Shown here: in pieces, positions 1-64,000 of the stretch
Layout of the letters: every line of letters starts with the position of its first letter
Numbering within the stretch: position 1 is the first letter of the stretch
Origin: Nanobdellati archaeon
GTDB lineage: Archaea; Nanobdellota; Nanobdellia; CSSed11-243R1
DNA length: 64,000 nucleotides
Reading direction: 5' to 3'
Assembly (NCBI GenBank): GCA_027007025.1
Contig: JALTFL010000004.1
Location: 4,773-68,772, forward strand
Program-made: the position numbers and the translations under genes
The notes under the pieces: model-generated
The model's input: the letters and a program-made list of their open reading frames with translations, nothing else
What the model was told of the DNA's origin: nothing
Databases searched by the model: none

Positions 1-159
1 AGATTCATAATCTTTTATTGATTTAAGCGCATTATCAACATTCACAATATCCCCTAACGAGTATAATTGTCAAGTGATTAAAAATTTTTCTAAAGTATAT
101 AATATACTCAGGAATATCATTGAAGATGATTAAAATGATAATAAAACAAAGAAACAAAA

Positions 160-245
160 AAAATTTCTTTCTTTAGCGCAGGTTTCTTAACACCCTTCTT
201 TAGAAAAGAAGCGCGTCCGGAAGAAAAGAAATGAAGTATAATTAA
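160..245. repeat. Hairpin-repeat region downstream of EF-1alpha; contains motif tttctttctttagcgcaggtttctt and palindrome cttcttt-aga-aaagaag
   Basis: Motif shared with 16424-16445 (inverted), 17988-18010 and 22697-22720; pyrimidine-arm/purine-arm inverted repeats read directly. Confidence 0.5.
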
Positions 246-280
246 AATAAAACACAAAGAAAAAAGAAAGAAAAGTGCAA

Positions 281-1546
281 TTAGCGCTTCACAATGTCAA
301 TTGCGAAGCCTGCACCGACTGTTTCACCCATGTCTCTTACCGCGAAGCTTGAAAGTTTTGGAATCTCGCTTCTCTTTTCAATTACCAATGGCTTCTGCGG
401 TTCAAGAACAACAACTGCTGCGTCACCAGTCTTAAGCATATCTGGGTTTTCCTGTGCTACCTGTCCTGTTCTTGGGTCAAGCTTCTGCTTCAACTCCTTG
501 AACTTGACTGGCACTTGTGTTGTATGTGCGTGCAATACAGGTGTGTAACCCTTGCTTATTGCTGTTGGGTGGTGCAAAATAACTATTTGCGCCGTGAACT
601 CCTTTGCAACTGTCGGTGGTTTCTCAACCGGACCAAGCACATCCCCTCTTTTTATCTGTTCCTTCGTGACACCACGTACGTTGAAACCAATGTTGTCACC
701 TGGCTTTGCTTCCTGCATCTGCTCATGGTGCATTTCAATTGACTTTACTTCTCCTGAAACATCTGCTGGTTCGAATATTACTTTCTGCCCGACTTTCATT
801 ACACCTGTCTCGACTCTGCCTACAGGTACTGTACCAATACCTGTGATTGAATAGACATCCTGAATTGGAAGTCTAAGTGGCAAGTCGACTGGCTTTTCTG
901 GCTCTTTAAGCGAATTAAGAGCTTCCAATATTGTTGGTCCTGTCCACCATGACATCTTGTCGCTCTTCTTCGTTACATTGTCACCTTCAAGAGCACTTAT
1001 CGGGATAAATGTAATTTCGCCTGTTTTAAAGCCGGCGGTCTTCAAGAATTTCTCAAGTTCTCCCTTCACCTTATTAAATGCATCTTCTTTGTAATCAACA
1101 GTGTCCATCTTGTTTATCGCAATTATAAACTGCTTTATACCAAGAACTTTTGCAAGAAATGCGTGTTCCTTTGTCTGTGGCTGGATTCCCTCCTTTGCTG
1201 CCACAACAAGAATTGCTGCATCTGCCTGTGCCGCACCGGTAATCATGTTTTTAATAAAGTCCCTGTGCCCTGGCGCGTCAATTATAGTAAAGTAATATTT
1301 ATCTGTCTCAAACTTCATGTGGGACAAATCTATTGTGACACCCCTTGTTCTTTCTTCACGAGTCGCGTCAAGTACATATGCGAACTCGAATGTTGATTTA
1401 CCCAAAGCTGCTGCTTCTTTCTTTAATCTATCAATATCCTGTTGTGTGATAGTACCTGTTTCGAAGAGCAACCTACCAACCAAGGTTGATTTACCATGGT
1501 CTACGTGGCCGATTACGACCAAATTTATGTGTGGTTTTGCTGCCAT
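281..1546 (-). CDS. tuf: Translation elongation factor 1-alpha (aEF-1A)
   Basis: GTPase G1 motif [18 protein letters not shown]; full-length 421 aa. Confidence 0.95.
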
Positions 1547-1712
1547 TTTACATAACCTCCTAATTTTCAGTTGAATATTCTTAGAGCAACTAAATAATAA
1601 GGTTTTAAAAATATTGCGGTTATCTCAAAGCGCAAAACAATCATCAAAAGACAATTATTTTTTAATTATCTTCTTAGTAAGATTTATAAAGGGTTTTGAA
1701 TTGAAAAATGGT

Positions 1713-2153
1713 ATGGCTAATAAACCAAGAGGATTGAATGCAGGAAAAAAACTTAGACAAAGAAGGAAAAGTTTTCTGTTCGCAAAAAAAGACTTAAAGA
1801 ACATGAAGACAAAAAAATACAAGAAAACAGACCCTCTTGAAGGCTCGCCTGCAGCGAGGGGAATCATACTTCAAAAAATGGAAATAGAGGTAAAGCAGCC
1901 ACATTCAGGTTTAAGAAAGTGTGTCAAGGTTCAAGTTGCCAAAAATGGCAGAACCGTAACTGCATACGCAGGTTACGGACCCGGCGCAATAAAGTTCATA
2001 GATGAACACAACGAAGTCGTAATTGAAAGAATGGGCGCGCCACAGAGAAGAGCCTTTGGCGACATGCCGGGTGTAAAATTTAGAGTCATAAAAGTTAATG
2101 GAGTTTCAATAAACGAGCTCGTAAAGGGAAGAAAAGAAAAGCCAATGCGTTAG
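1713..2153 (+). CDS. rps12: Ribosomal protein S12 (uS12)
   Basis: MANKPRGL...PNSALRKC-like core (KQPHSGLRKCVKVQ), typical archaeal S12 length from internal ATG at 1713; ORF track start 1614 probably too far upstream. Confidence 0.85.
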   Translation: MANKPRGLNAGKKLRQRRKSFLFAKKDLKNMKTKKYKKTDPLEGSPAARGIILQKMEIEVKQPHSGLRKCVKVQVAKNGRTVTAYAGYGPGAIKFIDEHNEVVIERMGAPQRRAFGDMPGVKFRVIKVNGVSINELVKGRKEKPMR

Positions 2154-2167
2154 TAGTGTGATATAAA

Positions 2168-2764
2168 ATGGTTGAAATAAAAATGTTTGAAAAGTATGAT
2201 ATGAACATCGAAGTAATGGACCCTGGATTGAAAAGCTCCATAAACTTGAAACCTCTTTTTGTTCCTCAAACCTTTGGGAGACACGCAAGCCAAAGGTTCG
2301 CAAAAAGCAACGTCAATATTGTCGAAAGATTCATGAACAAGCTCATGTCACCTGGACACAAAGGAAAGAAGCACTGGAGGACAAGCGAGTTCAATTCCGG
2401 AAAGTCGCAGACTGTATATAATATTACCAAAAAAACATTTGAGATAATTGAAAAACAGACAGGCAAAAACCCTGTTGAAGTTCTTGTAAGGGCTGTCGAA
2501 AACTCGGCGCCAAGAGACGAAGTAACAGTAATTGAAATGGGTGGAATCAGAGTTCCAAAGCAGGTTGACACTTCCCCCCAAAGGAGAGTTGACTTGGCGT
2601 TAAGGTGGATAACGCAGGGTGCGTTTCAGGCAGTGGCGGACAAAAAAGTCCCAATCGAGAAAGGATTAGCAAACGAAATAATCGCTGCAAGCAAGGAAGA
2701 CCAGAAATCATTCGCGTTGTCAAAGAAAGTCGAAGTCGAAAGGCAAGCGGCAGCTTCAAGGTAA
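2168..2764 (+). CDS. rps7: Ribosomal protein S7 (uS7)
   Basis: Immediately follows S12 as in the conserved S12-S7 operon; S7-like length and composition. Confidence 0.85.
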   Translation: MVEIKMFEKYDMNIEVMDPGLKSSINLKPLFVPQTFGRHASQRFAKSNVNIVERFMNKLMSPGHKGKKHWRTSEFNSGKSQTVYNITKKTFEIIEKQTGKNPVEVLVRAVENSAPRDEVTVIEMGGIRVPKQVDTSPQRRVDLALRWITQGAFQAVADKKVPIEKGLANEIIAASKEDQKSFALSKKVEVERQAAASR

Positions 2765-2898
2765 TCTTTTTCTTAAGAAGAAAAAGCTTAACCAAAAAGA
2801 AATTTTTCTCTTAGTTAGCCCGTGTCCAACGAGGCTTTGTTCGGCACAAGCAACAAAGTCACTCTGTTTTTTCTAAAGAAAAAGTGGGTAGGCAATTA

Positions 2899-3492
2899 TT
2901 ATTTTTTAAACATTTCTCTCGTACGTTGAATATCTTCCTTGGTTATATTACTCAAAACATTGTCGTAATAACTAATTGCCTTATAATTACCATCTAATGT
3001 TGGGAAAGAATAAATCAAAGGCAATATACCTTCATTATCCCATTCCTTCTTATTGAGCATATGTGTAACATATTCTAACGACTCAACACCAAGTTGATAT
3101 ACTCTTTTAACACCATCTCCTTCTAGGTCTATATTCATACCTCTTGTAACTCCGCTGACAAGTCTAATATATGATAACAAAAAAGGAAGTACATCATCCC
3201 TCTCTGTGTTATAGAATATTTTTGCAAGTGAGGAATAAGATTCTCCACAAGTTAGTAAGGATATTAATTCAGTGGTTTCTGTTAGCAAACTTCTTCCATC
3301 ATTAAGCATAAATTCATAAGTTTTTATTTCATCAATTCTATATTTTTCAGCACCAGAATAGTCTTTTCTCCTTACTAATTGACTCGCGGTGCTGCCAATT
3401 CGATTAACTCTACTAAAAAATTCTTTACCCCATAAAGGTATGTCTGAAAAAAGAGAGTCATCAAACTCAAACCCACTACTTTCACTACTCAT
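2899..3492 (-). CDS. Hypothetical protein, start abuts pyrG stop
   Basis: 197-aa ORF with no recognisable motif; start at 3492 directly adjoins pyrG at 3493. Confidence 0.4.
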   Translation of the reverse strand: MSSESSGFEFDDSLFSDIPLWGKEFFSRVNRIGSTASQLVRRKDYSGAEKYRIDEIKTYEFMLNDGRSLLTETTELISLLTCGESYSSLAKIFYNTERDDVLPFLLSYIRLVSGVTRGMNIDLEGDGVKRVYQLGVESLEYVTHMLNKKEWDNEGILPLIYSFPTLDGNYKAISYYDNVLSNITKEDIQRTREMFKK

Positions 3493-5127
3493 CTACAGCA
3501 CCTTTTGTTGGGGCATCTGCAAGCAAGATTTCACAAATCCCTTGAAAAGAGGCGACGGACTTTCAAAGCGCGAGTGGAATTCAGGGTGCGCCTGCGTCGC
3601 CACAAAGAATCTCTTGTCCGGCAGCTCAAGAAATTCCATCAACGTCTTGTCAGGAGAAGTTCCTGAGAAAATCAACCCACATTTTTCTAATTGTTCAATA
3701 TACTCAGGATTAACCTCGTATCTGTGCCTGTGTCTTTCGGAAACAAATTCTTCACCGTAAAGCTCGCGGACTTTTGTTCCCTCTTTGAGAACTGCAGGAT
3801 AAGCGCCAAGCCTCATGGTTGCGCCGTACTGTTTGAGCTTGATTAACTCCTTCTGCTCTGGCATGAAGTCTATAACTGGATATGGTGTGTTTGGGTCGTT
3901 CTCTGTCGTGTTTGCGCCGTCCATTCCGCATACGTCACGCGCGAACTCAATTACCGCCATCTGCATGCCATAACAGAGCCCTAGAAACGGAATGTTATTC
4001 TCACGGCAGAATTTTATAGTTTTTATTATCCCTTCCGTTCCGCTCTTGCCGAACCCACCAGGAACAATTATCCCATCATATTTTCTTAAAATATCTATCC
4101 CTTCATCTTCTATTTTTGTTGACTGTATCTGCTCAATAATAGGTTTTACCTTAAGATTTGCTGCTGCATGCTTGATTGCCTCAAGGACAGATATATAAAC
4201 ATCCTTATGTTCAGAGTTGCCGTATGAAACATATTTTCCAACAACCCCTATTTTCACAACCTTATCTGCACCTTTCATGTTATCAACTAAATCTTTCCAT
4301 TTTTGCAAATCCACTTCTTTTGGTTCTAACCCAAACTTCGAAAGGATTTTCCTGCCAAACTTCTGGTCCTTGAAAACAAGAGGAACTTCATAAACAGTTT
4401 CACAATCCGGGTCCTCAATAACATTACCTTTGTCTATAAAACACTGCTTAGAGATTTTCTCCTTGCGCGGGTCGTCCAATCTTCTGTCACTGCGCGTAAT
4501 GATAAAATCCGGAACAATACCCGTCGCCCTTAGTAATGCAGCTGCTTGCTGCGTCGGCTTTGTTTTTAATTCGCCAACATTTTTCAAAAATGGGAGATAA
4601 GTAACAAGAAGGTAAATTGACGGTATCTCCCTGCCAAGCTCTCTCGCGGCATAAAGAAAAACTTCATTTTGAATATCCCCTGTCGTACCACCTATTTCCA
4701 CAAGCACAAAATCATTGTCCTCTTCGACTGCACGTATCCTATCTTTAATCTCATTAATTATATCGGGAATTACCTCAGCGTTCTTTCCGTTGTAACCCAA
4801 CGCTCTTTCTCTGTTTATAACTGAAAGATAAATCTGCCCAGTTGTGATATTATTCCTTTTCGGAAGATTTTTGTTAAGAAATCTCTCATAGTTTCCCAAA
4901 TCCTGGTCAATCTCTCCGCCATCTTCAGTTACCCAAACCTCACCATGTTCTGTGGGGCGCATTGTTCCTGCATCTATGTTAATATAAGGATCGATTTTAA
5001 CTGCTGTAACTTTATACCCATAACTTTGGAGCAATTTACCAATAGAAGATGTGACAATCCCCTTACCAAGCCCAGAAAGAACGCCACCAATTATAAAAAT
5101 AAATTTTGCACCCATGTAGAGCATCAA
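3493..5127 (-). CDS. pyrG: CTP synthase
   Basis: N-terminal FIFIIGGVLSGLGKG synthetase P-loop, C-terminal glutamine amidotransferase region with GLCYGMQ catalytic Cys motif. Confidence 0.9.
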   Translation of the reverse strand: MMLYMGAKFIFIIGGVLSGLGKGIVTSSIGKLLQSYGYKVTAVKIDPYINIDAGTMRPTEHGEVWVTEDGGEIDQDLGNYERFLNKNLPKRNNITTGQIYLSVINRERALGYNGKNAEVIPDIINEIKDRIRAVEEDNDFVLVEIGGTTGDIQNEVFLYAARELGREIPSIYLLVTYLPFLKNVGELKTKPTQQAAALLRATGIVPDFIITRSDRRLDDPRKEKISKQCFIDKGNVIEDPDCETVYEVPLVFKDQKFGRKILSKFGLEPKEVDLQKWKDLVDNMKGADKVVKIGVVGKYVSYGNSEHKDVYISVLEAIKHAAANLKVKPIIEQIQSTKIEDEGIDILRKYDGIIVPGGFGKSGTEGIIKTIKFCRENNIPFLGLCYGMQMAVIEFARDVCGMDGANTTENDPNTPYPVIDFMPEQKELIKLKQYGATMRLGAYPAVLKEGTKVRELYGEEFVSERHRHRYEVNPEYIEQLEKCGLIFSGTSPDKTLMEFLELPDKRFFVATQAHPEFHSRFESPSPLFKGFVKSCLQMPQQKVL

Positions 5128-5226
5128 TTTATTTGCATATTAAAAAGTTTATTGTAGTATATTTATCACTACTATTAAGAGAAAAGATTTATAAAACAAA
5201 CATCCATTGAAAAAGAAGGTGCTAAC

Positions 5227-5796
5227 ATGATAAGATATTTTGAAGATTTTTTAGAAAATGAAATTAACACTCCAAAAAAATTTGGAATTGCGATGTATTT
5301 CCAAAGAGAAGTAGTAAAAAGAGGAAAATTTGGAAGGGATGAATATTTGGATTACACAAAGTTTATATCAAATCTGTCCAAAGAAAATAATATTAAAATA
5401 GCTTCTATTTTGAACTCAGAAAGTGATTGCGCAAAAGTACAAATAGTTTCAACAAGCATAGATGAATTGTTTGACAACAAAGACAGATTACAAAAAGTCT
5501 TCGAAGAAAAAGGGATACCTCATGAAGATTACATGGACATAATACTTGACCAAGACGGGATACCCATCAATTTGTCAGAGGGGCACAATCTCAAAGAAAG
5601 AGAATTGTTTAGTTCTTACCTTAGAGATGAACATGAAATTAATGTAGTGATTTATGGGAAAAACACATTTAGAGTTAACATAAACAGGGACAAGCAAGTA
5701 ATTCGAGCAATAATTTCGGCGCTCGAAGAGGTTAGATTATATGCAAAAGTAAAAAGAGCGATTCCACTTCCTGATTATTTCAATAGTAATCTTTAA
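5227..5796 (+). CDS. Hypothetical protein
   Basis: 189-aa ORF, no recognisable motif. Confidence 0.4.
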   Translation: MIRYFEDFLENEINTPKKFGIAMYFQREVVKRGKFGRDEYLDYTKFISNLSKENNIKIASILNSESDCAKVQIVSTSIDELFDNKDRLQKVFEEKGIPHEDYMDIILDQDGIPINLSEGHNLKERELFSSYLRDEHEINVVIYGKNTFRVNINRDKQVIRAIISALEEVRLYAKVKRAIPLPDYFNSNL

Positions 5797-5851
5797 AAAT
5801 AAAACTTATTTTGTTTCTTTATCAATTATTAAAATTAGTTAAGGTGATATT

Positions 5852-8026
5852 TTGGCAGAAAAAGAATCAATGCTCGAAAAAGTAAAAAAAGCTATGTGGC
5901 ACAAAGAAAGAATCAGAAATATAGGTGTAATAGCACATATCGACCACGGTAAGACAACAACAACGGACACTTTGCTTGCAGGCGCAGGTATGATTTCTTA
6001 TGAGGTTGCGACGCACGCCATGGTAACAGACTTCAAGCAGGTAGAACAAGAAAGAGGTATCACCGTCCAATCTGCCGATGTAAACATGGTACACACCTAC
6101 AAAGGTGAGGATTATTTAATCAATCTCATAGACACACCGGGGCACGTAGACTTTGGAGGAGACGTAACGAGGGCAATCCGTGCTATAGATGGGGCGCTTG
6201 TTTTGGCAGACGCCGCAGAAGGTGTCATGCCGCAGACGGAAACAGTTCTAAGACAGGCGTTGAGAGAAAAAGTAAAGCCTGTCCTTTTCATAAACAAATC
6301 CGACAGACTTATTTCAGAATTGAGGCTTACGCCTGACAAAATTCAAGAACAATTCCTAAAAATAATCTCTGACGTAAACAAATTAATCAAAGACTTAGCA
6401 CCTGAAGGATTCAAAGACAAGTGGCAGGTTAACGTCCAGGAAGGTAGCGTGGTTTTTGGAAGCGCCATGGATAAGTGGGCGCTTTCGTTCCCAATAATGA
6501 AAGAAACCGGAATTTCATTCAAAGACGTCGTTGATGCATATCAAAAAGGAGATGAAGGTGTAAAAGAATTCGCTAAAAAAGTTCCTGTTCATGTTGCCAT
6601 ATTAGATATGATTGTAAAACATTTGCCAAGTCCAGTCGAAGCCCAAAAATATAGGGTTGGAGCAATATGGCACGGCGACGTGAATTCCGAAGTTGGAAAA
6701 GCGTTAATGTCTTGCGATGAAAAAGGCCCATTGGTTATGGCTATCTCAAAAGTTGTTATGGATACCCATGCAGGGGAAATCGCTATAGCAAGAGTTTACT
6801 CTGGAACTCTTCACAGAGGAGACCAAGTTTATTTGACAGATGGAAGCCAGTCAAAGGCACAGCAGATTTACATATGGAAAGGACCTCACAAATACACAGT
6901 AGATGATGTACCCGCTGGAAACATCGTGGGTGTAGTCGGACTAAGAGGTGTTAGTTCAGGAGATACTGTTTCAACAATAAAGGGTATTGAACCATTCGAA
7001 AAAATCAAACATATATTTGAACCCGTAGTTACAAAAGCTTTCGAAGCCAAAAATCCAAAAGATTTGAATAAACTTATCGAAGCGTTAAAGAACAAAAGCA
7101 GAGAAGACCCGACACTCAAAGTAGAAATTAACGAAGAGACAGGAGAGCATCTCGTTTCTGGACTTGGTGAGTTGCACCTTGAAATTATTGAGGATGACTT
7201 GCGACGAGAGATGGGGCTAGATATAAAAACATCACCACCAATAGTCGTTTACAGAGAATCAGTTTCAAAACTCTCGCCGACAGTAGAGGGAAAATCCCCA
7301 AACAAGCACAACAAATTCCTTATGACTGTTGAACCTCTTCCAGACAAGGTATTTCAGATGATTGAAGATGGAGAAATACCAGAAGTCAAGCCAAGAAAGA
7401 AGGACGAAGAATTGTTCAAGAAACTTCAGGAAGCAGGGTTCACAAGGGATGACTCGAAGCGTGTGAAAGACATCTTCAACGGCTCGATATTGATAGACAA
7501 CACACATGGTATTGTCCACATCAACGAAGTAATAGAAATGGTAATCAGCGCATTTGAAGAAGTAATGAAAGCAGGACCTGTAGCAAAGGAACCTTGTATG
7601 AAAGTACTTGTTAGACTTGTGGATACAACCCTTCACGAAGATGCAATTCACAGAGGACCAGCACAAGTAATACCTGCAGTGAGAGAAGCAATAAGACAAG
7701 CAATGCTCCAGGCAGACCCAATATTGTACGAGCCTGTGCAGACAATTAGAATAGACTCACCGGCACAATTTATGGGTTCAATAAGCAAGATAATCCAAAG
7801 CAGAAGAGGGCAATTAATTGACATGCAGCAGGAAGGAGAGTCCATAATCGTAAAGGCGAAGCTTCCAGTAGCGGAGATGTTCGGTTTCACTGACTCCCTA
7901 AGAAGCGAAACAGAAGGAAGGGCATTTTGGTTCCTCGTGAACTCCCAGTTCGAGAAACTGTCAAGGTCGCTTCAAGCAGCAGTGATAAAGAAAATTAGGG
8001 AAAGAAAAGGACTAAAAACAGAGTAA
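5852..8026 (+). CDS. fusA: Translation elongation factor 2 (aEF-2)
   Basis: AHIDHGKTT, DTPGH, NKSDR GTPase motifs; C-terminal diphthamide-loop region DAIHRGPAQVIP. Confidence 0.95.
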   Translation: MAEKESMLEKVKKAMWHKERIRNIGVIAHIDHGKTTTTDTLLAGAGMISYEVATHAMVTDFKQVEQERGITVQSADVNMVHTYKGEDYLINLIDTPGHVDFGGDVTRAIRAIDGALVLADAAEGVMPQTETVLRQALREKVKPVLFINKSDRLISELRLTPDKIQEQFLKIISDVNKLIKDLAPEGFKDKWQVNVQEGSVVFGSAMDKWALSFPIMKETGISFKDVVDAYQKGDEGVKEFAKKVPVHVAILDMIVKHLPSPVEAQKYRVGAIWHGDVNSEVGKALMSCDEKGPLVMAISKVVMDTHAGEIAIARVYSGTLHRGDQVYLTDGSQSKAQQIYIWKGPHKYTVDDVPAGNIVGVVGLRGVSSGDTVSTIKGIEPFEKIKHIFEPVVTKAFEAKNPKDLNKLIEALKNKSREDPTLKVEINEETGEHLVSGLGELHLEIIEDDLRREMGLDIKTSPPIVVYRESVSKLSPTVEGKSPNKHNKFLMTVEPLPDKVFQMIEDGEIPEVKPRKKDEELFKKLQEAGFTRDDSKRVKDIFNGSILIDNTHGIVHINEVIEMVISAFEEVMKAGPVAKEPCMKVLVRLVDTTLHEDAIHRGPAQVIPAVREAIRQAMLQADPILYEPVQTIRIDSPAQFMGSISKIIQSRRGQLIDMQQEGESIIVKAKLPVAEMFGFTDSLRSETEGRAFWFLVNSQFEKLSRSLQAAVIKKIRERKGLKTE

Positions 8027-8073
8027 ACTTTTTCTCTTTTTATTTAAATTTTTGATTTCAAATAACAGAAGTA

Positions 8074-8511
8074 TTAATTTTGAGACGATTGAAGAATAAC
8101 TTCATCAATGCCAAAGTATTTTTTAGCTAATTCTCTAACGTTCTTAAGCTTTGATTTAACCATGCCAAGTTTTTCCCTTGATGGAGAGATGTAAAGAACT
8201 TTCGTGCCGTCAGATTTTTCGGCGACATATACATTGTTCAACTTCGCCGGCCTAAGCAAATTCGCGGCAAACTTTAGGGGGTCGCTTGAAAATTCAAGTA
8301 TTTCAATCCTTTTTTTCATCTTATCACTGAAGCGCTTTATGTTAATCCCACCTTTTCCTATCGCTATGCCTGCCTGTCCTTCCGCAACAATAAATGTGAT
8401 TTTGTCCTTGTCTTTGTTGACTATACAGTCCTTTACAGACGCACCTGTCAAGTTTTCAAAAGAAGTTATAAGTCCAATATCCTCAATAGACAATTTAATT
8501 TTATTCGCCAT
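8074..8511 (-). CDS. nusA: Archaeal NusA-like KH-domain protein
   Basis: KH-type GxxG motif (GIAIGKGGINIKR); position next to L30e and rpoA''. Confidence 0.8.
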   Translation of the reverse strand: MANKIKLSIEDIGLITSFENLTGASVKDCIVNKDKDKITFIVAEGQAGIAIGKGGINIKRFSDKMKKRIEILEFSSDPLKFAANLLRPAKLNNVYVAEKSDGTKVLYISPSREKLGMVKSKLKNVRELAKKYFGIDEVILQSSQN

Positions 8512-8794
8512 TTTTACTTTCCTTCAGAAGAGCAGCCACCAAAATTGGATGGGCACGCTTGCATTTTATCCCTAAATCCTTGCTTGTTCCACTGAATTTC
8601 TTAAGCTCCACGCCTGCAAGTTCTGAGTAATGAATCAAATCATTGACTAACTGCTCTGGAGCATTTGAAGAGAAAACAACTTCCTTAGCGTTCCCCATCT
8701 TCAACGCCTTTAAGACACTTTTTGAACCAAAGGTAACTTTTTTTGTTTCCAACATCTTGATAAATTCCGATGATAAGTCTTTTATTTCTATCAT
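8501..8794 (-). CDS. rpl30e: Ribosomal protein L30e (eL30)
   Basis: About 97 aa, L30e-like core; conserved position between rpoA'' and nusA. Confidence 0.8.
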
Positions 8795-9909
8795 TTCTCT
8801 TCCTCCTTCTTAACCTTAAGGTTGACAATTCCTGTCCCGACAGGAATAGGCTGATTAATCATCACATTTTCCACAACGCTTGTTAAATTGTCAACTTCCG
8901 CTGAAACCGCCGCGTGGAACAGATGCTTCAACGGCACCTCGAAGCTCGCCCTTGCCAAAACAGAAGCTTTTCCTCCGCTGACACCATAACGCCCAATTCC
9001 TTTTATAGTTCCTTCGTATGTCATAACATCTGAAACCAGCATTATGTGTCTTGGATCCACTTCAATACCCTGGTTGTTCAGGACATTAAGAGTTTCTTCA
9101 ATTATGACTTCGCGGGCTGCCTCAACGCCAAAAACGCTAAGAACTTCAAATATATTATTTGTTGTTGTATTCTCAATATCAACTTCGGGAAGTCGAAGAA
9201 TATCCTTCAAGTTGGAACCTGCCGTTTTGATTATCCATCTATCTCCCTGCTTCATTGGAAGAACTTGTTTGATACCATCAATTCCACCAACATGAATCCC
9301 CTTGAGTTTAACTTTAAGCTTGTAAATTTGTTTTATATCCACATCTTCGCCTTTTGGCTTTATGTTTATCTTGTACGAGCCGGTTGTTATCTTATACCCC
9401 TTAAACTCCTCAGAGATTATCTTTTGTATCTTCTTTTCAGTCAAATGGTACTTCCTCAAAATCTCAGGGTTTAGTTCCACTTCAACCCTCATCCTAAGCA
9501 AGTCAACATCAATTGATTTTATTACGTCGTCAAGCTTTATTTCCAAAATTTTAAAGGCAATATCCTCAACTTTCTTCTCGCTTGTGGCATAGGATGGCTT
9601 AAGATATACAATCATTGATGGTGTGCTTGGTTCTCTCTTTGCATCGAAGATTTCAATCATACGCGGCAAACCCTGTGTAACTGTCATCTCCATAGCTCCC
9701 GCAAGCCATTTCGTACGCAAGGTAAGCTGTGTACCTGGCTCACCGATGGACTGTGCAGCAACCACACCAACCGCTTCTCCCGGATCAATTAATGACTTTT
9801 CATATTGCTTCTCAGCGATTTTTCTGAGTTTCTCTACTTGTGCCTTATTAAGTTTAAGGGTTTCCTTAAGTTCTTTTAATTGTTCGTCTACAGATTGAGG
9901 GAATATCAT
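8791..9909 (-). CDS. rpoA2: DNA-directed RNA polymerase subunit A''
   Basis: [20 protein letters not shown] motif; follows rpoA'. Confidence 0.9.
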
Positions 9910-12542
9910 TTGAGCACATCCTCCTTTGGAATTAACAACTTTCCATTGTCTGATTTTGACACGTCAATTCCATCGCCGCCATATACAAACTGAACGATTC
10001 TTCCTGACGCATCCCTAACAGTTCTATCATATTCCACCTTCAAGTCCTGAAGGGCATTGACAAGCCTTCTTTGAAGATAACCTGATTTAGGCGTTCTCAT
10101 AGATGTATCCATAATTGTGTCCCTACCTGTGATAGCGTTGAAGAAAAATTCTGTTGGATTCAATCCTCCTTTATAGGAGTGCCTAACAAATCCGCCTGCG
10201 GCAGGACCAACATCGCCCCACTTGAAATGTGAAAGCGTCCTGTTCCTATATCCTCTCCTTATTCTTGTTCCTCTCAAGCTAAGCTGTCCTACTGACGCTG
10301 ACATAAGGGACAAATTAAGCAATGAACCTCTCGCACCTGACTGTGCCATTATCAGGGTTGAATTATTTTGCTTCAAATATCTCTCGACAATCCTTCCCGT
10401 CTTGTTTCTTGCCCTGTTTATTGCTTCGATTATCTTGAATTCAAGAGTTTCTCTAACAGTTCTCCCTGGATATGCACGCATTTTTCCTTCCTCAAATTCG
10501 CTTATGAATTTGTCAATGTTCTTCTCGGCAAAGTCAAATGCTTCCTTAATTTCCTTGACTGCATCTGATGGCAAATCTGTGTCCGTGACAGATGTTGTGA
10601 AACCAATCATTTGCAAATAAGCAATACCCAATAAAGATGCCCTTTGAATGAAATCTATAGCTTCCTTGTGTCCATACTTATTTATTATTGCCTGGATTAA
10701 CTTACCCTTCGGCGCCTCGGGACCTATTGCATTTACATCAATCACACCCTGCTTCAATTCCCCTTTTTCAATTATAACCTGTGCATATTTACAATTAGGA
10801 TCCTTGCAGTGCGGGTGTTTTGGACAGTTCTTTGAACGTCCCCTATAATTTACATTAGGCAGTATCATTGAAAAGATTTGTCTGCCTGTGTAATACTTGA
10901 CGCCGTTCTTTTTGGCGGCAGATTTTTTTGGAAGTTCACTAACACCGGCCTGCGCAAGCAAGAAAGCTGCGTCTTCCTGTGATATCAAATTGTCCTCGTC
11001 CTTTGTAAGCAAGTAGTTACCTGTTATCTGGTCCTGAATCGCACCAATAATTGGAAGTCCGTAACGAGGTGTGACCATATTGCTCGCGACGCTGACAAGA
11101 ATTTCAGCTTCAGCCCTCGCTTCCTCCGTCTGAGGAACATGTAAGTTCATCTCGTCACCATCGAAGTCAGCGTTATATGGTGGTGTTGCACTTAAGTTTA
11201 GCCTGAATGTTTTAAATGGGAGCACTCTAACTTTGTGCGCCATGATGCTCATCCTATGAAGAGAAGGCTGTCTATTGAACAACGCAATGTCTCCATCTTT
11301 TAAATGCCTCTCAACAATGAATCCTGGAGCGAGCTCTTCAAGTATTGTTTCTCTTGTTTCGTCTGAAATTACCCTGCGCTTTCCATCAGGGGTTATAACA
11401 TAATTCGCACTTGGATATTTGTCAGGTCCATTTTTGACATATTCCTTCATCTGCTTTAAGTTCCACTCAGTAACTCTTTCTGGAACAGTTAATTCTTTTG
11501 CGATTACAAGTGGAACTCCAACTTCGTCAACTGCCAACTTTGAATCTGGAGATATTACTGTTCTTGCCGAGAAATTCACACGCTTACCAGCAAGGTTTCT
11601 TCTGAATCTTCCTTCTTTGCCTTTGATTCTTTCAGCGAGAGTCTTAAGCGGGCGTCCGCTTCTGTGCCTTGCGGGTGGAACCTGCGCTATGTTATTGGCG
11701 AAAAATGTGGTAACATGGTATTGAAGCAAATCCCACAAATCTTCAACTATGATTTCTGGTGCTCCGGCGCTTAAATTCTCATAAAGCCTTTGATTTGTCC
11801 TAACTATATCACTAAGCTTATGAGTCAAATCGTCTTCGCTTCTCTCACCTGATTCAAGCGTTATTGAGGGACGCATCGATACAGGTGGTACTGGCAAAAC
11901 AGTAAGAACCATCCATTCAGGTCTTCCTGCTGCTGGCGAAATTCCCAAAAGTTCTGAATCAGTGTCAGGAACTTTTTTCAGCCTTTCAAGAACATCAATT
12001 GGTGTAAGCTTCTTGTTTTTCTCAGTAAATGTGTAAGGCTTAACTAACTTGACTCTTTCCTGTTTCGCCCCGCAATGCGGACATTTCTTTATCAACTTTG
12101 TTTTGTTCAATATCTCTTTTAGTATCCCTGCCCTTACGCGGGCGTCTCCCTTTGCGTCTCTCAATTTCTCGAGCCATTTGTCAATGTCCGCCTGTGGCAA
12201 AAGCAACCTTCCACATTCAGAGCATGTACTTCTTAAAAATGAGTAAACTAAGGGGATATACCTAATATGAAAAACAGGTCTCGCAAGTTCGATATACCCA
12301 AAGTGTCCAGGGCATTCATTTACCTTTCCACCGCAGGTTCTACATCTCAACCCTGGGTCTATGACACCCATCCTTAAATCCATCAATGAACCGTCAACAG
12401 GATAACCATCCGCATCGTAAAGCTCAGGAGTCACAACTTTCACGACAGACATTTTCTTAATCAATTTTGGCGAAAGCATTTTAAATTCTATCGAATCAAT
12501 TTTATTTTTCGCTATTTTATTTACTTCTTCGTTGATTATCAT
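9906..12542 (-). CDS. rpoA1: DNA-directed RNA polymerase subunit A'
   Basis: 878 aa; N-terminal zinc clusters, [10 protein letters not shown] catalytic Mg-binding motif. Confidence 0.95.
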
Positions 12543-14353
12543 TTTTCAACCTCGAACTTTGGTTTAATATTCAACTTTGGATAGATACCCATAGATTTTA
12601 ATTCGTCAAGGAGCAACTTGAAGGCATATGCCATCTCGACAAATTCAATTGGTGCGTCTTCTCCGCAAACAGGGCAGATTGTCTTGTTCTTGAACTTGTT
12701 GTAAATCGCAACCATACCACATTTTTTACATATAGGCACAATCGTTCTATCAGAATCAAATCTTTCTTTAAGCAACAATGCTGAACCATGCGCGACGAAG
12801 CAATCCTTCTCCATCTCTCCAAGCCTAAGTCCTCCTTCCTTTGCGCGTCCTTCTGTAGGCTGCCTTGTCAGCAACTGTACTGGACCTCTGCTTCTTGCAT
12901 GCAACTTATTTGCTACCATGTGCTTCAATCTATAATAATACTGACTTCCAACAAATATCTTAGCCTCAAAGCGTCTGCCTGTTCTCCCATCATACATCTC
13001 TTCAGTTCCATCTTCCCTGAAGCCTGCTTCTTTAAGCATTCTTCTTAATGTAAATTCATCCACGCTTTGAAATGCAGTTGCATCCACGTTTTTACCATTT
13101 AAAGCGCCGACTTTTCCACCTATAATTTCTATAAGGTGTCCTATAGTCATACGCGTTGGAATAGAGTGCGCCGAGAAAATTATATCTGGAACAATTCCAT
13201 CTTCTGTGAATGGCATATCTTCCTCAGGAACAATCAAACCAATTACACCTTTCTGCCCGTGCCTTGACGCGAACTTGTCACCAAGTTCCGGAATTCTTTC
13301 ATCTCTTATTTTTACTTTGACAAATTTATTTCCTTCCTCACTTTCGGAAACCAAAACACTGTCGACAACACCTTTCTCGCCGTGCGCAAGAGTTGTTGAT
13401 GTTTCCCTTTGTGCTTCCGTTCCAACTCTTAATTCTTCCAAACTTGAAAGGAATCTTGGCGGCGAAACTTTTCCTACCAAAACATCTCCCGCTTCAACTT
13501 TAACTTCTGGATAAACAATTCCGTCTTCTTCCAAATATCTATAAGCGTGTTCAGTTCTATATCCCTTAACTTCTTTGTCAGGAAGAGATATGCTATCCGT
13601 CTGTCCGCCTGGATATCTCAACTCTTCACAGACATAAGGCTTGAATGTTGTTGCCCTAAACAGTCCTCTATCTATGCTTGCCTGGTTTATGACAACCGCG
13701 TCCTGTATGTTATAACCATCAAAAGGCATTATCGCTACAATCACATTTTGTCCTACAGGATGGTCTTCAAACCTTAACAAATCATACATTTGTGTTTTGA
13801 CTATCGGGAATTGTGGGTAGTGAATTATTGAAACATCCGTATCTGCCCTTAATGGCAAATTCGCCGTATAAAGCCCCAGCGCCTGCTTTGTCATCTTAGC
13901 ACCGAGGGTTATACGATAGCTAAGAGAATTTTGAGGGTATGGAACCATGTTAGCCTGCGGACCCATGATGACTGTAGGAGAAATCTCAAGATGTGTGTGT
14001 TCAGGTGTTAATTTCTTTTCGTCAAACGCAATATACGCATTCTCTTCTTCCTCTGCATCAAGATATTCTATGACTCCCTCTTTTACCAAATCATCCCATG
14101 TAATCTCATTTTTCTTCAATTTTTCAATGTGTTCTTTCGTCAGAAGGGACTTACCATTTTTCACAATTATTAATGGCCTTCTCGCCCTTCCCTTATCTGA
14201 CAAAATATAAACGCTGTCTTCTTCTTTGAAGAACGCGACATTTGTTTCGGAAGGCAACCTTCCATCTCTGCGCATTTCTTTGATTTCGCTGACTAACTTC
14301 TTAGGATTATCGTGAGTTCCTACAAACTTTCCGTTCAAAAAGATATTTGCCAT
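12539..14353 (-). CDS. rpoB1: DNA-directed RNA polymerase subunit B' (C-terminal half of split RpoB)
   Basis: GDKFASRHGQKG motif, C-terminal zinc ribbon CKKCG...CPVCG. Confidence 0.9.
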   Translation of the reverse strand: MANIFLNGKFVGTHDNPKKLVSEIKEMRRDGRLPSETNVAFFKEEDSVYILSDKGRARRPLIIVKNGKSLLTKEHIEKLKKNEITWDDLVKEGVIEYLDAEEEENAYIAFDEKKLTPEHTHLEISPTVIMGPQANMVPYPQNSLSYRITLGAKMTKQALGLYTANLPLRADTDVSIIHYPQFPIVKTQMYDLLRFEDHPVGQNVIVAIMPFDGYNIQDAVVINQASIDRGLFRATTFKPYVCEELRYPGGQTDSISLPDKEVKGYRTEHAYRYLEEDGIVYPEVKVEAGDVLVGKVSPPRFLSSLEELRVGTEAQRETSTTLAHGEKGVVDSVLVSESEEGNKFVKVKIRDERIPELGDKFASRHGQKGVIGLIVPEEDMPFTEDGIVPDIIFSAHSIPTRMTIGHLIEIIGGKVGALNGKNVDATAFQSVDEFTLRRMLKEAGFREDGTEEMYDGRTGRRFEAKIFVGSQYYYRLKHMVANKLHARSRGPVQLLTRQPTEGRAKEGGLRLGEMEKDCFVAHGSALLLKERFDSDRTIVPICKKCGMVAIYNKFKNKTICPVCGEDAPIEFVEMAYAFKLLLDELKSMGIYPKLNIKPKFEVEK

Positions 14354-14354
14354 T

Positions 14355-15860
14355 TTATTTTACCCTCTTAAGTCCTGCCTTTTGCAACTTTGAAACTATA
14401 TCCTCATCACTAACTTCAGGCTCAGTAGATATCTCACAGGTGATAGCAAGATTCTTTCTAAGTCCTACATTCACACCCTCCGGCGTTTCAGAAGTACATA
14501 ACCTTCCCCAATGAGTTGGGTGTAAGTCACGCGCCTCGAAGTTCTCCCTGCTTGCAGTAAGAAGGGAAACAACTCTCCTTATATGTGAAATTGTCGCGTA
14601 ATAATTAAGCCTGTCCAAGTGCTGTGAAATACCATGCCTATCACCTATCCATTCGCCAGTCGCAAGAGCACTTCTTAATCTTGATGTCAATAATTGTGAG
14701 CGCACTACAGACTGCAAGTTTGGAATTCTACCGCGCTTTACCAATCTTTCAAAATTATATTTGGCATCGCCGACAAGCATTCTAAACGAAAACCTAAACA
14801 AATTCTCAAGCAAGTCCCCGCTTAATCTAAGTCTTTTATTGGCGTAATGATCCTTATCATCCGGCTCGACTTCCCCATATGATAAAAGAAGAAGTTTCTT
14901 AACAGCCCTTGCCAAGAAAAGCGCCTTTAGCATTCTGGATTCCGGGGTATGTCCTATATGCGGCAAGAAAAATCTGTCAATCATTTCTTCCGCTCTTTCG
15001 ATTCTCTTCTCTGGAATCATTATGCCCATTGTTTTGCCAATAGCTTCCAATGCATTTGCACTCTTTTTCATGCCGCTGGCTTCATACAAATTAATATACA
15101 AATCTGATGAAAATTTACTTTCCGTGGATATTGCTTCGATTATGTCTTTGTCTTTTGTCATTCCAAGGGCTTTCATCAAAAGGGCGAATGGAATTTTCTG
15201 CAACTTTGTAAATGAAACATAAACTGTGCCATCTTTTGCTTTTTCTAATGTGTGAGGAATATTATACTGTCCATCCTCACTAAATATCTTACCAACATAA
15301 GGGTAAGTTCCTGTTTTTTGGACATCAACCAAAAGTTTGTTTGTAACTAAATCCTCAACAATCACAACGACTCTTTCTGTTCCATTGATTATGAAATATC
15401 CTCCTGGGTCATCGGGGTCTTCCCCTATGTCAATTAATTCATCTCTAGTTAATCCATTTAGATAACAGTTGTCAGAATGGAGCATTATTGGGAGGCTCCC
15501 AACTTGTATGACTTGTTTATCCTTCTCTTCACCGCCTTGAACTATGCTCATTTCTAATAAAATGGGGGCTTCATAAGTCAAGTTTCTTAGACGAGCTTCA
15601 ATTGGATGCACCTCTCTTCTAGAACCATCCGCTTCTTTTACAATGGGTTTTTCAACCCATATTTTACCAAGCTTTATTTTTAAGTCTCTGACACCTATAG
15701 GAAGAATGTCTGGTATTATCTCCCCAACTTCGTTTACGACTCTCTGCATTCCAAATTTTATGAACTTGTTGAATGATTTTATATTGTGGTCTGTAAATGA
15801 ATGATAATCAAAATACTTTTTCAGCAAAAATTGAGATGTTTCTTTATCCACGGATTCCAC
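14355..15860 (-). CDS. rpoB2: DNA-directed RNA polymerase subunit B'' (N-terminal half of split RpoB)
   Basis: 501 aa immediately upstream of B'; split-rpoB arrangement. Confidence 0.9.
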   Translation of the reverse strand: MESVDKETSQFLLKKYFDYHSFTDHNIKSFNKFIKFGMQRVVNEVGEIIPDILPIGVRDLKIKLGKIWVEKPIVKEADGSRREVHPIEARLRNLTYEAPILLEMSIVQGGEEKDKQVIQVGSLPIMLHSDNCYLNGLTRDELIDIGEDPDDPGGYFIINGTERVVVIVEDLVTNKLLVDVQKTGTYPYVGKIFSEDGQYNIPHTLEKAKDGTVYVSFTKLQKIPFALLMKALGMTKDKDIIEAISTESKFSSDLYINLYEASGMKKSANALEAIGKTMGIMIPEKRIERAEEMIDRFFLPHIGHTPESRMLKALFLARAVKKLLLLSYGEVEPDDKDHYANKRLRLSGDLLENLFRFSFRMLVGDAKYNFERLVKRGRIPNLQSVVRSQLLTSRLRSALATGEWIGDRHGISQHLDRLNYYATISHIRRVVSLLTASRENFEARDLHPTHWGRLCTSETPEGVNVGLRKNLAITCEISTEPEVSDEDIVSKLQKAGLKRVK

Positions 15861-16125
15861 CTACTACTACTCTATAATACTTTGATAACCCTGCTATCTT
15901 ATTTTTCCTCGTAAACTCAATTATATCGCCGACTTTTGCTTCGAGCGCTTTTACAACAGGGTCCGACGGAAGAATTAAAGGCAACTGTCTCTTTGAGATG
16001 TTATATTTCTCCATAAATTCCCTTTGTTCATCCTCGGATAAAACTCTACATTCAGGAACTAATTTGCTCTTAAAAATATCTATTGGTTTTTCTTCCTTTG
16101 TAGATTTTTTAGATGCCATAATCAC
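15844..16125 (-). CDS. rpoH: DNA-directed RNA polymerase subunit H (Rpb5 homologue)
   Basis: Small protein with YNISKRQLP...VVKALEAKVGDIIEFTR; first gene of the rpoH-B-A cluster. Confidence 0.8.
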   Translation of the reverse strand: MIMASKKSTKEEKPIDIFKSKLVPECRVLSEDEQREFMEKYNISKRQLPLILPSDPVVKALEAKVGDIIEFTRKNKIAGLSKYYRVVVGGIRG

Positions 16126-16180
16126 AACTCTCCTTTATATTCCTCCAATGCTTTTCCCAAGAATTGAAAGTCAAAATGAA

Positions 16181-16294
16181 TGGGCCCGGGGGGATTCGAA
16201 CCCCTGGCCTCCTGGTTAAAAGCAACACCTTCAAATCCAATTTTATTAGAATGAATTTGAAACAGGCGCTCTGACCAGGCTGAGCTACGGGCCC
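16181..16294 (-). tRNA. tRNA-Lys (anticodon UUU) with a roughly 39-nt intron at a non-canonical position in the anticodon stem
   Basis: Minus strand reads GGGCCCG-TA-GCTC-AGCCTGGTCA-GAGC-G-CCTG[intron]G-CTTTTAA-CCAGG-AGGCC-AGGGG-TTCGAAT-CCCCC-CGGGCCC-A; acceptor stem 7 bp, canonical D-arm and T-loop; one A:C mismatch at the top of the T-stem. Confidence 0.6.
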
Positions 16295-16380
16295 AAGCTA
16301 AATTTTTAGAATTTGATAGAATATTCTGCATAAATTGTTCGTGAGAGGCATCAAGCATACTTTTGTGAGTTTTTTTCTCA

Positions 16381-16500
16381 TTTATATACCTTTCTATGCA
16401 CTTTCTCTTTCTTAGAAATAAAGAGAACCTGCGCTAAGAGAAAGAATTTCTTCCGGCAAAACCTTTCTTTGGAAAAGAAAGCTGCAGGAAAGAAAGAAGA
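16381..16500. repeat. Hairpin-repeat region (ttctcttt-cttagaaat-aaagagaa; gaacctgcgctaagagaaag; ctttcttt-ggaa-aagaaag)
   Basis: Inverted repeats with pyrimidine and purine arms; contains the shared 20-nt motif in inverted orientation. Confidence 0.5.
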
Positions 16501-16504
16501 AAAA

Positions 16505-17749
16505 CTAATTGTATTCAGGGTTAGTTACTCTGCCCATGAATAGAATTTCGCCCGTATTTTTGTCCTCGATTATAAACATGAATGGATGATTTGCCCTAAA
16601 AACAGGTTGATGCATCTGAACAGCTGTAATCCCAACCGATACTTCTGTCGCAGCTGCTGCTTCCGTTCCCTCTTCATTTACATCAATGTATGCTTGGTGG
16701 ATTACACTTTGTATTAACAATCCACCTTTCTTTGACATACCAGTTAAATCCGCACCATATGAAAATGGTGTTGGCATTCCCATTTCCTTCAAATCATTTG
16801 CCATAAAATATTTTGTTTCAAATTTAAACCTCGGCAGGTAAACCCTAACTTCCTCACTGTGAAGCTTGCTTGTCAAATCATTTATTTTTTCAACGCTCAA
16901 ACTGTTTTCAAAATCATCTAAACTTCTTGGCAAGAAAACAATCATCGACAAGTTTCCTTTATATGGCAGCTCTAAAACTTGCGTTTCATTTTTTTCATAG
17001 TATGGAAAATCTTCTTTTATATACATCATATCAACAGAAATGTTGCCATCTGGTGTGATAAAATCTTCTTTGTGGGTTGCATTTTTGTTAAACTGGTGGC
17101 TCCAGTTTCCCTTGAAGTAAATCGCATTCGTCAAGACAAGGCGCGTTGCGGAGTTTAGTACTCCTTTCGGAATCAAGTCCTTTATTTTTCCGTTTGTCTG
17201 CTGTTCAATCCAAGTGTTTATTATATTACGTGCAGATTCCTCATCCGCAAAATTTAGATTTGTAACTTTTCCGCCATAAAATTCTTCAATTATATCAAAG
17301 TAATGCTGTGAAAACGGAAAATCTTTCTGCGCCCAAAGGGCGTTTGCAGTTCGCAAGGTATAATTCTCATTTGGAGTGTTGAGTATGTTGTAAATATGCG
17401 CGAACGAAGTCCTCAGCTCGCTCGTATTTCCAGGAAAATAAAAGACATTTTTTATTTCCTTCGCAGTTCTTCCGCGGGCACCCTCATAAACCATAGCAAA
17501 AGCAGATGATATGCTGTATGGCGAAAAGAAAACATTCTGATTTTCAAACTCTGTTGAGTATTTCTTGTACAAATCAATTGCGAACTTGTTGTTTGCTTCC
17601 GCAACCGCATTGAATCCTTGCGAAGTCCAACCACTATCCTTTAAGATAATAGCGTCTTTTGAAGTGATATTCTTTGGAGTAGTTACGCAGCCAAACACAA
17701 TCGCAACAGCGAATATAACCACAATTCCCATCAAAAATTTCGAGTTCAT
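16505..17749 (-). CDS. Serpin (serine protease inhibitor), secreted with lipobox-like signal
   Basis: Hinge EEGTEAAAAT, C-terminal PFMFIIEDKNTGEILFMGRVTNP, N-terminal hydrophobic segment ending FGC. Confidence 0.85.
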   Translation of the reverse strand: MNSKFLMGIVVIFAVAIVFGCVTTPKNITSKDAIILKDSGWTSQGFNAVAEANNKFAIDLYKKYSTEFENQNVFFSPYSISSAFAMVYEGARGRTAKEIKNVFYFPGNTSELRTSFAHIYNILNTPNENYTLRTANALWAQKDFPFSQHYFDIIEEFYGGKVTNLNFADEESARNIINTWIEQQTNGKIKDLIPKGVLNSATRLVLTNAIYFKGNWSHQFNKNATHKEDFITPDGNISVDMMYIKEDFPYYEKNETQVLELPYKGNLSMIVFLPRSLDDFENSLSVEKINDLTSKLHSEEVRVYLPRFKFETKYFMANDLKEMGMPTPFSYGADLTGMSKKGGLLIQSVIHQAYIDVNEEGTEAAAATEVSVGITAVQMHQPVFRANHPFMFIIEDKNTGEILFMGRVTNPEYN

Positions 17750-17945
17750 ATATCTTGTAATACACTAGAATATATTAAGATTTCCATGACTTCAAAATCA
17801 ATAGAAATCATCTTCGTTTTCTGTTCCTATTCTTCTTCCTGCCGCGGCTCTTCTGTTTTATGATGTCTTTTCTCTTTAACCGCTTTCCTTTCCGCTTTCC
17901 CTTTCTTGATTTTGGCTGAATTGTTTTCATAAAAACACCTAGAGT

Positions 17946-17953
17946 AAAAAAAA
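17946..17953 (-). terminator. Oligo-T (T8) run immediately 3' of tRNA-Asp
   Basis: Eight T on the minus strand two nt after the discriminator base; archaeal-type oligo-T terminator. Confidence 0.4.
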
Positions 17954-17954
17954 G

Positions 17955-18195
17955 CGCCCCGACCGGGACTTTCAAACACTCGCCAAGTTTCTCTCTTAGC
18001 GCAGGTTCTCTCTTTTCAAAGAGAGAAAGTGCTTTTGAACCCGGGTCCCCGGCTTGCTGCACTCCGGAATTTCTTCCGCTGGCGCTTCTTTCTAAGAAGA
18101 GCCGTTCGACAGACCGGGATCCTAGACCAACGTCCAACCACTTTCTTTCCGTGAACTCTTTCTTTGGAAAGAAAGGGTTCCTAGACTATCGGGGC
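17955..18195 (-). tRNA. tRNA-Asp (anticodon GUC) with three introns (D-loop, anticodon loop 37/38, T-loop)
   Basis: Acceptor GCCCCGA/TCGGGGC, discriminator G; exon pieces GTCTAG...TTGGTCTAGGAT-C-CCGGT-CTGTCG[48-nt intron]A-GCCGG-GGAC-CCGGG-TTCAAA[intron]T-CCCGG; introns carry hairpin repeats; D-loop exon boundaries uncertain. Confidence 0.6.
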
Positions 18196-18238
18196 ACTAA
18201 CAAAAATGATGGACTACTCCATTTAAAAAAGTTTTGAG

Positions 18239-18398
18239 TCCCAGCGGCCGGACTTTCGAAGCCCACCCTGAGTTTCTTTCCCTCAAGGCTCTCTTTTTGA
18301 AAGAAAGGCTTGGTCGAACCAGCAACCTCACGGTTTCAACGATGGATTTCTCCACCATACCACTACAGCCGTGCGCTCTACCATTGAGCTACGCTGGG
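18239..18398 (-). tRNA. tRNA-Tyr (anticodon GUA) with two introns (anticodon loop 37/38, about 28 nt; T-loop, about 60 nt)
   Basis: CCCAGCG-TA-GCTC-AATGGTA-GAGC-G-CACGG-CTGTAG[intron]A-CCGTG-AGGTT-GCTGG-TTCGA[intron]..-CCGGC-CGCTGGG-A; C1:G72 and A73 as expected for archaeal tRNA-Tyr; anticodon intron contains a GGTGGA-GAAA-TCCATC tetraloop hairpin. Confidence 0.65.
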
Positions 18399-18457
18399 AC
18401 AAATCATTTAGACATCCGTAGGTTTAAAAGTTTTTCTTAAAATAAAAAAGAAAAAGA

Positions 18458-19888
18458 TTACTCGACTTCTATCGCGAGCACGTTTGAGAATTCTTCAACC
18501 TTTTCTCCATTCGCATCCTTGAATTCTACTTTGGCAGGAGAGAACCCAATATGTCCTAAAACCTCAACAGAAGTCCTTATCTTATACGAAAGTACTCTTT
18601 CTTCCTTCGGTTTTATACTCTCAATTTCCCATGTTACATTTTTCTTCTTTCCTTTCTTCTTGATTTCGCCGGGTATTGTTCCATAATCCCTAACTTCCTT
18701 GACAAACGCTGGAAGAGGATCGTATACTTTTACGTGCCTTAACTCGTTGTTAGTCAAGTTCTTGACTTTTATCTGAATCTTCAAGTCCATGAATCCTGGG
18801 TATCTCTTGTAGTCTACAATCTCTTTTCTCACAGTAACTTTTCTAGTCATATACCAAAACGCTGCAATTACTGCAACAGCGGCAAAAGGAATTATGAGAA
18901 TTGGAATATAACTAATTGTATAAGTGACAACCACTTCCGATTGCGGGTTAACACTTAATTTCCAAATTATCTTTCCATTTTCAAAAGAATACCCTTCTGT
19001 CATGCTCGTCGCCAGTGATTTTTCTATCCCTGAAACAGAAGAAGAAACAACACAGTTTGCAACATCAGTTCCTGTGTTTCTTACATTTGCAACATACTTT
19101 TTCCCAAGTAAATTCACAGAAGTATGCTCATTAATTACACAGTTTGAATAACTTACAACGTTAGCAACAGCATTTCCCTTTGAAGTTACATTTCCTGCAA
19201 ATAATAAAGACACCGTAAATGTATGATTGCCTGGAGATGCAGATTCAGGAAGAGTTAAGTTATCTACTGTGATTGTAGTTGTTCCCTCGCTGATATTTTG
19301 ATTATCAACTCTATATGAAAATCCTTCAATATCAGATGTAATCTCCATTGGAACAACAACTGTCTCAACAGGGTTGTATACTTCAAAACTAATTGAAAAG
19401 GGATTCCGTGGATCCAACACCTGTGGATTAATTGTTACTTTATTTATGTTAACCGACTCAAATAATTTTGGAGACTTTAAGATTTCACCCTGCAAGTAAA
19501 TTGGAGGATTTAAGGAATTGCCTTTGTCATCAAAAACCAGCAGTTTAATAAGTATCTTTCCTGGCTTTTGGTCTGACTTGACTGTAAGTGCAACATGGAT
19601 CAGCTGCTCATCGCCAGGGTTTAACGTCAAAACGCTTGGTGTAATATCAGTCAATCCTGTGAAAAGAACATTCAAGCTTAGTTTAATTGGAGATGAACCA
19701 TCATTCCTTAGAGTAACATTATACTCTAATTTGTCTCCTGGCTTTGCCTTGTCGTTAATTACCCCAACACTGTATTTGATATTTGACAAATCGTCTGCCT
19801 TTGCGGCACTTAAAATGCTAAAAAACATTACTGCAAAAAGTAAAGATAACATTATTTTTTTGGATACCATGTGATAACTTAATTCCAA
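18458..19888 (-). CDS. Cell-surface protein: signal peptide, large extracellular region, C-proximal transmembrane anchor and lysine-rich cytoplasmic tail
   Basis: N-terminal hydrophobic signal, many N-x-S/T sequons, hydrophobic helix IPILIIPFAAVAVIAAFWYM followed by RK-rich segment. Confidence 0.6.
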   Translation of the reverse strand: MELSYHMVSKKIMLSLLFAVMFFSILSAAKADDLSNIKYSVGVINDKAKPGDKLEYNVTLRNDGSSPIKLSLNVLFTGLTDITPSVLTLNPGDEQLIHVALTVKSDQKPGKILIKLLVFDDKGNSLNPPIYLQGEILKSPKLFESVNINKVTINPQVLDPRNPFSISFEVYNPVETVVVPMEITSDIEGFSYRVDNQNISEGTTTITVDNLTLPESASPGNHTFTVSLLFAGNVTSKGNAVANVVSYSNCVINEHTSVNLLGKKYVANVRNTGTDVANCVVSSSVSGIEKSLATSMTEGYSFENGKIIWKLSVNPQSEVVVTYTISYIPILIIPFAAVAVIAAFWYMTRKVTVRKEIVDYKRYPGFMDLKIQIKVKNLTNNELRHVKVYDPLPAFVKEVRDYGTIPGEIKKKGKKKNVTWEIESIKPKEERVLSYKIRTSVEVLGHIGFSPAKVEFKDANGEKVEEFSNVLAIEVE

Positions 19889-19978
19889 GATATTTATAAA
19901 TTCTTTGATGTCAAATATATCAACTTAAGCAGAGATGACTATTTAAACAACCATGTTTTTCTAAAAATTGGTGATGAA

Positions 19979-20197
19979 ATGGCAAAAATAATTCATGATA
20001 AGGAAAAATGTATAGGATGTGGATACTGTGCTTCACTATGCCCGGAGCATTGGGAGATGGGAAATGATGGAAAGGCACACTTAAAAGATGGCAAAGAAAT
20101 CAAACCCAACTTGTTTGAAAAAGAAGTAAAAGACATTGGGTGCAACAAACAAGCCGAAGAACATTGCCCAACTCATGCAATCAAAATCGAGGAGTGA
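19979..20197 (+). CDS. Small 4Fe-4S ferredoxin
   Basis: CIGCGYCASLCP cluster motif plus distal C...CP; 72 aa. Confidence 0.7.
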   Translation: MAKIIHDKEKCIGCGYCASLCPEHWEMGNDGKAHLKDGKEIKPNLFEKEVKDIGCNKQAEEHCPTHAIKIEE

Positions 20198-20202
20198 AAG
20201 AA

Positions 20203-21564
20203 ATGGAAATAAATGCCGCATATGAAATTAAAGCTAAGTCTAAACTATTGATTATACTCAAAAAAAATAAAGAAGAGAGAATAGATATCCTAAATGGCAA
20301 TCAAAATGCAGAAAGAGTTGTAGAATTAAGTACTAAATTTTCGGCAGAAGATTTAAGAAAAGCAGGTGCAAAAGCCATCAGTCTCGCCAAGCAGCTCAAA
20401 GTGGATGAAATAACAATCATAATTCCAAGCATCAAAGATTATGAAATAGCAGGACAAAGCGTGTCTGAAGGAATTATATTAGCAGATTATGACTTTGACA
20501 AATTCAAATCCAAAAAGGATGACAAAAAGATAAAAAAAGTTTTGATAGTAACATCCCACCCAATTAAAGTTGAAAAGGGAATTCAAAAAGGGAAAATTAT
20601 TGGAAAATATGTATGCTGCGCAAGGGATTTGGTAAACAACCCTTCAAATCACGCAACTCCTTCCAAACTCGCAAAAAAAATAAAGGATATTTCAAAAATC
20701 AATAAACTAAAGGTAAAAGTATACAACGAAAAGGAAATGCAAAAAATGAAAATGGGTTGCCTGCTTGGCGTCGCGCAAGGCAGTAGCAAAGAACCAAAAA
20801 TGATTGTTATTGAATATTGGGGAAATAAAAAAAGCAAAGAGTTTTATTCCCTTGTTGGCAAGGGAGTCACATTTGATTCCGGCGGAATTTCGCTAAAGCC
20901 TTCTGATAGAATGAATGAAATGAAAGGGGACATGGCTGGCGGGGCTGCCGTGGCGTGTGGAATAAACGCAATTGCAAAACTCAAACTCCCCGTAAATGTT
21001 ATGGGTGTAATACCTTGCGTCGAGAATATGCCGGGTGGAAATGCAATGAAACCGGGCGACGTACTGACTTCCATGTCCGGAAAGACAGTCGAGGTTATGA
21101 ACACCGACGCGGAAGGAAGGCTTGCCCTTGCGGACGCGATTTATTTTATATCCAAAAAGAAGCCAAAGGCAATAATGGACATTGCAACTCTGACTGGCGC
21201 ATGTGTGGTTGCATTAGGTTATAACGTTGCAGGAATTATGGGCAACAATGAAAATCTCTTAAAATCGGTTTTTAACGCAGGTGCCAAAACAAATGAAAAG
21301 GTGTGGAATCTACCATTATTTGATGAGTATAGTAACGCGATAAAAAGCAACATTGCCGACATAAAGAACATAGGCTACGAAGGCGGAGCGGCGGGAGCAA
21401 TCACGGCGGCGGCGTTCCTGAAGGAATTTGTCGGTAAAACCCCTTGGGTGCACATCGATATGGCAGGAACATTTTGGGCAAAGGAAAACAAGGATTACTT
21501 GAAAAAAGGCGCGACAGGGTGGGGAGTAAGACTTTTTGTGGAATTGTTTAATTCCCTATCCTAA
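20203..21564 (+). CDS. pepA: Leucyl aminopeptidase (M17 family)
   Basis: NTDAEGRLALADA signature; start taken at internal ATG (MEINAAYE) rather than ORF-track start 20140. Confidence 0.85.
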   Translation: MEINAAYEIKAKSKLLIILKKNKEERIDILNGNQNAERVVELSTKFSAEDLRKAGAKAISLAKQLKVDEITIIIPSIKDYEIAGQSVSEGIILADYDFDKFKSKKDDKKIKKVLIVTSHPIKVEKGIQKGKIIGKYVCCARDLVNNPSNHATPSKLAKKIKDISKINKLKVKVYNEKEMQKMKMGCLLGVAQGSSKEPKMIVIEYWGNKKSKEFYSLVGKGVTFDSGGISLKPSDRMNEMKGDMAGGAAVACGINAIAKLKLPVNVMGVIPCVENMPGGNAMKPGDVLTSMSGKTVEVMNTDAEGRLALADAIYFISKKKPKAIMDIATLTGACVVALGYNVAGIMGNNENLLKSVFNAGAKTNEKVWNLPLFDEYSNAIKSNIADIKNIGYEGGAAGAITAAAFLKEFVGKTPWVHIDMAGTFWAKENKDYLKKGATGWGVRLFVELFNSLS

Positions 21565-21732
21565 TTTTTTTTCTGTATAAAGAGCATATAATCATCACCC
21601 ACATAAACAAATTAACAGGCGACACAAAACATAGAATTGCAATTAAAAGTGCGTGCCACTTATCCTTTTGAAGAAAATCAACTATGTCATCACCTAAATT
21701 TGCGCATAATCTAAACCACTTTTTCAATGAAA

Positions 21733-22656
21733 TCACCTGGAGAATTCCTTCCTTAAGATATCAACTGAAAAATATATTAATATTGCCAGCAGAGTTGCCT
21801 TGCAAACTATAAAAAAAGTTGGGATTAAGTTCAAATCAACTTGACGAGGTATATGCCCTAAGGATACATCTATTCCGTTGCCGGATACACAAACTCTTGT
21901 GTACGTAACATTGTTATCATTACCCAAATTCACATACTTTACCCCTTCTTTTTCAAAAACAAAGTCTTTCTCATTTGATGAAATTACAAGAGTGACATTT
22001 TTCTCCCTGAATAAATAATCCAAGAGTTTCCCGTCTGGTGTTTCATACTTACTCTCTGACGGATTTATTATAGGATTATTCATTATTATTACTTTATTTT
22101 TAGCATTATCTGAAAGGGATTTATTCAACCAATTATACTGGTCTATATCAATGCTCCCCAAGCTGTTGTCTAATATAATAAACAATGAATTTGAAGTATT
22201 AAACGAAAAATAAGGATTACCAAAAATCGATTTAAACATTAAATCACTCCCATATGGGCTTTCGCTGCTGCCTATCCCAAAAATAGTAGGAACATCATAT
22301 CTCCTTGCGTTGTGAACAAATTGAGAATACTCTTCGATTATACCTTCGTCTATGAAGTTTCCATCTATCACAACAAATGAGGAATCACCACTTAAATTCA
22401 AAAAATGGTTGAATATATATATATCTCCGTTAATGTTGCCTATTACGGAAAAGCAATAGTTTGAATCATTTTTTATATCACTTATCTGATGATTATTCCA
22501 ATTGTTAGCCGGAGGGATATAACCTATTACAATAATACTCACAAGAATAGCTACAACAAGCACCATCATCCATTTATTTTCCATTTTCAGCAATATTCTA
22601 AATAAGGACACAAATTTAAAAGTTATGAAACTACTAAAAAAATCCTTTCTTTCCAA
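21733..22656 (-). CDS. Hypothetical membrane-anchored protein
   Basis: N-terminal and C-terminal hydrophobic helices, N-x-S/T sequons; no confident family assignment. Confidence 0.45.
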   Translation of the reverse strand: MERKDFFSSFITFKFVSLFRILLKMENKWMMVLVVAILVSIIVIGYIPPANNWNNHQISDIKNDSNYCFSVIGNINGDIYIFNHFLNLSGDSSFVVIDGNFIDEGIIEEYSQFVHNARRYDVPTIFGIGSSESPYGSDLMFKSIFGNPYFSFNTSNSLFIILDNSLGSIDIDQYNWLNKSLSDNAKNKVIIMNNPIINPSESKYETPDGKLLDYLFREKNVTLVISSNEKDFVFEKEGVKYVNLGNDNNVTYTRVCVSGNGIDVSLGHIPRQVDLNLIPTFFIVCKATLLAILIYFSVDILRKEFSR

Positions 22657-22684
22657 GAAAAAGTGTTCGAGTCTTTTTGAAAAA

Positions 22685-22895
22685 GCCCGACAGAAAACTT
22701 TCTCTTAGTGCAGCTTCTCTTTTCTAAAGAGAAGATGCTTCTTTTGGTAAAGCTTTTCCAACACCCTTCTTAGAAAGAAGCATACGGAAGAAACCCCGCT
22801 TTCTTTCTCTTAGCCCATGTTCTCTTTCTTTTAAGAAGGAGAAAAATTTTTTCTTTTCCGGACGCGCTTTTCTTTTTTCTAAAAAGAAAAGGGTG
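22685..22895. repeat. Hairpin-repeat region 3' of tRNA-Pro, with a degenerate tRNA-3'-end-like segment
   Basis: Hairpins cttctctt-ttcta-aagagaag and cttttcttttt-tcta-aaaagaaaag; motif ctcttagtgcagcttctc; minus strand ends GTCGGGCTTTTT, resembling the tRNA-Asp 3' end. Confidence 0.5.
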
Positions 22896-22899
22896 TTAG

Positions 22900-23131
22900 T
22901 GGGGCCGCCGAGATTTGAATTCCCGGACCATGCCAACTTCTTTTCCGTTGACGCTTTTCTTTTAAGAAAAGGGTCACTCGGGACCACGTGCATTCCAGGG
23001 TTTCTTTGGTTGAGCTTTCTTTCCCAAAGAAAGATCACCCCAGGCACGCATCCTAGACCAAGTTGTCTGCTCTTTTCTCCCTCTTTTGGTAGAGCTTTTC
23101 TCGGGAGAAAAGGCCTCTAGACCACGGCCCC
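22900..23131 (-). tRNA. tRNA-Pro (anticodon GGG) with three introns (D-loop, anticodon loop 37/38, T-loop 54/55)
   Basis: Acceptor GGGGCCG/CGGCCCC, discriminator A; GTCTAG...TTGGTCTAGGAT-G-CGTGC-CTGGGG[intron]T-GCACG-TGGTC-CCGAG-T[intron]TCAAAT-CTCGG; introns contain hairpins ctttcttt-ccc-aaagaaag and cttttctc-ggg-agaaaag. Confidence 0.6.
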
Positions 23132-23163
23132 ACAGTTAAATTAAAGAACAAATTATTTTAAAA

Positions 23164-23415
23164 TTATTTTGGAACAACAATTTCAAGATGAGAAGATGTC
23201 CACCGATATAAAATTCCATTTTCGTATACAAAAACTTTATCTTCCATAACCAAGGGATTCTGTCCGTATTTCATTTTGTCTCTAATTAGCCCCATTAAAT
23301 CTGTAGAAATATAATATTCTCCATATATGGGCAGCTCTTTTTTTCTTCCGAAAATATTTACTTCAACATTGCTTCTCTTAGAGAATAAGTCGTCAATTGA
23401 AGAAGTGTTACCCAT
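23164..23415 (-). CDS. Hypothetical protein
   Basis: 83-aa ORF immediately downstream of the helicase gene. Confidence 0.35.
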   Translation of the reverse strand: MGNTSSIDDLFSKRSNVEVNIFGRKKELPIYGEYYISTDLMGLIRDKMKYGQNPLVMEDKVFVYENGILYRWTSSHLEIVVPK

Positions 23416-23417
23416 AC

Positions 23418-25562
23418 CTAAAAGTCATCAATCTTAGAATTTAAACTTTTCTTTGTTACTTGTCCCCTTATCTTTTCGGCAGTTTTTCTGCCGACAATAG
23501 ATGCAAGCTTCTCAATCGGCGCCTTCTTGACGTCAGCGAGAGTTTTTATGCCGGCGCGGTAAAGCTTCCTCGCCCTGACTCTCCCAACGCCCTTGAGAGC
23601 GAGAAGATTAAGTAATTCTTCCTTTGCGCCGTTCTTCATCCTCAGGCGCAGCTTGTTAAGCGGAAGAAGCAAGTCCTTTACTTTCATTATTCTCGCGAGC
23701 TCGTAAGCGGAGTAAAGCAGCCAATCCGAGATATAAATCCTGTTTCTCAATACTCCCGGCGTCTCCTTGTATTCTTCCAGAATGGACGCGTCCGTTTTCT
23801 CGTTTATCCAGTCAAATAGCATCAATGATGTCTTAAAGGCGCGCACCCATACTTCATAATCCAAATCCCATGGGCTCGGCTCCTCAATTTCATCCGAAAA
23901 GTCAAGGTATTTGTTTTGGAGCTCTGTGAATTCCCTCGGCGAAACCCTGAGCAAAGGAAACATCTCGTTGCACGAGCATATTGAGTGAATCCAGAACATC
24001 TCGTTTTTCCTTCCGGATTTTATTTTTTCTATCAGCAAGTGCGCGGACTCTGGGTCGATATACAGCTCGGCAACCCTCTTGCCAATTCGGGTTGGGAGCA
24101 ATTTTTCTTTGGTGGAAGAAACAAAACCATATTTCAGAAGCAGTCCAATCACCTTGTCAAGCTTGACTTCAATTTTTCCCATATCGGCGTACTGCTGGGC
24201 GAAAAACGTCTTCGAGAAAAATTTCAACAGATTTTTTCTGCTCGAAACTTCCCCGCTCGCAATCAGTCCCAAAACCTGCATCCTCAAAATCGGTTCCGCG
24301 GAAAGCTTGGAATAAATTTCCTCCGGATTTCCTTTTACATACTTTTCAAAAATTTCATCCTTTTCAATTTCGGAGCGCGCAATCATAATCGCCCTGCCTT
24401 CTCTGTCAAACTTCGGGCGTCCAGCGCGTCCAAACATCTGCTGAACTTCAAGCACGGGCAGCCAGTTGCTTCCGTAGTCAGGGGAATATCTTTTAAGGTC
24501 TCTGACGAGAACTGTGTGGCTTGGAAGATTTACCCCGAAAGCAAGAGTCGGTGTCGCGGATATCAGTTTTATCAGTCCTTTCTTGAAAGCGTCTTCAATC
24601 ATCCTTTGCTGCTTGCTAACAAGTCCGGCATGGTGAAAAGCCGTCCCGTGCTTAACACATTCACTCAAAATTTCGCATTGCCTCGTCGGCGACTCAAGAA
24701 CATGCAGAATGTCATAACTCAACTTTTCAAGCTTTTCTCTTTCTTCTTCCGTCAGATATTTGTCGACTATTTTTTTGGCGTTCTTAGCGACTGCCTCGGC
24801 GTTCCTTCTACTCGAAAGGAAAACAAGAATCTGCTTTTTCATCTCAAGAGTGTCTTTTATTATTTGGTGCTCCGGCAGTTTTGCCTCCGGAAGTTTTTTT
24901 ACCTTGTCCTCAAAGTAAAGTTTCCCGTCAAGGTAAACACCATACTCCAACTCCACAGGGCGATATGTGCTCCTCACAAGGCTGGCATTGAGCCATTCTG
25001 ACAGCTCATCCGCGTTCTGTATTGTCGCGGATAGGGCTATAAGCTGGGCGTCCTTGCAGAACTCCTTAAGTCTCGTTATCAACACTTCAAGGGTAGGTCC
25101 CCTATCGGGCTGGTCAAGCACGTGTATTTCATCTATAACTATAGTGTTTACTTCGCGCAGCCAAGGCACATTGTGCCTCATAAGGGAATCCAGCTTCTCG
25201 TTCGAGCACACAATTATATCTGCCTTTTGAAGCCACGGGTCGCTCGAGTCAAAGTCACCTATCGACAGCATAACATTTAGAAAAGGATATCTTTCCTTGA
25301 ACTCATTGTACTTCTCGGAAGCGAGAGACCTCAAGGGCGTCAGATAAATTGCCTTTCCGCCTTTTGTCAAAATATTGTTGACAATCGCAATCTCGGCGAC
25401 AAGAGTCTTACCGCTCGCGGTCGGGCTGGCTATAACTAAATTTTTGCCCTCAAGAAGTCCCTCGTTAATCGCAAGCTCCTGGGGGGGACGAAAACTTTCT
25501 ATGTCTTTTAATCTATCATAGAGTTCTTTCGGGAGTTTATGCTTTATGTGTATCGGCTTCAC
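23418..25562 (-). CDS. hel308: Ski2-like DNA helicase (Hel308/Hjm family)
   Basis: Walker A ASPTASGKT, DEIH box, C-terminal helix-hairpin-helix LLALKGVGRVRARKL. Confidence 0.8.
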   Translation of the reverse strand: MKPIHIKHKLPKELYDRLKDIESFRPPQELAINEGLLEGKNLVIASPTASGKTLVAEIAIVNNILTKGGKAIYLTPLRSLASEKYNEFKERYPFLNVMLSIGDFDSSDPWLQKADIIVCSNEKLDSLMRHNVPWLREVNTIVIDEIHVLDQPDRGPTLEVLITRLKEFCKDAQLIALSATIQNADELSEWLNASLVRSTYRPVELEYGVYLDGKLYFEDKVKKLPEAKLPEHQIIKDTLEMKKQILVFLSSRRNAEAVAKNAKKIVDKYLTEEEREKLEKLSYDILHVLESPTRQCEILSECVKHGTAFHHAGLVSKQQRMIEDAFKKGLIKLISATPTLAFGVNLPSHTVLVRDLKRYSPDYGSNWLPVLEVQQMFGRAGRPKFDREGRAIMIARSEIEKDEIFEKYVKGNPEEIYSKLSAEPILRMQVLGLIASGEVSSRKNLLKFFSKTFFAQQYADMGKIEVKLDKVIGLLLKYGFVSSTKEKLLPTRIGKRVAELYIDPESAHLLIEKIKSGRKNEMFWIHSICSCNEMFPLLRVSPREFTELQNKYLDFSDEIEEPSPWDLDYEVWVRAFKTSLMLFDWINEKTDASILEEYKETPGVLRNRIYISDWLLYSAYELARIMKVKDLLLPLNKLRLRMKNGAKEELLNLLALKGVGRVRARKLYRAGIKTLADVKKAPIEKLASIVGRKTAEKIRGQVTKKSLNSKIDDF

Positions 25563-25586
25563 AAACTAAGAAAATTTCGGCTATTT

Positions 25587-25928
25587 TTAATCTTTGGGGT
25601 ATTGTCCAATAATGCCATATTTTTCCTTAAAAGTTAACAAATCAGGATAAGGTTCAAACAACACATTTCCATGACTGATATTAACATATAAAAAACCTTC
25701 ATGAAGTCCTACGCTAACTTTGCCAACACTTACTTTCTGGTTCAAAGCGTCGATTACAAGAGTGTGCTTCCCAAATTTTAATCGGGTGTAGGATTTAATG
25801 AAATATTCTTTTTTAATTGGATTTATCAAAACGCTATCATCTTCACCAGCGATAATTACCTTTACAAAATTTTCGGGAAGTTCAACAATTGACTTGTCCG
25901 ACGAGACAATTATTTCAAGCGTATCCAA
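25587..25928 (-). CDS. Hypothetical protein
   Basis: 113-aa ORF, no recognisable motif. Confidence 0.35.
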   Translation of the reverse strand: MDTLEIIVSSDKSIVELPENFVKVIIAGEDDSVLINPIKKEYFIKSYTRLKFGKHTLVIDALNQKVSVGKVSVGLHEGFLYVNISHGNVLFEPYPDLLTFKEKYGIIGQYPKD

Positions 25929-26763
25929 CTAATTCACCTTTGATAGCAGTTGCTCTTGATAATCCATCTGAACCTTTTTCAAGGGCAAACAATTCATTTT
26001 TAACCTTTCCCCGTCTCAAATAAGATTCACTTATTGAAAGCGAACCGTTCGCAAGAACAGAGAGGTTATATATCCCTCCAAGAACAGTATCTTTATTCAA
26101 CGTAAATGGCGGAAGGACAATGGATACCACAGGCACACTTCCGTTTGCAAAATGCACTTCCTGTGTATCCACACTTATGTACTTGCTATGTGTATGCCCG
26201 CCTATAGCATAAATAACATCCACATCCGGAAATTCTTTCTTTATTTCCCCAATCAATTTTATATCATAACCCTTGTGGAAGTACAAAGGGTAGTGACGTA
26301 ATGCAACTGCAACATCGCCGATGTCTGATTCCACCACGAGATAATACATCAAATTTTCATTAATAGGATGTACAAACTTCATATCAGATTTAGGACCAAA
26401 TCTCCCATAACCCCATTTAGTTAAAGCTGGCTGTAACCTATTAAGATTCTGACTGTAAAAATTTGGAACACCCTTTTTGTAATAGCTTTTTATTACTCTA
26501 TACTCATCCCCAAGATTATCTTTAATTACGCTCATGTCATGATTCCCAAGTATTGAAACAAAAGGAATATCAATGTCACGAACTGCATCTGCAATTCTAC
26601 GCGCATATTTCCCCTCGTTGTCGCCTCCATTGATAACATAATCATAATCCCCATACATCAACAATTCCGAAAGGGTTGGAACAGCATCCTTTCTTGAAAC
26701 GCTTACATGAGTATCAGAAAAGAAGCCAATTTTTAGAAGTTCATCGAGTTCATCGCCATCCAC
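25915..26763 (-). CDS. Metallophosphoesterase (calcineurin-like)
   Basis: Motifs FFSDTH, GGDN, GNHD, GGHTH characteristic of the calcineurin-like phosphoesterase fold. Confidence 0.75.
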   Translation of the reverse strand: MDGDELDELLKIGFFSDTHVSVSRKDAVPTLSELLMYGDYDYVINGGDNEGKYARRIADAVRDIDIPFVSILGNHDMSVIKDNLGDEYRVIKSYYKKGVPNFYSQNLNRLQPALTKWGYGRFGPKSDMKFVHPINENLMYYLVVESDIGDVAVALRHYPLYFHKGYDIKLIGEIKKEFPDVDVIYAIGGHTHSKYISVDTQEVHFANGSVPVVSIVLPPFTLNKDTVLGGIYNLSVLANGSLSISESYLRRGKVKNELFALEKGSDGLSRATAIKGELVGYA

Positions 26764-26832
26764 TAAAACACCTCCTTAATTTTTATACACACTCGTTGTT
26801 TATATTTTTACCTCAAATTTTTCAAGAACAAT

Positions 26833-28092
26833 ATGGTAAGTTTTTTAATTAACAACTTGTTAAAAAATAACATGAAATCTAACTTAAAAATGGCAAAAAA
26901 AGCACAATATGCCGCAACAATTATTTTGATTGGTATGGCTGCGTTGTTTGTAATTTATACAATTTTAGCTTATCCAGAGGAAAAAGCAAGAATTCTCAAT
27001 ATAACTATTCCCAATGAAACAAATATATCTACTTCCCCTCTCGGAGAAGGAACAAGTTTAATATTCAGCAGCGGGGAAATAAGTGAAATCGGAAGGTCAT
27101 CTGGGGAAACTGTGTTCTCTTTCGGAATGCCAAATGCTTACGTAGCATACCCTGTTGATGAAAAAATTATAGATGATAGTAATATCTCCCTAAGAGCATC
27201 TGTACTAAAAGGGAGCATATCTTATTTTTCAGCAGATAATATAAACCTAGAAAACACAAAAGATGTGTTGATAAAATTAAATATAACTCAATTAAGCGGC
27301 AATCCAAAACTAATTGTGTTTCTTAACGGCTCAAGCATATTTGAGAATACCATCACAAACACAGGCGAAATAAACATTCGCGTGTCAAAAACACTGCTTG
27401 GCGAAAATAATCCCATTACATTGAAAGTCGAGCACAATGGCGCGTTTTGGACTACAAACACTCTAAATGCAAATGTCAAAATTGTACAGGAATATTACAA
27501 CCCTATCAATGTAATAGATGAAAAATATATATCTCTTGGACAAACAAATATAAAAGGAAATGAATTAAGCATATCTTTCATGCCAACTAAAGCCATTAGC
27601 GATGGAGATTTAATCGTCAAGGTCAACGGGAAAATTATATTCTCCGGAAAGGTAGAGGAAGGAAAAATATTCACCATAACCCAGAGATTTGATGAAAGCA
27701 ATATTAAGGTTGGAGATAATACAATAACATTCGAAGCAGACAAAGGCGGAGTGTATAATCTAACAAATGTCAAATTTGAATTTGTTGCAGTTACCACACC
27801 CGCAACCAACAAAATTTATTCCTTTGACATCCCAAATAAGTATTTAACATCTCAAAACGAGATTATACTTGGATTAAAAGTCGACAAGATTATAAAACCA
27901 GGATATATCTATGCAAAACTAGGAGACAAAGGACCTATTTATTACTTTGAAGACAGCGACCTCGCTTCGGGTGCGTGGTCCTATGCTGTTCTTGACAAAA
28001 CATACCTCAAAGAATTGGGGAACAAGCTTATAGTTGATTCTCCAAATGGAAGATATAGGTTAACAGGATTAGTGATAATCGCGAAGGAGTAG
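26833..28092 (+). CDS. Membrane-anchored extracellular protein (N-terminal TM, glycosylation sequon-rich)
   Basis: Hydrophobic anchor AATIILIGMAALFVIYTILA followed by many N-x-S/T sites. Confidence 0.5.
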   Translation: MVSFLINNLLKNNMKSNLKMAKKAQYAATIILIGMAALFVIYTILAYPEEKARILNITIPNETNISTSPLGEGTSLIFSSGEISEIGRSSGETVFSFGMPNAYVAYPVDEKIIDDSNISLRASVLKGSISYFSADNINLENTKDVLIKLNITQLSGNPKLIVFLNGSSIFENTITNTGEINIRVSKTLLGENNPITLKVEHNGAFWTTNTLNANVKIVQEYYNPINVIDEKYISLGQTNIKGNELSISFMPTKAISDGDLIVKVNGKIIFSGKVEEGKIFTITQRFDESNIKVGDNTITFEADKGGVYNLTNVKFEFVAVTTPATNKIYSFDIPNKYLTSQNEIILGLKVDKIIKPGYIYAKLGDKGPIYYFEDSDLASGAWSYAVLDKTYLKELGNKLIVDSPNGRYRLTGLVIIAKE

Positions 28093-28121
28093 AAGTATTA
28101 ATTTAAATTTTTTGTATACTT

Positions 28122-29756
28122 ATGAATATAAAGTCATCTCTTGCCATATTAACCACCTGGATAAAAGAAAATGGAGCAAAAGAAGAAATTTTAATAAGTC
28201 AATTAATTGACAATCAAGGCACAGTTAAAGAAGTTAAGGATGCAGCAAGATTTCTAAAAGAATATATCAACAATTTAGTAAATGCAGCTAATATTGTTTG
28301 TAAAGAAATAAAATTAAATAAAACCGCCAAAGTAAAAAAAGTTTATATAAATACAATAGAAGGTGAGTATGCATACTTCAATATAATAACTGGGAAGTTG
28401 TCTCTAAATATATACTTATTATATGAAGGATTATTATCAAAAGGACTATTTTTTATCCCATTTACAATATTCCATGAGATTGGACATTCTCTCCAAAAAG
28501 AGTTATTAAAAACAATAGAATCCACCAAAGGATACTCAGAAAAGGCAGTAAAATTACGAAAAGATGAGCTCGAGAACACATATAGGATAATCATAAGTAA
28601 TTTTAATGGGTTATACGAAATATTTGGGACTATTTTCCATAAATTACCTGAAGACAGCAGGCAATCAAGCCAAATAAAAGAAATCATTTCCTTAATTGTT
28701 GAGGATGTAAAATATTTTGAAGAAACTATGAATAATATGAATTATATATTCCCCGATATAAAAGGATTGAATCAAATAAAAAAAATTATCAATGAAATGA
28801 TAAAAACATTAGATTCAATTAAGGATTACTTAAATGAGGTAATTGATACAAACAATTTATCTGACATCCAAAAGATAAAAGGCAGAATTAACAAATATTT
28901 CACTGCGCTGCACATATACATAAATACATTTTATAACATCATCTCAGACAGAGAATTTATCGAATTGATGTATGCAATATCATTTTCAAACATATTGCTA
29001 GACTCATATGCCGACTTCTTTGCGATAGTCGCCCTCTCAGAATTATTCAGAGGAGAACCGATAGGCCAATTTTATTTAAGGTTTAGTCAATACAAAAAAT
29101 ACACAAGCAAAGCGTATCCACTTAGAGCTCTTATTTTATATGATAATCCCTCATTTATCAAAAAAGAATTAATCACTACTTTATCTATTGGGATAACGTC
29201 TAAAAAAATTGGACAGATATACAGAAAATTGCTAAAGTTAGAAGGATATCTTAAAAAGTACAGTAAATTAACAGAAGAAGAAAAGAATGTATTGGAGGAA
29301 GATTTTGGAAAATTTTTAAATGAATTGGACAAAGATAAGAATTACATTGTAAATTCACTGGAAGAAATTACAAATATAATTTTTGAATATTACAACAAGT
29401 TAATAAGCTCACTCGAAGGAAAGCACATAGGATTCACTAACTTGAGTAGTGTACATCACAGAATTCTTAGCGAGATAAGTTCTCTAAAAGCTTCAAAAGG
29501 AATATCTAATGAAAGCATTAAAAGAATAATGATTGAATTATTAAATGCAGATGAAGTTGCAGGAAACATTTTTGAATCAATTGAAAAACATGAAAGTAAA
29601 GAAAAAGTCAATGAAATATTATCAAAATTTGGGGCTGTGGATGCAGATTACAACAAGTATATCAACAAACTAAAAGATGTTTATCATAAAATTGATAAGA
29701 TGGATATAAATAGATTAATCAAGGAAATTAACATTCTTAAAAACATTGTTGAATAA
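28122..29756 (+). CDS. Hypothetical protein with HEIGH (HExxH) zinc-metallopeptidase-like motif
   Basis: FHEIGHSLQKE motif; remainder is helical and low-complexity; no signal peptide seen. Confidence 0.45.
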   Translation: MNIKSSLAILTTWIKENGAKEEILISQLIDNQGTVKEVKDAARFLKEYINNLVNAANIVCKEIKLNKTAKVKKVYINTIEGEYAYFNIITGKLSLNIYLLYEGLLSKGLFFIPFTIFHEIGHSLQKELLKTIESTKGYSEKAVKLRKDELENTYRIIISNFNGLYEIFGTIFHKLPEDSRQSSQIKEIISLIVEDVKYFEETMNNMNYIFPDIKGLNQIKKIINEMIKTLDSIKDYLNEVIDTNNLSDIQKIKGRINKYFTALHIYINTFYNIISDREFIELMYAISFSNILLDSYADFFAIVALSELFRGEPIGQFYLRFSQYKKYTSKAYPLRALILYDNPSFIKKELITTLSIGITSKKIGQIYRKLLKLEGYLKKYSKLTEEEKNVLEEDFGKFLNELDKDKNYIVNSLEEITNIIFEYYNKLISSLEGKHIGFTNLSSVHHRILSEISSLKASKGISNESIKRIMIELLNADEVAGNIFESIEKHESKEKVNEILSKFGAVDADYNKYINKLKDVYHKIDKMDINRLIKEINILKNIVE

Positions 29757-29795
29757 AACTTTTTAAATCAAAACAACCTTTAATTTTCGGTATAA

Positions 29796-31349
29796 ATGGG
29801 ATTAGGAAGAGATTTAATTGGCGGAGGAAAAGGAATTACCCCTAAAAAGAATGACAATGCAAATAAAGAAATAAAAGAGGAAGCCGAAAAAGTTTTTTTA
29901 AATAATGAAGGCGGAAACCATCCAAACGTCAGTATGAGTGGATCAGAAATAATAAGATCCTCCGGTGCAATAATGTTCTTCATAGGTATCGCATTGGGAT
30001 TCTTTTTTGGATTACAATTTCTTGCAATAGCAATATTAGGTATAATTTTATTCATAATAGCCCCTTACATTCACATACCAAGTGGCGAAGCACTAATAAC
30101 AATATTCATAATTGGGGGAGTTGTATTAATAGGTGTTGTTTGGTTTTTTGGTGTCGGCGGCGGACAGGCAACCGCAGGAATGGGGAATAGAGTAGGTGAA
30201 AGCTTTAGTGGATTATTCAACAACTATTTATTTAGAAGTATTGGAAATATGTTAAAGAATCCATTTGGAATAGGTGTAACTGGCGGTAAATATGAAGAAC
30301 AAGAGCAAAAAACAAAAGCCCCTCCAAACCAAGCATTTTCAATTAGCATAAGAGGTAATGTAAATACTGCTAAGATGAATCAACATTCATTGACATTTAT
30401 AGTAACTATCAAAAATCTCGGGAGTAGTAAGATAAATGAATTACATCTTCAATTGAATTCCTTGACACCATATGACAATTGCTTAGTAATCCCTGATGGA
30501 AATGAACGAATAATAAAAAATATAGCTCCATTCTCAACAAGAGAAGTTGTATTCTCCGGCGGATGGATTGATTTGAATAAAGTCAAAGAAGTGATTATAG
30601 ATAATGTGTTAAAACCAAATACAAACACACCGATTTATATACGTGCAACAGCGTGGACATATTATCCAACAGCATCTAGATTAGCAGTAGAAAGAATGAA
30701 AAGCGATTTTGGAGTCTTGTTGATAAAAAATAATGCCCTCAGGCAAAAATCAACAGGAGCTATCTATAAATATGGTTCTGCAATGACGATTGACATGGAC
30801 ATAGGCCCACAACCAATCCTTGATAATTCCAATTCTGCTGCATTATTGTTAAAATGGCAAAATGTTGGCAATGGAAATATGAAATCAAATATGTCCCCCA
30901 TGTTATTTATTGTCACTCCAAAAGATTTCGGAAAGTGTATACCTGCAGGGTATATAGCTTACAAAGATGCAGAAAATTTACAATGTGACAAGACAAAAGA
31001 TAGCGCGGCAGGGTGTATCGTCTGCGACAACGAATTAGTTAACAGTTGGTGTGATAAAAATAGTAAAGTATGGACAGATATATCTAAATACACACCAGAC
31101 GCACTTTCCACATTAGAGTGGGTGTGTGATGTAGCTAAAAATGGTGAAAAACACGTCTGTGGCACAACTGATTTAACTATGGAATTTAATGTATTCACTT
31201 GCAGTTTAAATGTGCCTAAGATAAGCACAACGGAAGATATTGTTACAGATTATATAACAACTATAGCCACATATCCTTATGAAGTTAACTCTCAAACTGT
31301 AAAAGTTAATACGTTCTGCACAAGTGACCAAACAGGGTGTGGTGGATAA
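29796..31349 (+). CDS. Polytopic membrane protein with Cys-rich extracellular C-terminal domain
   Basis: Several hydrophobic helices in the first 130 aa; about 10 Cys in the C-terminal 120 aa. Confidence 0.5.
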   Translation: MGLGRDLIGGGKGITPKKNDNANKEIKEEAEKVFLNNEGGNHPNVSMSGSEIIRSSGAIMFFIGIALGFFFGLQFLAIAILGIILFIIAPYIHIPSGEALITIFIIGGVVLIGVVWFFGVGGGQATAGMGNRVGESFSGLFNNYLFRSIGNMLKNPFGIGVTGGKYEEQEQKTKAPPNQAFSISIRGNVNTAKMNQHSLTFIVTIKNLGSSKINELHLQLNSLTPYDNCLVIPDGNERIIKNIAPFSTREVVFSGGWIDLNKVKEVIIDNVLKPNTNTPIYIRATAWTYYPTASRLAVERMKSDFGVLLIKNNALRQKSTGAIYKYGSAMTIDMDIGPQPILDNSNSAALLLKWQNVGNGNMKSNMSPMLFIVTPKDFGKCIPAGYIAYKDAENLQCDKTKDSAAGCIVCDNELVNSWCDKNSKVWTDISKYTPDALSTLEWVCDVAKNGEKHVCGTTDLTMEFNVFTCSLNVPKISTTEDIVTDYITTIATYPYEVNSQTVKVNTFCTSDQTGCGG

Positions 31350-32527
31350 TGATGAAACATAAAGAATGGATATTGATTGTATTATTGTTTTTATTAGTCG
31401 TTTCTTTCGGATGTGTTGGCGAATCCAAACCAACAAATGAAACAAAGTTAGATGTGGAACAAGGAGTTGGTGTCGTTGGTAAGCTTAAATTTGACGAATT
31501 GCACCCCGGACTTGAAGGGTATATATCATTGGATGTAAGAAGCAACCTCGAAGGTGAAGGTGCTGGCAACGTTTTAATTGCGATAGATAATGTGAACCCC
31601 TTTAAAATAGTTGAATGTGGAGTAGTGCATAACAATGCAAATGACAATAGAAAATGTTCAGGACAACTTGACTTAGACAAAGGATTACCTGTAAGGGAAC
31701 ACAAAACAAGGCAACTTGTTCCTGGAAATGAAATAAATGTATTTTGGAGATTGAAAGCTCCAGGAAAAGATGAAATCTCTAATATCGCACTAAAACATCC
31801 ATTATATTATACTGTGTCATATGATTATAACGTAAAATTCCACCAAAACATTGTCTTTATGTCGCAAAATGAAATGATTAAGCGGAGACAAGCCGGTGAG
31901 GATTACATGATTTCAGGAGAATCAGGAAACACAGCAGGTGAGTTGAGATTTTCCGGCTCAACACAACAACCTATTATTTACTTCTTTGATTATGGTCCGC
32001 ATGAAAAAGAAGAATCTACTTTTTCATTCGCTACTCAATACCTCGTCGAAAACAAAGGAAAAGGATTTCCAATATCTGATGTTGTAGTCTTATTGGAATA
32101 CCCAAAAGATGGTATAGCTTTAGATGATAGTACACCTGAAGGAACACCAAACTATCAAGTCTATGGATGGCACAAATGGAATAATTGGGACGGTAAGATT
32201 TTATTGGATGATGGAAGTAGTATTGATTGCAGAACGGGCGATGAAAACAATCCACAAATAAACTGTAAGATATGGGTTGAGCAAACATTGGGAGATGACT
32301 TTAAAAAAATTGATACTACACATCTAATTGCAAAAGTCATTAAGAGAGAAAATTTTGTGGATTCATTTTCAATATACGCTCCATTTGTTATGACAGGTAA
32401 GGAAAGAACACACTTAAGGGATAGTAATATCCCCATGAAGATATACCCATTCAATGTCTATGCGATGTATAGATATTTCACAATTGGAAAAGATTATATT
32501 ACAGTATACCCTGTTAGGGGGATATAG
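31337..32527 (+). CDS. Secreted lipobox protein
   Basis: N-terminus LIVLLFLLVVSFGCVGES. Confidence 0.5.
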   Translation: MWWIMMKHKEWILIVLLFLLVVSFGCVGESKPTNETKLDVEQGVGVVGKLKFDELHPGLEGYISLDVRSNLEGEGAGNVLIAIDNVNPFKIVECGVVHNNANDNRKCSGQLDLDKGLPVREHKTRQLVPGNEINVFWRLKAPGKDEISNIALKHPLYYTVSYDYNVKFHQNIVFMSQNEMIKRRQAGEDYMISGESGNTAGELRFSGSTQQPIIYFFDYGPHEKEESTFSFATQYLVENKGKGFPISDVVVLLEYPKDGIALDDSTPEGTPNYQVYGWHKWNNWDGKILLDDGSSIDCRTGDENNPQINCKIWVEQTLGDDFKKIDTTHLIAKVIKRENFVDSFSIYAPFVMTGKERTHLRDSNIPMKIYPFNVYAMYRYFTIGKDYITVYPVRGI

Positions 32528-32540
32528 GAGGTAAGATAAA

Positions 32541-33398
32541 ATGAAAAAGGAAGGATTAATTATTTTAATTGCACTGTTTGCATTAGCATTCACATTTGGA
32601 TGTACAATGGGTGGTGAAAAGTCAAATAACACCAACACCGGCAATGGATATACCCTGAAAGTAAGTCCAAAAAATGTAATCTCGGAGGGAGTAATTACAA
32701 TAGATTTGAGATTAAAGAATATATTTGACAACGACATGAATAATGTCGAAGCAAGTATAAAGGATATACCTTCAACTTTCACGGGCACAGAAAAGGTAGA
32801 AGGTGTTACAATTGTAAAAGGTCAAGAATATCCGATGATATGGAGTATAACTGCACCAAGTACGGATTTAAAACAAAGCATAAATCCGAAAGTGGAAGTT
32901 TGCTTTGATTACACAACTAACTTTTATTTTGATACAGCATTAGTGCCAAGGGACAAGGCAACAGAAGAAGTTCAGGTGCAAAGCGGGTATTCGAACGGAC
33001 CTATCTCAGTAACACAAATGGGACTTGACAAAATATTCCTTAAAGAGGATGGAACTGGATTTATAACAGGTTCACTGGATATCAAAAATAACTGGCAGGG
33101 GCATATACAATCAATTAATAAAATAACAATAACCCCAAGTGGATTGACAGGCGGCATCAAATACGCAAGCTGTGGAGGGGACACCGTAACAACAATAACC
33201 CCAAGTACAGCAAACTGTGATATATTAAATAATAATTTGGCAATTGGAGATGGATTGATAACAACAATCAAATTAAGCACGACATCAGGCGGAAGCAGTA
33301 TATCCACTGAAAGGACAAATGGAGAAGTTGATTACACCTACTGTTATGATATACCATTAGGAACAATAACTGTCTGTCCTGTAGGACAAAGATGTTAG
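32541..33398 (+). CDS. Secreted lipobox protein, paralogue of 33408..34349
   Basis: N-terminus ALFALAFTFGCTMGG; shared CFDYTT...VP.D block with the downstream gene. Confidence 0.55.
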   Translation: MKKEGLIILIALFALAFTFGCTMGGEKSNNTNTGNGYTLKVSPKNVISEGVITIDLRLKNIFDNDMNNVEASIKDIPSTFTGTEKVEGVTIVKGQEYPMIWSITAPSTDLKQSINPKVEVCFDYTTNFYFDTALVPRDKATEEVQVQSGYSNGPISVTQMGLDKIFLKEDGTGFITGSLDIKNNWQGHIQSINKITITPSGLTGGIKYASCGGDTVTTITPSTANCDILNNNLAIGDGLITTIKLSTTSGGSSISTERTNGEVDYTYCYDIPLGTITVCPVGQRC

Positions 33399-33407
33399 GT
33401 GGATTAA

Positions 33408-34349
33408 ATGAATAAAAAAATTTTGTTTGCATTTTCTTTATTGTTTTTGTTAGCTCTCTCTCTTGGGTGTATAGGAGGAAATAAAAATAGTAATAACAAC
33501 GCCCAAGCTACAAGCGGAACATTAAATGCTACAATATTGATAAACGGTGTTCAAAGGAATAATATGGTACTAGTGTCTGAACAAAACGCACAAATTGGAT
33601 TAAAACTCAAGAACAATGGAAATGAACCAATTGAAAATGTTACTGGGCGTGTTCTCGGATGTCTTAATTCAAGCGATGCATTTACCGAAGAAGTTTTGCC
33701 ACATACTCAAAAGTATCTAAGCTGGGATGTTAAAGCCCCAGAACTTGGAGAAGGCGAGAAAATAAACTGTCCGACTACAATAAGAATCTGCTTTGATTAC
33801 ACCACGAAAGGATACACCGATTTGGTATTTGTACCCGAAGATTATAATGAAGCCCCCCCTTCACCAAGCTACACTGTTTCGGGCGACTACCTTGGTATAA
33901 ATTATAAATTTGGAGTCGCAAGAGTTATGAAACAAGGAGATAATGAGATGAATGGAGAGATAACAATTAATAACATAGGCGATGGATGGGTAGATTATAT
34001 AAATTACACGAATGGAGTGTCTTTGAATACACTAAGAAAAGTAAATATAACCCTTATAGGGGATAACATTGCAATATCCAAATTCGGTGGATTGGATCAA
34101 AGTGAATTAAGTAATTGGTTGAGCAACGACAAAAAAACACTAATACTCACAGCGGACAACACAAAAGAGGGGTATAGTTATCTTACAAAACTTGTGCAGG
34201 GCAAAAGTTTATTCTTGAAACTCAACATAAATGTAACCAACCCAAACAGCTTCCAAGATGGAACAAAGATATACCAGCTTAGAACAGAAATAAATTATGG
34301 TTATTGTATTGACATAGCAACATTAGACACAACATTGAGTGGAAGGTAA
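33408..34349 (+). CDS. Secreted lipobox protein, paralogue of 32541..33398
   Basis: N-terminus LLFLLALSLGCIGGN; ICFDYTTKGYTDLVFVPED block. Confidence 0.55.
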   Translation: MNKKILFAFSLLFLLALSLGCIGGNKNSNNNAQATSGTLNATILINGVQRNNMVLVSEQNAQIGLKLKNNGNEPIENVTGRVLGCLNSSDAFTEEVLPHTQKYLSWDVKAPELGEGEKINCPTTIRICFDYTTKGYTDLVFVPEDYNEAPPSPSYTVSGDYLGINYKFGVARVMKQGDNEMNGEITINNIGDGWVDYINYTNGVSLNTLRKVNITLIGDNIAISKFGGLDQSELSNWLSNDKKTLILTADNTKEGYSYLTKLVQGKSLFLKLNINVTNPNSFQDGTKIYQLRTEINYGYCIDIATLDTTLSGR

Positions 34350-35114
34350 CTAACCGATATAAGATGGATTTGATGTAACTTCAACATCATTTTTTATTAT
34401 TTTTTTTCTCTTTACCACTTTCGGAATTTGTTGTATGTTAACGCTGAACTTCAATTCTTTGTCTGAGATTTTTAATCCAAAATATTTAGATAAAATCTTT
34501 ATTATCTCGCGAGCAGCAGGAATCCCGATTTTTGAAGTCACAAGAGACTCTGCAAGCAGTGCAAAACCATTAATTCCCCTCAATTCTCCAAGCCCAAGCA
34601 ATAGACCTGCCGCGCCGATTAGAATGATTGAACCTTTCCTATCAAAACGCACCCCGAGCTTTTTTAATTTGCTAATATACTTCTTGTCTGTGAACGCGCC
34701 GTAAACTTTTGGATTAGGAACATTAATCTTAGACGAAATCCCGCCGAGAGTTATAATCTCCTTTACCCCAGCTGATTTGGCTATGTCTAATATTTTATCT
34801 GAAAAAGCATAACTTGAATATTCATCTGCCGGCTGAACGTCGCTAACCACAAAAATGATATCGCTTCCTTTTTTTCGCTTAGCGTAATAAAACTCAATCT
34901 TTGGCATCTGCAGTTTGTGCTCACCAGTCAAAAAAACAGAATTTGGAAAATAGTAAGAATAAACTTCAAGGAATTTCTTTGCATTTAATTTTTCAATTAG
35001 CACATCAACAACTATTCTCGCGACATTACCTACACCAGGAAGCCCCTCGATTAAAATAGGTTTTCTCAATTTCGGCTTTCTTCCAATTTTTTTAACAATA
35101 AATTCATCACTCAT
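34350..35114 (-). CDS. Proteasome assembly chaperone (PAC2) family protein
   Basis: N-terminal ILIEGLPGVGNVA motif typical of the PAC2 family. Confidence 0.5.
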   Translation of the reverse strand: MSDEFIVKKIGRKPKLRKPILIEGLPGVGNVARIVVDVLIEKLNAKKFLEVYSYYFPNSVFLTGEHKLQMPKIEFYYAKRKKGSDIIFVVSDVQPADEYSSYAFSDKILDIAKSAGVKEIITLGGISSKINVPNPKVYGAFTDKKYISKLKKLGVRFDRKGSIILIGAAGLLLGLGELRGINGFALLAESLVTSKIGIPAAREIIKILSKYFGLKISDKELKFSVNIQQIPKVVKRKKIIKNDVEVTSNPSYIG

Positions 35115-35293
35115 AACAATCCCTCTTTCTGTAAGATTTCCCTGCGCATCTTACGCCTATATCTCGCAACATTCTCTTTCGGCGAATAACGTGGAGGCGC
35201 TTTGACAATTGTTTTTGCTCCGCATCTCGGGCAAACTTCTTCTAATGTATATTCTTTGCAATTCGGACAATATCTTATCTTGTTCATTTGCAA
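35111..35293 (-). CDS. nop10: H/ACA ribonucleoprotein subunit Nop10
   Basis: CPNC...CPRCG zinc ribbon followed by PPRYSP; 60 aa. Confidence 0.8.
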   Translation of the reverse strand: MQMNKIRYCPNCKEYTLEEVCPRCGAKTIVKAPPRYSPKENVARYRRKMRREILQKEGLL

Positions 35294-36078
35294 GGACCTA
35301 CAACATCAAATTTTATTTTGTTTTTTGAAGCAAATTTATCGACTTCCTTGAAAAGCTTCTCGAAAAACGACTCGCCCATCTTGTAGTTTTTTATAGTTAT
35401 CCCTAAAGAGTATCTTGGGGAAGAAATATACCTTATTTTCATTTCAACACCGTTTTTTTTGGCAATAGCGTAAATTTTCTCAAAAAGTTTTCTTATTTTA
35501 ACAATAGCATCCCCCTCATAACTACTGACATCCACAATTTTACACAGCTTAACCATCTGGGATTTCAACTGATTGTAAATTTGATTGTAAAGCTCATCTT
35601 TCCACTTTTTTGGCAAGTCCAATTCTTTTATAAGCTCTGGACCTTCTCGCTTGATTTCATTCGAAAAATCACTCAATGTGTCAAATTCCTGAAGTATGAT
35701 ACCACCAATTTTTTTTAATCCTCCTTTGGGGTCTTCCTTAAAATTCCTTGCAATAGACTCAATAAGTTTTTCCATTCTTCTTTCTATCTTTATTTCATTA
35801 AGTTTTCTCTTTGTCTCCGCATTAGTAACTCTCTTCAACGAAACATCGATATGTCCATTGGGTTTTACCTCAAGAACTTTGCAAACTATTTTTTTTCCCT
35901 CAGATATGTGGTCCTTTATATTCTTTACCCACCTTGAGGATATTTCAGAAACATGAAGCATCGCCTCTAAATTGTTGAACTCATCAAGTATGACAAAAGC
36001 TGCGTGAGGCAGAATTTTCTTTACAGTGCAAACCAATAGTTCTCCTTTTTCAGGCTTGCCTTCTCTTTTAAAAAACAT
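35284..36078 (-). CDS. eif2a: Translation initiation factor 2 alpha subunit (aIF2-alpha)
   Basis: N-terminal S1 domain, about 264 aa; conserved L44e-S27e-aIF2alpha-Nop10 neighbourhood. Confidence 0.75.
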   Translation of the reverse strand: MFFKREGKPEKGELLVCTVKKILPHAAFVILDEFNNLEAMLHVSEISSRWVKNIKDHISEGKKIVCKVLEVKPNGHIDVSLKRVTNAETKRKLNEIKIERRMEKLIESIARNFKEDPKGGLKKIGGIILQEFDTLSDFSNEIKREGPELIKELDLPKKWKDELYNQIYNQLKSQMVKLCKIVDVSSYEGDAIVKIRKLFEKIYAIAKKNGVEMKIRYISSPRYSLGITIKNYKMGESFFEKLFKEVDKFASKNKIKFDVVGPCK

Positions 36079-36163
36079 AGAATAAAGAATTTAAGGAGGT
36101 ATTATAAATCTTTTGCGAAAGCTTTCCAACCAAAAAAGAGTGTGATTCTTTTAAAGAAATAAA

Positions 36164-36352
36164 TTATTCAAGAACTTCAAGAACTTTTGCCTTGATTTTT
36201 GTCTTACCGCCAGTTGGAGTAGCCAAGACATTTCCGCAAACAAGGCACTTGACTTCGGAAGCAGCCTTGCCGAATATAACTTGTTCGTTCTTGCATTTGT
36301 TGCACTTAACTTTTATAAATTTACTTTTGGGAGAAATTATTATTTCCATCAC
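36164..36352 (-). CDS. rps27e: Ribosomal protein S27e (eS27)
   Basis: C4 zinc finger CNKC...CLVCG; 62 aa. Confidence 0.8.
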
Positions 36353-36651
36353 TTAACACCAACCATCTCAAATTTTTTAGCCCTGAAACCCTGTTTTCTC
36401 ATATGCATCTTCCCGCATTCTGAGCACTTGTACCTCAAGTCTATCTTCTTCGTCAACTTTACACCCCACTTCTTTGAGTTTTCCGGCTTTGGACGTGGGA
36501 AACCTGTATAACCATCAATTTTCCTTTCATACCTTCTAGCACCTATAGTTAATTTCCCTCTTTTCTTACCTGATTTAACTTGTACTAATTTATGTTTTGT
36601 TTTTTTCTTACAATACGGGCAGTATCTATTGATTTCCTTTGGTATCTTCAT
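36349..36651 (-). CDS. rpl44e: Ribosomal protein L44e (eL42)
   Basis: CPYCKK...CSECGK zinc ribbon, basic; start taken at MKIPKEIN (ORF track extends to 36675). Confidence 0.8.
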
Positions 36652-37258
36652 TATCATCACTTTCCTTAATTTCAATAGCTTTTCCTTCCTTTATTAAGAT
36701 TTCCCCGACGTCTAATGGGAGACTCCCATCATCATCTTTGTTAAAAGGACCATATGTTTCCCCATCCTTCCACAAAAACGCAGGTATGTCTTCGATAAAT
36801 TTCAGCTTTTTTAAACCTTTTTCTTCTTCTTTTTCCTCTCTTTTTATATCAATCGAAGGGGGTGCTTCAAATTTAGACATAAATCTATTCGTATACTCAT
36901 TAACAGTATTTATTATAGAGTTATACATATCCTCCTCTTCAGGAAGCATGTTCTCGGTATTATGAACCCTTGCGGAAAGGTTGTTCAGTGCCTGCATGAC
37001 AATTTTCCTTCTTCTTCTGCTACATATATCCTCAATTATCCTTTTGACATTTCTTAATTCATACTCATTCTTTTCTATTGCCTGCGATGAGAAAACATTA
37101 TTTTTGTCCTTATTTTCATCGATTATCTTTTCCTTATTAGAGATATATTCCTTAATCTTTAAAAAGAAATCAGGAGTTAATTCTTGCAGTGCCCTGTTGT
37201 CCCTCTCCAGCGCCTGTATTTTTCTTATCTCCTCATATGAAATTACTTCACTAGTCAT
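36626..37258 (-). CDS. Probable GINS subunit (Gins51/Gins15-like)
   Basis: Helical N-terminus YEEIRKIQALERDNRALQELTPDFF; located between primase and L44e, as in the conserved primase-GINS pairing. Confidence 0.45.
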   Translation of the reverse strand: MTSEVISYEEIRKIQALERDNRALQELTPDFFLKIKEYISNKEKIIDENKDKNNVFSSQAIEKNEYELRNVKRIIEDICSRRRRKIVMQALNNLSARVHNTENMLPEEEDMYNSIINTVNEYTNRFMSKFEAPPSIDIKREEKEEEKGLKKLKFIEDIPAFLWKDGETYGPFNKDDDGSLPLDVGEILIKEGKAIEIKESDDNEDTKGNQ

Positions 37259-38535
37259 TTCCTTCTCATCCTTTTCATTTTCTTAAATGGGTACACCACA
37301 GGGTTTTTGATTTTCTCACATGTCTTATCTGGTGTACATATCCCCAAGTCTAAGTAATAATTTTGATTCTTGCACCCCGGCGGAAGATATGAACCTTTCA
37401 CCTTTTTATGCCAATTGAGCTGGGAGTTTATATAACTTTCCCGAAGCGGCTCCGGATTGTGCTTGTTCCACTCAAAAACTTCTTTTTTTATGGACTCAAA
37501 GTCCCATCCTACACTTCTCAAGAAATTAATCAAAATGAAAAGGGCTCTCTTGCGTCCATCCTCTAATCCCTTGTAAATGTTCTTTATACACGGCGGGAAA
37601 AACTCTTTTGGGATTGCCTCCTTTGGAATTTCGAAGTCCCCATTAAGCTCTTTTATCTCATTTTTGACATCCTGGTTCATCTTCCAATCAAAAGCCTGTA
37701 TAAAAAGCTGCTTTGCCTCGTTGACTTTGAACCTGTCCAAAAACCCGAGGTTAACTTCAACATTTCTGTACTCCGCCGATTTTTTATCAAATGACAAAAT
37801 ATCCTTTTTGCGTATTGGGATAGAAACAAGCCATGTTTTTTCATTAAAAGTGTATGGCATCCTAAAAAGGTGACGGGACGAAATAGCTACAGTATCTATA
37901 TCCAGAAGTTTATAAGGGTCAAGCTCTCCACCCGCAACAACTTCATCAAATTTCTTTCCTGTTCTTTTCAATATTTTTTTTATATCTCCATCTTCAAACT
38001 GCAAAATTTGCTCGGCAAGCTGGCTTTTTATCATATCACGTATATATCCTGCGATAATTCGTGCACCTTCGGGGAAAAGCAAGCGTGTTTCCTGCCCATT
38101 TATCTCCCTTGGAAATGATTCAAAAGGAATACCTATATGGAAACCCGTTCCTCCGCTAAATTTAACAGAATAATTTTTAATGCCGTGAAATTCAATGGCA
38201 TCACATATCAAATTGGCGCAAATTTTAGAGTATTCCAAATGGCGAGAGTCAATGTCAAATATCAAGTCCCATCCGGTCCTAAGCTCGTCAAGTTCTTTCT
38301 TTTTTATATCCTGCCTAAGCAAAAGTGGGTTTTTCCATCTCTCCATCGAGGCGTGGAAAGAAGTAGCCCCCCTTCTAGCTAATTGAACTATGTCATCTTC
38401 GTATATTAAAGAATCTGGACGTTTACCTACTTTATCATTAAATCGCGTAACTATTTCTCTGCCTCTGGCAAGTGCAAGAATTGCAGATTGTACTTTAGTA
38501 TTTGAATAAAATCTTATTATATCTGATAGATGCAT
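37255..38535 (-). CDS. priS: DNA primase catalytic subunit PriS with C-terminal Cys-containing extension
   Basis: LIFDIDS and SGGTGFHI catalytic motifs; C-terminal about 110 aa contains four Cys (PPC, PPGC, GIC, TC). Confidence 0.7.
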   Translation of the reverse strand: MHLSDIIRFYSNTKVQSAILALARGREIVTRFNDKVGKRPDSLIYEDDIVQLARRGATSFHASMERWKNPLLLRQDIKKKELDELRTGWDLIFDIDSRHLEYSKICANLICDAIEFHGIKNYSVKFSGGTGFHIGIPFESFPREINGQETRLLFPEGARIIAGYIRDMIKSQLAEQILQFEDGDIKKILKRTGKKFDEVVAGGELDPYKLLDIDTVAISSRHLFRMPYTFNEKTWLVSIPIRKKDILSFDKKSAEYRNVEVNLGFLDRFKVNEAKQLFIQAFDWKMNQDVKNEIKELNGDFEIPKEAIPKEFFPPCIKNIYKGLEDGRKRALFILINFLRSVGWDFESIKKEVFEWNKHNPEPLRESYINSQLNWHKKVKGSYLPPGCKNQNYYLDLGICTPDKTCEKIKNPVVYPFKKMKRMRRK

Positions 38536-38623
38536 AAGGTAAGATAAGATTGAGAATTATTAAAACCTTACGATAAAACAAATTAGCAACCTTAATAAAT
38601 GTCATCCCTTTTCAAATGTTAAA

Positions 38624-39535
38624 ATGGTATTGGAATTATTGATATTTGCTATAAGTATTGTTGCGGTAATCTCATCAGTTGATTTTACTTCAAAGTCCAT
38701 TTCAAGCTTAGCCGATAGAATGGGTGTCCCAAAATATCTTGTAAGCACAATAATCCTCTCAATTATTGTATCCTTACCTGCCTTTTTAGCTATGATTTAC
38801 TCAAATTTATTTAATGTGCCAACTCTTGGTTTCTCGACGCTCATTGGGTTTTCAATAGGTGTTTTGACAATAGTGATGGGTATTATATTGATAAAAGATG
38901 AAGTGCCAATCGAGTATGAAAGGTATAGAAATGCAACATTTATGTGGGCTGCTACCATACTTTTTTTCGTAGTTAGCTTGGACCAGCTGATTGACAGGAT
39001 GGACGCATTATTTTTGTTGGCACTATTTTTATTTTATGGAATGTATGTTTATTACCGCACAAAAAACGCCAAGGAGTATACATACACGAAGGGAATGCCT
39101 TTCAACAAGGTTCTCTTGATTCCAGCGATAGCAACTATCATTATAAGCGTATTCGCGTGCGTAGCTGCAATATCCATCATGAGTTACAACTTTGTTATAC
39201 CATCCGCGCTGTTTAGTCTTACAATTTTCGGAACATTGCTCGCATTGCCACTAATAGACCTAACAAAAATATTCAAGGCTCCTATTTTAACCTTCGACAG
39301 CGTGCTTGGAAGCATCGTTGTTACGTTAACATTGATACCCGCTATCGCGGCGTTGGTTAAACCTATCCCTTATAACCTAAATTACAATTATGGGTTCTTA
39401 CCTTTGCTGTTTTTGAGTATCATTTCATTGTCATTCGCGATTTCAACAAGGCTAAAATCAAAGATACACAAAAAAACCGGCATTGCCCTATTGGCATCAT
39501 ATGTAGTTTATATTCTCCTGATTTTGTTTAGTTAG
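38624..39535 (+). CDS. Polytopic integral membrane protein
   Basis: Eight or more hydrophobic helices across 303 aa. Confidence 0.5.
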   Translation: MVLELLIFAISIVAVISSVDFTSKSISSLADRMGVPKYLVSTIILSIIVSLPAFLAMIYSNLFNVPTLGFSTLIGFSIGVLTIVMGIILIKDEVPIEYERYRNATFMWAATILFFVVSLDQLIDRMDALFLLALFLFYGMYVYYRTKNAKEYTYTKGMPFNKVLLIPAIATIIISVFACVAAISIMSYNFVIPSALFSLTIFGTLLALPLIDLTKIFKAPILTFDSVLGSIVVTLTLIPAIAALVKPIPYNLNYNYGFLPLLFLSIISLSFAISTRLKSKIHKKTGIALLASYVVYILLILFS

Positions 39536-39570
39536 AAAAGTTTTTATAGTTGTAACTCCTTAGTAATAAT

Positions 39571-40221
39571 ATGAAAACCTTACTGCTTATATCAATATCA
39601 TTATTGATGATTTCAATAGTATATGCCACAAATGTAGATACTACAATCCCTCGTGATGTATATAAAAATGAATATTTTAACATCACACTAAACGTAAATT
39701 CTGATTCTAGCAAGTTGGATATAGCAGAGTTTATACCCAAAGACTGGAAAATTTCAGAATGGAGTACCTCACCAGAAACAAGCACGACACTTAACTCTAA
39801 TCTTCAAAGTTTTATGGGAAAAGAAAGGATGATGTACCATTGGAAGTTTAATTCCGCTCAACACAAATTCAAAATTAATATGAAGGTTTTGGCCAAAGGG
39901 AAGGGGGAATTTGAGTTTATCACTTTGTGGATAACACCAAAGGAATTCGATAAAATTTCTAAGAGTGTTAGTGTAACTGAAAAACCCGCGACAACATCAA
40001 CCATAACCGGGCACGCAATAGCTATTGAAAACAAAAATACAAACAGTACTGCACAAAACACTACGCATACCATCCAGATTAACACTACATACACACAACA
40101 TAATCTAACGCAGCAAAATGAAACACCCATAAACGAAAATTATGAAACACAGACTCACAAAGAAAATGCACTCTCTATGATATTTTCAACATTAAAAATC
40201 TGGATATCTAATTTATTCTAA
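39571..40221 (+). CDS. Secreted protein with Thr/Asn/Gln-rich C-terminal region
   Basis: N-terminal signal MKTLLLISISLLMISIVYA; low-complexity T/N/Q tail. Confidence 0.45.
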   Translation: MKTLLLISISLLMISIVYATNVDTTIPRDVYKNEYFNITLNVNSDSSKLDIAEFIPKDWKISEWSTSPETSTTLNSNLQSFMGKERMMYHWKFNSAQHKFKINMKVLAKGKGEFEFITLWITPKEFDKISKSVSVTEKPATTSTITGHAIAIENKNTNSTAQNTTHTIQINTTYTQHNLTQQNETPINENYETQTHKENALSMIFSTLKIWISNLF

Positions 40222-40226
40222 TAAAA

Positions 40227-40973
40227 TTAATCGGTGTCGACTCTTGGGGCGAGGATGAAACTCAACTGGTACTTGTCAATTTTGTTGCAGTCCAGCCTTA
40301 AAGGATAATCCGTTGAAAAGTTCACAACTATTTTATCCGTCGGCTTGACGCCTTTCAGTATTTTTTCCATATAATCTATTGAATACTTCGACTTTTGCTC
40401 GCCGTCTGTCTCAAGAGAGACCAAACTTGGAGAATCCTTCGCCAGTTCCAACTGCGTTTCTGAGATATCTCCAAACGATTTAATCACAAAGGAATTTGCA
40501 TTTGCTTCAAGAACAACGCAGTCAGAAACCATTGACGCATCCTTCACACCATCTTTCAAAACGTTTGCAAAAAGTTCCACCTTAGACTTAAACGACAATG
40601 ACGGCATGTTGTGGCTTCCATGTGGGGTGTCTATTAGCGGAATTGAAAAATTCCTCTTGAAGTCCCCCACCATACTTATCTTTAACTTGCTCTCGGAGAG
40701 CTCAAGTTTTATCTTGTCATTAGCTCTTGCTCTTTTTAAAATAGAAACAAAGTTTGGAAGATTAATTGTCATTTCGCTTTCTTCCTCAAAGTTGTATTCC
40801 AAAAATGCGCTCGGAAGAATCTTAAAAATAACCATAGCAACCGAGGCGGGGTCCATGGCAATCAAATCCAACCCATTCTTGCTTACCTTAAATGTTCCTT
40901 CATTTATCAATAAAGAAATGGCATCCAAACTGTCTTTGAGTACTGAGATATCCTGAATTAATGCCTTAAACAT
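40227..40973 (-). CDS. pcn: DNA polymerase sliding clamp (PCNA)
   Basis: 248 aa with PCNA-like two-domain layout and acidic C-terminus. Confidence 0.8.
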   Translation of the reverse strand: MFKALIQDISVLKDSLDAISLLINEGTFKVSKNGLDLIAMDPASVAMVIFKILPSAFLEYNFEEESEMTINLPNFVSILKRARANDKIKLELSESKLKISMVGDFKRNFSIPLIDTPHGSHNMPSLSFKSKVELFANVLKDGVKDASMVSDCVVLEANANSFVIKSFGDISETQLELAKDSPSLVSLETDGEQKSKYSIDYMEKILKGVKPTDKIVVNFSTDYPLRLDCNKIDKYQLSFILAPRVDTD

Positions 40974-40996
40974 AAATCACCCCTTTTAACATCAAT

Positions 40997-41185
40997 TTAA
41001 TATGATGACAACACAGCGCCAATTATTGTTATGATTACCCCCACAATAAGCACCAACAAATTTCCTGAAATACCCATAACTCCTGGAAGATTAATTCCTA
41101 AATCAATGCCCAACGGCAAAAATCCAGCCAATAAAGCACCTAACACTGCAATGATTATACCAATTATCAACACAATTATCTTCAT
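40997..41185 (-). CDS. Small hydrophobic membrane protein
   Basis: 62 aa, two hydrophobic helices rich in G/I/L/V. Confidence 0.35.
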   Translation of the reverse strand: MKIIVLIIGIIIAVLGALLAGFLPLGIDLGINLPGVMGISGNLLVLIVGVIITIIGAVLSSY

Positions 41186-41199
41186 AATATCACTAATTA

Positions 41200-41535
41200 T
41201 TAATCACTCTTCAACTTTAAATATTTTTCATATAACTCGGGATTTAGCTTTGAAAAATCCTGAACAATTTCACCCCGTAGTTCAACGGTTTCTCCTTCAA
41301 GTGGAGGTATAACAACACCCATAACTCTTATGAGTTTTCCAACTTCAATTTTGTTGAATTCATCAGGCTCCAACAAAATTCTCAATGTTGAACCCCCATC
41401 GTCTATCACAATAGACATATTTGAAGCATCCTTCTCAATTACAGTTCCTATAACCTTAACACGTATGTCTGTGGAATTAAGCTCTGAAATCCTTTTTTCA
41501 AATGCGACATTTCTCCTTTTTCTTTCGGATTTCAT
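41200..41535 (-). CDS. OB-fold nucleic-acid-binding protein
   Basis: Start at ATG overlapping the TFS stop (cTGATGAaa); beta-rich RVKVIGTVIEKD...LRILLEPDEF pattern consistent with an OB fold. Confidence 0.45.
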   Translation of the reverse strand: MKSERKRRNVAFEKRISELNSTDIRVKVIGTVIEKDASNMSIVIDDGGSTLRILLEPDEFNKIEVGKLIRVMGVVIPPLEGETVELRGEIVQDFSKLNPELYEKYLKLKSD

Positions 41536-41843
41536 CAGCTGTACTCCCTCCAAACATGCCCACACTTGGTGCATTTGTAAAATCTTGTTGGCGGTTCGTC
41601 GGCAGCTCTTGTCTGAACAACCCAAAAGTAAGCTTCATTGTTTCCACACTTCGGACATTTCGCCTTTGTCTTTGGATGAACCTCAGGATTTTCTTTGGCA
41701 ACCTTCACAGTCTTATCTTTTTTCTTAGACTGCTTTTCTTTTATCTTACCTTCCTTTCCTTTTTTGAGGGTGTAACCACAACTAGAACAAACCAACTTCC
41801 CATTCTTATTTATGATAATACTCCCACATTTAGGACAAAACAT
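41535..41843 (-). CDS. tfs: Transcription factor S (TFS)
   Basis: N-terminal zinc ribbon CPKCG...CSSCG; C-terminal TFIIS-type ribbon CPKCG..QTRAADEPPTRFYKCTKCG with acidic hairpin. Confidence 0.75.
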   Translation of the reverse strand: MFCPKCGSIIINKNGKLVCSSCGYTLKKGKEGKIKEKQSKKKDKTVKVAKENPEVHPKTKAKCPKCGNNEAYFWVVQTRAADEPPTRFYKCTKCGHVWREYS

Positions 41844-41878
41844 AAATTGTTAGAAAAGAATAAGGGTTAAAAACTTTT

Positions 41879-42478
41879 CTAAAAAGGAACTAATTTTGAA
41901 AAAATTACTTTCGGCCATCCCAAATAAGGTACTTTTGCGACCAATTTCCCGCGCACTTCCCTGTAGGGGATGTCCTTTTCAAGCGACATTATCATAGGAT
42001 TAGCATCACCTTTTGTTGTGTAAAAGTAATCATTCCCAATCTTTTTGACATACATAACTCTATGGATTATCTGTCCTCTAGAAGAATAAAAGAGAATTAC
42101 ATCGCCTACATGTATCTCACTCGCAGGTACTTTTTTAACTGCTATGACATCACCTACATTTAAACCGTTCAGATAAGGCCAATTTTCTACTTCGCTTTTA
42201 TTAAAACCATTGAACTCAAGCCAGTCATAAAAAGTATGGTCTGTCAAAGCGTCATGATGCATGGAACCTGATACCACAGCTGCAATATCAGAATATCCAG
42301 TTACAAGAAGAACCCCTGGAAACACAGCAAATTTCAATAGCACAAATGCAATAATTATAAAAGCAGTATAGCTTGCTACACTTTCTTCCTCCCAAAGAAA
42401 ATGCCAAACTTTTTTCAAAGATTTTTTTACGGAAAATGCTTTCTTCGGATCATGTATCTTTTCGCCTTCTTCTTCCAT
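41879..42478 (-). CDS. Signal peptidase I (archaeal Sec11 type)
   Basis: N-terminal TM anchor, SGSMHHDAL nucleophile-region motif, GDVI and GDAN boxes. Confidence 0.7.
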   Translation of the reverse strand: MEEEGEKIHDPKKAFSVKKSLKKVWHFLWEEESVASYTAFIIIAFVLLKFAVFPGVLLVTGYSDIAAVVSGSMHHDALTDHTFYDWLEFNGFNKSEVENWPYLNGLNVGDVIAVKKVPASEIHVGDVILFYSSRGQIIHRVMYVKKIGNDYFYTTKGDANPMIMSLEKDIPYREVRGKLVAKVPYLGWPKVIFSKLVPF

Positions 42479-42556
42479 TTCAAATCCTTCTTTATGACAT
42501 TAATTTTTGTTTAGCAATGGTTTATATTGTTTTCTAATAATATCAAAGAATAAAAA

Positions 42557-42829
42557 TTAAATCTTTTTTATTTCCGTCTCAAGCTTTGAAAGTTTCTTTT
42601 GAAGCCTTTCAATTGCTTTTTTTATTGCGGTTCTTGGCGTCCCTTTTGACATTGAAACTGTGAAAATTGCGTCCTTCACAAGGGGATGCTCAATTGTATA
42701 TCCCGCAAACTCCACAGACTCGTCATTAAAAAGCTCATTTCTAATAAGATTCAAAATTGTGTGCGTCTCGCCCTTTACCTTGAACTTAATTTTATTTTTT
42801 TCTTCTTCTAGTATTTCAATTTCAACCAT
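42557..42829 (-). CDS. rpoL: DNA-directed RNA polymerase subunit L (Rpb11 homologue)
   Basis: GETHTILNLIRNEL...VEFAGYTIEHPL motif; start at MVEIEIL. Confidence 0.8.
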   Translation of the reverse strand: MVEIEILEEEKNKIKFKVKGETHTILNLIRNELFNDESVEFAGYTIEHPLVKDAIFTVSMSKGTPRTAIKKAIERLQKKLSKLETEIKKI

Positions 42830-42899
42830 ACTCAAACCACGCATTTGGGCATTTTAAAAGTTTTCTATATCACTAATTATTTAAACCATTAGCAATATT

Positions 42900-43922
42900 T
42901 TGGTGTATATGAAAAAAGAATTCAAACACAAAAAGCGCAAACACGCAAAATCCAAGGAGAAAAAACGCGCTAAGAAGCAAGTTGAAAGAGAACCAGTTGT
43001 CATAAAAGTAACTCCATTCGGACTCTTCGCGTTTCACAAAAACAAGCTTGTCAAGAAAAGCATTTGGAAAGAAAACGAGGCGGCTGAGAATTTCTTCAAA
43101 AGAGATGAACTCATAAAAGAATTTAGGTCAAAAGTAGGCATACGCGCTAAATACGAAACTCATTCCATTTTTGGGAGTGAACTCGAGGATTTCGCAAAAA
43201 AACAAGGAATTAAATTCAACTTCCAGAAATTCATGATAGAATTTACAAAACTAAAGATAAAAGCAGGGCTCTCAAAGGATAGAATAATTATACAGGCAGT
43301 CAACACATTTGAAGAGCTCAACAAAATGATTAACATGATGTATGAAAAGCTAAGGGAATGGTACGGATTGTATTGGCCGGAAAGCGTCGAGAAAACAAAA
43401 ACCATTGATGAATTCCTGGAGATAGTCGGCAAAAGGCGCGACGGACAAAGCATGGGCTTTGAATTTGAGGAAGAAGACTTGGAGATAATAGGTGTTACCA
43501 GCGAAGAACTCAAATCCATGATTTCGCTCAAGGAGAAAATATCAAAATATATAGAAAAAGTGATGTCTAAAACAGCACCTAATATGACAAAAGTAGCGGG
43601 TGCTATAGTGGGTGCAAAGTTGATATCAATTGCTGGTGGTATGGAAAAACTCGCCGAAATGCCGTCATCAACAATACAGATACTCGGAGCGGAAAAGGCA
43701 CTATTTAGACATATAAGAAAGGGAACCAAACCACCAAAGTATGGAGTGCTTTTGTCCCACGAGCTCATGAAGAAAGTTAATCTTAAAAAGCGTGGAAAGC
43801 TGGCGCGCATATTGTCCGCCAAGATATCCATTGCCGCAAGAGTGGATTTTTACTCCAAAGGAAGAGATATTATCTGGAAAGGACTTTTGGATGACATAAA
43901 TGAAAAAATAAAAAGAATCTGA
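42900..43922 (+). CDS. nop5: C/D box sRNP protein Nop5 (Nop56/58 homologue)
   Basis: NOP domain GAEKALFRH...KPPKYG; lysine-rich N-terminus. Confidence 0.8.
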   Translation: MVYMKKEFKHKKRKHAKSKEKKRAKKQVEREPVVIKVTPFGLFAFHKNKLVKKSIWKENEAAENFFKRDELIKEFRSKVGIRAKYETHSIFGSELEDFAKKQGIKFNFQKFMIEFTKLKIKAGLSKDRIIIQAVNTFEELNKMINMMYEKLREWYGLYWPESVEKTKTIDEFLEIVGKRRDGQSMGFEFEEEDLEIIGVTSEELKSMISLKEKISKYIEKVMSKTAPNMTKVAGAIVGAKLISIAGGMEKLAEMPSSTIQILGAEKALFRHIRKGTKPPKYGVLLSHELMKKVNLKKRGKLARILSAKISIAARVDFYSKGRDIIWKGLLDDINEKIKRI

Positions 43923-43953
43923 TAGAAATCTTTTTAAATGATTGTAAAATCGT

Positions 43954-44598
43954 ATGGGTACTGGAGGTTATACCATGACAATACAGATAGATGAACAATC
44001 TAAGGAAAACGTGAAAAAAATCCTTGAAGGATTGGAAAAAGAAACAAAAATAATGTTCTTTGAAGGCGAAAACTGCCAAACATGCCCGGACGTAAAAGAA
44101 TTAATAACAATGGTTGAAGAATTGAGCAACGGCAAGCTGAAAGTCGAATACCATAACATAAGCGAAGACATCGCAAAAGAGATGAAAGTTGACAAGGCAC
44201 CAGCAATAGTGATGGGAAACGTAAGATATTATGGGATGCCATCAGGGCATGAATTTGGTCCTTTTGTCGAGATGATTGTTTTTGTGTCAAAGGGAGAAAA
44301 TATACTTCAAGACAGCACAATCAAAAAGATAAAGAAAATTGACAAGCCAGTAAGACTACAGGTATTTATAACACCAACATGTCCGTACTGTCCTAAGGCG
44401 GTAATAATAGCACACATGTTCGCAATCGCCAACAAGAACATAACTTCAGACATGGTAGAAGCAATTGAATTTCCAAAGGAATCCCAAAAGTATGGAGTAA
44501 TGGCTGTTCCAAAAATAGTCATAAACGAAAAGCACAGCTTTGAGGGAGCATATCCTGAGGAAGCTTTCGCGGACGAAGTGCTCAAGGCAGTCGAGTAA
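43954..44598 (+). CDS. Protein disulfide oxidoreductase with two thioredoxin-like units
   Basis: Two CxxC active sites (CQTC and CPYC) about 100 aa apart. Confidence 0.6.
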   Translation: MGTGGYTMTIQIDEQSKENVKKILEGLEKETKIMFFEGENCQTCPDVKELITMVEELSNGKLKVEYHNISEDIAKEMKVDKAPAIVMGNVRYYGMPSGHEFGPFVEMIVFVSKGENILQDSTIKKIKKIDKPVRLQVFITPTCPYCPKAVIIAHMFAIANKNITSDMVEAIEFPKESQKYGVMAVPKIVINEKHSFEGAYPEEAFADEVLKAVE

Positions 44599-44633
44599 AC
44601 ACTTTTTTAAACTTTTATTTTATTTCGTTTTCT

Positions 44634-45041
44634 ATGAATACAAGAAAAGTTTCAGTAGTCGTGTTTTACACAGAAGACAAAAAAATCCTTCTCCAAGACA
44701 GGAGGAACATGAGCAAATTTGGGGAAGAATGGGGATTCTTCGGCGGAGGAATTGAAGACGGGGAAACACCCGAAGACGCCCTTGTCAGGGAGATAAGAGA
44801 AGAGTTAACATATGACTTGCGCGACTTCATATTTATAGGAGATGCATTTGGAATAGTTGACAGCGAACACTCAGTCGAGGCGTACGTTTTCATATCCCCG
44901 CTAGACGACAAGCAGAAACATTTCAAACAAAAAGAAGGAGCAGGAATGAAACTTTTCACGATTGAGGAAGCGGAGAAACTGAAATTGATGCCAGGAATAG
45001 ACAAAGAGATTTTAAAGCTTGTTAAGGAGAAGTTAATATGA
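44634..45041 (+). CDS. NUDIX hydrolase
   Basis: Nudix box GGGIEDGETPEDALVREIREELT. Confidence 0.8.
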   Translation: MNTRKVSVVVFYTEDKKILLQDRRNMSKFGEEWGFFGGGIEDGETPEDALVREIREELTYDLRDFIFIGDAFGIVDSEHSVEAYVFISPLDDKQKHFKQKEGAGMKLFTIEEAEKLKLMPGIDKEILKLVKEKLI

Positions 45042-45712
45042 AAATCACAAAATCAAAATACGAAGGGATATTTCTAGTTGAAAATGGCAAGAAAAAAATT
45101 GCCACCATCAACTTGGTTCCGGGATACACGCCGTTCAGCGAACAAACAGTCAAGCAGGATGGAAAAGAATACAGGATTTGGAACCCTCACCGCTCGAAGT
45201 GGGCTGCGGCAATAATGAAGAACATAAAAAAATTCTCCCTAAAGAAAGGAGACAACGTATTGTACTTGGGCGCGGCATCCGGGCAGAGCGCGTCATACAT
45301 CTCAGACATAGTCGGGAAGGAAGGAAAAGTTTTTTGCATTGACATTGCGCCTCGCGTTATGAGGGACTTGATATTCGTCGCGGAGAAAAAGGAAAACATG
45401 GTTCCTATACTCGCCGACGCGACAAACCCAAAAGAGTACGAGTTCATCGGCAAGGTTGATTTCATATTCCAGGATGTTGCCATGCCAAACCAGGTTGAAA
45501 TCCTGAAAAGAAACGCACACTTTCTCAAAGATGGCGGGCAGATTCTGCTTGCCGTCAAATCAAGAAGTATAGACGTGACTGCAAAGCCCAGCGACATATT
45601 CGCAAAAGTCGAGCATCAGCTCGCGAAGGATTTTGACATAATCGACAAGAAAAGGCTCGAGCCGTATGAGATGGACCACATCGTATTTCTTTTAAGCAAA
45701 AAGGTTAAATAA
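45038..45712 (+). CDS. flpA: Fibrillarin (C/D box sRNP 2'-O-methyltransferase)
   Basis: SAM-binding LYLGAASGQSASYISD, fibrillarin-like length. Confidence 0.9.
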   Translation: MKITKSKYEGIFLVENGKKKIATINLVPGYTPFSEQTVKQDGKEYRIWNPHRSKWAAAIMKNIKKFSLKKGDNVLYLGAASGQSASYISDIVGKEGKVFCIDIAPRVMRDLIFVAEKKENMVPILADATNPKEYEFIGKVDFIFQDVAMPNQVEILKRNAHFLKDGGQILLAVKSRSIDVTAKPSDIFAKVEHQLAKDFDIIDKKRLEPYEMDHIVFLLSKKVK

Positions 45713-45742
45713 GGTGTCGCGTTCAAACAAAGAGGGGTAAGT

Positions 45743-46501
45743 ATGAATAAAAAAATATTTTTGGCAATTGCATTTGTAGCAGTCATATTTGTATTTGGAT
45801 GTGTAGGTGCAAAGAAGATTCCATTAAGAGAAAATAAGTCTAATATGGTGGTTGGTAACAACACTGCGAATGTTGTTGTAAATACACCTGTTGTCAAGGA
45901 TATAGATATAAATTATTTCACATTCCACCCGAACATACTAAAAATTTCTCCTGGAACAACCGTTGTCTGGAAGAACCAGGACGATGATGTTATTTATGAA
46001 GTCGTAAGCGGACACATTGAAGGATACAAGGAATTCCAAACAAATTTGTTTGACAGCGGAGAAATGGGTTATGGGAACAGCTTCAATTACACTTTTGACA
46101 AAGAAGGAGATTACCCATTCTACCTGAAAGGACATGTCAACATACAGGGGATTATAATTGTCGGAAATGGAAATGACACCCCAATTGAAATAAGAAGTCC
46201 TCATTTTGTCGGCTCGACGCCTCCACACAACAAAACACTTGATTCCCTCAATGAGATTTGGATAACATTCAACGCACAGATAAGCAATCAAAGCACAATC
46301 ACGGTGTATGATGTTAAAAACCACAAAATCGTTGAGCCAACTGAAAGCGGAGTTGATATATCCAATAACTTGAGGTTATTCGCAAAGTTTAATTCTCTTG
46401 AACCGTCCGAATACAAAGTGGAATATTATGAAGTAATAGGCAATGAGAGGGCGTATGGGCAGTTTTTCTTCGACATTGCGAAAAATTTAAAAACAGATTA
46501 G
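45743..46501 (+). CDS. Secreted lipobox protein with cupredoxin-like beta-sandwich region
   Basis: N-terminus AVIFVFGCVGAKK; TFHPNILKISPGTTVVW...GHVNIQGIIIV resembles a cupredoxin fold but has no Cys ligand. Confidence 0.4.
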   Translation: MNKKIFLAIAFVAVIFVFGCVGAKKIPLRENKSNMVVGNNTANVVVNTPVVKDIDINYFTFHPNILKISPGTTVVWKNQDDDVIYEVVSGHIEGYKEFQTNLFDSGEMGYGNSFNYTFDKEGDYPFYLKGHVNIQGIIIVGNGNDTPIEIRSPHFVGSTPPHNKTLDSLNEIWITFNAQISNQSTITVYDVKNHKIVEPTESGVDISNNLRLFAKFNSLEPSEYKVEYYEVIGNERAYGQFFFDIAKNLKTD

Positions 46502-46559
46502 TAATAATATAAGAAATATATTCTCATCACAACAAGCAATGAGAAAGGGGTGATTTAAA

Positions 46560-48179
46560 ATGGCAGACAACAATCAACAACCAATATTCATTTTACCGGA
46601 AGGGTATAAGAGACAGATGGGTAAAGACGCCCAGAGAACAAATATAATGGCCGCAAGGATTGTGGCGGAGACAATACGGACAACATTGGGTCCAAAAGGG
46701 ATGGACAAAATGCTTGTCGACACATTGGGAGACGTCGTAATAACAAACGACGGAGTCACAATCCTGAAAGAAATGGAAATAGAACATCCCGCCGCAAAGA
46801 TGATGGTGGAAATCGCCGAAACCCAAGAGGAAGAAGTCGGCGACGGAACCACAACGGCAGTAATTCTCGCGGGCGAGCTTTTGAAAAGGGCAGAGGACTT
46901 GCTTGACCAGGAGATTCACCCGACGATAATCGCGCACGGCTTTGAGATGGCTGCTGACAAGGCGGCAGAAATTCTAGAAAAAATTGCCATAAAGATAAAT
47001 CCAGATGAAACTGAAATGCTAGAAAAAATCGTAAAAACCGCGATGACTGGAAAAGGCTCGATTGCAATAAGAGAAAAACTCAACAAAATAATTGTGAGCG
47101 CTGTGAAGGAAGTCGCGGAAAAAACGGATGAAGGAATTGTGATTGATGTTGACAATATAAAACTCGAAAAGAAAACTGGTGGTGGAGTTAGTGACACAGA
47201 ATTAATCAAGGGGATCACAATCGACAAGGAGAGGGTCCACTCGGAAATGCCAAAGACCGTCAAGGATGCTAAGATACTTGTAATCGAAACACCGCTTGAG
47301 GCAAAAGAAACTGGCTCCGACACACAGATAAGAATAAACACACCCGAACAGCTGAAAGCATTCATAGCAGAAGAAGAGAATCAACTAAAGGATATGGTTG
47401 AGAAAATAAAATCTGTAGGTGCAAATGTTGTCTTCTGCCAAAAGGGCATTGATGACGTAGCTCAGCATTTTCTTGCGAAGGAGGGCATCTACGCGTGCAG
47501 AAGAGTCAAGCGCTCAGACATAGAAAAGCTCGCGAAGGCGACGGGTGCCAAGATTGTCTCGACTATTGATGATTTAAGCGAAAGCGACTTGGGATATGCG
47601 GGGCTCGTTGAGGAAAGAAAAATATCCGGAGAGGCAATGACATTTGTTAGAAACTGCAAGAATCCAAAGGCAGTTACAATTTTGATACGCGGTGGAACAG
47701 AGCATGTCGTCGACGAAGTTGAAAGGGCAATTCAGGACGCAATAGGAGACTTAGCATCGGTTTTAGAGAACAGCAAAATTGTTGCCGGCGGAGGAGCACC
47801 AGAGATTGAAGTCGCTAAGGAAATACGAAAATTCGCAGCATCTCTAGGAGGTAGAGAACAGCTTGCAGCGCAGGCATTCGCGGATGCCATGGAATCTATT
47901 CCAAGAACCCTTGCTGAGAACGCAGGGCTGGACCCAATAGATATGCTTGTCAATCTCAAAGCAGCCCACGAGGAAGGAAAATTGTGGGCAGGAATAGACA
48001 TCGCAAAGGGAGAAATAGTTGACATGCTTAATGGTGATGTTATTGAGCCACTGAAAGTAAAGACACAAGCAATAAAATCCGCAAGCGAAGTAGCGATAAT
48101 GATATTAAGAATTGACGATGTAATCGCAGCGGGCAAGTTAAGCAAGGATAATATGCCTCAAAGTATGCCCGGCATGTAA
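46560..48179 (+). CDS. ths: Thermosome subunit (group II chaperonin)
   Basis: [20 protein letters not shown] and ITNDGVTIL motifs. Confidence 0.95.
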
Positions 48180-48236
48180 TTTTCTTTTTTTCTATATTTT
48201 TCTAAAGGTTTTTATATTACATTTAATTTAAAATAA

Positions 48237-48638
48237 TTGGTGAGGCTGATGGCTAAAGAAAAAAAATACGAATTAATTCCAGCATCAACTTTAAACAAAT
48301 TCAAAAAAGAGTTTAAGGATATAGAAAGTGAAGAAGACAAGCTGGAGAGGATGGAAAGAAAAATAAATTTATTATCAAAAAATATCGAAGAATCAATGAA
48401 AGTTAATATCGAGCTCCAGGAAAAAGTCGCAGAGATGATGATATATATTTCTCAGCTTGTGGAAATAATGGGGAAACACCCTTCAAAAACAAAAAAAAGT
48501 GAGGATGAATTTCAAACTCTTGCCGAGCAGAACAAAGAGCTCACAGATACATTAAGAAATCTTGAAGAACAGCTCAAAAAAGAGGAGCTTAGAGCCTCTA
48601 TACGGAAAGCATTGAGCAAAGTGAGGGCGATTAAATGA
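48237..48638 (+). CDS. Coiled-coil protein
   Basis: 133 aa, heptad-like K/E-rich sequence; stop overlaps the next start (ATGA). Confidence 0.45.
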   Translation: MVRLMAKEKKYELIPASTLNKFKKEFKDIESEEDKLERMERKINLLSKNIEESMKVNIELQEKVAEMMIYISQLVEIMGKHPSKTKKSEDEFQTLAEQNKELTDTLRNLEEQLKKEELRASIRKALSKVRAIK

Positions 48639-48736
48639 AGAAAGGACTAACACCTCAGGTTGCCATGTTCCTCTTGGTGTCTCTCGTAGTAATAATCATT
48701 CTAATAGGAATTGTTTGGATGAAAGTGCTAAGTTAA
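48635..48736 (+). CDS. 33-aa hydrophobic peptide with pilin-like (class III signal-like) N-terminus
   Basis: MKKG|LTPQVAMFLLVSLVVIIILIGIVWMKVLS; start overlaps upstream stop and the next gene starts 2 nt after its stop; below the ORF-track size cutoff. Confidence 0.3.
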   Translation: MKKGLTPQVAMFLLVSLVVIIILIGIVWMKVLS

Positions 48737-48737
48737 A

Positions 48738-49982
48738 ATGGAAGAAACAAATGTTCAAGAAATTGAAACTTATCCTTTGGTTGTGTTTAATTACGGTGGG
48801 AATGAAATAAAATTCGCGGAAGCCACGATATGTAATAATTCCAATGAATTAAAATATTGTGTAAATGAAATCGAACTTGAGGAACATGAAAGCGATATTT
48901 ACTATGAAATCCTAAAACGAATAAAAAAAATTGACAAGGAAAAAAACCTAAGAAAGTTAAGTCAACAAGATGCGTTCAGGTTCATAGACTATAAAATAAA
49001 AGAAACTTGTCATGAGATGAGAGAAGATATTTCCACTCAAGAGAAGACAAGGATAAAATATTTTCTATATAAAAATTACTTTGGATTCGGAGAAATTGAG
49101 CCATTGTTTTATGACAAGGACGTAAAATATATTTTCTGCGAGCGTCCTGGATTGCCGATTTACATTTTTCACAAAAATCCAAGATATGGATTTATGAAAA
49201 CAAACATCGTACTGAGGAGCATAAGAGAATACAAACTGATATCTGAAAATCTCAAATTGAAATCTAAAAAGCTGAGAGAATCTCCTGATTTCTTTGGCAT
49301 ATTGGAGGACAAACAAGTGGTTGAAGTGAGTGATTCTCATAGAGAATTTAGCATAACCCGCTTCTCAAAAATGCCGACATCCCCAAGAGATATGGTAAAA
49401 CTAAAACTAATTCGGAGGGATGTTTTGGTGTATCTATATAGGATAATCAAAAATAGAGGTTCTGTGCTTATCATTGGAGGAAACTCATCCCAAAGAATTC
49501 AATTAGCTAATTCATTGGCTCTCCTTACCGACAAAAAACTGAAAGCAGTCATCTTTGAAAAAACACCCAGTATCATCCTGCCACACAATGACGCATACTA
49601 CAAAGTGCTTCCGCTTTATGAAAAAAAACATAAACACGTGATAAAAGAATACTTGAGGAAAAATCCAGAGCTAGTAATCTCAGCAGAGATTGAAACAAAC
49701 AAGCAAACAATAAAAAACATAAAACATAAGTGTCAAACATTCATAACTATTGAAGCAAACGATTTGGACAATGCAATTAAAATACTTAACAATGAAGTAC
49801 CTGCACCGTGGATATCCTACATAGATGTCATAGTAAAAATAAAGGAATCAATTGGATGGCCACGTGTAGACGAAATTTATGAAATTACAGCATATGACGC
49901 CCAGTCAAAAATGCTTATGATATCTCCAATTTTTTACAACAATGTTTTGAGAAAAAGCAAATTACTTAGCCAGCAAAGTTAA
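48738..49982 (+). CDS. Secretion-ATPase-like protein (FlaI/VirB11/TadA-like layout) with degenerate P-loop
   Basis: VLIIGGNSSQRIQLANSLALL...KAVIFEKTPSIILPHND occupies the position and spacing of Walker A plus the IEDT box, but the GxxGSGKT residues are replaced. Confidence 0.4.
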   Translation: MEETNVQEIETYPLVVFNYGGNEIKFAEATICNNSNELKYCVNEIELEEHESDIYYEILKRIKKIDKEKNLRKLSQQDAFRFIDYKIKETCHEMREDISTQEKTRIKYFLYKNYFGFGEIEPLFYDKDVKYIFCERPGLPIYIFHKNPRYGFMKTNIVLRSIREYKLISENLKLKSKKLRESPDFFGILEDKQVVEVSDSHREFSITRFSKMPTSPRDMVKLKLIRRDVLVYLYRIIKNRGSVLIIGGNSSQRIQLANSLALLTDKKLKAVIFEKTPSIILPHNDAYYKVLPLYEKKHKHVIKEYLRKNPELVISAEIETNKQTIKNIKHKCQTFITIEANDLDNAIKILNNEVPAPWISYIDVIVKIKESIGWPRVDEIYEITAYDAQSKMLMISPIFYNNVLRKSKLLSQQS

Positions 49983-51152
49983 TTCGCCGTCAGTCAACCC
50001 AAATTCTTCCTTGATATGTTTCTTCTTGACTTTCTTTGTCTTTATCAAAATCTTTAACAGGGGAACATAATCCTTCAAAAAGACGCTTGATGAAACATGA
50101 AATTTGGGGGCTATCTTTCTGGATGTTGATTTCATAGAACTTCTTAAATTTTTGCTCTGCGACAACTTAAGGAGCCTTGATGGAAAAGCATACCTCACAA
50201 ATCTCTTGCTCTTGACTGGGGCATTTATATTTATACCTGCAGTGGACAAAATTTTGGCATATTTGTAAAATCCGTAATACTGCCTACGCCTTATCCTGCC
50301 TAAAAATACATCGCTTCTGGAAACATTTTCATAAGCACCAGCAATAGTTATTGGATTTGTGTACTCATTGCAGATGTTCTCAGAAACCCATAGTATACCA
50401 GTATTCAAATCTATGTCCGCTACATCAAACACAATAAGCACGTCCATCGAAAATGGAGACTTAAATATTTTCTGCATTGCTGAGAAGACATTCTTTTTTA
50501 TATTCCTGTCGCACAAAAAGACATTGTCCTTTGTAAGTTTATTGTCAATTGCAATCGATGCTTCCAAATCATTTATTGCTGCCCTTAAATCTCCGTCTGA
50601 AGATTTAGCGAGCAATTCAACTGCGCTATAATCATACTCAATTCCTTCTGAGTTAAGAATTGAAATTAACTTAGCCATAATCTCCTTGTAAGTCAGTTTT
50701 CTGAACTCAACCTTTTCACAATACGGACGTAAGAATTTAAACTTTTGATTCCAAAAATCAAGCCCAATAACAACAACAGGCACACCAGACTTTCGTATAA
50801 GCTCTGCTACTTTAGCAATAGAACGTGAATTTAGAGAATCTATTCCATCTATCAAAACCAATCGTTTTTTCCCAAAGATACTGGCGGTGTTTATAGAGTT
50901 ACTTATTAAGGAATCCATTTTTTCTGTATCTCTCAAATCGTCCGCCGTAAGTTGTATTACTTCATAATCCATTTCTTTTATTATCACACGAATTGAAGCC
51001 GTCTTGCCGACGCCCGGCTGTCCAAATATAAACAAACCCTTTTTCTTTTTATGTGACTCTAAAAAATTGATAATTTTAGATATAGCCAGCTTTTGCCCTA
51101 CTATCTCATCTATCTTCTTTGGAGAATATTTAATCAATAAATTTGTCATCAT
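49962..51152 (-). CDS. rfcL: Replication factor C large subunit
   Basis: Walker A FGQPGVGKT, AAA+ clamp-loader layout, lysine-rich C-terminus. Confidence 0.8.
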   Translation of the reverse strand: MMTNLLIKYSPKKIDEIVGQKLAISKIINFLESHKKKKGLFIFGQPGVGKTASIRVIIKEMDYEVIQLTADDLRDTEKMDSLISNSINTASIFGKKRLVLIDGIDSLNSRSIAKVAELIRKSGVPVVVIGLDFWNQKFKFLRPYCEKVEFRKLTYKEIMAKLISILNSEGIEYDYSAVELLAKSSDGDLRAAINDLEASIAIDNKLTKDNVFLCDRNIKKNVFSAMQKIFKSPFSMDVLIVFDVADIDLNTGILWVSENICNEYTNPITIAGAYENVSRSDVFLGRIRRRQYYGFYKYAKILSTAGININAPVKSKRFVRYAFPSRLLKLSQSKNLRSSMKSTSRKIAPKFHVSSSVFLKDYVPLLKILIKTKKVKKKHIKEEFGLTDGELTLLAK

Positions 51153-51766
51153 ACCAAACCGTTTTTCTTAAGAATTTTCATAAGTCTGTCCATATCAAGC
51201 TTTCCGGAGCCTTTTATCATTTCTAAATCCGAAATATCGTTTTCGTCGTCGTTGTTCATTTTTGAAAAGTAAATTTCTTCCAAAGGCGCGACTCTAAAAA
51301 ATCCTTTCCCACTCTTTCCTCTTCCGAAGTAACCCCATATTTCCTTGACATCGGAATCAAAAATGCTTTTTGAAAATACCATCTCTTTATCATTATAATT
51401 CAATGTATAAGATTTTCCATCAAATTTTCCTAAGACAATGTTTATCCTTATATCTCCACTTGGTGATGATTTTTTAGATTTTATAACATCTTGAGTTATG
51501 GAATAAATTGTGTAATTCATCTTGAAAAGAAGTTCAAGAATTTTGTTTTTCGCAGAAGCGTCCGAAATTATAATCCCCGTTGGAACGTGTTTTGTTTGTA
51601 TCCCTCTGGCAAGAAGGGCATATTCACCAAAGACACAGTATTTTATCTTCAGGGTATCAAATAAATTCCCCATTTTAGTCATTTCTTCTAGACATGCCCT
51701 TTCCAACTTTTGCTTATCCACAAACATTTCAATCAACCGCCGCGAATTGAGCAAGAAGAGACTCAA
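51149..51766 (-). CDS. Hypothetical protein inserted between rfcS and rfcL
   Basis: 205 aa; overlaps the rfcS stop and the rfcL start; no recognisable motif. Confidence 0.4.
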   Translation of the reverse strand: MSLFLLNSRRLIEMFVDKQKLERACLEEMTKMGNLFDTLKIKYCVFGEYALLARGIQTKHVPTGIIISDASAKNKILELLFKMNYTIYSITQDVIKSKKSSPSGDIRINIVLGKFDGKSYTLNYNDKEMVFSKSIFDSDVKEIWGYFGRGKSGKGFFRVAPLEEIYFSKMNNDDENDISDLEMIKGSGKLDMDRLMKILKKNGLV

Positions 51767-52679
51767 TTTGAAGATACTCGTCAGAACCTTCCACTATCCT
51801 AAACTCATATTCCCCAATCTTGTCTATCAATTTTATTTTCTTCCTATCATCAATATCCATATCCCAAACAATTTTGTTTATCAACTTTATGACATCCAAA
51901 CCGCTTAATCCATATTTTAACATAACATCAAGCATCCTGTCCTTCGCTTTTTTTATGTCTCCTTTGACCGCAGTCTCAAGAATCTCCTTCATCTCTTTTG
52001 GCTTTGCTATCCCTGCAACCGAATAAACAGATTCTTCAGAAATATTTTTGTCCAAAGCCGAACAGCTTTGAAGTATGTTTGTAACTTTTCTCAAATCACC
52101 ATCGCTTGAGTCAATTACAGCTTGAATTGCCTTGTCATCAATTTTTAGTTTTTCCTCTTTGGCAATCCTATTTATGTAATTCTTGACATCTTCCTCACTC
52201 AAAGGTTTAAATCTGAAAACAACACATCTTGATTGGATTGGAAGGATAATTTTTGATGAATAATTACAATCCAAAATGAATCTACAGGTTGTAGTATATT
52301 TTTCCATCATCCTTCTGAGAGCGTGCTGAGCTTCGCTTGTGAGGGCGTCGGCTTCGTCAAGAAGGATAATTTTAAAAGGTGCATCAATGGGCTTTGTTCT
52401 CGCAAAGTCCTTTACTTTTGTGCGTATCATATCAATACCCCTCTCATCACTCGCGTTCATCTCAAGGAAGTTTGAGTGCCAATTGTCTCCAAAAAGCTCC
52501 TTAGCCATAGCCATTGCACACGTGGTTTTTCCAACTCCTGCTGGTCCAGCGAAAAGAAGGTGTGGCACATTCTTGTTTTTTACAAAAGCAGAAAGCCTAT
52601 TCACAATCTCCTTCTGTCCAACCACGTCATCTAGTTTGGAAGGGCGGTATTTTTCTGTCCAAATTTCAAGCTTATCCAT
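51729..52679 (-). CDS. rfcS: Replication factor C small subunit
   Basis: FAGPAGVGKTT, LLDEADALT, SRC motif QSRCVVF. Confidence 0.9.
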   Translation of the reverse strand: MDKLEIWTEKYRPSKLDDVVGQKEIVNRLSAFVKNKNVPHLLFAGPAGVGKTTCAMAMAKELFGDNWHSNFLEMNASDERGIDMIRTKVKDFARTKPIDAPFKIILLDEADALTSEAQHALRRMMEKYTTTCRFILDCNYSSKIILPIQSRCVVFRFKPLSEEDVKNYINRIAKEEKLKIDDKAIQAVIDSSDGDLRKVTNILQSCSALDKNISEESVYSVAGIAKPKEMKEILETAVKGDIKKAKDRMLDVMLKYGLSGLDVIKLINKIVWDMDIDDRKKIKLIDKIGEYEFRIVEGSDEYLQIESLLAQFAAVD

Positions 52680-52773
52680 GATAATTAATCAAAAAGACAC
52701 TACATTAAAACTTTTGCGGAAAGGTTAAAAACTAAGGGAAATCTTTATAGCATCTGAGCATTTTGGTGATTTT

Positions 52774-55700
52774 ATGAAAAAGTATAGCCCCAAGGAAACA
52801 GAAGAGGAAATACTTAAATTTTGGACTAAAAATAAGATATACAAAAAGCAGAAAGAATTGGGCAAGGATGGTCCTAAATTCTACTGGCTCTGCGGTCCGC
52901 CTTATACTTCGGGAAAATTCCACGTAGGGCACTTCTGGAACTATGCTTCGCTAAAAGACCCGCTGTTTAGATACAAAAGAAAACAAGGTTTTGACGTTTG
53001 GGACAGAGGTGGATGGGACATGCACGGACTACCCACTTCTAGAAAAGTCATGGCAAAGCTCGGCATAAAAACAAAAGACGAAATCGAAAGCTTTGGAGTA
53101 GGAAAATTCGTAAAAGAATGCGAAAATTTCTCAAAAGAAACAATGGAAAAGATGACAAAAGATTACGTGAGATGGGGTGTCTGGTTCGACCACAAAAATG
53201 CATACATGCCTATCACAAACGACTTCATGGAAGGCGTATGGTGGGGCATTAAAAAGGCATGGGAAAATGGATTTTTGTATGAAGGCAAGAAAGTTATGGC
53301 ATGGTGCCCTGAAAGCGAAACAGTCGCGGCAAAACACGAGCTGGAGTACAAAGAGGTTACTGATGATTCGATATTTTTGAAATTCAAAATCAAAGGGGAG
53401 GAAAAAACATTTCTCGTTATATGGACGACAACGCCGTGGACAATACCATTCAATCTTGGCGTGATGGCAAATCCGGATATAACCTATACTTATGCAAGGG
53501 CGGGCGACGAAACATGGATTGTCGCAAAGGAACTTCTTGAAAAAGTTTCAGAAGTTGCAAACATCAAATTGGAGCCCATCAAAGAAATCCAAGGAAAGGA
53601 ACTTGAGAGTATTGAATATGAACCTTTCCTAAAAGATGATATCCCAAAAATCAAGGAGTTACAAAAAGAAAACAAATGGGCATTCAAAGTTCTCCTATCA
53701 AAAGAATACGTCGAAACTACTTCGGGAACAGGACTCGTGCACTGTGCTCCAGGATGTGGTCCTGAAGATTATGAAGTGGGACGGAAATATAAACTCCCTG
53801 CCTTCAACGAAGTTGACTCAAAAGGATATTTTCCTAAAGATATGGGTGTTTTCAGCGGATGGAGAGCTAGATTTGATGACAAGAAATTTATACAATTCTT
53901 CAAAGAGAAAGGGAACCTTGTCGCCGTCCAAAAATACAAACATGAGTATCCTTTCCATGAGCGCTCAAAGTCACCAGTTATATTCAGGACAACAAAGCAG
54001 TGGTTCTTCGCAGTGGAAAAAATAAAAGACAAACTTTTGAAGTGGAACAAAAAAGTGAAATGGATTCCAAAGTGGGCAGGTGAAAAAACATTTGACAATT
54101 GGATTGCAAACCTCAAGGATATAAGCATAACAAGGCAGAGATATTGGGGGACACCTATTCCCATATGGAAATGCGAAAAATGTGATAACTATACTGTTGT
54201 TGGCTCGCTTGACGAATTGAAAAAACTCTCAGGAAAGAAGCCAAAAAGCATGCACAAACCATGGATAGATGAAATTACATTCAAATGCGACAAGTGTGGA
54301 GGCACAATGAAAAGGATTCCTGACATCGGCGATGTTTGGTTAGACGCAGGATGCACATCATGGATTTCATTGTATTTCCCGCAAAGAAAGGACTTAATGG
54401 AAAAGTATTGGCCCGCAGATTTCATACTCGAAGCAAAAGACCAGATAAGAGGGTGGTTTAACTTGCTCTTTGATACAGCAGGTGTCACGGGACTTGGAAT
54501 TCCTTTCTTAAATTCTTACATGACTGGTTGGGTAAACGATGCCAAGGGAAGAAAAATGTCCAAGAGTCTTGGCAACATCATCGACCCGTATGAAGTCGTC
54601 GATAAGTTTGGAACGGACACAGTCAGGTATTATATGATGGGTGCGGCGCAGCCAGGAGTTGACATGAACTACAACCACCGCGACATAGAAGTTAAGTTCA
54701 GAAACATTTCAATCCTTTGGAATATTCACAACTACTTAATTGACTTTGTTAATACAAATAAGTTGAAACTGCCTAAAAATCCAAAACTTGGAATTGAAGA
54801 AAAATACATCCTTTCTAGGACGCACAGCACAATAAAGAAAGTTACTGAGTTGTATGACAATTACAAATTAAACGAAGTGCCCATTGAAATCGAAAAATTA
54901 TTCCTTGACTTAAGCAGAGTATATATCAAATCCATTAGGGACAAAGCAAGCAGCGGAACAAAAGAGGAAAAAGAAGCAGTCGCATTTGCGATTTACGAAA
55001 GCTTAATCGCTGTTTTAAACATGTTTGGAACTGTGGCGCCTTTCGTTTGCGACAAAATGTATCAAAATCTTAAGCCCGTTTTTAATCTTAAACAAAAGTC
55101 AATCCAGCTTTTCAAGTGGCCAGAGGCAAACGAAGAATTAATAGATGAAACTATTGAAAGAAGCGTTGAAACTGCTAACGAGATAATAACAGGCATTCTC
55201 TCAATAAGAGACAAAAAGGGAATTGGCGTGAGATGGCCGCTAAGCAAAGCTCTTGTTTACTCCAATGACGAGCTGAACTTGGACAAAATAAAAAGTATTA
55301 TCCTTAATCAAACAAATGTTAAAGAGATAAAACAAATCAAACGCTCGCCGGAGTGGATAAAACTTCAAATTAAGGTGCGACATGGCAACCTCGCCAAGAA
55401 ATTCAAGGGACTTGAGCCAAAAATAGTCGGCACGCTGATTCAAATGAGCCCGGAATCCGTTAAGTCAAAACTAGATAAGGAAGGTAAGTTCGAAATTGAT
55501 GTCGACGGGGAAAGATATGAGGTGAACTCCAATGATGTATATATAGAGGAAATAATGCCTGAAGAGTGGGGCAGCGTCAATATGACAAATGGGAAGGTAT
55601 ATCTCAATTTATCCCAAAACAACGAACTTCTTGCGGAAGGATTCGCCCGTGAAATAGCGAGAAGAATACAGGATTTAAGAAAGGAGCTAAAACTCAGCAA

Positions 55701-55905
55701 AACCGACAAGGCTAGAGCTACAGTAATCATCTCAGATGATAAACTAAGGAGTAAAATAAAGCCATATCTGTCAAAATTGGAAAATAAAACAGGAACTTCT
55801 ATAAGTGTTATTGCTGAAGGCACGCCAAATGAAAAAGTTACAAAAGAGATTAAAATCAAAGGAAAGCACATAATCGTTGGATTATCCCCTAAAAAAATTT
55901 TATAA
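52774..55905 (+). CDS. ileS: Class I aminoacyl-tRNA synthetase, most likely isoleucyl-tRNA synthetase
   Basis: HIGH-type FHVGH, GWDMHGLP, KMSKSLGN; 1043 aa is typical of archaeal IleRS; LeuRS not fully excluded. Confidence 0.6.
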   Translation: MKKYSPKETEEEILKFWTKNKIYKKQKELGKDGPKFYWLCGPPYTSGKFHVGHFWNYASLKDPLFRYKRKQGFDVWDRGGWDMHGLPTSRKVMAKLGIKTKDEIESFGVGKFVKECENFSKETMEKMTKDYVRWGVWFDHKNAYMPITNDFMEGVWWGIKKAWENGFLYEGKKVMAWCPESETVAAKHELEYKEVTDDSIFLKFKIKGEEKTFLVIWTTTPWTIPFNLGVMANPDITYTYARAGDETWIVAKELLEKVSEVANIKLEPIKEIQGKELESIEYEPFLKDDIPKIKELQKENKWAFKVLLSKEYVETTSGTGLVHCAPGCGPEDYEVGRKYKLPAFNEVDSKGYFPKDMGVFSGWRARFDDKKFIQFFKEKGNLVAVQKYKHEYPFHERSKSPVIFRTTKQWFFAVEKIKDKLLKWNKKVKWIPKWAGEKTFDNWIANLKDISITRQRYWGTPIPIWKCEKCDNYTVVGSLDELKKLSGKKPKSMHKPWIDEITFKCDKCGGTMKRIPDIGDVWLDAGCTSWISLYFPQRKDLMEKYWPADFILEAKDQIRGWFNLLFDTAGVTGLGIPFLNSYMTGWVNDAKGRKMSKSLGNIIDPYEVVDKFGTDTVRYYMMGAAQPGVDMNYNHRDIEVKFRNISILWNIHNYLIDFVNTNKLKLPKNPKLGIEEKYILSRTHSTIKKVTELYDNYKLNEVPIEIEKLFLDLSRVYIKSIRDKASSGTKEEKEAVAFAIYESLIAVLNMFGTVAPFVCDKMYQNLKPVFNLKQKSIQLFKWPEANEELIDETIERSVETANEIITGILSIRDKKGIGVRWPLSKALVYSNDELNLDKIKSIILNQTNVKEIKQIKRSPEWIKLQIKVRHGNLAKKFKGLEPKIVGTLIQMSPESVKSKLDKEGKFEIDVDGERYEVNSNDVYIEEIMPEEWGSVNMTNGKVYLNLSQNNELLAEGFAREIARRIQDLRKELKLSKTDKARATVIISDDKLRSKIKPYLSKLENKTGTSISVIAEGTPNEKVTKEIKIKGKHIIVGLSPKKIL

Positions 55906-55948
55906 ACTTTACCCTTCTTTATAAAGCAACGAATTTTCTGGTGATAAG

Positions 55949-56602
55949 ATGATTAAGACAATAAAAAAGAAAAAAACAGCTTCTAAAAAGAGAACTGCTA
56001 AAAAAACTGTAAAAAAAACAACTAAAAAAGCAGTCAAAACCGCATCTAAAAAATCAACAAAATCCAAAAAACCGACATATACAATCCAAAATGTTGTGGC
56101 TTCAGCAAGCTTACACCATGATATCCCTCTTGAAAAGGTAACAATCAAACTCCCAAACACGGAATATAATCCCGAACAGTTTCCGGGATTAGTATTGCGA
56201 TTGATGAAAGGAAAAACGGCACTTATATTCTCATCCGGAAAGATAGTGTGCACCGGAGCGAAGTCAGAAACAGAATTGAAAGAAACTGTAAAGATGATTA
56301 TAAAAGAACTAAAAAAAGTAAACATAATAATACGCAGGAAACCGGACATTACAATCCAAAATATGGTTGCGTCAGGCGACATAAATATGACATTGAACCT
56401 CAACAAGCTCGCATTCAAGCTTGAAAACGCAGAGTATGAACCTGAACAATTTCCAGGACTTGTTTACAAAGTCCCAAATTCACACATAACTTTCTTGCTG
56501 TTCGGCACAGGAAAAATAGTCTGTACCGGCGCTAAAAATGAGAAGGAAATAAAAGACGCAATTCATAAATTGGTACTAACACTCAAGAAGATAAGTAAAT
56601 AA
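55949..56602 (+). CDS. tbp: TATA-box-binding protein with about 40-aa lysine-rich N-terminal extension
   Basis: Two TBP direct repeats (IQNVVASASL...GKIVCTGAKSE and IQNMVASGDI...GKIVCTGAKNE) preceded by a K/T/A-rich tail. Confidence 0.85.
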   Translation: MIKTIKKKKTASKKRTAKKTVKKTTKKAVKTASKKSTKSKKPTYTIQNVVASASLHHDIPLEKVTIKLPNTEYNPEQFPGLVLRLMKGKTALIFSSGKIVCTGAKSETELKETVKMIIKELKKVNIIIRRKPDITIQNMVASGDINMTLNLNKLAFKLENAEYEPEQFPGLVYKVPNSHITFLLFGTGKIVCTGAKNEKEIKDAIHKLVLTLKKISK

Positions 56603-56632
56603 TGTTCTCTTTGAGATAAACTATAAGGGGTA

Positions 56633-58681
56633 TTGCTCATGAACGAGAAAGCAGCTAGTTTTGAAGATGGGGTAATCGAAAAATTCGAAGAATTCATTAA
56701 CAAAAGGTATCTTTCCAATTTAAGCACAGCCCTAAACACGGGCATGCATTCTCTGATTGTGGATTTTACCGAACTTGACAAGTTCGACCCCGAGCTCACA
56801 GATTTTCTCATTGAACAACCCGAAGATGCTATAAAATTATTCCAGTCAGCACTCAAAAGAATCGAAATGGTTCCTGAAGATGAAGAATTAAACATCAGGT
56901 TCTCAAACATTCCCGAGAGCAAAAGAATTCTCATAAGAGATATACGAAGCAAACATATAGATAAAATGGTTTCAATTGAAGGACTCATAAGACAGGCATC
57001 AGATGTTAGGCCTGTCTCAAGAATTATAACCTTTGAATGTCCTGCATGCGGAACTAAAATTGATATGCCCCAATCCGGAACGACAATCAAAGAACCAACA
57101 GTTTGTGTGAATTGTGGAAGACGTGGAAAGTTCAAATTAGTCGATAAAACATTAGTTGACACACAAAGAATTGTTTTAGAAGAATCACCTGAACAACTTG
57201 CAAGCGATGCTCAGCCAAGAAGAATGAGCATTTTCTTAACTGACGATTTGGTGGACCCAAAAATTGAAAAGAAAACTGTCCCAGGTAGTAGAGTTATAAT
57301 TACGGGTATCGTAAAAGAAATACCAATTGTGGATAGGGGAACAAAAAGCACGAGATTTGATTTGATAATAAATGCAAACAACATTGAGCCTTCCGAAAAA
57401 GAATTTGACGAGATAGAACTCACACCAGAAGACAAAAAAATAATAGAAGACATGTCAAAGGATCCCTTGATAAATAAAAAATTGATAAACTCAATAGCCC
57501 CAAGCATTTATGGATATGAAACCATCAAAGAAGCAATTGTTCTGCAATTGTTTGGTGGGATAAGGACAAAAAGGCCTGACGAAACGAATGTTAGAGGAGA
57601 TATACACATTTTATTAGTCGGAGACCCTGGTGTAGCTAAGTCACAATTGTTGAAATATGTCTCAGCTGTGGCACCAAAGGCTAGATACGTATCAGGAAAA
57701 GGCGCAAGCGGCGCGGGATTAACTGCATCCGTAGTCAAAGATGAATTCTTAAAAGGATGGTCCCTTGAAGCAGGAGCTATTGTCCTCGCGAACAAAGGTA
57801 TTTGCTGTATAGACGAAATTGACAAGATGGAAAAGGAAGATAGGGTTGCAATGCACGAAGCGATGGAACAACAAACAATCACAATCGCAAAGGCAAATAT
57901 ACACTCAACCCTAAGAGCAGAAACGACAATTCTCGCGGCGGCAAACCCAAAGTTCGGAAGGTTCGACCCTTACAGGCCCATCGCGGACCAAATTGACATG
58001 CCACCAACCTTGATTTCAAGATTTGATTTAATATTCCCAATTAGAGATATCCCTGACAAAGATAGAGACAGCAAACTTGCAGAACATATACTTTCATCAT
58101 TCAGAAAACCCGAGAAATTAGTTCCGGAAATATCCCCTGAATTAATGAGAAAATATATCGCATACGCGAAGAGGTACATACATCCAAAACTTTCTAAAGA
58201 AGCATCTGATGAAATAAAATCCTTTTTCGTTGGACTCCGTTCTCAAAAGAGTAGAGGTGATGAGGAACTTAAACCAATCCCAATATCGGCAAGACAACTT
58301 GAAGCTATGGTAAGATTATCACAGGCATCCGCCAAAATTAGACTCAGTAATATAGTGGAAGGAAAAGATGCGAGAAGAGGAATTAGAATTATGAAATACT
58401 GTCTAAACAAAGTGGGGATGGATACAGAGACAGGAGAATTAGATATTGATAGAATTGCTACAGGTATATCCACTTCCCAAAGAAATAAGATAATGACTGT
58501 GAGAAACATAATCAGAGAATTAGAGTCGAGATACGGCGCCAATGTTCCTCTAGCAGATGTCATCGATGCGGCAAAATCAAAAGGAATAGATGAATCCCGT
58601 ATAGAAGAGATTATTGAAAAGATGAAAAGAAGCGGCGAACTTTTCGAACCAAAGCACGGCGTAATAAGACGCATGCCCTAA
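56633..58681 (+). CDS. mcm: MCM replicative helicase
   Basis: Zinc finger CPACG...CVNCG, Walker A GDPGVAKSQLL, Walker B CIDEIDKM. Confidence 0.9.
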   Translation: MLMNEKAASFEDGVIEKFEEFINKRYLSNLSTALNTGMHSLIVDFTELDKFDPELTDFLIEQPEDAIKLFQSALKRIEMVPEDEELNIRFSNIPESKRILIRDIRSKHIDKMVSIEGLIRQASDVRPVSRIITFECPACGTKIDMPQSGTTIKEPTVCVNCGRRGKFKLVDKTLVDTQRIVLEESPEQLASDAQPRRMSIFLTDDLVDPKIEKKTVPGSRVIITGIVKEIPIVDRGTKSTRFDLIINANNIEPSEKEFDEIELTPEDKKIIEDMSKDPLINKKLINSIAPSIYGYETIKEAIVLQLFGGIRTKRPDETNVRGDIHILLVGDPGVAKSQLLKYVSAVAPKARYVSGKGASGAGLTASVVKDEFLKGWSLEAGAIVLANKGICCIDEIDKMEKEDRVAMHEAMEQQTITIAKANIHSTLRAETTILAAANPKFGRFDPYRPIADQIDMPPTLISRFDLIFPIRDIPDKDRDSKLAEHILSSFRKPEKLVPEISPELMRKYIAYAKRYIHPKLSKEASDEIKSFFVGLRSQKSRGDEELKPIPISARQLEAMVRLSQASAKIRLSNIVEGKDARRGIRIMKYCLNKVGMDTETGELDIDRIATGISTSQRNKIMTVRNIIRELESRYGANVPLADVIDAAKSKGIDESRIEEIIEKMKRSGELFEPKHGVIRRMP

Positions 58682-58707
58682 CCCACCTTCTCTTTAGAAA
58701 AGAGAAG

Positions 58708-60042
58708 TTGGACCAAGAGAAATGTGATATGATGAGTGAAAATATTCCATACGATGCAATTGAAAAAAAAGATTCTGAGATTTTCAAGTACTTAAATCTT
58801 GAAGTTGAAAGACAAAAGGAAGTTCTCAACATGATTCCTTCCGAGAATTATGTCTCAAAGGCTGTGCTTGAAGCCAGCGGAAGTATCCTAACAAACAAAT
58901 ACGCTGAAGGTTATCCAGGAAAAAGATATTACCAGGGCATGTCAAATGTCGACGAGATTGAAAAGATTGCAATCGAAAGGGCGAAAAAACTTTTCGGGGC
59001 AGAGCACGCAAATGTCCAGCCATACTCTGGAAGCCCGGCGAACGCGGCAATTTATTACGCTCTTTTGAAACCCGGAGACAAGATAATGGGAATGCGACTC
59101 GACATGGGCGGACACCTTACGCACGGGCACAACGTCAATTTCTCGGCGCGTTTTTACAAGTCAACACCTTATGTTCTCGACAAGGAAACCCAAATGCTTG
59201 ATATGGACGAAATAAGAAAACTTGCAATCAGAGAAAAACCGAAATTGATAATTTCTGGTTATACAGCATATCCGCGAAAAATTCCATTCAAGGAGTTTCA
59301 TGAGATAGCTGAAGAAGTCGGCGCGTATTCAATGGCGGACATTTCCCACATATCTGGATTGATTGTCGGAGGCGTTCATCCTTCACCTTTTCCATTCACG
59401 GATGTTGTCATGACAACAACACACAAGACGCTTAGAGGTCCACGCGGGGCAATTATTCTCTCAAAAAAAGAGGACAGACTCGCGAATGTTGAAGGGCTTG
59501 ACGAAAAGAAGGCAAAAAGGGCAAAGAATCTCGCCTTGAAAATTGACAGGGCTGTTTTTCCCGGACTGCAGGGAGGACCACACATGAACGTAATCGCCGC
59601 GAAGGCAGTAGCCTTTGAGGAGGCAATGACGCCGGAGTTCAAGGATTACGCGAAACAGGTTGTAACAAACGCAAAAGTGCTTGCGGAAACTCTTCTTGAC
59701 AACGGCGTAAAACTTGTTACTGGCGGAACTGACAACCATTTGATTTTAATTGACTTGACACCTATTGGCGTCGGGATTGGAAAGGAAGTCGCTGTCGCCC
59801 TTGAAAACGCGGGCATAGTCGCGAACATGAACACAATTCCATACGACCCGTCAACGCCGTTCAAGCCGTCGGGATTGAGAATCGGGACTCCGCTTTTGAC
59901 AACACGCGGAATGAAAGAGGAAGAAATGCAAATAATCGGCGAGTGGATTTCAAGAATAATCCTCAACAGAAAAGACGCCGCGCTCCAAAAGAAAACAAAA
60001 GAAGAAGTCAAAGCGCTCTGCGAGAAATTTCCTTTTTACTAA
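58708..60042 (+). CDS. glyA: Serine hydroxymethyltransferase
   Basis: PLP-lysine motif TTTHKTLRGPRG. Confidence 0.9.
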   Translation: MDQEKCDMMSENIPYDAIEKKDSEIFKYLNLEVERQKEVLNMIPSENYVSKAVLEASGSILTNKYAEGYPGKRYYQGMSNVDEIEKIAIERAKKLFGAEHANVQPYSGSPANAAIYYALLKPGDKIMGMRLDMGGHLTHGHNVNFSARFYKSTPYVLDKETQMLDMDEIRKLAIREKPKLIISGYTAYPRKIPFKEFHEIAEEVGAYSMADISHISGLIVGGVHPSPFPFTDVVMTTTHKTLRGPRGAIILSKKEDRLANVEGLDEKKAKRAKNLALKIDRAVFPGLQGGPHMNVIAAKAVAFEEAMTPEFKDYAKQVVTNAKVLAETLLDNGVKLVTGGTDNHLILIDLTPIGVGIGKEVAVALENAGIVANMNTIPYDPSTPFKPSGLRIGTPLLTTRGMKEEEMQIIGEWISRIILNRKDAALQKKTKEEVKALCEKFPFY

Positions 60043-60059
60043 AAATAAAAAAGTTTGAA

Positions 60060-60350
60060 TTACTTTCGCAAATATTCACTCTTCTCTTTCAAAGCATTGA
60101 CATATGCTCCAAGGATTTCTTTTGCACCTTCAGATAATCTATATTTGTCATTCTCTATCAAATTCTGTACATACGCTGTAACAAGTGCATATGCACCATC
60201 TAATTTGATACCTTCAGGTGCATTATCCAACGCTACAACTGCTAATGGGAGAATCTGTAAATCTCTTGGTAGTCCTTTCTCCGAAAGAGCTTCAACATCC
60301 CTCAAAAAATCTGAAAGTTCCTCTTTATTCTTTTCAGTCATATCTATCAC
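60060..60350 (-). CDS. Hypothetical protein
   Basis: 96 aa, helical, no motif recognised. Confidence 0.35.
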   Translation of the reverse strand: MIDMTEKNKEELSDFLRDVEALSEKGLPRDLQILPLAVVALDNAPEGIKLDGAYALVTAYVQNLIENDKYRLSEGAKEILGAYVNALKEKSEYLRK

Positions 60351-60397
60351 CCTATGCTCACTAAAAAGTAGTAATATTTAAATATTTCGATAGTTAA

Positions 60398-61015
60398 ATG
60401 ACAAGTATGGTATTCACAGAAAAATCATTAGAGGAATGTCTTGAAGAAATTGGATTTGATAAAGATAATTTAGTTAAGCGAAGATTATCAGATCGTGAAA
60501 GAGAGCTATGGAAAATTTCAACAGGAGAATATCCTGGAGAATATAGACTACCTCATTTAATAGACGTTACTTCTCCGCCAATCCGTGGGGATATACACAA
60601 ACAAATATTAGATGGTGGAAGTTTAGAAATAAACTATTCAGTAAATGTAACATTAGATAGCTATATAAGCGAGCTGAAAGACGTTGACAAGATAGCTTTT
60701 ATCTTTCTAAAAAAGCTACCAAAAAGACCGGACATCTTTTTCTTTTCCGAAGTTTTTACCAACTGCATAGAATGGGGAAATGACAACGAGGGAAAGCTAG
60801 ACATCCACATATGGGCCACCAACAAAGGAAGTCTAACTGCGATCACTCAAAAGAACGAATGGGACTATAAGAAGTATATCAGCGATTTCAAAAATGAAAT
60901 AGCAAAACCGAAAGGTGGAGGAGCGGGAATGTGGGTAATTGACAAAAGTCCCTATGAAGTTGGATATACAAACAACGGCCGAACCACATACATTTTAATA
61001 ACAAAAAAATGGTAA
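60398..61015 (+). CDS. Hypothetical protein
   Basis: 205 aa, no motif recognised. Confidence 0.4.
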   Translation: MTSMVFTEKSLEECLEEIGFDKDNLVKRRLSDRERELWKISTGEYPGEYRLPHLIDVTSPPIRGDIHKQILDGGSLEINYSVNVTLDSYISELKDVDKIAFIFLKKLPKRPDIFFFSEVFTNCIEWGNDNEGKLDIHIWATNKGSLTAITQKNEWDYKKYISDFKNEIAKPKGGGAGMWVIDKSPYEVGYTNNGRTTYILITKKW

Positions 61016-61112
61016 AATGAAATACAGACTCATCGAAAAATCAATATAATAATATTTTAGTTAGAAAAAACCTATTTATTTAACAATCACATCAAACTTC
61101 TACTTCATCTAT

Positions 61113-62573
61113 TTACATATTAAATCCTTTATATGCATTAACTTTCCAAATGGATTTATACTTTCCATCATTGACTTCTTCGGGAAGCATATCTGCGATT
61201 GCAAAAATCGGCTTCTTTTCCCCAACAATATAGTTTATGTCCTCAATCTCTTCCGGCGACATAATAACATCAACCATAACAGTTCCATCCTTAGGTAAGT
61301 TAGAGGATGTCTTTCTTGGATTGTAAAGATGGATGTCTTTGCCAAGATTCTTTGAGATGGTATATCCAAGTGGAATTATGTTATTAGTTGCTCCTACTTT
61401 TTCCATTAAAATTGGTGTTGCACCTATATCTTTTAATCCATTTTCAAGATTTTTCAAAAATAATTTATTCTGTGGATTGGATGTAACTGAATGTGGAATG
61501 TCTATCGAGATTGGAGAATTTCCATAAGGAGTCACAAATAAACCTCTAAAATCACTTAGCCCCATAAACAAACCATTAACTGTTGATGAATTAAAATAGT
61601 TGAGGACAAAGCTTTCTCTTAATGTTTCGACAAACTGTCTTAGTTTGTTTGACATCTCCTCTGGAATTTGTTCTTCATCTTTATTATAAACTATATCTTT
61701 TTTTTCTTCAACAAGCTCATTTAATTTTTTGTATTCATTTTCAGGAATATTCTGATACAAAAAGTCGTAATGCAAGTAGTAAAACAATGCAGTACCAAAA
61801 GATTCAACCCCACGGGATCTTGCTTTCTGTAGATTGTAAATATTTTTTGTAAGCTGATATCTCTCACTCTGAGCATATTCAATTTCAACTTTTCTCATAT
61901 CTTTTTCAAAATTCTCTTGCAATGAATTGTTCTTCCAATCAACAAACACAGCATCTACATTATTAGGATGAATTTCTTGGTATATTAATTCGCTAAAAGC
62001 GTATTCTGGACCCGATTCAAAATTGTCAACCACAAATAATGTTTTTTTAGAGTGGCCCATTTTACCATTTTTAGAGTATCTATATAATAAATGCCTTGGA
62101 CTGCGAATCACAAAATTTTTTGACTCGCTTTGATTGACAAGCTCGGATAAAAACACAAGAGAACTAAGTCCTTCTTTACGCGGCTCCAAGAGAACGACTT
62201 GCTCAAATTTGTTTTCATTTATGTAATCCAACAATTCAGAAAATATTTTGTCCATGTTTTCTTTTTTCCCAATTTCCTGCGATGGAACAAAACTAAAAGA
62301 ATTGTATTCATCTACCAACTCATCTATAAATTTGCCATCAAATGGCGGCATGAGGAGATAGTCTTTAACGCCTTTAACTAACCTACTCATCTTCTCTTTA
62401 TTCATATAACCTCCCGTAGAATTATACAACAGATATTCCAAAATTAACCCGTCAAAAAGATAATTAATATCTTTTGAATTTAAATTTTCATTATTCATGG
62501 ATTCTAAGAAATCTTTTTTAATCGTTGAAATCGCTTTAACAGCCCCATCTAGATTATTATCAGACAATTTCAT
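61113..62573 (-). CDS. Hypothetical protein
   Basis: 486 aa, no signal peptide or motif recognised. Confidence 0.4.
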   Translation of the reverse strand: MKLSDNNLDGAVKAISTIKKDFLESMNNENLNSKDINYLFDGLILEYLLYNSTGGYMNKEKMSRLVKGVKDYLLMPPFDGKFIDELVDEYNSFSFVPSQEIGKKENMDKIFSELLDYINENKFEQVVLLEPRKEGLSSLVFLSELVNQSESKNFVIRSPRHLLYRYSKNGKMGHSKKTLFVVDNFESGPEYAFSELIYQEIHPNNVDAVFVDWKNNSLQENFEKDMRKVEIEYAQSERYQLTKNIYNLQKARSRGVESFGTALFYYLHYDFLYQNIPENEYKKLNELVEEKKDIVYNKDEEQIPEEMSNKLRQFVETLRESFVLNYFNSSTVNGLFMGLSDFRGLFVTPYGNSPISIDIPHSVTSNPQNKLFLKNLENGLKDIGATPILMEKVGATNNIIPLGYTISKNLGKDIHLYNPRKTSSNLPKDGTVMVDVIMSPEEIEDINYIVGEKKPIFAIADMLPEEVNDGKYKSIWKVNAYKGFNM

Positions 62574-62644
62574 TATACCACCTCACAAGTTAAACTACAC
62601 AATCTAATAAAAACTTTTTGTAATTCAAGAGTGTAAAAAATAGT

Positions 62645-63943
62645 TTAAATCAACCCCTTCTTGATTTTTTCCTCGAGGCGCAATTCCGCTTTTAGTCTGC
62701 CGAGCTCGTCGTCGCTCATGTTGCAAACCATGTATTTAGTCAAAAGCGGAAACTTTTCTTTCATTATTATGTACATCTGCCGCACTATGTTCCTGTATGA
62801 CTCATGCGCCTGCGGCGTCGTCCTTATCTTGACCAAATGGTACATCTCTCTCAAGTTTGCAGTCATCAAGTATCTTTTCTTAAACGCCAGCGGAACAATA
62901 TACTGTGCTTCGTAAGGATACTTTTCGTAAATTTTTCTGAAAAGCTTGTCCGCCTTCTGCATTATCTTGTCAAACTCTTCCTTAAATCCGGCTTCAACTA
63001 TGTCTTTTGGAATCGAATATCCGTTAAAAGTTGTAGTCATCTGCGGCGTCTGAGTGCAGATTCTGTGTCTCTGCAAGTCCCTGAACGCGCCATAATCCAT
63101 TAAGATATCCCAAGTGAAATAAACATGCTCAAGCTCGCGCATGGGCCAGTCGTGCGGACCCATCTTTTCCAAATAGCTATCAAATACTTTTTCTTTCTCT
63201 TTTTTTGGCATCTCTTTAACTTTATTTAAAACTTTTTCCATTGGCGCGTTTGAATACTTGTAAATAATCGCTGCAACAACTAAATCGTCAATGTCTTCCG
63301 AATGAGAAATCAAATTGACGGGTGTGCCACTCTCTTTTTCAAAATTATATTCTTTGACAAGCTCGCGCATATTGCTGTTGGTTTCAGATAGGTAATCATC
63401 TCTGTCGGCGTACTTCAAAAGGGATGGCAAAACCTTTTTTCCTTCCTCTCTAAGCATCTTTCCAATAACCTGCATCTTGTTTATCGGATGCGAAAGCAAC
63501 TTCTTTATGCCGTGGGCGAGTTCCCTAGCGTTGACTGTCCACCCCAAGCTCGTCATTGTCGCGGCAGGCAGGACATATCTAACAGCGTCAAACCTTCTGG
63601 CGGCGCACGCGCGCTCCCACGCTTTCTCTAATTGTCCCTCAGCAAGAGGCGCCGTCTTCTTCACATATTCCAAGACTGGCTCCTGGAGCTTTTCATAAAA
63701 GTCAAACAGCTCGTTAATCATATTCTCGACTTCCTCGCCGAACTCAGAATTTTTTAATTTTTCATCTATATAAAAAGAGTTCCTGTTGAAGTGAACATAT
63801 CTTGTTGACTTTTCTATGAAGGATGAAAGGCGGTTGTCCTCAATTACCTTTGTCGCTAAAATACTTACTCCCTCCAGCCCTATTCCGACGACTGCGCCTT
63901 CCGCGACTGAGGCGTGCCCATATCCGAGAACCCACTTGTCCAT
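62645..63943 (-). CDS. thyX: FAD-dependent thymidylate synthase (ThyX-like, apparently two-domain)
   Basis: RHR motif (LQRHRICTQT) in the C-terminal half, ThyX-like GYGHASV and S..RY elements in the N-terminal half; N-terminus lies near the window edge. Confidence 0.6.
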   Translation of the reverse strand: MDKWVLGYGHASVAEGAVVGIGLEGVSILATKVIEDNRLSSFIEKSTRYVHFNRNSFYIDEKLKNSEFGEEVENMINELFDFYEKLQEPVLEYVKKTAPLAEGQLEKAWERACAARRFDAVRYVLPAATMTSLGWTVNARELAHGIKKLLSHPINKMQVIGKMLREEGKKVLPSLLKYADRDDYLSETNSNMRELVKEYNFEKESGTPVNLISHSEDIDDLVVAAIIYKYSNAPMEKVLNKVKEMPKKEKEKVFDSYLEKMGPHDWPMRELEHVYFTWDILMDYGAFRDLQRHRICTQTPQMTTTFNGYSIPKDIVEAGFKEEFDKIMQKADKLFRKIYEKYPYEAQYIVPLAFKKRYLMTANLREMYHLVKIRTTPQAHESYRNIVRQMYIIMKEKFPLLTKYMVCNMSDDELGRLKAELRLEEKIKKGLI

Positions 63944-64000
63944 GAATTTAATTGCCTTGTTTATGGCATTGTCAATTCTTATCTGTGATTCTTTGTTCTT

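Follow-up and report, generated by a model that had tools for sequence, protein, structure and literature searches.

How can two neighbouring loci of 160 and 241 nt encode tRNAs, and where did the sequences that interrupt them come from? We addressed these questions in a 64,000-nt stretch of DNA (the window) from a DPANN ('Nanoarchaeota') archaeon of hydrothermal-vent metagenomes, whose gene content in the window is archaeal (split RpoB, RpoA'/A'', Nop5, fibrillarin, thermosome, MCM and TBP). An initial annotation, made from the sequence alone, had placed a tRNA-Tyr and a tRNA-Asp gene here, each broken up by several introns. It is very probable that both are functional tRNA genes of this DPANN archaeon, spliced at bulge-helix-bulge (BHB) motifs, and that those of their introns that carry a repeat module are recent gains. 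To our knowledge, transposition of archaeal tRNA introns has been inferred in Thermoproteales, with no source element or mechanism identified.

Two tRNA genes with five introns

The exons and introns of the two genes were delimited with a BHB search and are as follows.

18398 to 18239, minus strand: tRNA-Tyr(GUA) gene, 160 nt, three exons and two introns, CCA not encoded
18398-18363, 18334-18313 and 18252-18239, minus strand: exons of tRNA-Tyr
18362-18335, minus strand: Tyr intron 1, 28 nt, canonical position 37/38, without the repeat module
18312-18253, minus strand: Tyr intron 2, 60 nt, T-loop position 59/60, with a Y-R1-R2 module whose Y tract starts at 18308
18195 to 17955, minus strand: tRNA-Asp(GUC) gene, 241 nt, four exons and three introns
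18195-18181, 18129-18107, 18054-18034 and 17968-17955, minus strand: exons of tRNA-Asp
18180-18130, minus strand: Asp intron 1, 51 nt, D-loop position 15/16, module at 18177-18141
18106-18055, minus strand: Asp intron 2, 52 nt, canonical position 37/38, module at 18101-18070
18033-17969, minus strand: Asp intron 3, 65 nt, T-loop position 59/60, module at 18029-17988

Gene ends, strand and lengths are exactly those of the initial annotation, and the identity features that it had listed are present: tRNA-Tyr has C1:G72 and A73 at its acceptor end, and tRNA-Asp carries G73, along with G10.U25. Its proposal that cloverleaves form only once introns are removed was borne out as well. ARAGORN called the spliced tRNA-Tyr (72 nt) as tRNA-Tyr(gta) and the spliced tRNA-Asp (73 nt) as tRNA-Asp(gtc), each with a full cloverleaf, whereas at the unspliced loci neither ARAGORN (by default or with anticodon-loop introns allowed) nor Rfam at its gathering threshold gave a match; an Rfam E-value scan returned a partial Tyr match of 28.4 bits. 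The 28-nt Tyr intron at 37/38, the Asp D-loop intron and the T-loop introns of roughly 60–70 nt were all recovered, with both T-loop introns at 59/60. The Asp intron at 37/38 had been put at 48 nt, which the BHB search corrects to 52 nt.

Splicing motifs and proposed processing

Folding of each junction into a BHB, a check that the initial annotation had named, yielded a motif at all five junctions, strict or relaxed, where a BHB was taken as 3-nt bulges 4 bp apart or an accepted relaxed form (hBH or HBh'). The Tyr 59/60 junction is a strict hBHBh' in the BHB search, with the T-stem as h' (GCTGG/CCGGC), TTCG/CGAA as H, bulges AC-C and AG-T and an h of 6 bp, and was also predicted by MFE folding at 70 °C. 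At Asp 37/38, the same search gave an H of 4 bp (CTGT/GCAG), bulges CG-A and CA-A, an h' of 7 and an h of 2. The remaining three junctions are relaxed. At Tyr 37/38, a single mismatch leaves H paired at 3 of 4 positions (CTGT/GTTG), and the motif has bulges AG-T and AA-A, an h' of 5 that is the anticodon stem and an h of 3. Asp 59/60 is an HBh' (H TTCA/TGAA, h' the T-stem CCGGG/CCCGG, bulges AA-A and AG-T) whose helix h is offset by one nucleotide, and this motif too was predicted by MFE at 70 °C. Asp 15/16, read from the sequence by eye, is an hBH without h' (H GTCT/GGAC, bulges AG-G and GT-T) in which h consists of AACC/GGTT followed by 10 bp more; removal of this intron leaves the D-loop AGUGGUCUA, which matches AGUGGUCCA in the intronless gene of a Parvarchaeota MAG.

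Since BHBs are frequent in shuffled sequence, the motif alone is no proof of an intron: bare BHBs with 4-bp flanking helices numbered 136 in the window against a mean of 115 in shuffles, and we rejected this count as a stand-alone statistic. By chance, a motif is expected at about 8e-6 per (site, length) pair, and the BHBs of the Tyr and Asp genes sit on the exact nucleotides that restore 7-nt T- and anticodon loops. Unconstrained MFE folding of the whole precursors at 70 °C also produced the acceptor, D and anticodon stems together with the T-loop BHBs.

Some 25 nt upstream of each of the two genes there appears to be a separate A/T-rich box that resembles a promoter. From known archaeal biology, EndA would cut the two 3-nt bulges of each BHB and an RtcB-type ligase would join the exons, so that precursors of 160 and 241 nt would become tRNAs of 72 and 73 nt, to which CCA would then be added. 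Neither an EndA nor an RtcB gene was found in the window or the flanks examined. The module may contribute a stable fold, complete in itself, by which the inner BHB helix is lengthened. The introns contained no RUGAUGA or CUGA boxes of C/D-box guide RNAs on reading of their sequences.

Other interrupted tRNA genes in the window

Two further tRNA genes were recognized, so that all four tRNA genes in this 64-kb part of a genome of about 0.5 Mb are interrupted.

22900 to 23131, minus strand: hidden tRNA-Pro(GGG) gene, 232 nt, three module-bearing introns, delimited by sequence reading
23116-23063, minus strand: Pro D-loop intron, 54 nt
23037-22993, minus strand: Pro intron at 37/38, 45 nt
22976-22920, minus strand: Pro intron at 53/54, 57 nt
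16181 to 16294, minus strand: tRNA-Lys(UUU) gene, one 39-nt intron (16262-16224) at the non-canonical position 30/31, without the module

The tRNA-Pro gene came to light through a cluster of BHB matches and subsequent inspection of the sequence, and its spliced form of 76 nt was called tRNA-Pro(ggg). A scan of GC islands for further hidden RNA genes returned mostly coding islands and did not yield this gene. Its orthologue in the related genome AUK188 has three introns, and that in AUK136 lacks the intron at 37/38. The tRNA-Lys intron has a BHB with H CGCC/GGTG, an h of 10 and an h' of 4, and the spliced sequence was called Lys(ttt); unspliced, the gene scored 49.5 bits as an Rfam tRNA, the only tRNA match of Rfam at gathering threshold, and was miscalled as Leu(caa) by ARAGORN with introns allowed. 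Three of the four tRNA genes were thus missed by both ARAGORN and Rfam at standard thresholds. Finders that are blind to non-canonical introns will therefore give tRNA counts, and hence inferences on completeness and codon usage, that are too low for such DPANN genomes.

A three-tract repeat module inside and outside tRNA genes

Four of the five Tyr and Asp introns are built around one copy of the same module, the exception being Tyr 37/38. The module spans about 30–50 nt: a pyrimidine tract is followed, past a loop, by its complementary purine tract, and after a spacer comes another purine tract that is the mirror image of the preceding one (Y-R1-R2). Its tracts are A/T-rich, and its spacers of 4–8 nt (mostly 7–8) include the conserved classes CTNNACC and CCTG[CT]GCT. 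Copies were scored as strict if they had 6 or more perfect Y:R·R triplets in a row (observed range 6–11); by this measure there are 14 in the window, in introns and at intergenic sites, against none in 30 shuffles. The initial annotation had spoken of a genome-specific hairpin repeat family: the family is real, but it is present on at least 120 metagenome contigs as well as between genes, and its three-tract mirror architecture is not that of a simple hairpin.

In none of the 14 window copies was the direct register longer than the mirror register, and the mirror was the better one in 19 of 21 informative modules and in 55 versus 17 metagenome modules. An anchored permutation test of the mirror gave z = 5.8, and the observed value was attained in 0 of 2000 permutations; the p-values of these mirror tests are optimistic because the modules are related by descent. 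Watson-Crick pairing of R2 with Y, which MFE folding chooses where the tracts are symmetric, was rejected, as asymmetric tracts show a mirror and not a reverse complement.

Most module matches are intergenic; about 13 + 5 of 129 lie inside tRNAs. The intergenic sites of the window include the following.

22640 to 22897, minus strand: tandem run of four to five modules directly downstream of tRNA-Pro, ending in a hairpin and a T7 run
16398 to 16501, plus strand: two modules between a serpin gene and tRNA-Lys
2765 to 2802, plus strand: module directly after the stop codon of ribosomal protein S7, with 8 consecutive perfect triplets
58686 to 58722, plus strand: module directly after the MCM stop codon
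193 to 231, plus strand: module beside the EF-1alpha gene

BHB flanks were enriched around tRNA-embedded copies only, and the idea that intergenic modules are introns too was rejected, there being no BHB excess over shuffled flanks. Module introns persist in tRNA genes only where their flanks form a BHB. The run at 22640 to 22897 was also considered as a fragmented tRNA, and no exons could be assembled from it on either strand; in a co-occurring strain, about 95 nt of unrelated sequence takes its place. AUK188 has one degenerate intergenic copy where the window has two. Relative to neighbouring genes, modules were placed same/same in 20 cases, opposite/opposite in 21, convergent in 13 and divergent in 5, and we dropped a role as terminator or promoter for want of a clear orientation bias. 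The family is multi-copy, has no orientation preference relative to genes and includes one strain-polymorphic site; of the hallmarks of MITE- or REP-like mobile repeats, no target-site duplication or terminal repeat was recognized. Two scans of viral contigs gave only chance matches inside coding repeats, and a viral origin was rejected. Module-rich contigs (41 kb) had no Rfam match, and no match to the module sequence was found in the literature searched.

Relatives and the gain of introns

Related genomes were found through RpoB'', with amino-acid identities of 89% for AUK188, 83% for AUK136 and 65% for the Parvarchaeota MAG. The Tyr and Asp exons of AUK188 are the same as those of the window, and its Tyr gene has the 59/60 intron, while its third Asp intron lies at 53/54 instead of 59/60. 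AUK136 has neither T-loop intron, and its Tyr T-loop is intact (TTCGAAT). In the Parvarchaeota MAG, the Asp gene is intronless and has the same mature architecture as predicted for the window. Both this gene and the T-loop-intact genes of AUK136 match the predicted mature sequences. The tRNA-Tyr cloverleaf is kept in AUK188 and AUK136, and all stem differences between Tyr and Asp orthologues are compensatory, at 4:68 and 27:41 in tRNA-Tyr and at 6:67, 7:66 and 28:44 in tRNA-Asp. The Asp 37/38 intron is 92% identical to its AUK188 orthologue.

Similarity also runs across sites and tRNAs. Between the Pro D-loop intron in the window and the Asp D-loop intron of AUK188, identity is 93%. The Pro 37/38 intron of AUK188 reaches 89% with the Asp D-loop (15/16) intron of AUK136, and the Tyr 59/60 intron in the window 82% with the Pro 53/54 intron of AUK188; for these three pairs, z is 16–25 against shuffles. 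The Asp 59/60 intron in the window shares 80% identity with the intergenic module at 16398-16446 on the plus strand. These identities of 80–93% extend over 48–60 nt (z of 14–25 against shuffles) and include the non-repetitive spacers CTC[TG]ACC, CCTGCGCT and GGTTGCC. Because the module also occurs between genes and at differing tRNA positions in relatives, the module introns appear, from these sequence relationships, to be recent gains from a proliferating repeat family.

Alternative explanations

We weighed four other accounts of the locus. Misassembly, with repeat-rich metagenomic reads collapsed or chimerically joined inside tRNA genes, is a natural concern with inserts of a repeat family in a metagenome-assembled genome. 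However, the same 560 nt, apart from the length of one T-run, were assembled in the window and in three further contigs, which stem from two or more samples, so that the locus is not an assembly artefact; related but differing versions are also present in genomes that were assembled independently, from a different vent field. We regard misassembly as extremely improbable, and think no better of the possibility that the inserts are not BHB introns but either self-splicing ones (group I or II) or fragments of split or permuted tRNA genes. Group I introns do occur in tRNA genes of reduced-genome bacteria (PMC13011429), and Nanoarchaeum is known for split tRNAs (PMC4033280). The introns here, however, have 28–65 nt where a ribozyme core takes at least about 200 nt, no Rfam intron family matched the locus even at permissive E-values, and nothing is split or permuted, since the exons are colinear and contiguous on one strand.

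More serious is the reading of both loci as pseudogenes, inactivated by repeat insertion and left unspliced and unused. Standard finders miss them, the inserts belong to a mostly intergenic family with a minority of matches in tRNAs, and several of the BHBs are relaxed. Even so, we find this very unlikely: the exons are intact down to the identity elements, with none but compensatory stem changes; every insertion is bounded by a BHB to the nucleotide, whereas intergenic copies have no BHB excess; and the disrupted genes persist in three diverged genomes (83–89% RpoB'') while single introns come and go. As all four tRNA genes of the window are interrupted and the genome must still translate, inactivation is an improbable reading for this reason too. 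Slightly less improbable, though still unlikely, is that the introns are old and vertically inherited and resemble one another through convergent selection for pyrimidine/purine hairpins in an A/T-rich thermophile. Low-complexity tracts lead one to expect some similarity, and the Tyr 37/38 site holds an intron in all four genomes compared (the window, AUK188, AUK136 and the Parvarchaeota MAG). Against convergence stand the high identities, spacers included, that join introns across positions and tRNAs; the three different intron variants that the Asp 15/16 site holds in three genomes; and the T-loop introns, which are present, absent or shifted between 59/60 and 53/54 among close relatives. 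In addition, the outgroup Parvarchaeota MAG lacks Asp introns, and the Y-R1-R2 module was not found in 17.6 kb of it. Functional, BHB-spliced genes with recently gained module introns are the account that we retain.

Relation to known systems and significance

The same element of 30–50 nt is found here as intergenic copies and as introns at 15/16, 37/38, 53/54 and 59/60, and repeat-derived introns offer a concrete lead on the origin of archaeal tRNA introns. With intergenic and intronic copies, differences between genomes at 83–89% RpoB'' identity and BHB flanks at tRNA copies only, the question of intron gain becomes testable through genome comparison and straightforward biochemistry. For an abundant archaeal repeat, the mirror architecture suggests one definite structure that can be checked, namely an intrastrand triplex.

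Multi-intron tRNA genes with non-canonical sites were already known, as the initial annotation had said; Thermoproteales and ARMAN-2 are cases in point. In Thermoproteales, multi-intron tRNA genes and 'intron transposition' have been described (Sugahara 2008; Fujishima 2010; reviewed in PMC4033280 and PMC4090602). As there, a single tRNA gene can contain as many as three BHB introns, in non-canonical as well as canonical positions, nearly identical introns turn up across tRNAs and positions, and gains appear recent and lineage-specific. Unlike in those Crenarchaeota, the host is a DPANN ('Nanoarchaeota') archaeon, and the intron family has a defined three-tract mirror architecture and also occurs between genes without BHB flanks. 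A further precedent is ARMAN-2 (Ca. Micrarchaeum), for which an intron at 59/60 in tRNA-Cys, introns at 53/54 and 59/60 in tRNA-Pro(GGG) and cleavage of T-loop introns and relaxed hBH motifs by the DPANN epsilon2 endonuclease are reported (PMC3239211), so that 59/60 is a known insertion site. Both hosts are DPANN, their T-loop introns share the insertion sites 53/54 and 59/60, strict motifs are found beside relaxed (hBH) ones, and tRNA-Pro(GGG) is a target in each; ours differs in belonging to another DPANN lineage, the one for which kinship of introns with a repeat family is described here. Variants of EndA in DPANN archaea have been linked to disrupted tRNA genes, and incomplete tRNA sets reported for DPANN genomes have raised the suspicion of unidentified disrupted genes (PMC5829648). 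Nanoarchaeum equitans, with its split tRNAs, likewise combines a DPANN-type host, a very small genome and disrupted tRNAs that the splicing endonuclease repairs at BHB-like motifs; in our genes, by contrast, the exons are colinear in one gene and no trans-joining is needed.

For the module itself, the nearest counterparts are BoxC, PIT and TMECO, the bacterial class II intrastrand triplex repeats (Hoyne and Maher 2000; Holder 2015, PMC4666352). The module has the class II layout, and it is from this layout that a triplex is suggested here. According to PMC4666352, purine-motif triplexes are formed by DNA but not by RNA, and where tracts are A/T-rich the pyrimidine motif is favoured, on the complementary strand. 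It is possible, and we put it forward only tentatively, that the non-canonical tRNA introns of this DPANN lineage derive by domestication from a widespread archaeal repeat of the intrastrand-triplex type, the A/T-rich equivalent of BoxC/PIT. The element would then spread as DNA, both between genes and into tRNA genes. Selection would act on its three-tract fold, either as a DNA triplex, which could form on each of the two strands, or as a U.A-U triplex in RNA of the complementary strand. Copies in tRNAs would survive only where a BHB happens to form or evolves. If so, archaeal tRNA intron gain would have a concrete source element, and triplex-forming repeats would for the first time be linked with introns. 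As described in PMC4666352, BoxC/PIT have the same tract order as the module (5' pyrimidine, loop, complementary purine, loop, mirror purine), are likewise multi-copy, intergenic elements of 30–50 nt in either orientation, often in inverted pairs of two subtypes, and likewise mark strain-variable sites. The bacterial motif is G/C-rich (CCCTCNCCC...GGGNGAGGG...GGGNGAGGG), unlike the A/T-rich archaeal module, and while the word 'tRNA' is absent from the main text of PMC4666352, some copies of the module lie inside tRNA genes as introns that are predicted to be spliceable.

Structure of the tRNA-Tyr and tRNA-Asp genes

The initial annotation had described adjacent tRNA-Tyr and tRNA-Asp genes with multiple introns (17955-18398, minus strand), and their ends, lengths, acceptor pairing, A73 and G73 were found exactly as claimed. 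Exons and introns were delimited by searching for bulge-helix-bulge (BHB) motifs with two 3-nt bulges, 4 bp between them and cleavage after the second bulge nucleotide, and each candidate intron was verified by splicing it out.

Features of the tRNA-Tyr and tRNA-Asp genes
18398..18239, minus: tRNA-Tyr gene, 160 nt; acceptor halves CCCAGCG/CGCTGGG, then A73
18398-18363, 18334-18313, 18252-18239, minus: Tyr exons
18362-18335, minus: Tyr intron 37/38, 28 nt
18312-18253, minus: Tyr intron 59/60, 60 nt
18195..17955, minus: tRNA-Asp gene, 241 nt; acceptor halves GCCCCGA/TCGGGGC, then G73
18195-18181, 18129-18107, 18054-18034, 17968-17955, minus: Asp exons
18180-18130, minus: Asp intron 15/16 (D-loop), 51 nt
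18106-18055, minus: Asp intron 37/38, 52 nt
18033-17969, minus: Asp intron 59/60, 65 nt

The exons assemble into cloverleaves once the introns are removed, as ARAGORN called both spliced sequences: tRNA-Tyr(gta) of 72 nt with T-loop UUCGACU, and tRNA-Asp(gtc) of 73 nt with G10.U25 and T-loop UUCAAAU. The Tyr 37/38 intron, both T-loop introns and the Asp D-loop intron stand as proposed, while the Asp 37/38 intron is present but measures 52 nt instead of the claimed 48 nt. Across the whole unspliced window, ARAGORN returned no tRNA calls, and with anticodon-loop introns allowed it made a single call, outside Tyr and Asp and with the wrong identity. At the Rfam gathering threshold, the sole tRNA match in the window was 16181-16294; a permissive scan matched Tyr in part (model positions 7-64), with a score of 28.4 bits that stays below threshold.

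Splicing motifs at the intron junctions

The annotation had named BHB folding at the junctions as a check, and a motif, strict or relaxed, was present at all five. Tyr 59/60 is a textbook hBHBh' (h inner, H central, h' outer helix), with the T-stem GCTGG/CCGGC as outer helix, central helix TTCG/CGAA, bulges AC↓C and AG↓T (arrows, cleavage) and an inner helix of 6 bp. In Asp 37/38 the central helix is perfect and the anticodon stem serves as outer helix, the central helix of Tyr 37/38 has one mismatch, and Asp 59/60 combines a perfect central helix and the T-stem with an inner helix displaced by one nucleotide. Asp 15/16 takes the hBH form, with central helix GTCT/GGAC, no outer helix, and inner helix AACC/GGTT extended by 10 further pairs. 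When the full-length precursors were folded without constraints (minimum free energy, 70 °C parameters), the acceptor, D and anticodon stems reappeared, as did the BHBs of the two T-loop introns.

Given that the window holds 136 BHBs against a block-shuffle mean of 115 (4-bp outer helices, G.U allowed), a lone BHB is not significant; the chance density is ∼8e-6 per (site, length) pair. The Tyr and Asp motifs, however, sit precisely where excision brings back 7-nt loops, and three further assembled contigs, drawn from at least two samples, match the window exactly across the 560-nt locus. This coincidence, the independent assemblies and the comparison with relatives argue for more than chance.

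Host and conservation in relatives

The window matches a 528-kb hydrothermal-vent metagenome scaffold (ENA ERZ23495180) and NCBI GCA_015522785.1. Its genes are archaeal and serve information processing, among them those for RpoH, split RpoB, RpoA'/A'', L7Ae, NusA, EF-2, EF-1alpha, S12, S7, Nop5, fibrillarin, Nop10, PCNA, RFC, MCM, TBP and a thermosome. A scan with RpoB'' found as nearest genomes "Nanoarchaeota archaeon" AUK188 (89% identity), "Nanoarchaeota archaeon" AUK136 (83%), a "Parvarchaeota" MAG (65%) and "Woesearchaeota" MAGs (55–61%), which identifies the host as a DPANN archaeon.

In AUK188, AUK136 and the Parvarchaeota MAG, the Tyr-Asp pair keeps its syntenic place upstream of rpoH. 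The Tyr gene of AUK188 has the same structure as in the window, whereas its third Asp intron lies at 53/54 (CCGGG↓ACACC...CGGGAA↓TTCAAAT) instead of 59/60. AUK136 has only the 37/38 intron in Tyr and only the D-loop and 37/38 introns in Asp, and both its T-loops are intact (TTCGAAT). In the Parvarchaeota MAG, Asp is intronless and its sequence equals the mature RNA predicted for the window, with the D-loop AGTGGTCCA also in agreement. All stem differences between orthologues are compensatory (Tyr 4:68 as A-U, G-C or C-G and 27:41 as A-U or U-A; Asp 6:67, 7:66 and 28:44), and the genes are therefore maintained and not decaying.

A TTTAAA-like box ends 21–25 nt 5' of +1 in the Tyr, Asp and Pro genes (18399-18450, 18196-18238 and 23132-23165, respectively, minus), which suggests individual promoters with very short or zero leaders and recalls reports that Nanoarchaeum transcribes its tRNAs leaderless. 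The 43-nt Tyr-Asp gap in the window holds a T-run and a TTTAAAT box. In AUK136 (8834-8836), a single nucleotide separates Tyr A73 from Asp G1, so that the two must be co-transcribed and then separated by processing. Just after tRNA-Asp, a 40-codon ORF (17808-17930, minus) encodes the extremely basic peptide MKTIQPKSRKGKRKGKRLKRKDIIKQKSRGRKKNRNRKRR, which may be a small ribosomal-type protein and has a counterpart after Asp in AUK188; a mechanically called 109-aa ORF (17808-18137) overlaps tRNA-Asp and is spurious. Although the genome is very small, a serpin-family gene (Pfam PF00079; 16505-17749, minus), conserved in AUK188, lies between the tRNA genes.

Other interrupted tRNA genes

Further tRNA genes of the window
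16294..16181, minus: tRNA-Lys(UUU), the only Rfam-detected tRNA; 39-nt intron at non-canonical 30/31
23131..22900, minus: tRNA-Pro(GGG); introns of 54 nt (D-loop), 45 nt (37/38) and 57 nt (53/54)

All four tRNA genes of the window are interrupted, two of them by three introns, the known maximum. ARAGORN with introns allowed miscalled tRNA-Lys(UUU) as Leu(caa); its intron is conserved in AUK188, with compensatory changes in the long helix. No tool reported tRNA-Pro(GGG), which was traced via a cluster of BHB matches and becomes a canonical tRNA upon splicing. Its orthologue has three introns in AUK188 and two in AUK136, where the anticodon loop is intact.

Architecture of the intron module

Seven of the eight introns in Asp, Pro and Tyr, including all three of Pro, carry a repeated module; the exception is Tyr 37/38, and the Lys intron also lacks it. 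The module consists of a pyrimidine tract (Y), a 2–6-nt loop, a purine tract (R1) reverse-complementary to Y, a spacer of 4–8 nt (mostly 7–8; recurrent forms CTNNACC, CGCGTCC and CCTG[CT]GCT) and a second purine tract (R2), for example Y CCCTTTTCTTTTT, R1 AAAAAAGAAAAG and R2 GGAAAAGAAAAAA. R2 is the mirror image of R1 rather than a second reverse complement of Y. Fourteen modules in the window have 6–11 consecutive perfect Y:R1·R2 triplets (0 in 30 shuffles), and in 14/14 the mirror register equals or exceeds the direct one in length. The mirror register prevailed 19 to 2 among 26 hand-delimited modules from three genomes and 55 to 17 among 131 distinct metagenome modules, among the matches listed. 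With spacers anchored, reversed R1 scored 0.833 against its own R2 and 0.752 against the R2 of other modules (z = 5.8; 0/2000 permutations). Because the modules share descent, the p-values of all these comparisons are optimistic. Asymmetric tracts provide the clearest evidence for the mirror relation, as in Y CCCTTTCTTCCC occurring with R2 GGAAAGAAGGG, and a T-to-C difference between paralogues is mirrored by A-to-G at the corresponding position.

Judged from sequence, the tracts are arranged as in a class II intrastrand triplex, which they might form. Purine-motif triplexes form in DNA and not in RNA, and T.A-T-rich tracts favor the pyrimidine motif, according to PMC4666352. A pyrimidine-motif triplex in these modules would lie on the complementary strand. 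That the three-tract fold is the selected property of the element is speculative.

Intron turnover and distribution of the module

Pairwise comparison showed that intron similarity crosses gene and position boundaries.

Closest matches of module-bearing introns
Window Pro D-loop intron: AUK188 Asp D-loop intron, 93% identity
AUK188 Pro 37/38 intron: AUK136 Asp D-loop intron, 89% identity
Window Tyr 59/60 intron: AUK188 Pro 53/54 intron, 82% identity
Window Asp 59/60 intron: intergenic copy 1.5 kb off on the other strand, 80% identity

In all four pairs, the last ∼six nucleotides differ and complement the local exon. At Asp 15/16, each of three genomes has a variant of its own, and the outgroup Parvarchaeota MAG has no modules in the 17.6 kb read and no Asp introns.

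Elsewhere in the window, copies lie directly 3' of the S7 and MCM stop codons, next to EF-1alpha, and in the interval that separates the serpin gene from tRNA-Lys. Four to five tandem modules follow tRNA-Pro (22640-22897, minus), and on the contig of a co-occurring strain (L001; ENA scaffold_1, about 4990-5090) ∼95 nt of unrelated sequence replaces them, a strain-level polymorphism at a repeat site. Window 2803-2898 (plus) and this contig (∼5000-5090) have in common a ...CAA[AT]GTCACTC[TG]G... segment with a T/A hairpin after it; such stretches are non-coding, adjoin modules and may be another small repeat or small RNA.

The initial annotation had called the hairpin repeat genome-specific, which does not hold given that at least 120 metagenome contigs from many datasets match the pattern for one common variant; with such corrections, its observation is confirmed and its interpretation supported. 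Among the matches listed, the consensus is AAC-CTTTTCTT-AGAA-AGAAAAG-CTTTACC-AAAAGAA, often adjoining an inverted copy of a second spacer class, and the contigs are archaeal, at least one being far from the window's lineage. Of 129 matches listed, ∼13 sense and 5 antisense copies lie within reconstructable tRNAs, the remainder being intergenic; BHB flanks exceeded shuffled flanks at tRNA-embedded copies and not at intergenic ones. On contigs L113 and L163, reconstructed tRNAs on the opposite strand carry an antisense module as a T-loop intron after nucleotide 58-59, and thus both orientations occur in introns. On L113, L142 and L163 the module comes after a repeated unit ...AGCCCCGGGCAGATTCCCACCAAC. 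Very often, an inverted CCTGTGCT-type module (TTTTTCTTTTAGCACAGGTTTTCTTTTTGTAAAAAAGAAAAAGTGT) comes within ∼10 nt after the CTTTACC-type module, forming a ∼95-nt composite (L093, L096, L125, L133, L159 and many more contigs). Module copies showed no orientation bias relative to neighboring genes, viral-contig scans found no viral copies, and neither an Rfam family nor a literature match to the module sequence was found.

Proposed mechanism and comparison with known systems

Beyond the gene structure, BHB potential, conservation, intron turnover and repeat-family membership observed here, established archaeal biology predicts that the splicing endonuclease EndA would cleave at the bulges, that the ligase RtcB would join exons and circularize introns, and that CCA would be added; an endonuclease gene was not found in the window or the flanks read. 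The comparisons suggest that tRNA genes acquire module copies at the DNA level, possibly when D- or T-arms of similar sequence recombine or through another insertion route, and that the copies would persist only where a BHB permits host splicing.

Genes of the Tyr/Asp type are already known, given the precedents. In Thermoproteales, a tRNA can have as many as three introns, some sites are non-canonical, and similar introns occur at different sites (PMC4033280, PMC4090602). The DPANN archaeon ARMAN-2 has T-loop introns at 53/54 and 59/60, tRNA-Pro(GGG) being one of the genes concerned (PMC3239211), and a link has been drawn from variants of the DPANN endonuclease to disrupted tRNA genes and incomplete tRNA predictions (PMC5829648). 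BoxC, PIT and TMECO are bacterial class II intrastrand triplex repeats; PMC4666352 describes them as intergenic elements of either orientation that often come in pairs and mark unstable loci. The inverted type A and type B pairs of E. coli TMECO resemble the ∼95-nt composites of the module. New here are the membership of the introns in a widespread, mostly intergenic repeat, its triplex-type mirror architecture, and a clear series of intron gain, loss and relocation among close relatives.

Follow-up and report, generated by a model that had tools for sequence, protein, structure and literature searches.

The minus strand of the window (the whole stretch of DNA analysed, ~64 kb) carries a 232-nt locus, 23131–22900, in which four exons and three introns make up a gene for tRNA-Pro(GGG). 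Exon 1 (GGGGCCGTGGTCTAG, 23117–23131) holds the acceptor 5′ strand, U8, G9, the D-stem 5′ strand, A14 and G15; exon 2 (CTTGGTCTAGGATGCGTGCCTGGGG, 23038–23062) continues with the remaining D-loop, the D-stem 3′ strand, G26, the anticodon stem 5′ strand and loop positions 32–37, including the anticodon GGG. Exon 3 (TGCACGTGGTCCCGAG, 22977–22992) runs from position 38 through the anticodon stem 3′ strand and the variable loop to the T-stem 5′ strand, and exon 4 (TTCAAATCTCGGCGGCCCCA, 22900–22919) supplies the T-loop, the T-stem 3′ strand, the acceptor 3′ strand and the discriminator A73, all four being read on the minus strand. Exons 1, 2 and 4 are invariant in two compared loci (L001 and L004), and exon 3 differs from both solely at position 38 (T vs C). 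G+C content is 65% in the exons and 38% in the window as a whole, and no CCA is encoded. A TATA-like A/T-rich box read from the sequence (TTTTAAAATAA, 23153–23163, minus strand) lies 22–32 nt upstream of tRNA position 1 and is presumed to be the archaeal promoter element of the gene; tRNA-Tyr, tRNA-Asp and the orthologues are preceded, at a distance of ~30 nt, by comparable boxes (TTTTTAAA).

Splicing in silico yields a 76-nt molecule that ARAGORN, the sole tRNA detector run on the spliced sequence, calls tRNA-Pro(GGG). All of its stems are perfect or contain G-U pairs, and the invariant bases U8, A14, G18G19, A21, U33, G37, G53, T54–C56, A58 and C61 are in place. The mature D-loop (AGCTTGGTCTA) agrees with the uninterrupted D-loop of a related genome, Dive96 (AGCTTGGACCA). 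The unspliced locus gives no call with ARAGORN in default or long-intron modes and no Rfam match at gathering or E-value thresholds, which would explain its absence from routine annotation. With three introns such silence is expected, and it is no argument against the gene.

An earlier note on this DNA had read a tRNA-Pro(GGG) gene with three introns here. The in silico splicing, the bulge–helix–bulge (BHB)-type cores at the junctions and the exact presence or absence of introns in orthologues all bear this out, and the elements that it listed are found on the minus strand: GGGGCCG/CGGCCCC, CGTGC-CTGGGG..T-GCACG, CCGAG..TTCAAAT-CTCGG and GTCTAG..TTGGTCTAGGAT. Judged from the sequence and its relatives, the locus very probably serves as a functional tRNA-Pro(GGG) gene in a DPANN archaeon, with three protein-spliced introns: one at 15/16 in the D-loop, one at 37/38 in the anticodon loop and one at 53/54 in the T-arm.

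Introns and predicted splice motifs of the tRNA-Pro gene

Intron boundaries follow a rule that places each cut between bases 2 and 3 of the 3-nt bulge that comes after a 4-bp central helix; boundaries that restore the tRNA were scored. Intron 1 (D-loop, 15/16; 23116–23063, minus strand; 54 nt) has the central helix GTCT/AGAC, bulges AG^A and AA^C (caret, cut site) and an inner helix CUUUUCUCCC/GGGAGAAAAG of 10–12 bp. Its presence had been recognized in the earlier note, with a boundary one base off; BHB geometry and the intron-less D-loop of Dive96 correct this, so that the 3′ exon starts with CTTGG. Intron 2 occupies the canonical 37/38 site (23037–22993, minus strand) and has the 45 nt previously proposed for it. 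Its outer helix is the anticodon stem, its central helix CTGG/CTGG includes two G-U pairs, its bulges are GG^T and AA^T, and its inner helix is UUUCUUUGG/CCAAAGAAA. Intron 3, in the T-arm (22976–22920, minus strand), measures 57 nt rather than ~56 and is best placed at 53/54 instead of 54/55 as first suggested, the product being identical. It combines the central helix CCCG/CGGG and bulges AG^T and AA^T with an inner helix GACC/GGTC, which encloses two hairpins (CUUUUCU/AGAAAAG and GUCAAC/GUUGGC). The loop of the latter hairpin, GGAAAAGAA, is a mirror tract of the kind described below.

A BHB-type core is possible at all three junctions, of relaxed and not strict BHB form. Introns 1 and 3 have no outer exon–exon helix (HBh′ type); the motif of intron 2 is hBH, and its central helix is weak. 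The inner helix of intron 2 is poor when the strict register is applied, and the free-energy minimum at this site favours CUGGGGU/ACCCUGG over the canonical motif. The precursor as a whole has a minimum free energy of −92.5 kcal/mol (z = −4.25 vs shuffles), and its unconstrained fold contains the core of intron 1 and the inner helix of intron 3 along with the acceptor stem; with the three cores enforced together, the energy is −76 kcal/mol. In relatives, the central helices are kept by wobble-preserving changes (AGAC, GGAC, GGGC; CTGG, CCGG). An unbiased scan of the precursors for BHB geometry was dropped: the low complexity of the introns produced spurious candidates by the dozen.

Relaxed motifs at all three junctions imply that a broad-specificity endonuclease is required, and relaxed BHB forms are known as substrates solely of such enzymes (PMC4090602, PMC5829648). 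From established archaeal tRNA biology, we infer the following course of transcription and splicing, including the enzymes and the order of splicing. The 232-nt precursor would be transcribed from its own A/T-rich promoter. Four exon bases upstream of each 5′ splice site would pair with four intron bases upstream of the 3′ site, and the resulting central helix of the bulge–helix–bulge would put both cut sites in 3-nt bulges. An archaeal EndA of the type that accepts relaxed motifs would cut the precursor, an RtcB-type ligase would join the exons and, since none is encoded, CCA would be added after splicing.

Orthologues and neighbouring interrupted tRNA genes

The neighbour genes are archaeal; among them are one for RNA polymerase subunit B (RpoB), in split form, and one for a Hel308-type helicase that has the archaeal domain 4. 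Hel308 is 82–87% identical to its counterparts in three metagenome-assembled genomes (MAGs) labelled Nanoarchaeota or archaeon (AUK188, AUK136 and Dive96_bin10.467, here Dive96); farther RpoB″ relatives are labelled Nanoarchaeia, Woesearchaeota and Parvarchaeota. Together, the archaeal neighbours and the labelled relatives assign the window to a DPANN archaeon. A serpin gene with the same neighbours as in the window occurs also on NCBI WALP01000002.1 (GCA_015522785.1) and on an independent ENA 528-kb scaffold.

Syntenic tRNA-Pro orthologues adjoin Hel308 in all three relatives. The exons are identical to those of the window at 75 of 76 positions in AUK188 and likewise in AUK136, and the introns are 43–90% identical to their counterparts in these two genomes. 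AUK188 has the same intron set as the window (15/16, 37/38 and 53/54). AUK136 has introns at 15/16 and 53/54, its 37/38 site being exactly empty (CGTGC-CTGGGGC-GCACG). The tRNA-Pro(GGG) gene of Dive96, with a diverged body, has introns at 37/38, 53/54 and 59/60 and an empty D-loop site. The 53/54 intron is present in all four genomes, with the window copy 90% identical to that of AUK136.

Syntenic orthologues in three sister genomes, with exons identical or compensated and introns that vary, exceed chance by far. Such conserved exons, combined with variable introns and exact empty sites, speak for an exon–intron structure and refute readings of the locus as tandem partial copies or as a pseudogene. 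Tandem partial gene copies had been named in the earlier note as a competing account of the D-arm duplications; the uninterrupted anticodon loop of AUK136 and D-arm of Dive96 overturn it. The TGGTCTAG repeat flanking intron 1, considered as a sign of such copies, belongs to the mature D-arm and recurs in distant tRNA-Pro genes. Tandem Repeats Finder detects no repeat at the tRNA-Pro locus.

The same design is found in tRNA-Asp, tRNA-Tyr and tRNA-Lys, in the window and in relatives (orthologues fetched via RpoB″ homologues), all of which give clean cloverleaves once spliced. tRNA-Asp(GTC), at 18195–17955 on the minus strand and identified by ARAGORN on the spliced sequence, has three introns, in the D-loop at 15/16 (18180–18130), at 37/38 (18106–18055) and in the T-loop at 59/60 (18033–17969). 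Its neighbour tRNA-Tyr(GTA) (18398–18239, minus strand) has two, at 37/38 and in the T-loop at 59/60. tRNA-Lys(UUU) (16294–16181, minus strand) contains a single 39-nt intron at 30/31, with a clean BHB; ARAGORN labels this locus Leu(CAA), which we rejected in favour of tRNA-Lys(UUU) interrupted at 30/31. Intron positions vary here too. For the T-arm intron of tRNA-Asp, the site is 59/60 in the window but 53/54 in both AUK188 and Dive96; AUK136 and a JGI metagenome contig (L156) have no such intron, and AUK136 also lacks the T-loop intron of tRNA-Tyr.

These comparisons bear on two other accounts of the locus. It could be a dead tRNA-Pro pseudogene riddled with local repeats that are never removed, a working tRNA-Pro(GGG) gene being located elsewhere: the part of the genome in view is the ~64-kb window (compared loci, ~15 kb each), standard finders do not call the locus, and the sequence module described in the next section also lies in intergenic positions and in a downstream array, so can insert outside tRNA genes. 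Against this, the exons are 75/76 identical while Hel308 is at 82–87% and the introns diverge or are replaced. Every insertion is framed by a 4-bp helix and two bulges at the exact splice sites, with compensating changes, and excision restores every invariant tRNA base. The syntenic gene is interrupted in four of four genomes, and tRNA-Asp, tRNA-Tyr and tRNA-Lys share its design; four essential tRNAs would hardly all be pseudogenes in four genomes. We therefore regard a pseudogene as quite unlikely.

A second account holds that repeats mis-joined during assembly or binning mimic both the introns and the exchange of D-loop introns between tRNA-Pro and tRNA-Asp set out below. All of the compared genomes are MAGs and the elements are short repeats. 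However, each intron with its flanking exons spans less than 100 nt, shorter than a typical sequencing read, and tRNA-Pro and tRNA-Asp lie on one contig in the window and also in AUK188. The same architecture recurs in orthologues from four to five independent samples, and two independently deposited assemblies agree on the serpin region and its neighbours, a recurrence that covers the neighbouring serpin–RNA polymerase region. An artefact is thus extremely improbable, and we retain the reading of the locus as an interrupted, functional tRNA-Pro gene.

A pyrimidine/purine/mirror module in introns and between genes

The introns of this family share an internal module, laid out in every one of them as a pyrimidine tract Y (6–11 nt), a loop of 2–4 nt, a complementary purine tract R, a C-rich spacer of 6–8 nt and a second purine tract R′. 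R′ mirrors R and does not repeat it. In intron 1, Y is CTTTTCTC, R is GAGAAAAG and R′ is (C)AAAAGAG. With one representative per distinct sequence (17 distinct sequence families), the identity of R′ to the mirrored R of the same unit is 94%, compared with 76% for permuted partners, and none of 5,000 permutations reaches 94%. Of the 14 informative families, 13 fit a mirror better than a direct repeat (p about 0.001), and the longest asymmetric units match the mirror at 11/11. The window contains 11 strict units where first-order Markov resamples predict 0.04.

Module units are not confined to introns. Directly 3′ of tRNA-Pro lies an array of ~4–5 units (22650–22899, minus strand; for example, CTTTTCTTTTT-AGA-AAAAAGAAAAG-CGCGTCCG-GAAAAGAAAAA). 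Inspection by eye assembled no hidden tRNA exons from these ~250 nt, and the array is absent downstream of the tRNA-Pro orthologues in relatives. Free units directly follow the stop codons of the genes at 2168–2764 and 56633–58681, antisense units follow the gene at 281–1546 and the serpin gene, and a further unit separates rpS12 and rpS7 in Dive96. The family is found in the five genomes with RpoB″ identity of at least 83%; fetched loci at 76–79% RpoB″ identity contain no strict units. Searches of viral contigs returned 0 matches to an 8-mer module and 17 raw matches to a 7-mer one, giving no sign of viral origin.

Secondary-structure prediction with ViennaRNA returns two recurrent folds for the module. 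In one, two hairpins lie side by side and R′ forms the loop of the distal one; in the other, Y pairs with a distal purine tract in a long-range helix, which doubles as the inner BHB helix. R′ was also considered as a second Watson–Crick partner of Y. This is possible for symmetric units and for those of the '...ACC-AAAAGAA' type; it leaves the long asymmetric units unexplained and a direct repeat fits significantly worse than a mirror, so we rejected it. The order, polarity and spacing of Y, R and R′ correspond to the architecture of an intrastrand purine-motif triplex, the motif on the transcribed strand being of the purine type. A predominates in the tracts, each of which has one to three G, a composition short of that expected for a stable purine-motif triplex, in which G-G-C triplets drive stability; in RNA, purine-motif triplexes reportedly do not form (PMC4666352). 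Given the A-rich tracts and this report, we treat triplex formation as a hypothesis only, one that would be more plausible at the level of DNA than of RNA.

The conserved module raises the prospect that the introns are removed by a route other than BHB splicing, either by another nuclease that recognizes the module or through separately processed fragments. The BHB model does not require a conserved internal module, and two of the three tRNA-Pro motifs are relaxed. Moreover, tblastn with an M. jannaschii EndA sequence gave no match in the 64-kb window or the ~15-kb fetched loci, which is a weak test. Yet the tRNA-Lys 30/31 and tRNA-Tyr 37/38 introns are without the module, and the former has one clean BHB, so an ordinary pathway must exist; the module also sits where nothing needs excising. 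Group I or II self-splicing can be set aside, since introns of this length are far too short for it, and the BHB rule fits the splice-site geometry at every site tested. We consider a non-BHB route highly improbable, and keep to removal by a relaxed-specificity EndA.

Apparent exchange of intron cores between tRNA genes

The earlier note had pointed out that tRNA-Asp has the same split D-arm exons as tRNA-Pro, and they are indeed seen at 18195–18119: GTCTAG and TGGTCTAGGAT are common to both genes in the window. On unrelated metagenome contigs, tRNA-Pro(GGG) genes with the acceptor GGGGTCG have this GTCTAG..TGGTCTAGGAT arm too, likewise split by a D-loop intron, which makes D-arm identity weak evidence of transfer. 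A metagenome scan with GTCTAG-N40-70-TGGTCTAGGAT, an overly permissive pattern, gave, among the matches listed, no clade relatives and mostly chance matches, together with unrelated tRNA-Pro(GGG) genes that have D-loop introns.

Comparison of the introns themselves is more telling across genomes than within the window. The proposal that an intron had spread between tRNA genes finds no support in the pair from the window, whose Pro and Asp D-loop introns are 57% identical, background for a low-complexity family. It does hold between genomes: the Pro D-loop intron of the window matches the Asp D-loop intron of AUK188 at 50 of 54 positions (93%), compared with 70% and 59% for the orthologous Pro introns of AUK188 and AUK136. 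Reciprocally, the Asp D-loop intron of the window groups with the Pro introns of AUK188 (77%) and AUK136 (73%). Two D-loop intron types thus appear to have been swapped between tRNA-Pro and tRNA-Asp in sister genomes. The Asp D-loop site contains four different cores in five genomes. The window Asp gene reads TGGTCTAGG, as in tRNA-Pro, whereas those of AUK188, AUK136, Dive96 and L156 read TGGCCTAGG, which hints at co-conversion of flanking exon bases.

Similar cores also turn up at different positions. The AUK188 Pro 37/38 core aligns with the AUK136 Asp D-loop core at 51 of 56 positions, and 49 of 59 (about 80%) agree between the 53/54 intron of AUK188 Pro and the 59/60 intron of Tyr in the window. 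Intron similarity is therefore incongruent with the relationships of the tRNA bodies, the pattern taken to indicate transposition in Thermoproteales. On this comparative evidence we describe a young intron family, confined to one subclade, whose cores pass from one tRNA gene, and from one position, to another. They most likely move as DNA, through recombination or gene conversion between copies, and review literature likewise favours DNA-level recombination for intron movement in Thermoproteales (PMC4090602).

The mechanism of archaeal tRNA intron transposition is stated as unknown in reviews (PMC4090602). One tentative idea, which we think doubtful at present, is that the introns do more than fill space and that these ~45–60-nt elements contain an intrastrand-triplex or H-DNA-type recombinogenic core that would supply this missing mechanism. 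Cores would then jump or convert between sites that supply BHB flanks, seeding the intergenic and intercistronic copies on the way; the jumps observed are from Pro to Asp D-loops, from D-loop to anticodon loop and from 53/54 to 59/60. If this is correct, the lineage is a live system for tRNA intron transposition. The four to five close genomes show intron movement in progress, and a structured module makes the question experimentally approachable.

A bacterial parallel is the PIT/BoxC/TM group of repeats, which have the potential for an intrastrand triplex and are tied to local genome instability (Hoyne et al. 2000; Holder et al. 2015, PMC4666352); stable formation of the bacterial triplex motif in vivo is reported as not demonstrated (PMC4666352). 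Like these repeats, the present modules are short, interspersed and mostly intergenic, join a pyrimidine tract to the complementary purine tract and to a third one positioned for fold-back, and accompany local sequence turnover between close strains. The bacterial motif is G/C-rich and lies outside RNA genes, whereas the elements here are A/T-rich, archaeal and form the cores of tRNA introns.

Among archaea, up to three introns per tRNA gene, positions 53/54 and 59/60, hBH and HBh′ motifs and intron transposition are all known (PMC4090602, PMC4033280), and the tRNA-Pro gene itself is an ordinary member of this established class of multi-intron genes. The Thermoproteales, studied in 2007 and 2008 and by Fujishima et al. 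2010 (as summarized in PMC4090602 and PMC4033280), are among the closest matches: up to three BHB-type introns per gene, non-canonical 53/54 and 59/60 sites, relaxed motifs, rapid lineage-specific gain, and near-identical introns across tRNA species and positions, incongruent with phylogeny. The present case differs in its host, a low-G+C DPANN archaeon and not a crenarchaeote, in the pyrimidine/purine/mirror-purine module with its free intergenic and intercistronic copies, and in the replacement of cores at fixed sites between sister genomes, including the apparent Pro/Asp swap. The mirror-repeat module, the free intergenic copies and the replacement or swap of cores between sister genomes were not found described in the full-text literature searched. 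Multiple introns that extend to the D and T arms, with BHB-like junctions, are also shared with tRNAs of the Guillardia theta nucleomorph and Cyanidioschyzon merolae, which have two or three (PMC4090602, PMC3728597). Those systems are eukaryotic, with nucleomorph introns of 3–24 nt, unlike the archaeal neighbourhood here (Hel308 domain 4, split RpoB).

Within DPANN, Nanoarchaeum equitans has split tRNAs and a heteromeric EndA, ARMAN-1/2 (Micrarchaeota) have an ε2 EndA (PMC3239211, PMC5829648), and DPANN EndAs with an L3 loop are reported (PMC5829648). The window shares with the N. equitans and ARMAN systems its superphylum and non-canonical, multiple introns that need a broad-specificity endonuclease; in contrast to them, no split or permuted genes are seen here, and the present intron family and module are not among the features found described. 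Routine annotation is blind to tRNA genes interrupted in this way, so that DPANN genomes seem short of essential tRNAs, and disrupted tRNA genes still to be identified have been predicted in those with seemingly incomplete sets (PMC5829648). The tRNA-Pro gene and its neighbours tRNA-Asp, tRNA-Tyr and tRNA-Lys fill part of this gap.

Split D-arms in tRNA-Pro(GGG) genes of unrelated contigs

tRNA-Pro(GGG) genes with acceptor ends GGGGTCG/CGACCCC occur on at least eight unrelated metagenome contigs (L015, L042, L044, L074, L083, L093, L106 and L120), that of L015 possessing three introns. Their D-arm, GTCTAG..TGGTCTAGGAT, is the same as that of the window's gene and is interrupted by a D-loop intron of 40–70 nt; the introns of these genes lack the module (a pyrimidine tract, its complementary purine tract and a purine tract mirroring the second). 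A D-loop intron near this position of tRNA-Pro(GGG) is thus either ancient or has arisen repeatedly.

In the sister genome AUK136, the Hel308 gene adjoining tRNA-Pro (product of 1,222 aa; L137:1–1392 and L004:7035–8540) contains an intein that includes a LAGLIDADG homing-endonuclease domain. The window orthologue (23418–25562, 714 aa) has no intein.

Module copies in arrays, in tandem and in intergenic DNA

Directly 3′ of the window's tRNA-Pro lies a 250-nt array of some four to five module units (22650–22899, minus strand), two of which have perfect 11/11 mirror tracts. No exons are recognisable within it, and no such array follows tRNA-Pro in the sister genomes AUK188, AUK136 and Dive96. A 107-aa ORF listed at 22724–23047, overlapping both array and tRNA-Pro, is almost certainly spurious.

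Some family introns contain more than one module unit, two or three following each other in tandem, as in the ~119-nt 59/60 intron of tRNA-Tyr on the same-subclade metagenome contig L156 (117–235) and the 88-nt 53/54 intron of tRNA-Asp in Dive96 (L136:6191–6278). The tRNA-Tyr 3′ trailer of L156 also holds a partial unit (GCGTGTACGGAAAGAAAAG).

Free-standing copies are found in intergenic or intercistronic DNA on the plus strand of the window (185–235, 2766–2810, 16395–16505 and 58687–58725) and in Dive96 (L136:15257–15300). They often begin a few bases from a stop codon, and both orientations relative to the adjacent gene are seen. The copy at 16395–16450 has GCACTTTCTCT...AACCTGCGCTAAGAGA in common with the tRNA-Asp 59/60 intron, and a TAACACC flank and a CGCGTCCG spacer are common to those at 185 and 22891.

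Neighbouring intron-bearing tRNA genes

tRNA-Tyr(GTA) and tRNA-Asp(GTC), with two and three introns, stand back to back at 17955–18398 (minus strand), and both genes have a TTTTTAAA-like box of their own. The 28-nt anticodon intron of tRNA-Tyr matches the bulge–helix–bulge (BHB) rule poorly (central helix H, CTGT/GTTG). In a comparison of four genomes it is 89–96% conserved among the window, AUK188 and Dive96; the AUK136 copy is diverged and shorter.

Just 3′ of tRNA-Asp, a 40-codon ORF (17808–17930, minus strand; mechanically listed only as an over-extended 109-aa version, 17808–18137) specifies a peptide that is extremely basic (MKTIQPKSRKGKRKGKRLKRK...NRNRKRR), possibly a small protein of ribosomal type. 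Comparable ORFs, small and rich in Lys/Arg, lie at the equivalent position in AUK188, Dive96 and L156.

The sole tRNA detected in the window by ARAGORN and Rfam lies at 16181–16294 (minus strand). The ARAGORN label, tRNA-Leu(CAA), is wrong; the gene is tRNA-Lys(UUU), interrupted by a 39-nt anticodon-stem intron (30/31). This intron has a clean BHB (H CGCC/GGTG, inner helix TTCAAAT/ATTTGAA) and no pyrimidine/purine module. A conserved copy occupies the identical site in AUK188, AUK136, Dive96 and L156; in the more distant relatives (L138, L157 and L158) the tRNA-Lys intron is absent or at another position.

What the first reader, a model, noticed from the sequence alone, without database searches (positions are those of the whole stretch)
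26833..34349. Six-gene co-directional block of secreted, lipobox and membrane proteins with an HExxH protein
Six tightly packed plus-strand genes (spacers 0-40 nt, one 13-nt overlap): a TM-anchored glycoprotein-like protein, a 544-aa protein with HEIGH motif, a polytopic membrane protein with a Cys-rich ectodomain, and three consecutive proteins whose signal sequences end in L/F-G-C, two of which are clear paralogues sharing a CFDYTT block. None has an obvious characterised homologue by eye. This may be a lineage-specific cell-surface or host-interaction module.
Basis: partly seen in the sequence, partly recalled or inferred. Interest (0 to 1): 0.65.

Follow-up and report, generated by a model that had tools for sequence, protein, structure and literature searches.

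The report
Conserved nanoarchaeal surface-protein operon
Five of the six genes form an uncharacterised operon, conserved across the tiny symbiotic Nanoarchaeota, that encodes membrane- and lipid-tethered surface proteins, probably a sugar-binding or adhesion complex; the sixth, "protease-like" HExxH gene is a strain-specific insertion.

Summary
The six plus-strand genes are real. None has a Pfam, NCBIfam, PHROG, PADLOC or PDB sequence match. Only five form a unit. The order g1-g3-g4-g5-g6 is collinear in all 13 loci that span the whole block, and the truncated contigs are consistent with it. This holds down to g1 relatives at about 20% identity, usually between Hel308 and the PAC2-Nop10-aIF2alpha genes. 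It is therefore an old, vertically inherited module of Nanoarchaeota/Woesearchaeota-labelled DPANN archaea, not a narrow lineage-specific one.

- **g1:** an N-terminal membrane helix behind a prepilin-like KK[GA]Q motif, then three CBM-like jelly-roll domains (pLDDT 93).
- **g4, g5, g6:** paralogues with an almost invariant lipobox, Cys at residue 21 in the window copies. The g4 model shows Ig/CARDB-like beta-sandwiches.
- **g3:** its ectodomain is a fourth, remote paralogue with a TM anchor and a strain-variable Cys-rich insert.
- **g2 (HEIGH):** no TM segment or signal peptide, GC 27.5%, absent from all but one relative. Its only detectable relative lacks the motif.

Best reading: a hetero-oligomeric, membrane-tethered lectin/adhesin-type envelope complex. 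The anatomy is well supported. The function is inferred.

The parts
26872..28092 (+). g1: signal-anchored surface protein. Short basic N-terminus (KMAKKAQ), one TM helix, a flexible linker, then three tandem jelly-roll (CBM-like) beta-sandwich domains. The ORF can be read from 26833, but the conserved start is 26872 or 26890.
28122..29756 (+). g2: 544-aa helical K/E/N/I-rich protein with HEIGH (codons 28473-28487) and no TM segment or signal peptide. A variable accessory insertion, not part of the conserved core.
   Evidence: Only self-hits in 5.8 billion proteins. Absent from L003, L004, L008, L014, L016, L017, L020, L021 and the distant loci. 33% identity over 150 C-terminal residues to a 597-aa protein in the same slot of L009, which has no HExxH in the printed translation. 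GC 27.5%, and HExxH appears in 1.25% of shuffles. No hydrophobic span. No PDB, PHROG, PADLOC, phage or IMG/VR hit.
29796..31349 (+). g3: membrane-anchored protein. Variable Gly/Lys-rich cytoplasmic N-tail, about 3 TM spans here (1 in some orthologues), a conserved VGGGQA junction, and a roughly 400-aa ectodomain that is a remote paralogue of g4-g6 and carries a Cys-rich variable insert.
   Evidence: TM spans, 11 Cys. Orthologue alignment. hhalign g3 ectodomain vs g5/g6 family: probability 81%, E 1.2e-5; vs g4: E 0.0046.
30322..30667 (+). Strain-variable patch 1 in g3 (about residues 175-290), with indels. It also marks the boundary between a 99.7%-identical and a 97.9%-identical segment versus a sister strain.
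   Evidence: g3 has 37 substitutions plus an 18-residue length difference, while g1, g2 and Hel308 are identical.
31068..31267 (+). Strain-variable patch 2 in g3, in the Cys-rich region (about residues 424-490): 32 mismatches in 200 nt versus the sister strain.
   Evidence: The insert just upstream (about residues 390-420) is the most length-variable part of the orthologue alignment (columns about 440-520).
31352..32527 (+). g4: lipobox protein (VSFGC, Cys21 at 31412-31414). Two beta-sandwich (Ig/CARDB-like) regions joined by long strands. The most conserved of the three lipoproteins.
32541..33398 (+). g5: lipobox protein (FTFGC, Cys21 at 32601-32603), paralogue of g4 and g6. Cys in the CFDYTT strand and in the C-terminal Y-x-Y-C strand.
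33408..34349 (+). g6: lipobox protein (LSLGC, Cys21 at 33468-33470), paralogue of g4 and g5. Six N-glycosylation sequons. Its stop abuts the stop of the convergent PAC2 gene.

Best explanation
g1, g3, g4, g5 and g6 form one operon. It is vertically inherited across Nanoarchaeota (DPANN). It encodes a multi-subunit protein complex held on the outer face of the cytoplasmic membrane.

Shown:
- All five proteins have export or anchor signals. g1 has a short basic N-terminus plus one TM helix. g3 has an odd number of TM spans with its ectodomain outside. g4, g5 and g6 each have a signal peptide ending in a conserved lipobox Cys.
- The g1 ectodomain is three tandem jelly-roll sandwiches of the carbohydrate-binding-module type.
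- g4 is built of Ig/CARDB-like beta-sandwiches. g5, g6 and the g3 ectodomain are its paralogues.
- The five genes keep their order and tight spacing across very deep divergence.

Inferred:
- g4-g6 are thioether-lipidated at Cys21 and the signal peptide is removed, as for other archaeal lipoproteins.
- The four paralogous ectodomains assemble into a hetero-oligomeric platform tethered by three lipid anchors and the g3 TM anchor.
- g1, on its flexible linker, supplies a lectin-like glycan-binding function. The target would be glycosylated surface layers of the partner or host cell, or the cell's own envelope.
- The variable Cys-rich insert of g3 is the exposed, fast-evolving tip.

g2 (HEIGH) is a strain-specific gene with no export signal, inserted between g1 and g3. 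It is not a component and is probably not a metalloprotease.
For: - Synteny: the same gene order in 13 loci that span the full block and in the remaining, truncated contigs, including g1 relatives at 20-29% identity (L010, L011, L012, L027, L028). The block usually lies between Hel308 and PAC2-Nop10-aIF2alpha.
- Operon-type junctions: 2-13 nt gaps here, and zero-gap or 4-nt-overlap junctions in relatives.
- Lipobox: a PROSITE PS51257-type pattern in 47 of 48 and 26 of 27 members, with Cys21 in the three window copies. Archaeal lipoproteins and the AliA lipidation enzyme are reported for DPANN (PMC12462473).
- Paralogy.
- Folds: g1 model pLDDT 93 with CBM/BcsB/PNGase F/GH2 sugar-binding-type jelly rolls. 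g4 model pLDDT 80 with Ig/MG/CARDB-type sandwiches.
- Topology: hydropathy.
- Surface exposure: strain-level differences are concentrated in the g3 ectodomain. N-glycosylation sequons are enriched in g1 and g6.
- g2 is not part of the unit.
- A lectin-like protein with an N-terminal TM helix is also predicted among the surface proteins of cultivated Nanobdella aerobiophila (preprint 10.1101/2023.10.27.564410).
Against: - There is no experimental or annotation link to any function.
- Complex formation is inferred only from co-conservation and paralogy. No multimer model was run.
- Stable single-copy synteny next to housekeeping genes, and fairly high conservation of g1 and g4, fit a general envelope role at least as well as host-specific adhesion.
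- Lipidation and signal cleavage are untested.
- Presence in cultivated Nanoarchaeota was not established.
Confidence: 0.5

Rival explanations
1. Envelope architecture rather than adhesion. The five proteins are a housekeeping scaffold of the nanoarchaeal cell envelope, for example anchoring or spacing the S-layer above the membrane or organising the pseudo-periplasm. The jelly-roll domains would bind the cell's own glycans.
For: - Single-copy, deeply conserved, fixed position among information-processing genes.
- g1 and g4 are well conserved, at 64-77% identity to close relatives.
- Lipid and TM anchors place all parts at the membrane surface.
- The S-layer candidates proposed for Nanobdella are different proteins, about 1000 aa with Ig-like folds, so an anchoring partner is still unassigned.
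Against: - No similarity to known S-layer anchors. SlaB-type coiled coils and PGF-CTERM were not seen in the sequences read.
- The strain-variable g3 insert suggests outward exposure.
- No expression data.
Confidence: 0.25
2. Type-IV-filament-dependent structure. g1 is a class III (prepilin-type) signal-peptide protein, cleaved after KK[G/A] by a prepilin peptidase. A TFF machinery encoded elsewhere inserts it into a short pilus- or bindosome-like stalk, with g3-g6 as accessory or base components.
For: - [KR][GAS]Q directly precedes the hydrophobic helix in 64 of 90 g1-family members. KKGQ and KKAQ are invariant in close relatives.
- Class III signal peptides on non-pilin surface proteins, and bindosomes, are documented in archaea. 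TFF systems occur in some DPANN (preprint 10.64898/2026.04.22.720090).
Against: - No hit to the Pfam or NCBIfam class III signal or archaeal pilin N-terminal models.
- No TFF ATPase, platform protein or prepilin peptidase in this 64-kb window or next to the module in the relatives whose flanks were annotated.
- In the model the helix is joined to the globular part by a low-confidence linker rather than packing against it as in pilins.
- In some members the K-x-Q lies up to about 9 residues from the hydrophobic core.
Confidence: 0.13
3. Host-membrane contact machine. The module is the apparatus that opens or maintains the membrane contact or cytoplasmic bridge to the host, or extracts host lipids, with g3-g6 acting like fusogen or pore subunits.
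For: - No genes have been assigned to the nanoarchaeal attachment organelle (PMC11420986).
- The module is conserved in a host-dependent lineage.
Against: - No fusion-loop or three-domain class II architecture was shown.
- No viral structural similarity (TM-score below 0.2).
Confidence: 0.07
4. All six genes, including a secreted or membrane-associated HExxH metalloprotease, work together as a lineage-specific host-interaction module.
For: - The HEIGH motif sits in a zincin-like context (TIFHEIGHSL) and occurs in only 1.25% of shuffles.
- g2 is co-directional and tightly spaced.
- A weak relative occupies the same slot in L009.
Against: - g2 has no TM segment or signal peptide.
- No peptidase family match.
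- No homologue in 5.8 billion proteins beyond identical copies.
- It is absent from the block in all but one relative.
- The L009 relative shares only the C-terminal 150 residues, and its printed translation has no HExxH.
- Its GC content (27.5% vs about 35%) suggests a separate origin.
Confidence: 0.03

Closest known systems
Archaeal lipobox lipoproteins (AliA-dependent, thioether-linked archaeol; Hong et al. 2025, PMC12462473)
   Same: g4, g5 and g6 have a basic n-region, a hydrophobic h-region and a conserved x-[F/L/M]-G-C lipobox with Cys at +1. The Cys is followed by I/T-G-G, as I recall for Thermococcales lipoproteins (from memory). AliA is reported to be present in DPANN.
   Different: Position -2 is bulky (F/L/M) rather than A/S/T. 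The mature domains belong to no described lipoprotein family. Lipidation was not tested, and AliA was not looked for in this genome.
Carbohydrate-binding-module / galactose-binding-like jelly rolls (BcsB CBD, PNGase F, GH2 sugar-binding domain, CBM6/35/36)
   Different: Identity is only 7-16%. There is no catalytic partner domain. Three tandem copies hang on an N-terminal membrane helix. Ligand-binding residues are not identifiable.
CARDB / DUF11 / macroglobulin-type Ig-like beta-sandwich surface domains (e.g. Pyrococcus PF1109 CARDB, PDB 3idu)
   Different: No Pfam CARDB or DUF11 match. The two-domain arrangement, with strands of about 24 residues and a C-terminal strand pairing back, is not that of any listed hit.
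Bacteroidota SusE/SusF-type surface glycan-binding lipoproteins (functional analogy only, from general knowledge)
   Same: An operon-encoded set of lipid-anchored proteins made of tandem Ig-like/CBM-like beta-sandwiches, acting together at the cell surface.
   Different: No transporter or glycoside hydrolase is in the locus. The setting is an archaeal single membrane. There is no sequence relationship.
Class III signal-peptide surface proteins of archaea (pilins, Sulfolobus bindosome binding proteins)
   Same: The g1 family has a short basic N-terminus with [KR][GA]Q immediately before a helix of about 22 hydrophobic residues.
   Different: It fails the HMMs for that motif. No TFF genes are nearby. 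The globular part does not pack on the helix in the model.
Lectin-like surface protein MJ1_0179 of Nanobdella aerobiophila (preprint 10.1101/2023.10.27.564410)
   Same: It is described as an N-terminal TM helix plus a lectin-type beta-sandwich in a cultivated nanoarchaeon. The general design matches g1.
   Different: MJ1_0179 is described with one lectin domain plus one Ig-like fold, not three jelly rolls.

Membership tests
Zincin metalloprotease (for g2) | HExxH zinc-binding motif | tested here: met
   HEIGH at residues 118-122. The motif arises in 1.25% of composition-preserving shuffles.
Zincin metalloprotease (for g2) | Motif conserved in homologues | tested here: not met
   The only detectable relative (L009, 597 aa) aligns over the C-terminal 150 residues only. 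Its printed translation has no HExxH. No other homologue was found.
Zincin metalloprotease (for g2) | Match to a peptidase family profile or a solved peptidase | tested here: not met
   No peptidase family in Pfam or NCBIfam at E up to 1. PDB hits are only catenin-like helices at E of 0.075 or worse.
Zincin metalloprotease (for g2) | Third zinc ligand and zincin fold | not tested
Prokaryotic lipoprotein (lipobox) signal (g4, g5, g6) | n-region, h-region and lipobox ending in Cys (PROSITE PS51257-type pattern) | tested here: met
   47 of 48 locus-derived and 26 of 27 database members match. The exceptions are FCLGC and an N-terminally truncated fragment. Cys21 in the three window copies.
Prokaryotic lipoprotein (lipobox) signal (g4, g5, g6) | Canonical small residue (A/S/T) at -2 | tested here: not met
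   Position -2 is F, L or M in nearly all members. This is within the PROSITE pattern but outside the strict [A/S/T/V/I] consensus quoted in PMC12462473.
Prokaryotic lipoprotein (lipobox) signal (g4, g5, g6) | Actual lipidation, and presence of the lipidation enzyme (AliA) in the genome | not testable with these tools
   Only 64 kb of the genome was available and no AliA-like gene was seen in it. The biochemistry needs experiments.
Class III (prepilin-type) signal peptide / type IV pilin-like (g1) | Short charged N-terminus, [KR][GA] cleavage site, hydrophobic helix directly after | tested here: inconclusive
   [KR][GAS]Q before the helix in 64 of 90 members, with variable spacing in the rest.
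Class III (prepilin-type) signal peptide / type IV pilin-like (g1) | Match to the curated Pfam and NCBIfam models for class III signal peptides and archaeal pilin/flagellin N-termini (accessions PF04021, PF07790 and TIGR02537 recalled from memory) | tested here: not met
   No such hit for g1 at E up to 1 or for ten distant members at E up to 0.01.
Class III (prepilin-type) signal peptide / type IV pilin-like (g1) | Genomic association with a TFF ATPase, platform protein or prepilin peptidase | tested here: not met
   None in the window or beside the module in the loci whose flanks were annotated. Elsewhere in the genome was not testable.
Carbohydrate-binding module (g1) | Beta-jelly-roll fold | tested here: met
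Carbohydrate-binding module (g1) | Sequence membership in a CBM family, and sugar binding | tested here: not met
   Only sub-threshold Pfam hints (BPA_C E 0.014, CBM-like E 0.046). Binding itself is not testable here.
CARDB / Ig-like surface domain (g4-g6, g3) | Ig-like beta-sandwich fold | tested here: met
CARDB / Ig-like surface domain (g4-g6, g3) | Pfam CARDB or DUF11 profile match | tested here: not met
   No match for g3-g6.
Class II fusogen / fusexin (Fsx1, HAP2) | Three-domain class II architecture with fusion loops and a trimeric ectodomain | tested here: inconclusive
Viral or mobile-element structural proteins | Similarity to phage or virus protein families or folds | tested here: not met
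   No PHROG hit for any of the six. BFVD Foldseek TM-scores at or below 0.21 for g4. g2 has no phage or IMG/VR relative.

The most novel reading that the evidence does not exclude
The five-gene module is the conserved core of the nanoarchaeal host-contact apparatus. It would be the machinery that recognises host surface glycans (g1) and builds or opens the membrane contact, bridge or lipid-uptake site (g3-g6). No genes have yet been assigned to that structure.
Probability: 0.1. Interest if true: 0.9.

Novelty: new variant of a known kind. Interest (0 to 1): 0.55.

Why it matters
Nanoarchaeota and other DPANN archaea have genomes of about 0.5 Mb and depend on physical contact with a host. The proteins that build their envelope and contact sites are almost entirely unassigned. 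Cryo-ET papers describe attachment organelles without naming genes (PMC11420986).

A five-gene block of exported proteins that a genome this small keeps in the same order and place across very deep divergence is likely to do something central at the cell surface. This work gives a concrete, bounded candidate set:
- one lectin-like, signal-anchored protein;
- four paralogous Ig-like proteins, three of them lipoproteins.

It also supplies alignments and profiles that can be used to look for the module in cultivated strains, and clear biochemical tests. The block adds a well-conserved example of lipobox proteins in DPANN. Finally, it shows that the eye-catching HExxH gene is a red herring.

Tried and rejected
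**Searches that found nothing**
- Pfam, NCBIfam, PHROGs and PADLOC scans of the proteins.
- Profile searches of the PDB with g1, g3 and g4-6 alignments, and with g2 alone.
- Viral fold search for g4: no meaningful match.
- g2 against phage genomes and IMG/VR: no match.
- Literature searches: no description of this cluster.

**Searches that failed or were limited**
- One database search with g1 and g3 joined into a single query was swamped by hydrophobic and low-complexity words. It returned only two g3 proteins, which wasted the last word-indexed search.
- afdb50 was not available.
- One cluster member could not be looked up.

**Readings rejected**
- The first hhalign of g3 vs g4 with five sequences was not significant (E 0.19). 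It became significant only with deeper alignments.
- g1 shows no profile similarity to g3 or g4.
- An integrated-virus or mobile-element origin for the core is contradicted by the stable synteny and the absence of viral hits.


Full report
**Where the window comes from.** The window is identical to contig WALP01000002.1 of MAG GCA_015522785.1. Its gene content is archaeal and almost entirely information-processing:
- split RNA polymerase B, A' and A'';
- EF-2, EF-1alpha, aIF2alpha, Nop10, S27e and L44e;
- GINS, primase, PCNA, RFC and MCM;
- fibrillarin and Hel308.

The closest relatives of the block's proteins are labelled Nanoarchaeota archaeon, with Woesearchaeota and Parvarchaeota labels on more distant ones. 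A sister-strain scaffold is 528 kb long, which fits a DPANN-sized genome.

**The observation.** All six + strand ORFs are present.
- Spacers are 29, 39, 2, 13 and 9 nt.
- The reported 13-nt overlap needs the GTG at 31337. The annotated ATG at 31352 follows the g3 stop by 2 nt and has a GGTGG-type Shine-Dalgarno tract.
- g1 most likely starts at 26872 or 26890, because orthologues begin ...KMAKKAQ.
- None of the six has a Pfam or NCBIfam match at threshold.
- Hydropathy gives one TM span in g1, none in g2, about three in g3, and only an N-terminal h-region in g4-g6.

**Five genes, not six.** A profile of g4/g5/g6 found 27 proteins. Their contigs show g1-g3-g4-g5-g6 with no g2:
- L003 (GCA_021162365.1) has genes of 405, 467, 384, 289 and 312 aa.
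- L004 (GCA_024277205.1) has 405, 549, 396, 292 and 318 aa.
- Scans of species-representative genomes and of JGI metagenomes added 14 loci.
- HMM labelling of their ORFs gives the same order wherever the contig is long enough. L018 has one extra lipoprotein paralogue.

g2 is different in every respect:
- It has only identical copies among 5.8 billion proteins.
- Apart from strain-mates, it has one weak relative: 33% identity over the last 150 residues (E 1e-6) to a 597-aa protein in L009. That protein sits in the same g1/g3 slot with three more small genes, and its printed translation has no HExxH.
- g2 has the lowest GC in the region (27.5%), no export signal and no family, PDB, phage or IMG/VR match.
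- HExxH turns up in 1.25% of shuffles of its own composition. That is unremarkable for one motif noticed among the many ORFs of the window.

**How deep the module goes.** A full HMMER search of 1.84 billion representatives with g1 found 208 clusters at E up to 1e-3. Most are 385-410 aa. Some are about 560 aa with a Cys-rich insert. Those that carry names are hypothetical proteins of Nanoarchaeota or Woesearchaeota MAGs, and none has a Pfam domain.

The contigs of five distant members (20-29% identity to g1) again show g1, a g3-like protein of 575-770 aa, and three further proteins, most with lipobox-type N-termini (L027's fourth gene is the exception). In four of the five the block abuts PAC2 or lies one gene away from it, and Hel308 lies upstream in three.
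- HMMs confirm four of the five families in L010 (the middle lipoprotein matched only under the looser cut-off), all five in L011 and L028, four of five in L012, and three in the most distant locus, L027.
- Small TM proteins or extra domains are sometimes added.
- g4 orthologues grow to 854 and 1322 aa in L010 and L028.

**Anatomy of the parts.**

*g4, g5 and g6* are paralogues along their length.
- Their signal peptides end in x-[F/L/M]-G-C. The PROSITE-type lipobox pattern is met by 47 of 48 and 26 of 27 members.
- Cys is residue 21 in the three window copies.
- Archaeal lipoproteins carry thioether-linked archaeol. The AliA enzyme family is reported in DPANN (PMC12462473).
- The AF2 model of g4 (27-sequence alignment, pLDDT 79.7, pTM 0.74) shows beta-sandwich domains linked by two strands of about 24 residues.
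- g5 and g6 have Cys in the CFDYTT strand and in the C-terminal Y-x-Y-C strand. This is consistent with a disulphide between the two long strands. That is my inference from the alignment and the g4 model.

*g3.* With deeper alignments, the g3 ectodomain is a remote paralogue of the lipoproteins. hhalign gives probability 81% and E 1.2e-5 against the g5/6 family, and E 0.0046 against g4. For comparison, g4 against g5/6 gives E 1e-9.
- The g3 anchor varies. There is one TM in L003, L004 and L009, about three here and in L008, and more in L010 and L011 (plus zinc ribbons in L011).
- The TM domain is therefore an anchor and not an enzyme or channel.

*g1.* The model is confident (90-sequence alignment, pLDDT 93.1). 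It has a 24-residue helix, a short helix, a low-confidence linker and three beta-sandwich domains.
- The family N-terminus is distinctive. [KR][GAS]Q lies directly before the helix in 64 of 90 members. P-x-E-R-x-x-L-L follows it in 58 of 90.
- This resembles a class III (prepilin) signal. However, the curated HMMs do not match, and no type IV filament genes are nearby.

**Variation between strains.** Against the sister strain (L024), g1, g2 and Hel308 are identical at the protein level. g4-g6 differ by 3-4 residues each. g3 differs by 37 substitutions and an 18-residue length change.
- The differences are concentrated in window 30322-30667 and 31068-31267.
- The first patch coincides with a switch from 99.7% to 97.9% DNA identity. 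Recombination or assembly mosaicism may therefore contribute.
- The second patch lies in the Cys-rich region, just downstream of the insert that is most length-variable among orthologues.

**Interpretation.** The shown facts are these:
- five exported, membrane-tethered proteins;
- four of them paralogous Ig-like proteins, and one a triple CBM-like protein;
- tight operon-like spacing;
- very deep conservation of order and position.

From this I infer a hetero-oligomeric surface complex. The lipoproteins and g3 form the membrane-proximal platform. g1 contributes lectin-like binding. The g3 insert is the exposed variable part.

**Comparison with the literature.**
- Cryo-ET work on Nanobdellota describes an attachment organelle without assigning genes (PMC11420986).
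- The survey of Nanobdella aerobiophila surface proteins proposes S-layer candidates of about 1000 aa with Ig-like folds. It also proposes a lectin-like protein with an N-terminal TM helix. That design resembles g1, but homology could not be tested here.
- I found no paper that describes this cluster.

**Verdict.** This is a real, uncharacterised and deeply conserved five-gene envelope operon of Nanoarchaeota, built from known fold types in an arrangement that has not been described. The HExxH gene is an unrelated insertion. The function is inferred and not shown.

Noticed in passing
window 16505-17749 (-): A full-length serpin (Pfam Serpin E 1e-124, 414 aa, 8 N-glycosylation sequons) in a very small archaeal genome.
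   Followed up: no
window 16181-16294 (-): Rfam finds a tRNA spanning 114 nt for a 71-position model, but ARAGORN finds no tRNA anywhere in the window. It is probably an intron-containing archaeal tRNA.
   Followed up: no
window 18458-19888 (-): A 476-aa protein with DUF11/CLIPPER-type Ig-like domains and 7 sequons. It is a second candidate surface protein, about 7 kb upstream of the block.
   Followed up: no
window 23418-25562 (-): The Hel308 helicase gene has GC 45.5% and GC3 53%, against about 35% and 30% for its neighbours. It is a marked compositional outlier.
   Followed up: no
window 45743-46501 (+): A 252-aa protein with a plastocyanin/azurin-type copper-binding domain (E 2e-5). This is unexpected in a genome otherwise dominated by information-processing genes.
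   Followed up: no
L009 1601-4960: The g1/g3 junction is a variable slot. In this Parvarchaeota-labelled MAG it holds four genes: 597 aa (weakly g2-like at the C-terminus), 198 aa, 106 aa, and a 144-aa basic TM protein with a weak DUF2207_C hit. L010 has a similar 108-aa TM protein there.
   Followed up: partly
P0077, P0088, P0110 (g1 family, about 560 aa): A subfamily of g1 homologues carries a duplicated Cys-rich insert (CG-x-x-DG-x-CP-x-x-C...D-x-DCC...YWC) before the last jelly-roll domain.
   Followed up: no
L010 13304-15868; L028 12586-16554; L018 118-4070: The lipoprotein set is plastic at depth. g4 orthologues are expanded to 854 and 1322 aa, and one locus has four instead of three lipoprotein paralogues.
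   Followed up: partly
window 34349/34350: The g6 stop codon and the stop codon of the convergent PAC2 gene abut with no spacer. Any terminators for both genes would have to lie inside the opposite gene.
   Followed up: no
window 21733-22656 (-), 48738-49982 (+), 61113-62573 (-): Further sizeable ORFs (307, 414 and 486 aa) with no Pfam match at the cut-offs used (E up to 1e-3 for the first, 1e-4 for the other two).
   Followed up: no
L004, L005 and L011, between g6 and PAC2: Some relatives have a gene with the MJ0043_C domain (PF27218) inserted between the module and PAC2. L012 has SecD/SecF directly upstream of g1 instead of Hel308.
   Followed up: no

Follow-up and report, generated by a model that had tools for sequence, protein, structure and literature searches.

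Primases in which one polypeptide combines the catalytic part of PriS with the PriL C-terminal domain are already known: the arrangement has been on record since 2005, from Nanoarchaeum equitans (Iyer et al. 2005), and a relative of the gene analyzed here, NEQ395, received a biochemical characterization in 2023 (Schneider, Bergsch & Lipps 2023, PMC10250227). This 393-aa protein works as a monomer, is highly active as a primase and synthesizes RNA primers of ~9 nt; its [4Fe-4S] cluster is bound by C289, C364, C376 and C384 and is dispensable for in vitro activity. Its essential residues are H58, D87/D89, H125, D194, H202 and R205, with the D87/D89 double mutant inactive; in the S119A mutant, polymerase activity is lost and most primase activity with it, and mutation of R301/R303/F306 abolishes priming but not elongation. 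The length of the NEQ395 linker sets the length of the primer, and a shortened linker leads to aborted short primers (PMC10250227). At the level of lineages, Raymann et al. (2014, PMC3914693) put the fusion forward as a synapomorphy of nanosized archaea. In every genome of DPANN cluster 2 and of Undinarchaeota, the fused gene takes the place of the canonical priS and priL found in cluster 1 genomes (Dombrowski et al. 2020, PMC7414124).

The window analyzed here, a stretch of 64 kb of archaeal DNA, contains a 426-aa ORF that a preliminary description had proposed to encode a single-polypeptide primase, in which a reduced PriL-like Fe-S or zinc module is fused to PriS. The results presented below support this proposal and allow the module to be specified as a probable PriL Fe-S domain. 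We hold with high confidence that this gene, from a DPANN archaeon of the Nanoarchaeota/Woesearchaeota group, encodes the replicative DNA primase in the form typical of that clade, a fused single chain composed of PriS, a linker and the [4Fe-4S] C-terminal domain of PriL (PriL-CTD). The features of the gene, in window coordinates, are the following:

37255..38535, minus strand: complete fused PriS-PriL(CTD) primase gene, 426 aa, TGA stop at 37255-37257 (ORF list; more than 4452 full-length homologs).
38557..38565, minus strand: TATA-like A/T-rich element TTTTAATAA, ~22-30 nt 5' of the primase ATG, as read from the sequence.
37726..38535, minus strand: PriS-type AEP catalytic domain, aa 1-270 (PF01896, family profile, Foldseek).
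38248..38256, minus strand: AEP motif I, D94-I-D96, metal-binding carboxylates (122/122 homologs).
38137..38157, minus strand: AEP motif II (sxH), S127-GGTGF-H133 (S127 and H133 each 122/122).
37861..37896, minus strand: AEP motif III region, D214...R221-H222...R225 (D214, H222 and R225 each 122/122).
37606..37725, minus strand: linker, aa 271-310, made up of a long helix (275-298) and, after it, a loop modelled with lower confidence.
37285..37605, minus strand: PriL C-terminal ([4Fe-4S]) domain, aa 311-417.
37588..37590, minus strand: Cys316 codon (FPPC), predicted cluster ligand 1 (121/122; aligns to P. abyssi PriL FPPC).
37537..37554, minus strand: R328/R330/F333 segment (R330 and F333 122/122; position 328 occupied by R or K in all 122).
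37372..37374, minus strand: Cys388 codon (PPGC), predicted ligand 2 (122/122; aligns to P. abyssi PriL PPNC).
37336..37338, minus strand: Cys400 codon (GIC), predicted ligand 3 (120/122; aligns to P. abyssi PriL LC).
37318..37320, minus strand: Cys406 codon (KTC), predicted ligand 4 (122/122; aligns to P. abyssi PriL HC).
[quoted passage not shown]

The ORF begins with an ATG that is the first available start, 7 codons past the upstream in-frame stop, and homologs share its N-terminus (MHLSDII). The TTTTAATAA element upstream is a possible archaeal promoter for a primase mRNA with a short leader or none. A database search returned more than 4452 full-length homologs of the primase; the best 120 of these are 416-492 aa long (median 432) and 48-100% identical to the query, and many homologs bear precomputed assignments to both PF01896 and PF04104. 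The exact protein is also encoded on WALP01000002.1 of GCA_015522785.1. Residue conservation was counted in a 122-sequence homolog alignment covering 48-100% identity, in which the linker is the least conserved part and the site of indels, and nearly all homologs end in a Lys/Arg-rich tail of variable length. Among the matches listed, every homolog with a named source derives from Woesearchaeota, Nanoarchaeota or Nanoarchaeia MAGs, all six GTDB genome matches are DPANN-labelled MAGs or one unclassified archaeon MAG, and the nearest species-representative genomes are MAGs labelled Nanoarchaeota, Woesearchaeota or Parvarchaeota, at 48-84% identity. Eight loci were fetched, comprising those of six related genomes and two (L007 and L008) that encode the identical protein, and at all eight the HMMs for both domains matched within one ORF.

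The N-terminal domain is that of a PriS-type primase. PriS catalytic motifs, mentioned in the preliminary description, are present as DID at D94/D96, SGGTGFH from S127 to H133, and D214..RH222..R225, and the AEP triad plus histidine (DxD, sxH, hD) is kept throughout the alignment, with D94, D96, S127, H133, D214, H222 and R225 each found in 122/122 sequences; H61 is also invariant. The Pfam PriS model PF01896 matches aa 93-242 with 26.4 bits, just under its cutoff of 26.8, and a profile built from 34 family members recovers human PriS chains among PDB sequences at E 4e-4. In Foldseek searches, a full AF2 model (pLDDT 89.7) matched AEP polymerases as well as the PriS of human, yeast and Pyrococcus. 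Canonical PriS proteins possess a zinc-binding motif, along with additional helical or C-terminal segments. In the present protein, the N-terminal domain contains just two Cys, neither of them conserved (C106 in 57/122 sequences, C111 in 28/122), and a PriS-type zinc site in this domain is therefore unlikely.

The remaining four of the six Cys in the protein lie in the C-terminal segment, at C316, C388, C400 and C406, and their contexts are those originally quoted (FPPC316, PPGC388, GIC400 and KTC406). Their near-invariance among the 122 homologs, set against the variable C106 and C111, shows that the pattern exceeds chance. The segment aligns to the C-terminal domain of PriL, the comparison that had been suggested as a check, both in NCBIfam PriL models, where aa 287-424 cover approximately positions 201-336 of 360 (E 1.2e-8), and in the PriL of P. 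abyssi. The Pfam PriL model PF04104 matches aa 295-389 at 22.3 bits versus a cutoff of 22.4, missing its gathering threshold, and this match spans only profile positions 87-189, the C-terminal part of the profile. Since both Pfam scores fall just below gathering, the relationship to the canonical subunits is a distant one when judged from a single sequence. No region of the primase matches positions 1-200 of the PriL models, and the PriL N-terminal domain is absent. Searched against PDB sequences, the single protein matched P. abyssi PriL (9f26_B) in an alignment that takes in the FPPC and 'Y.PP.C...C.PD..C...NP..Y' motifs; the 34-member family profile matched it at E 1.3e-8, and a profile restricted to the last 131 aa at E 1.4e-9; this last profile also matched PriL and PriX of Sulfolobus weakly. 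Against the PDB, the full structural model yielded AEP/PriS-type Foldseek matches only, because the larger N-terminal domain dominates the comparison, and the C-terminal 131 aa were therefore modelled separately. Foldseek matches for this domain alone were weak (E 0.5 or worse), with PriX and PriL-CTD among the top matches, but the predicted structure adopts the helical PriL-CTD fold and matches Fe-S PriL-CTD structures. Neither PriX of Sulfolobus (4WYH, 5OF3), which is a separate third subunit, nor the helix-bundle domains of the pRN1 ORF904, RepB' and NrS-1 primases have the four-Cys Fe-S site. Between the two domains, DSSP assigns a helix to aa 275-298 of the AF2 model, and model confidence drops in the region of aa 291-310 (pLDDT 68-76).

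The architecture is shared with NEQ395, which likewise combines a PriS domain, a long helical linker and a four-Cys PriL-CTD in one chain, lacks the PriL N-terminal domain and is the presumed sole cellular primase. Judged by spacing and published residue numbers rather than by direct alignment, all functionally tested NEQ395 residues, His included, have counterparts here. D94/D96 correspond to D87/D89, S127/H133 to S119/H125 (His six residues after Ser) and D214/H222/R225 to D194/H202/R205 (D+8=H and H+3=R in both proteins), while R328/R330/F333 lie at positions +12/+14/+17 from the first Cys, as R301/R303/F306 do from C289, and the step from second to third Cys is +12 (C-x11-C) in both. The proteins differ in length (393 aa versus 426 aa here) and in the distance between the last two Cys (8 versus 6 here), and NEQ395 comes from the hyperthermophile N. 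equitans, whereas the present gene is known from the sequence of a 36%-GC Woesearchaeota- or Nanoarchaeia-like MAG. Within the fused priS-priL family of DPANN cluster 2 and Undinarchaeota, which has the same architecture, the gene is an ordinary member that nothing notable sets apart, its product being listed in databases as unnamed or hypothetical. Canonical PriS-PriL primases (P. abyssi 9F26, human p49/p58) have homologous catalytic and Fe-S C-terminal domains and presumably share an initiation mechanism in which the CTD holds the initiating NTP, but they consist of two polypeptides, with the PriL N-terminal domain docking on PriS; here a single ORF does without that domain. PolpTN2 of the Thermococcus nautilus plasmid pTN2 (PMC3973330) also joins PriS-like and PriL-CTD-like domains in one chain; it is, however, a plasmid-borne enzyme, a mobile-element primase/polymerase whose fusion is reported to be independent and to show no similarity in sequence to the DPANN primases.

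Two further replication genes define the position of the primase in the genome:

36626..37258, minus strand: Gins51/Gins15-type GINS gene (Pfam: Sld5 at aa 7-125, Gins51_C at aa 151-197).
40227..40973, minus strand: PCNA gene (Pfam: PCNA_N 1.1e-15, PCNA_C 8.3e-6).

The ATG of the GINS gene overlaps the stop codon of the primase (ATGA), an arrangement suggesting that both genes are co-transcribed and translationally coupled. In six of the seven loci with downstream sequence, gins directly follows the primase. The GINS protein has the Gins51/Gins15 order, with the helical A domain preceding the C-terminal B domain; its best NCBIfam match is nevertheless weak, and to 'Gins23'. Downstream of GINS lie the genes for L44e, S27e, aIF2-alpha and Nop10, and PCNA is found 1.7 kb upstream of the primase. 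A conserved archaeal arrangement of PCNA-PriS-Gins15 and L44E-S27E-aIF2alpha-Nop10, with linkage of PriS to Gins15, has been described (Berthon et al. 2008, PMC2643942), and the primase locus is an instance of this PCNA-PriS-Gins15 / L44e-S27e-aIF2alpha-Nop10 cluster. Two plus-strand genes at 38624-40221 separate the primase from PCNA and break the otherwise conserved PCNA-PriS adjacency; they encode a membrane protein of the Na+/Ca2+ exchanger family and a predicted secreted protein of 216 aa, rich in Thr and Asn and without an assigned family.

The window contains no separate PriL gene, in agreement with the preliminary description: in a six-frame translation of the 64 kb, HMMs of the family N- and C-terminal domains matched only the primase ORF, the next best hits having E values of 0.09 and 0.9. 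Pfam searches found no other PF01896 or PF04104 match in 44 of the 51 window ORFs of at least 150 aa, a set that comprises all but the last three (60398-63943) and four that overlap larger genes on the opposite strand.

Genes for RFC-L, RFC-S and MCM are likewise located in the window. Between the RFC large (49962-51152) and small (51729-52679) subunit genes, all on the minus strand, a 205-aa ORF (51149-51766) overlaps both, and it had no match in Pfam, PHROGs or NCBIfam. The RNA polymerase operon (8791-15860, minus strand) shows RpoB divided between two genes (B'', 14355-15860; B', 12539-14353), in addition to the customary A'/A'' split. Rfam identifies a tRNA at 16181-16294 (minus strand; 114 nt, 49.5 bits, full model 1-71) and ARAGORN reported no tRNA anywhere in the window; the ~40 extra nt suggest an archaeal tRNA with an intron, of a kind that a scan in bacterial mode misses. 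A full-length serpin gene is located at 16505-17749 (minus strand; PF00079, E 1e-124) in what is apparently a small DPANN genome; serpins occur sporadically in archaea. On the plus strand, six consecutive ORFs at 26833-34349 (419, 544, 517, 396, 285 and 313 aa), the same six being called on the NCBI contig, had no match in Pfam, PHROGs or NCBIfam. GC content falls to 0.285 at 28-30 kb, versus about 0.36-0.40 elsewhere. This cluster could comprise lineage-specific genes for surface or host-interaction functions, or represent an integrated element. Lastly, a 414-aa ORF at 48738-49982 (plus strand) distantly matches NCBIfam FlaI (archaellum/type IV ATPase) at E 1.3e-15, far below the family cutoff, and has no Pfam match at E 0.001 or better; it may encode a divergent secretion or pilus ATPase.

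Several other explanations for the structure of the gene and its product were considered. Four conserved Cys fit zinc as well as an Fe-S cluster and the Pfam match to PriL is marginal, so that the C-terminal module could in principle be a zinc DNA-binding domain built on a structural Cys4 site and only distantly related to PriL. The ligand spacing, however, is C-x71-C-x11-C-x5-C, devoid of CxxC knuckles and fitting the PriL pattern of NEQ395 (C289, C364, C376, C384), whose Cys-to-Ala mutants lose their brown colour and their absorbance at 410 nm (PMC10250227). The four Cys also occupy the same alignment columns as their counterparts in P. abyssi PriL, and the modelled fold agrees with Fe-S PriL-CTD structures. 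A zinc ribbon was rejected on the absence of CxxC pairs and the PriL-like spacing, and a zinc-binding module is accordingly regarded as very unlikely. We assign a similarly low probability to the view that the fused protein still depends on a canonical PriL or a PriX-like subunit encoded elsewhere. The search covered 64 kb of the genome, and PriX in Sulfolobus illustrates that an additional primase subunit can exist and be missed; yet NEQ395 is a monomer, active alone, whose domains do not complement each other in trans (PMC10250227), surveys of DPANN cluster 2 genomes find the fused gene only, and the surface that docks the PriL N-terminal domain has no counterpart here, since the fusion lacks that domain.

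The origin of the gene raises two additional alternatives. Independently fused primases such as PolpTN2 and pRN1 ORF904 exist on mobile elements, and the ORF might accordingly be the primase-polymerase of an integrated plasmid or virus rather than the chromosomal primase. The genomic context led to the rejection of this candidate, which is highly improbable: the gene overlaps gins inside the universally conserved PCNA-PriS-Gins15/LSIN cluster, its synteny is held in relatives down to ~70% identity, its GC content of 0.36 resembles that of the flanks and its composition is not atypical, there is no integrase or mobile-element gene next to it, and the window offers no other primase. A frameshift or assembly error joining adjacent priS and priL genes has nothing specific in its favor beyond the report of the short primase of Nanosalina J07AB43 as two adjacent genes. 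The identical protein in independent NCBI, Logan and ENA assemblies and the thousands of homologs with equal length and architecture led us to reject such an artefact, the probability of which is negligible; simple read-through, moreover, would not remove the PriL N-terminal domain, which is wholly missing.

The fused replicative primase with a PriL-CTD thus remains the preferred reading, and by analogy with NEQ395 the protein would bind a cluster, act as a monomer and serve as the sole primase of its genome. In the putative catalytic mechanism, the PriS domain would bind the elongating NTP and two metal ions via D94, D96, D214, H133, H222 and R225 and catalyze phosphodiester formation. The PriL-CTD, scaffolded by a [4Fe-4S] cluster on C316, C388, C400 and C406, would use R328, R330 and F333 to hold the initiating nucleotide or the 5' triphosphate end of the primer, allowing formation of the first dinucleotide. 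Given the covalent link between PriS and PriL-CTD, a PriL N-terminal docking domain would be unnecessary, the helical tether standing in for docking, and since the linker would restrict the separation of the domains, primers of ~9-10 nt may be expected by analogy with NEQ395. On a different reading, which we consider unlikely, two parts specific to this clade, a helical insert (aa ~150-210) separating motif II from motif III and the conserved Lys/Arg-rich tail, would supply the partner contacts for which canonical primases use the PriL N-terminal domain and PriS accessory parts. The partners could then be the co-transcribed Gins51 or PCNA, and, if this were true, the primase would be a self-contained enzyme docked directly on a CMG-like helicase.

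As a fused single-chain primase, the gene also serves as a taxonomic marker, and it places the window in a genome of DPANN cluster 2. It adds one natural sequence to the minimal archaeo-eukaryotic primases, and single-chain primases of this kind provide a setting in which to study the debated role of the Fe-S cluster.
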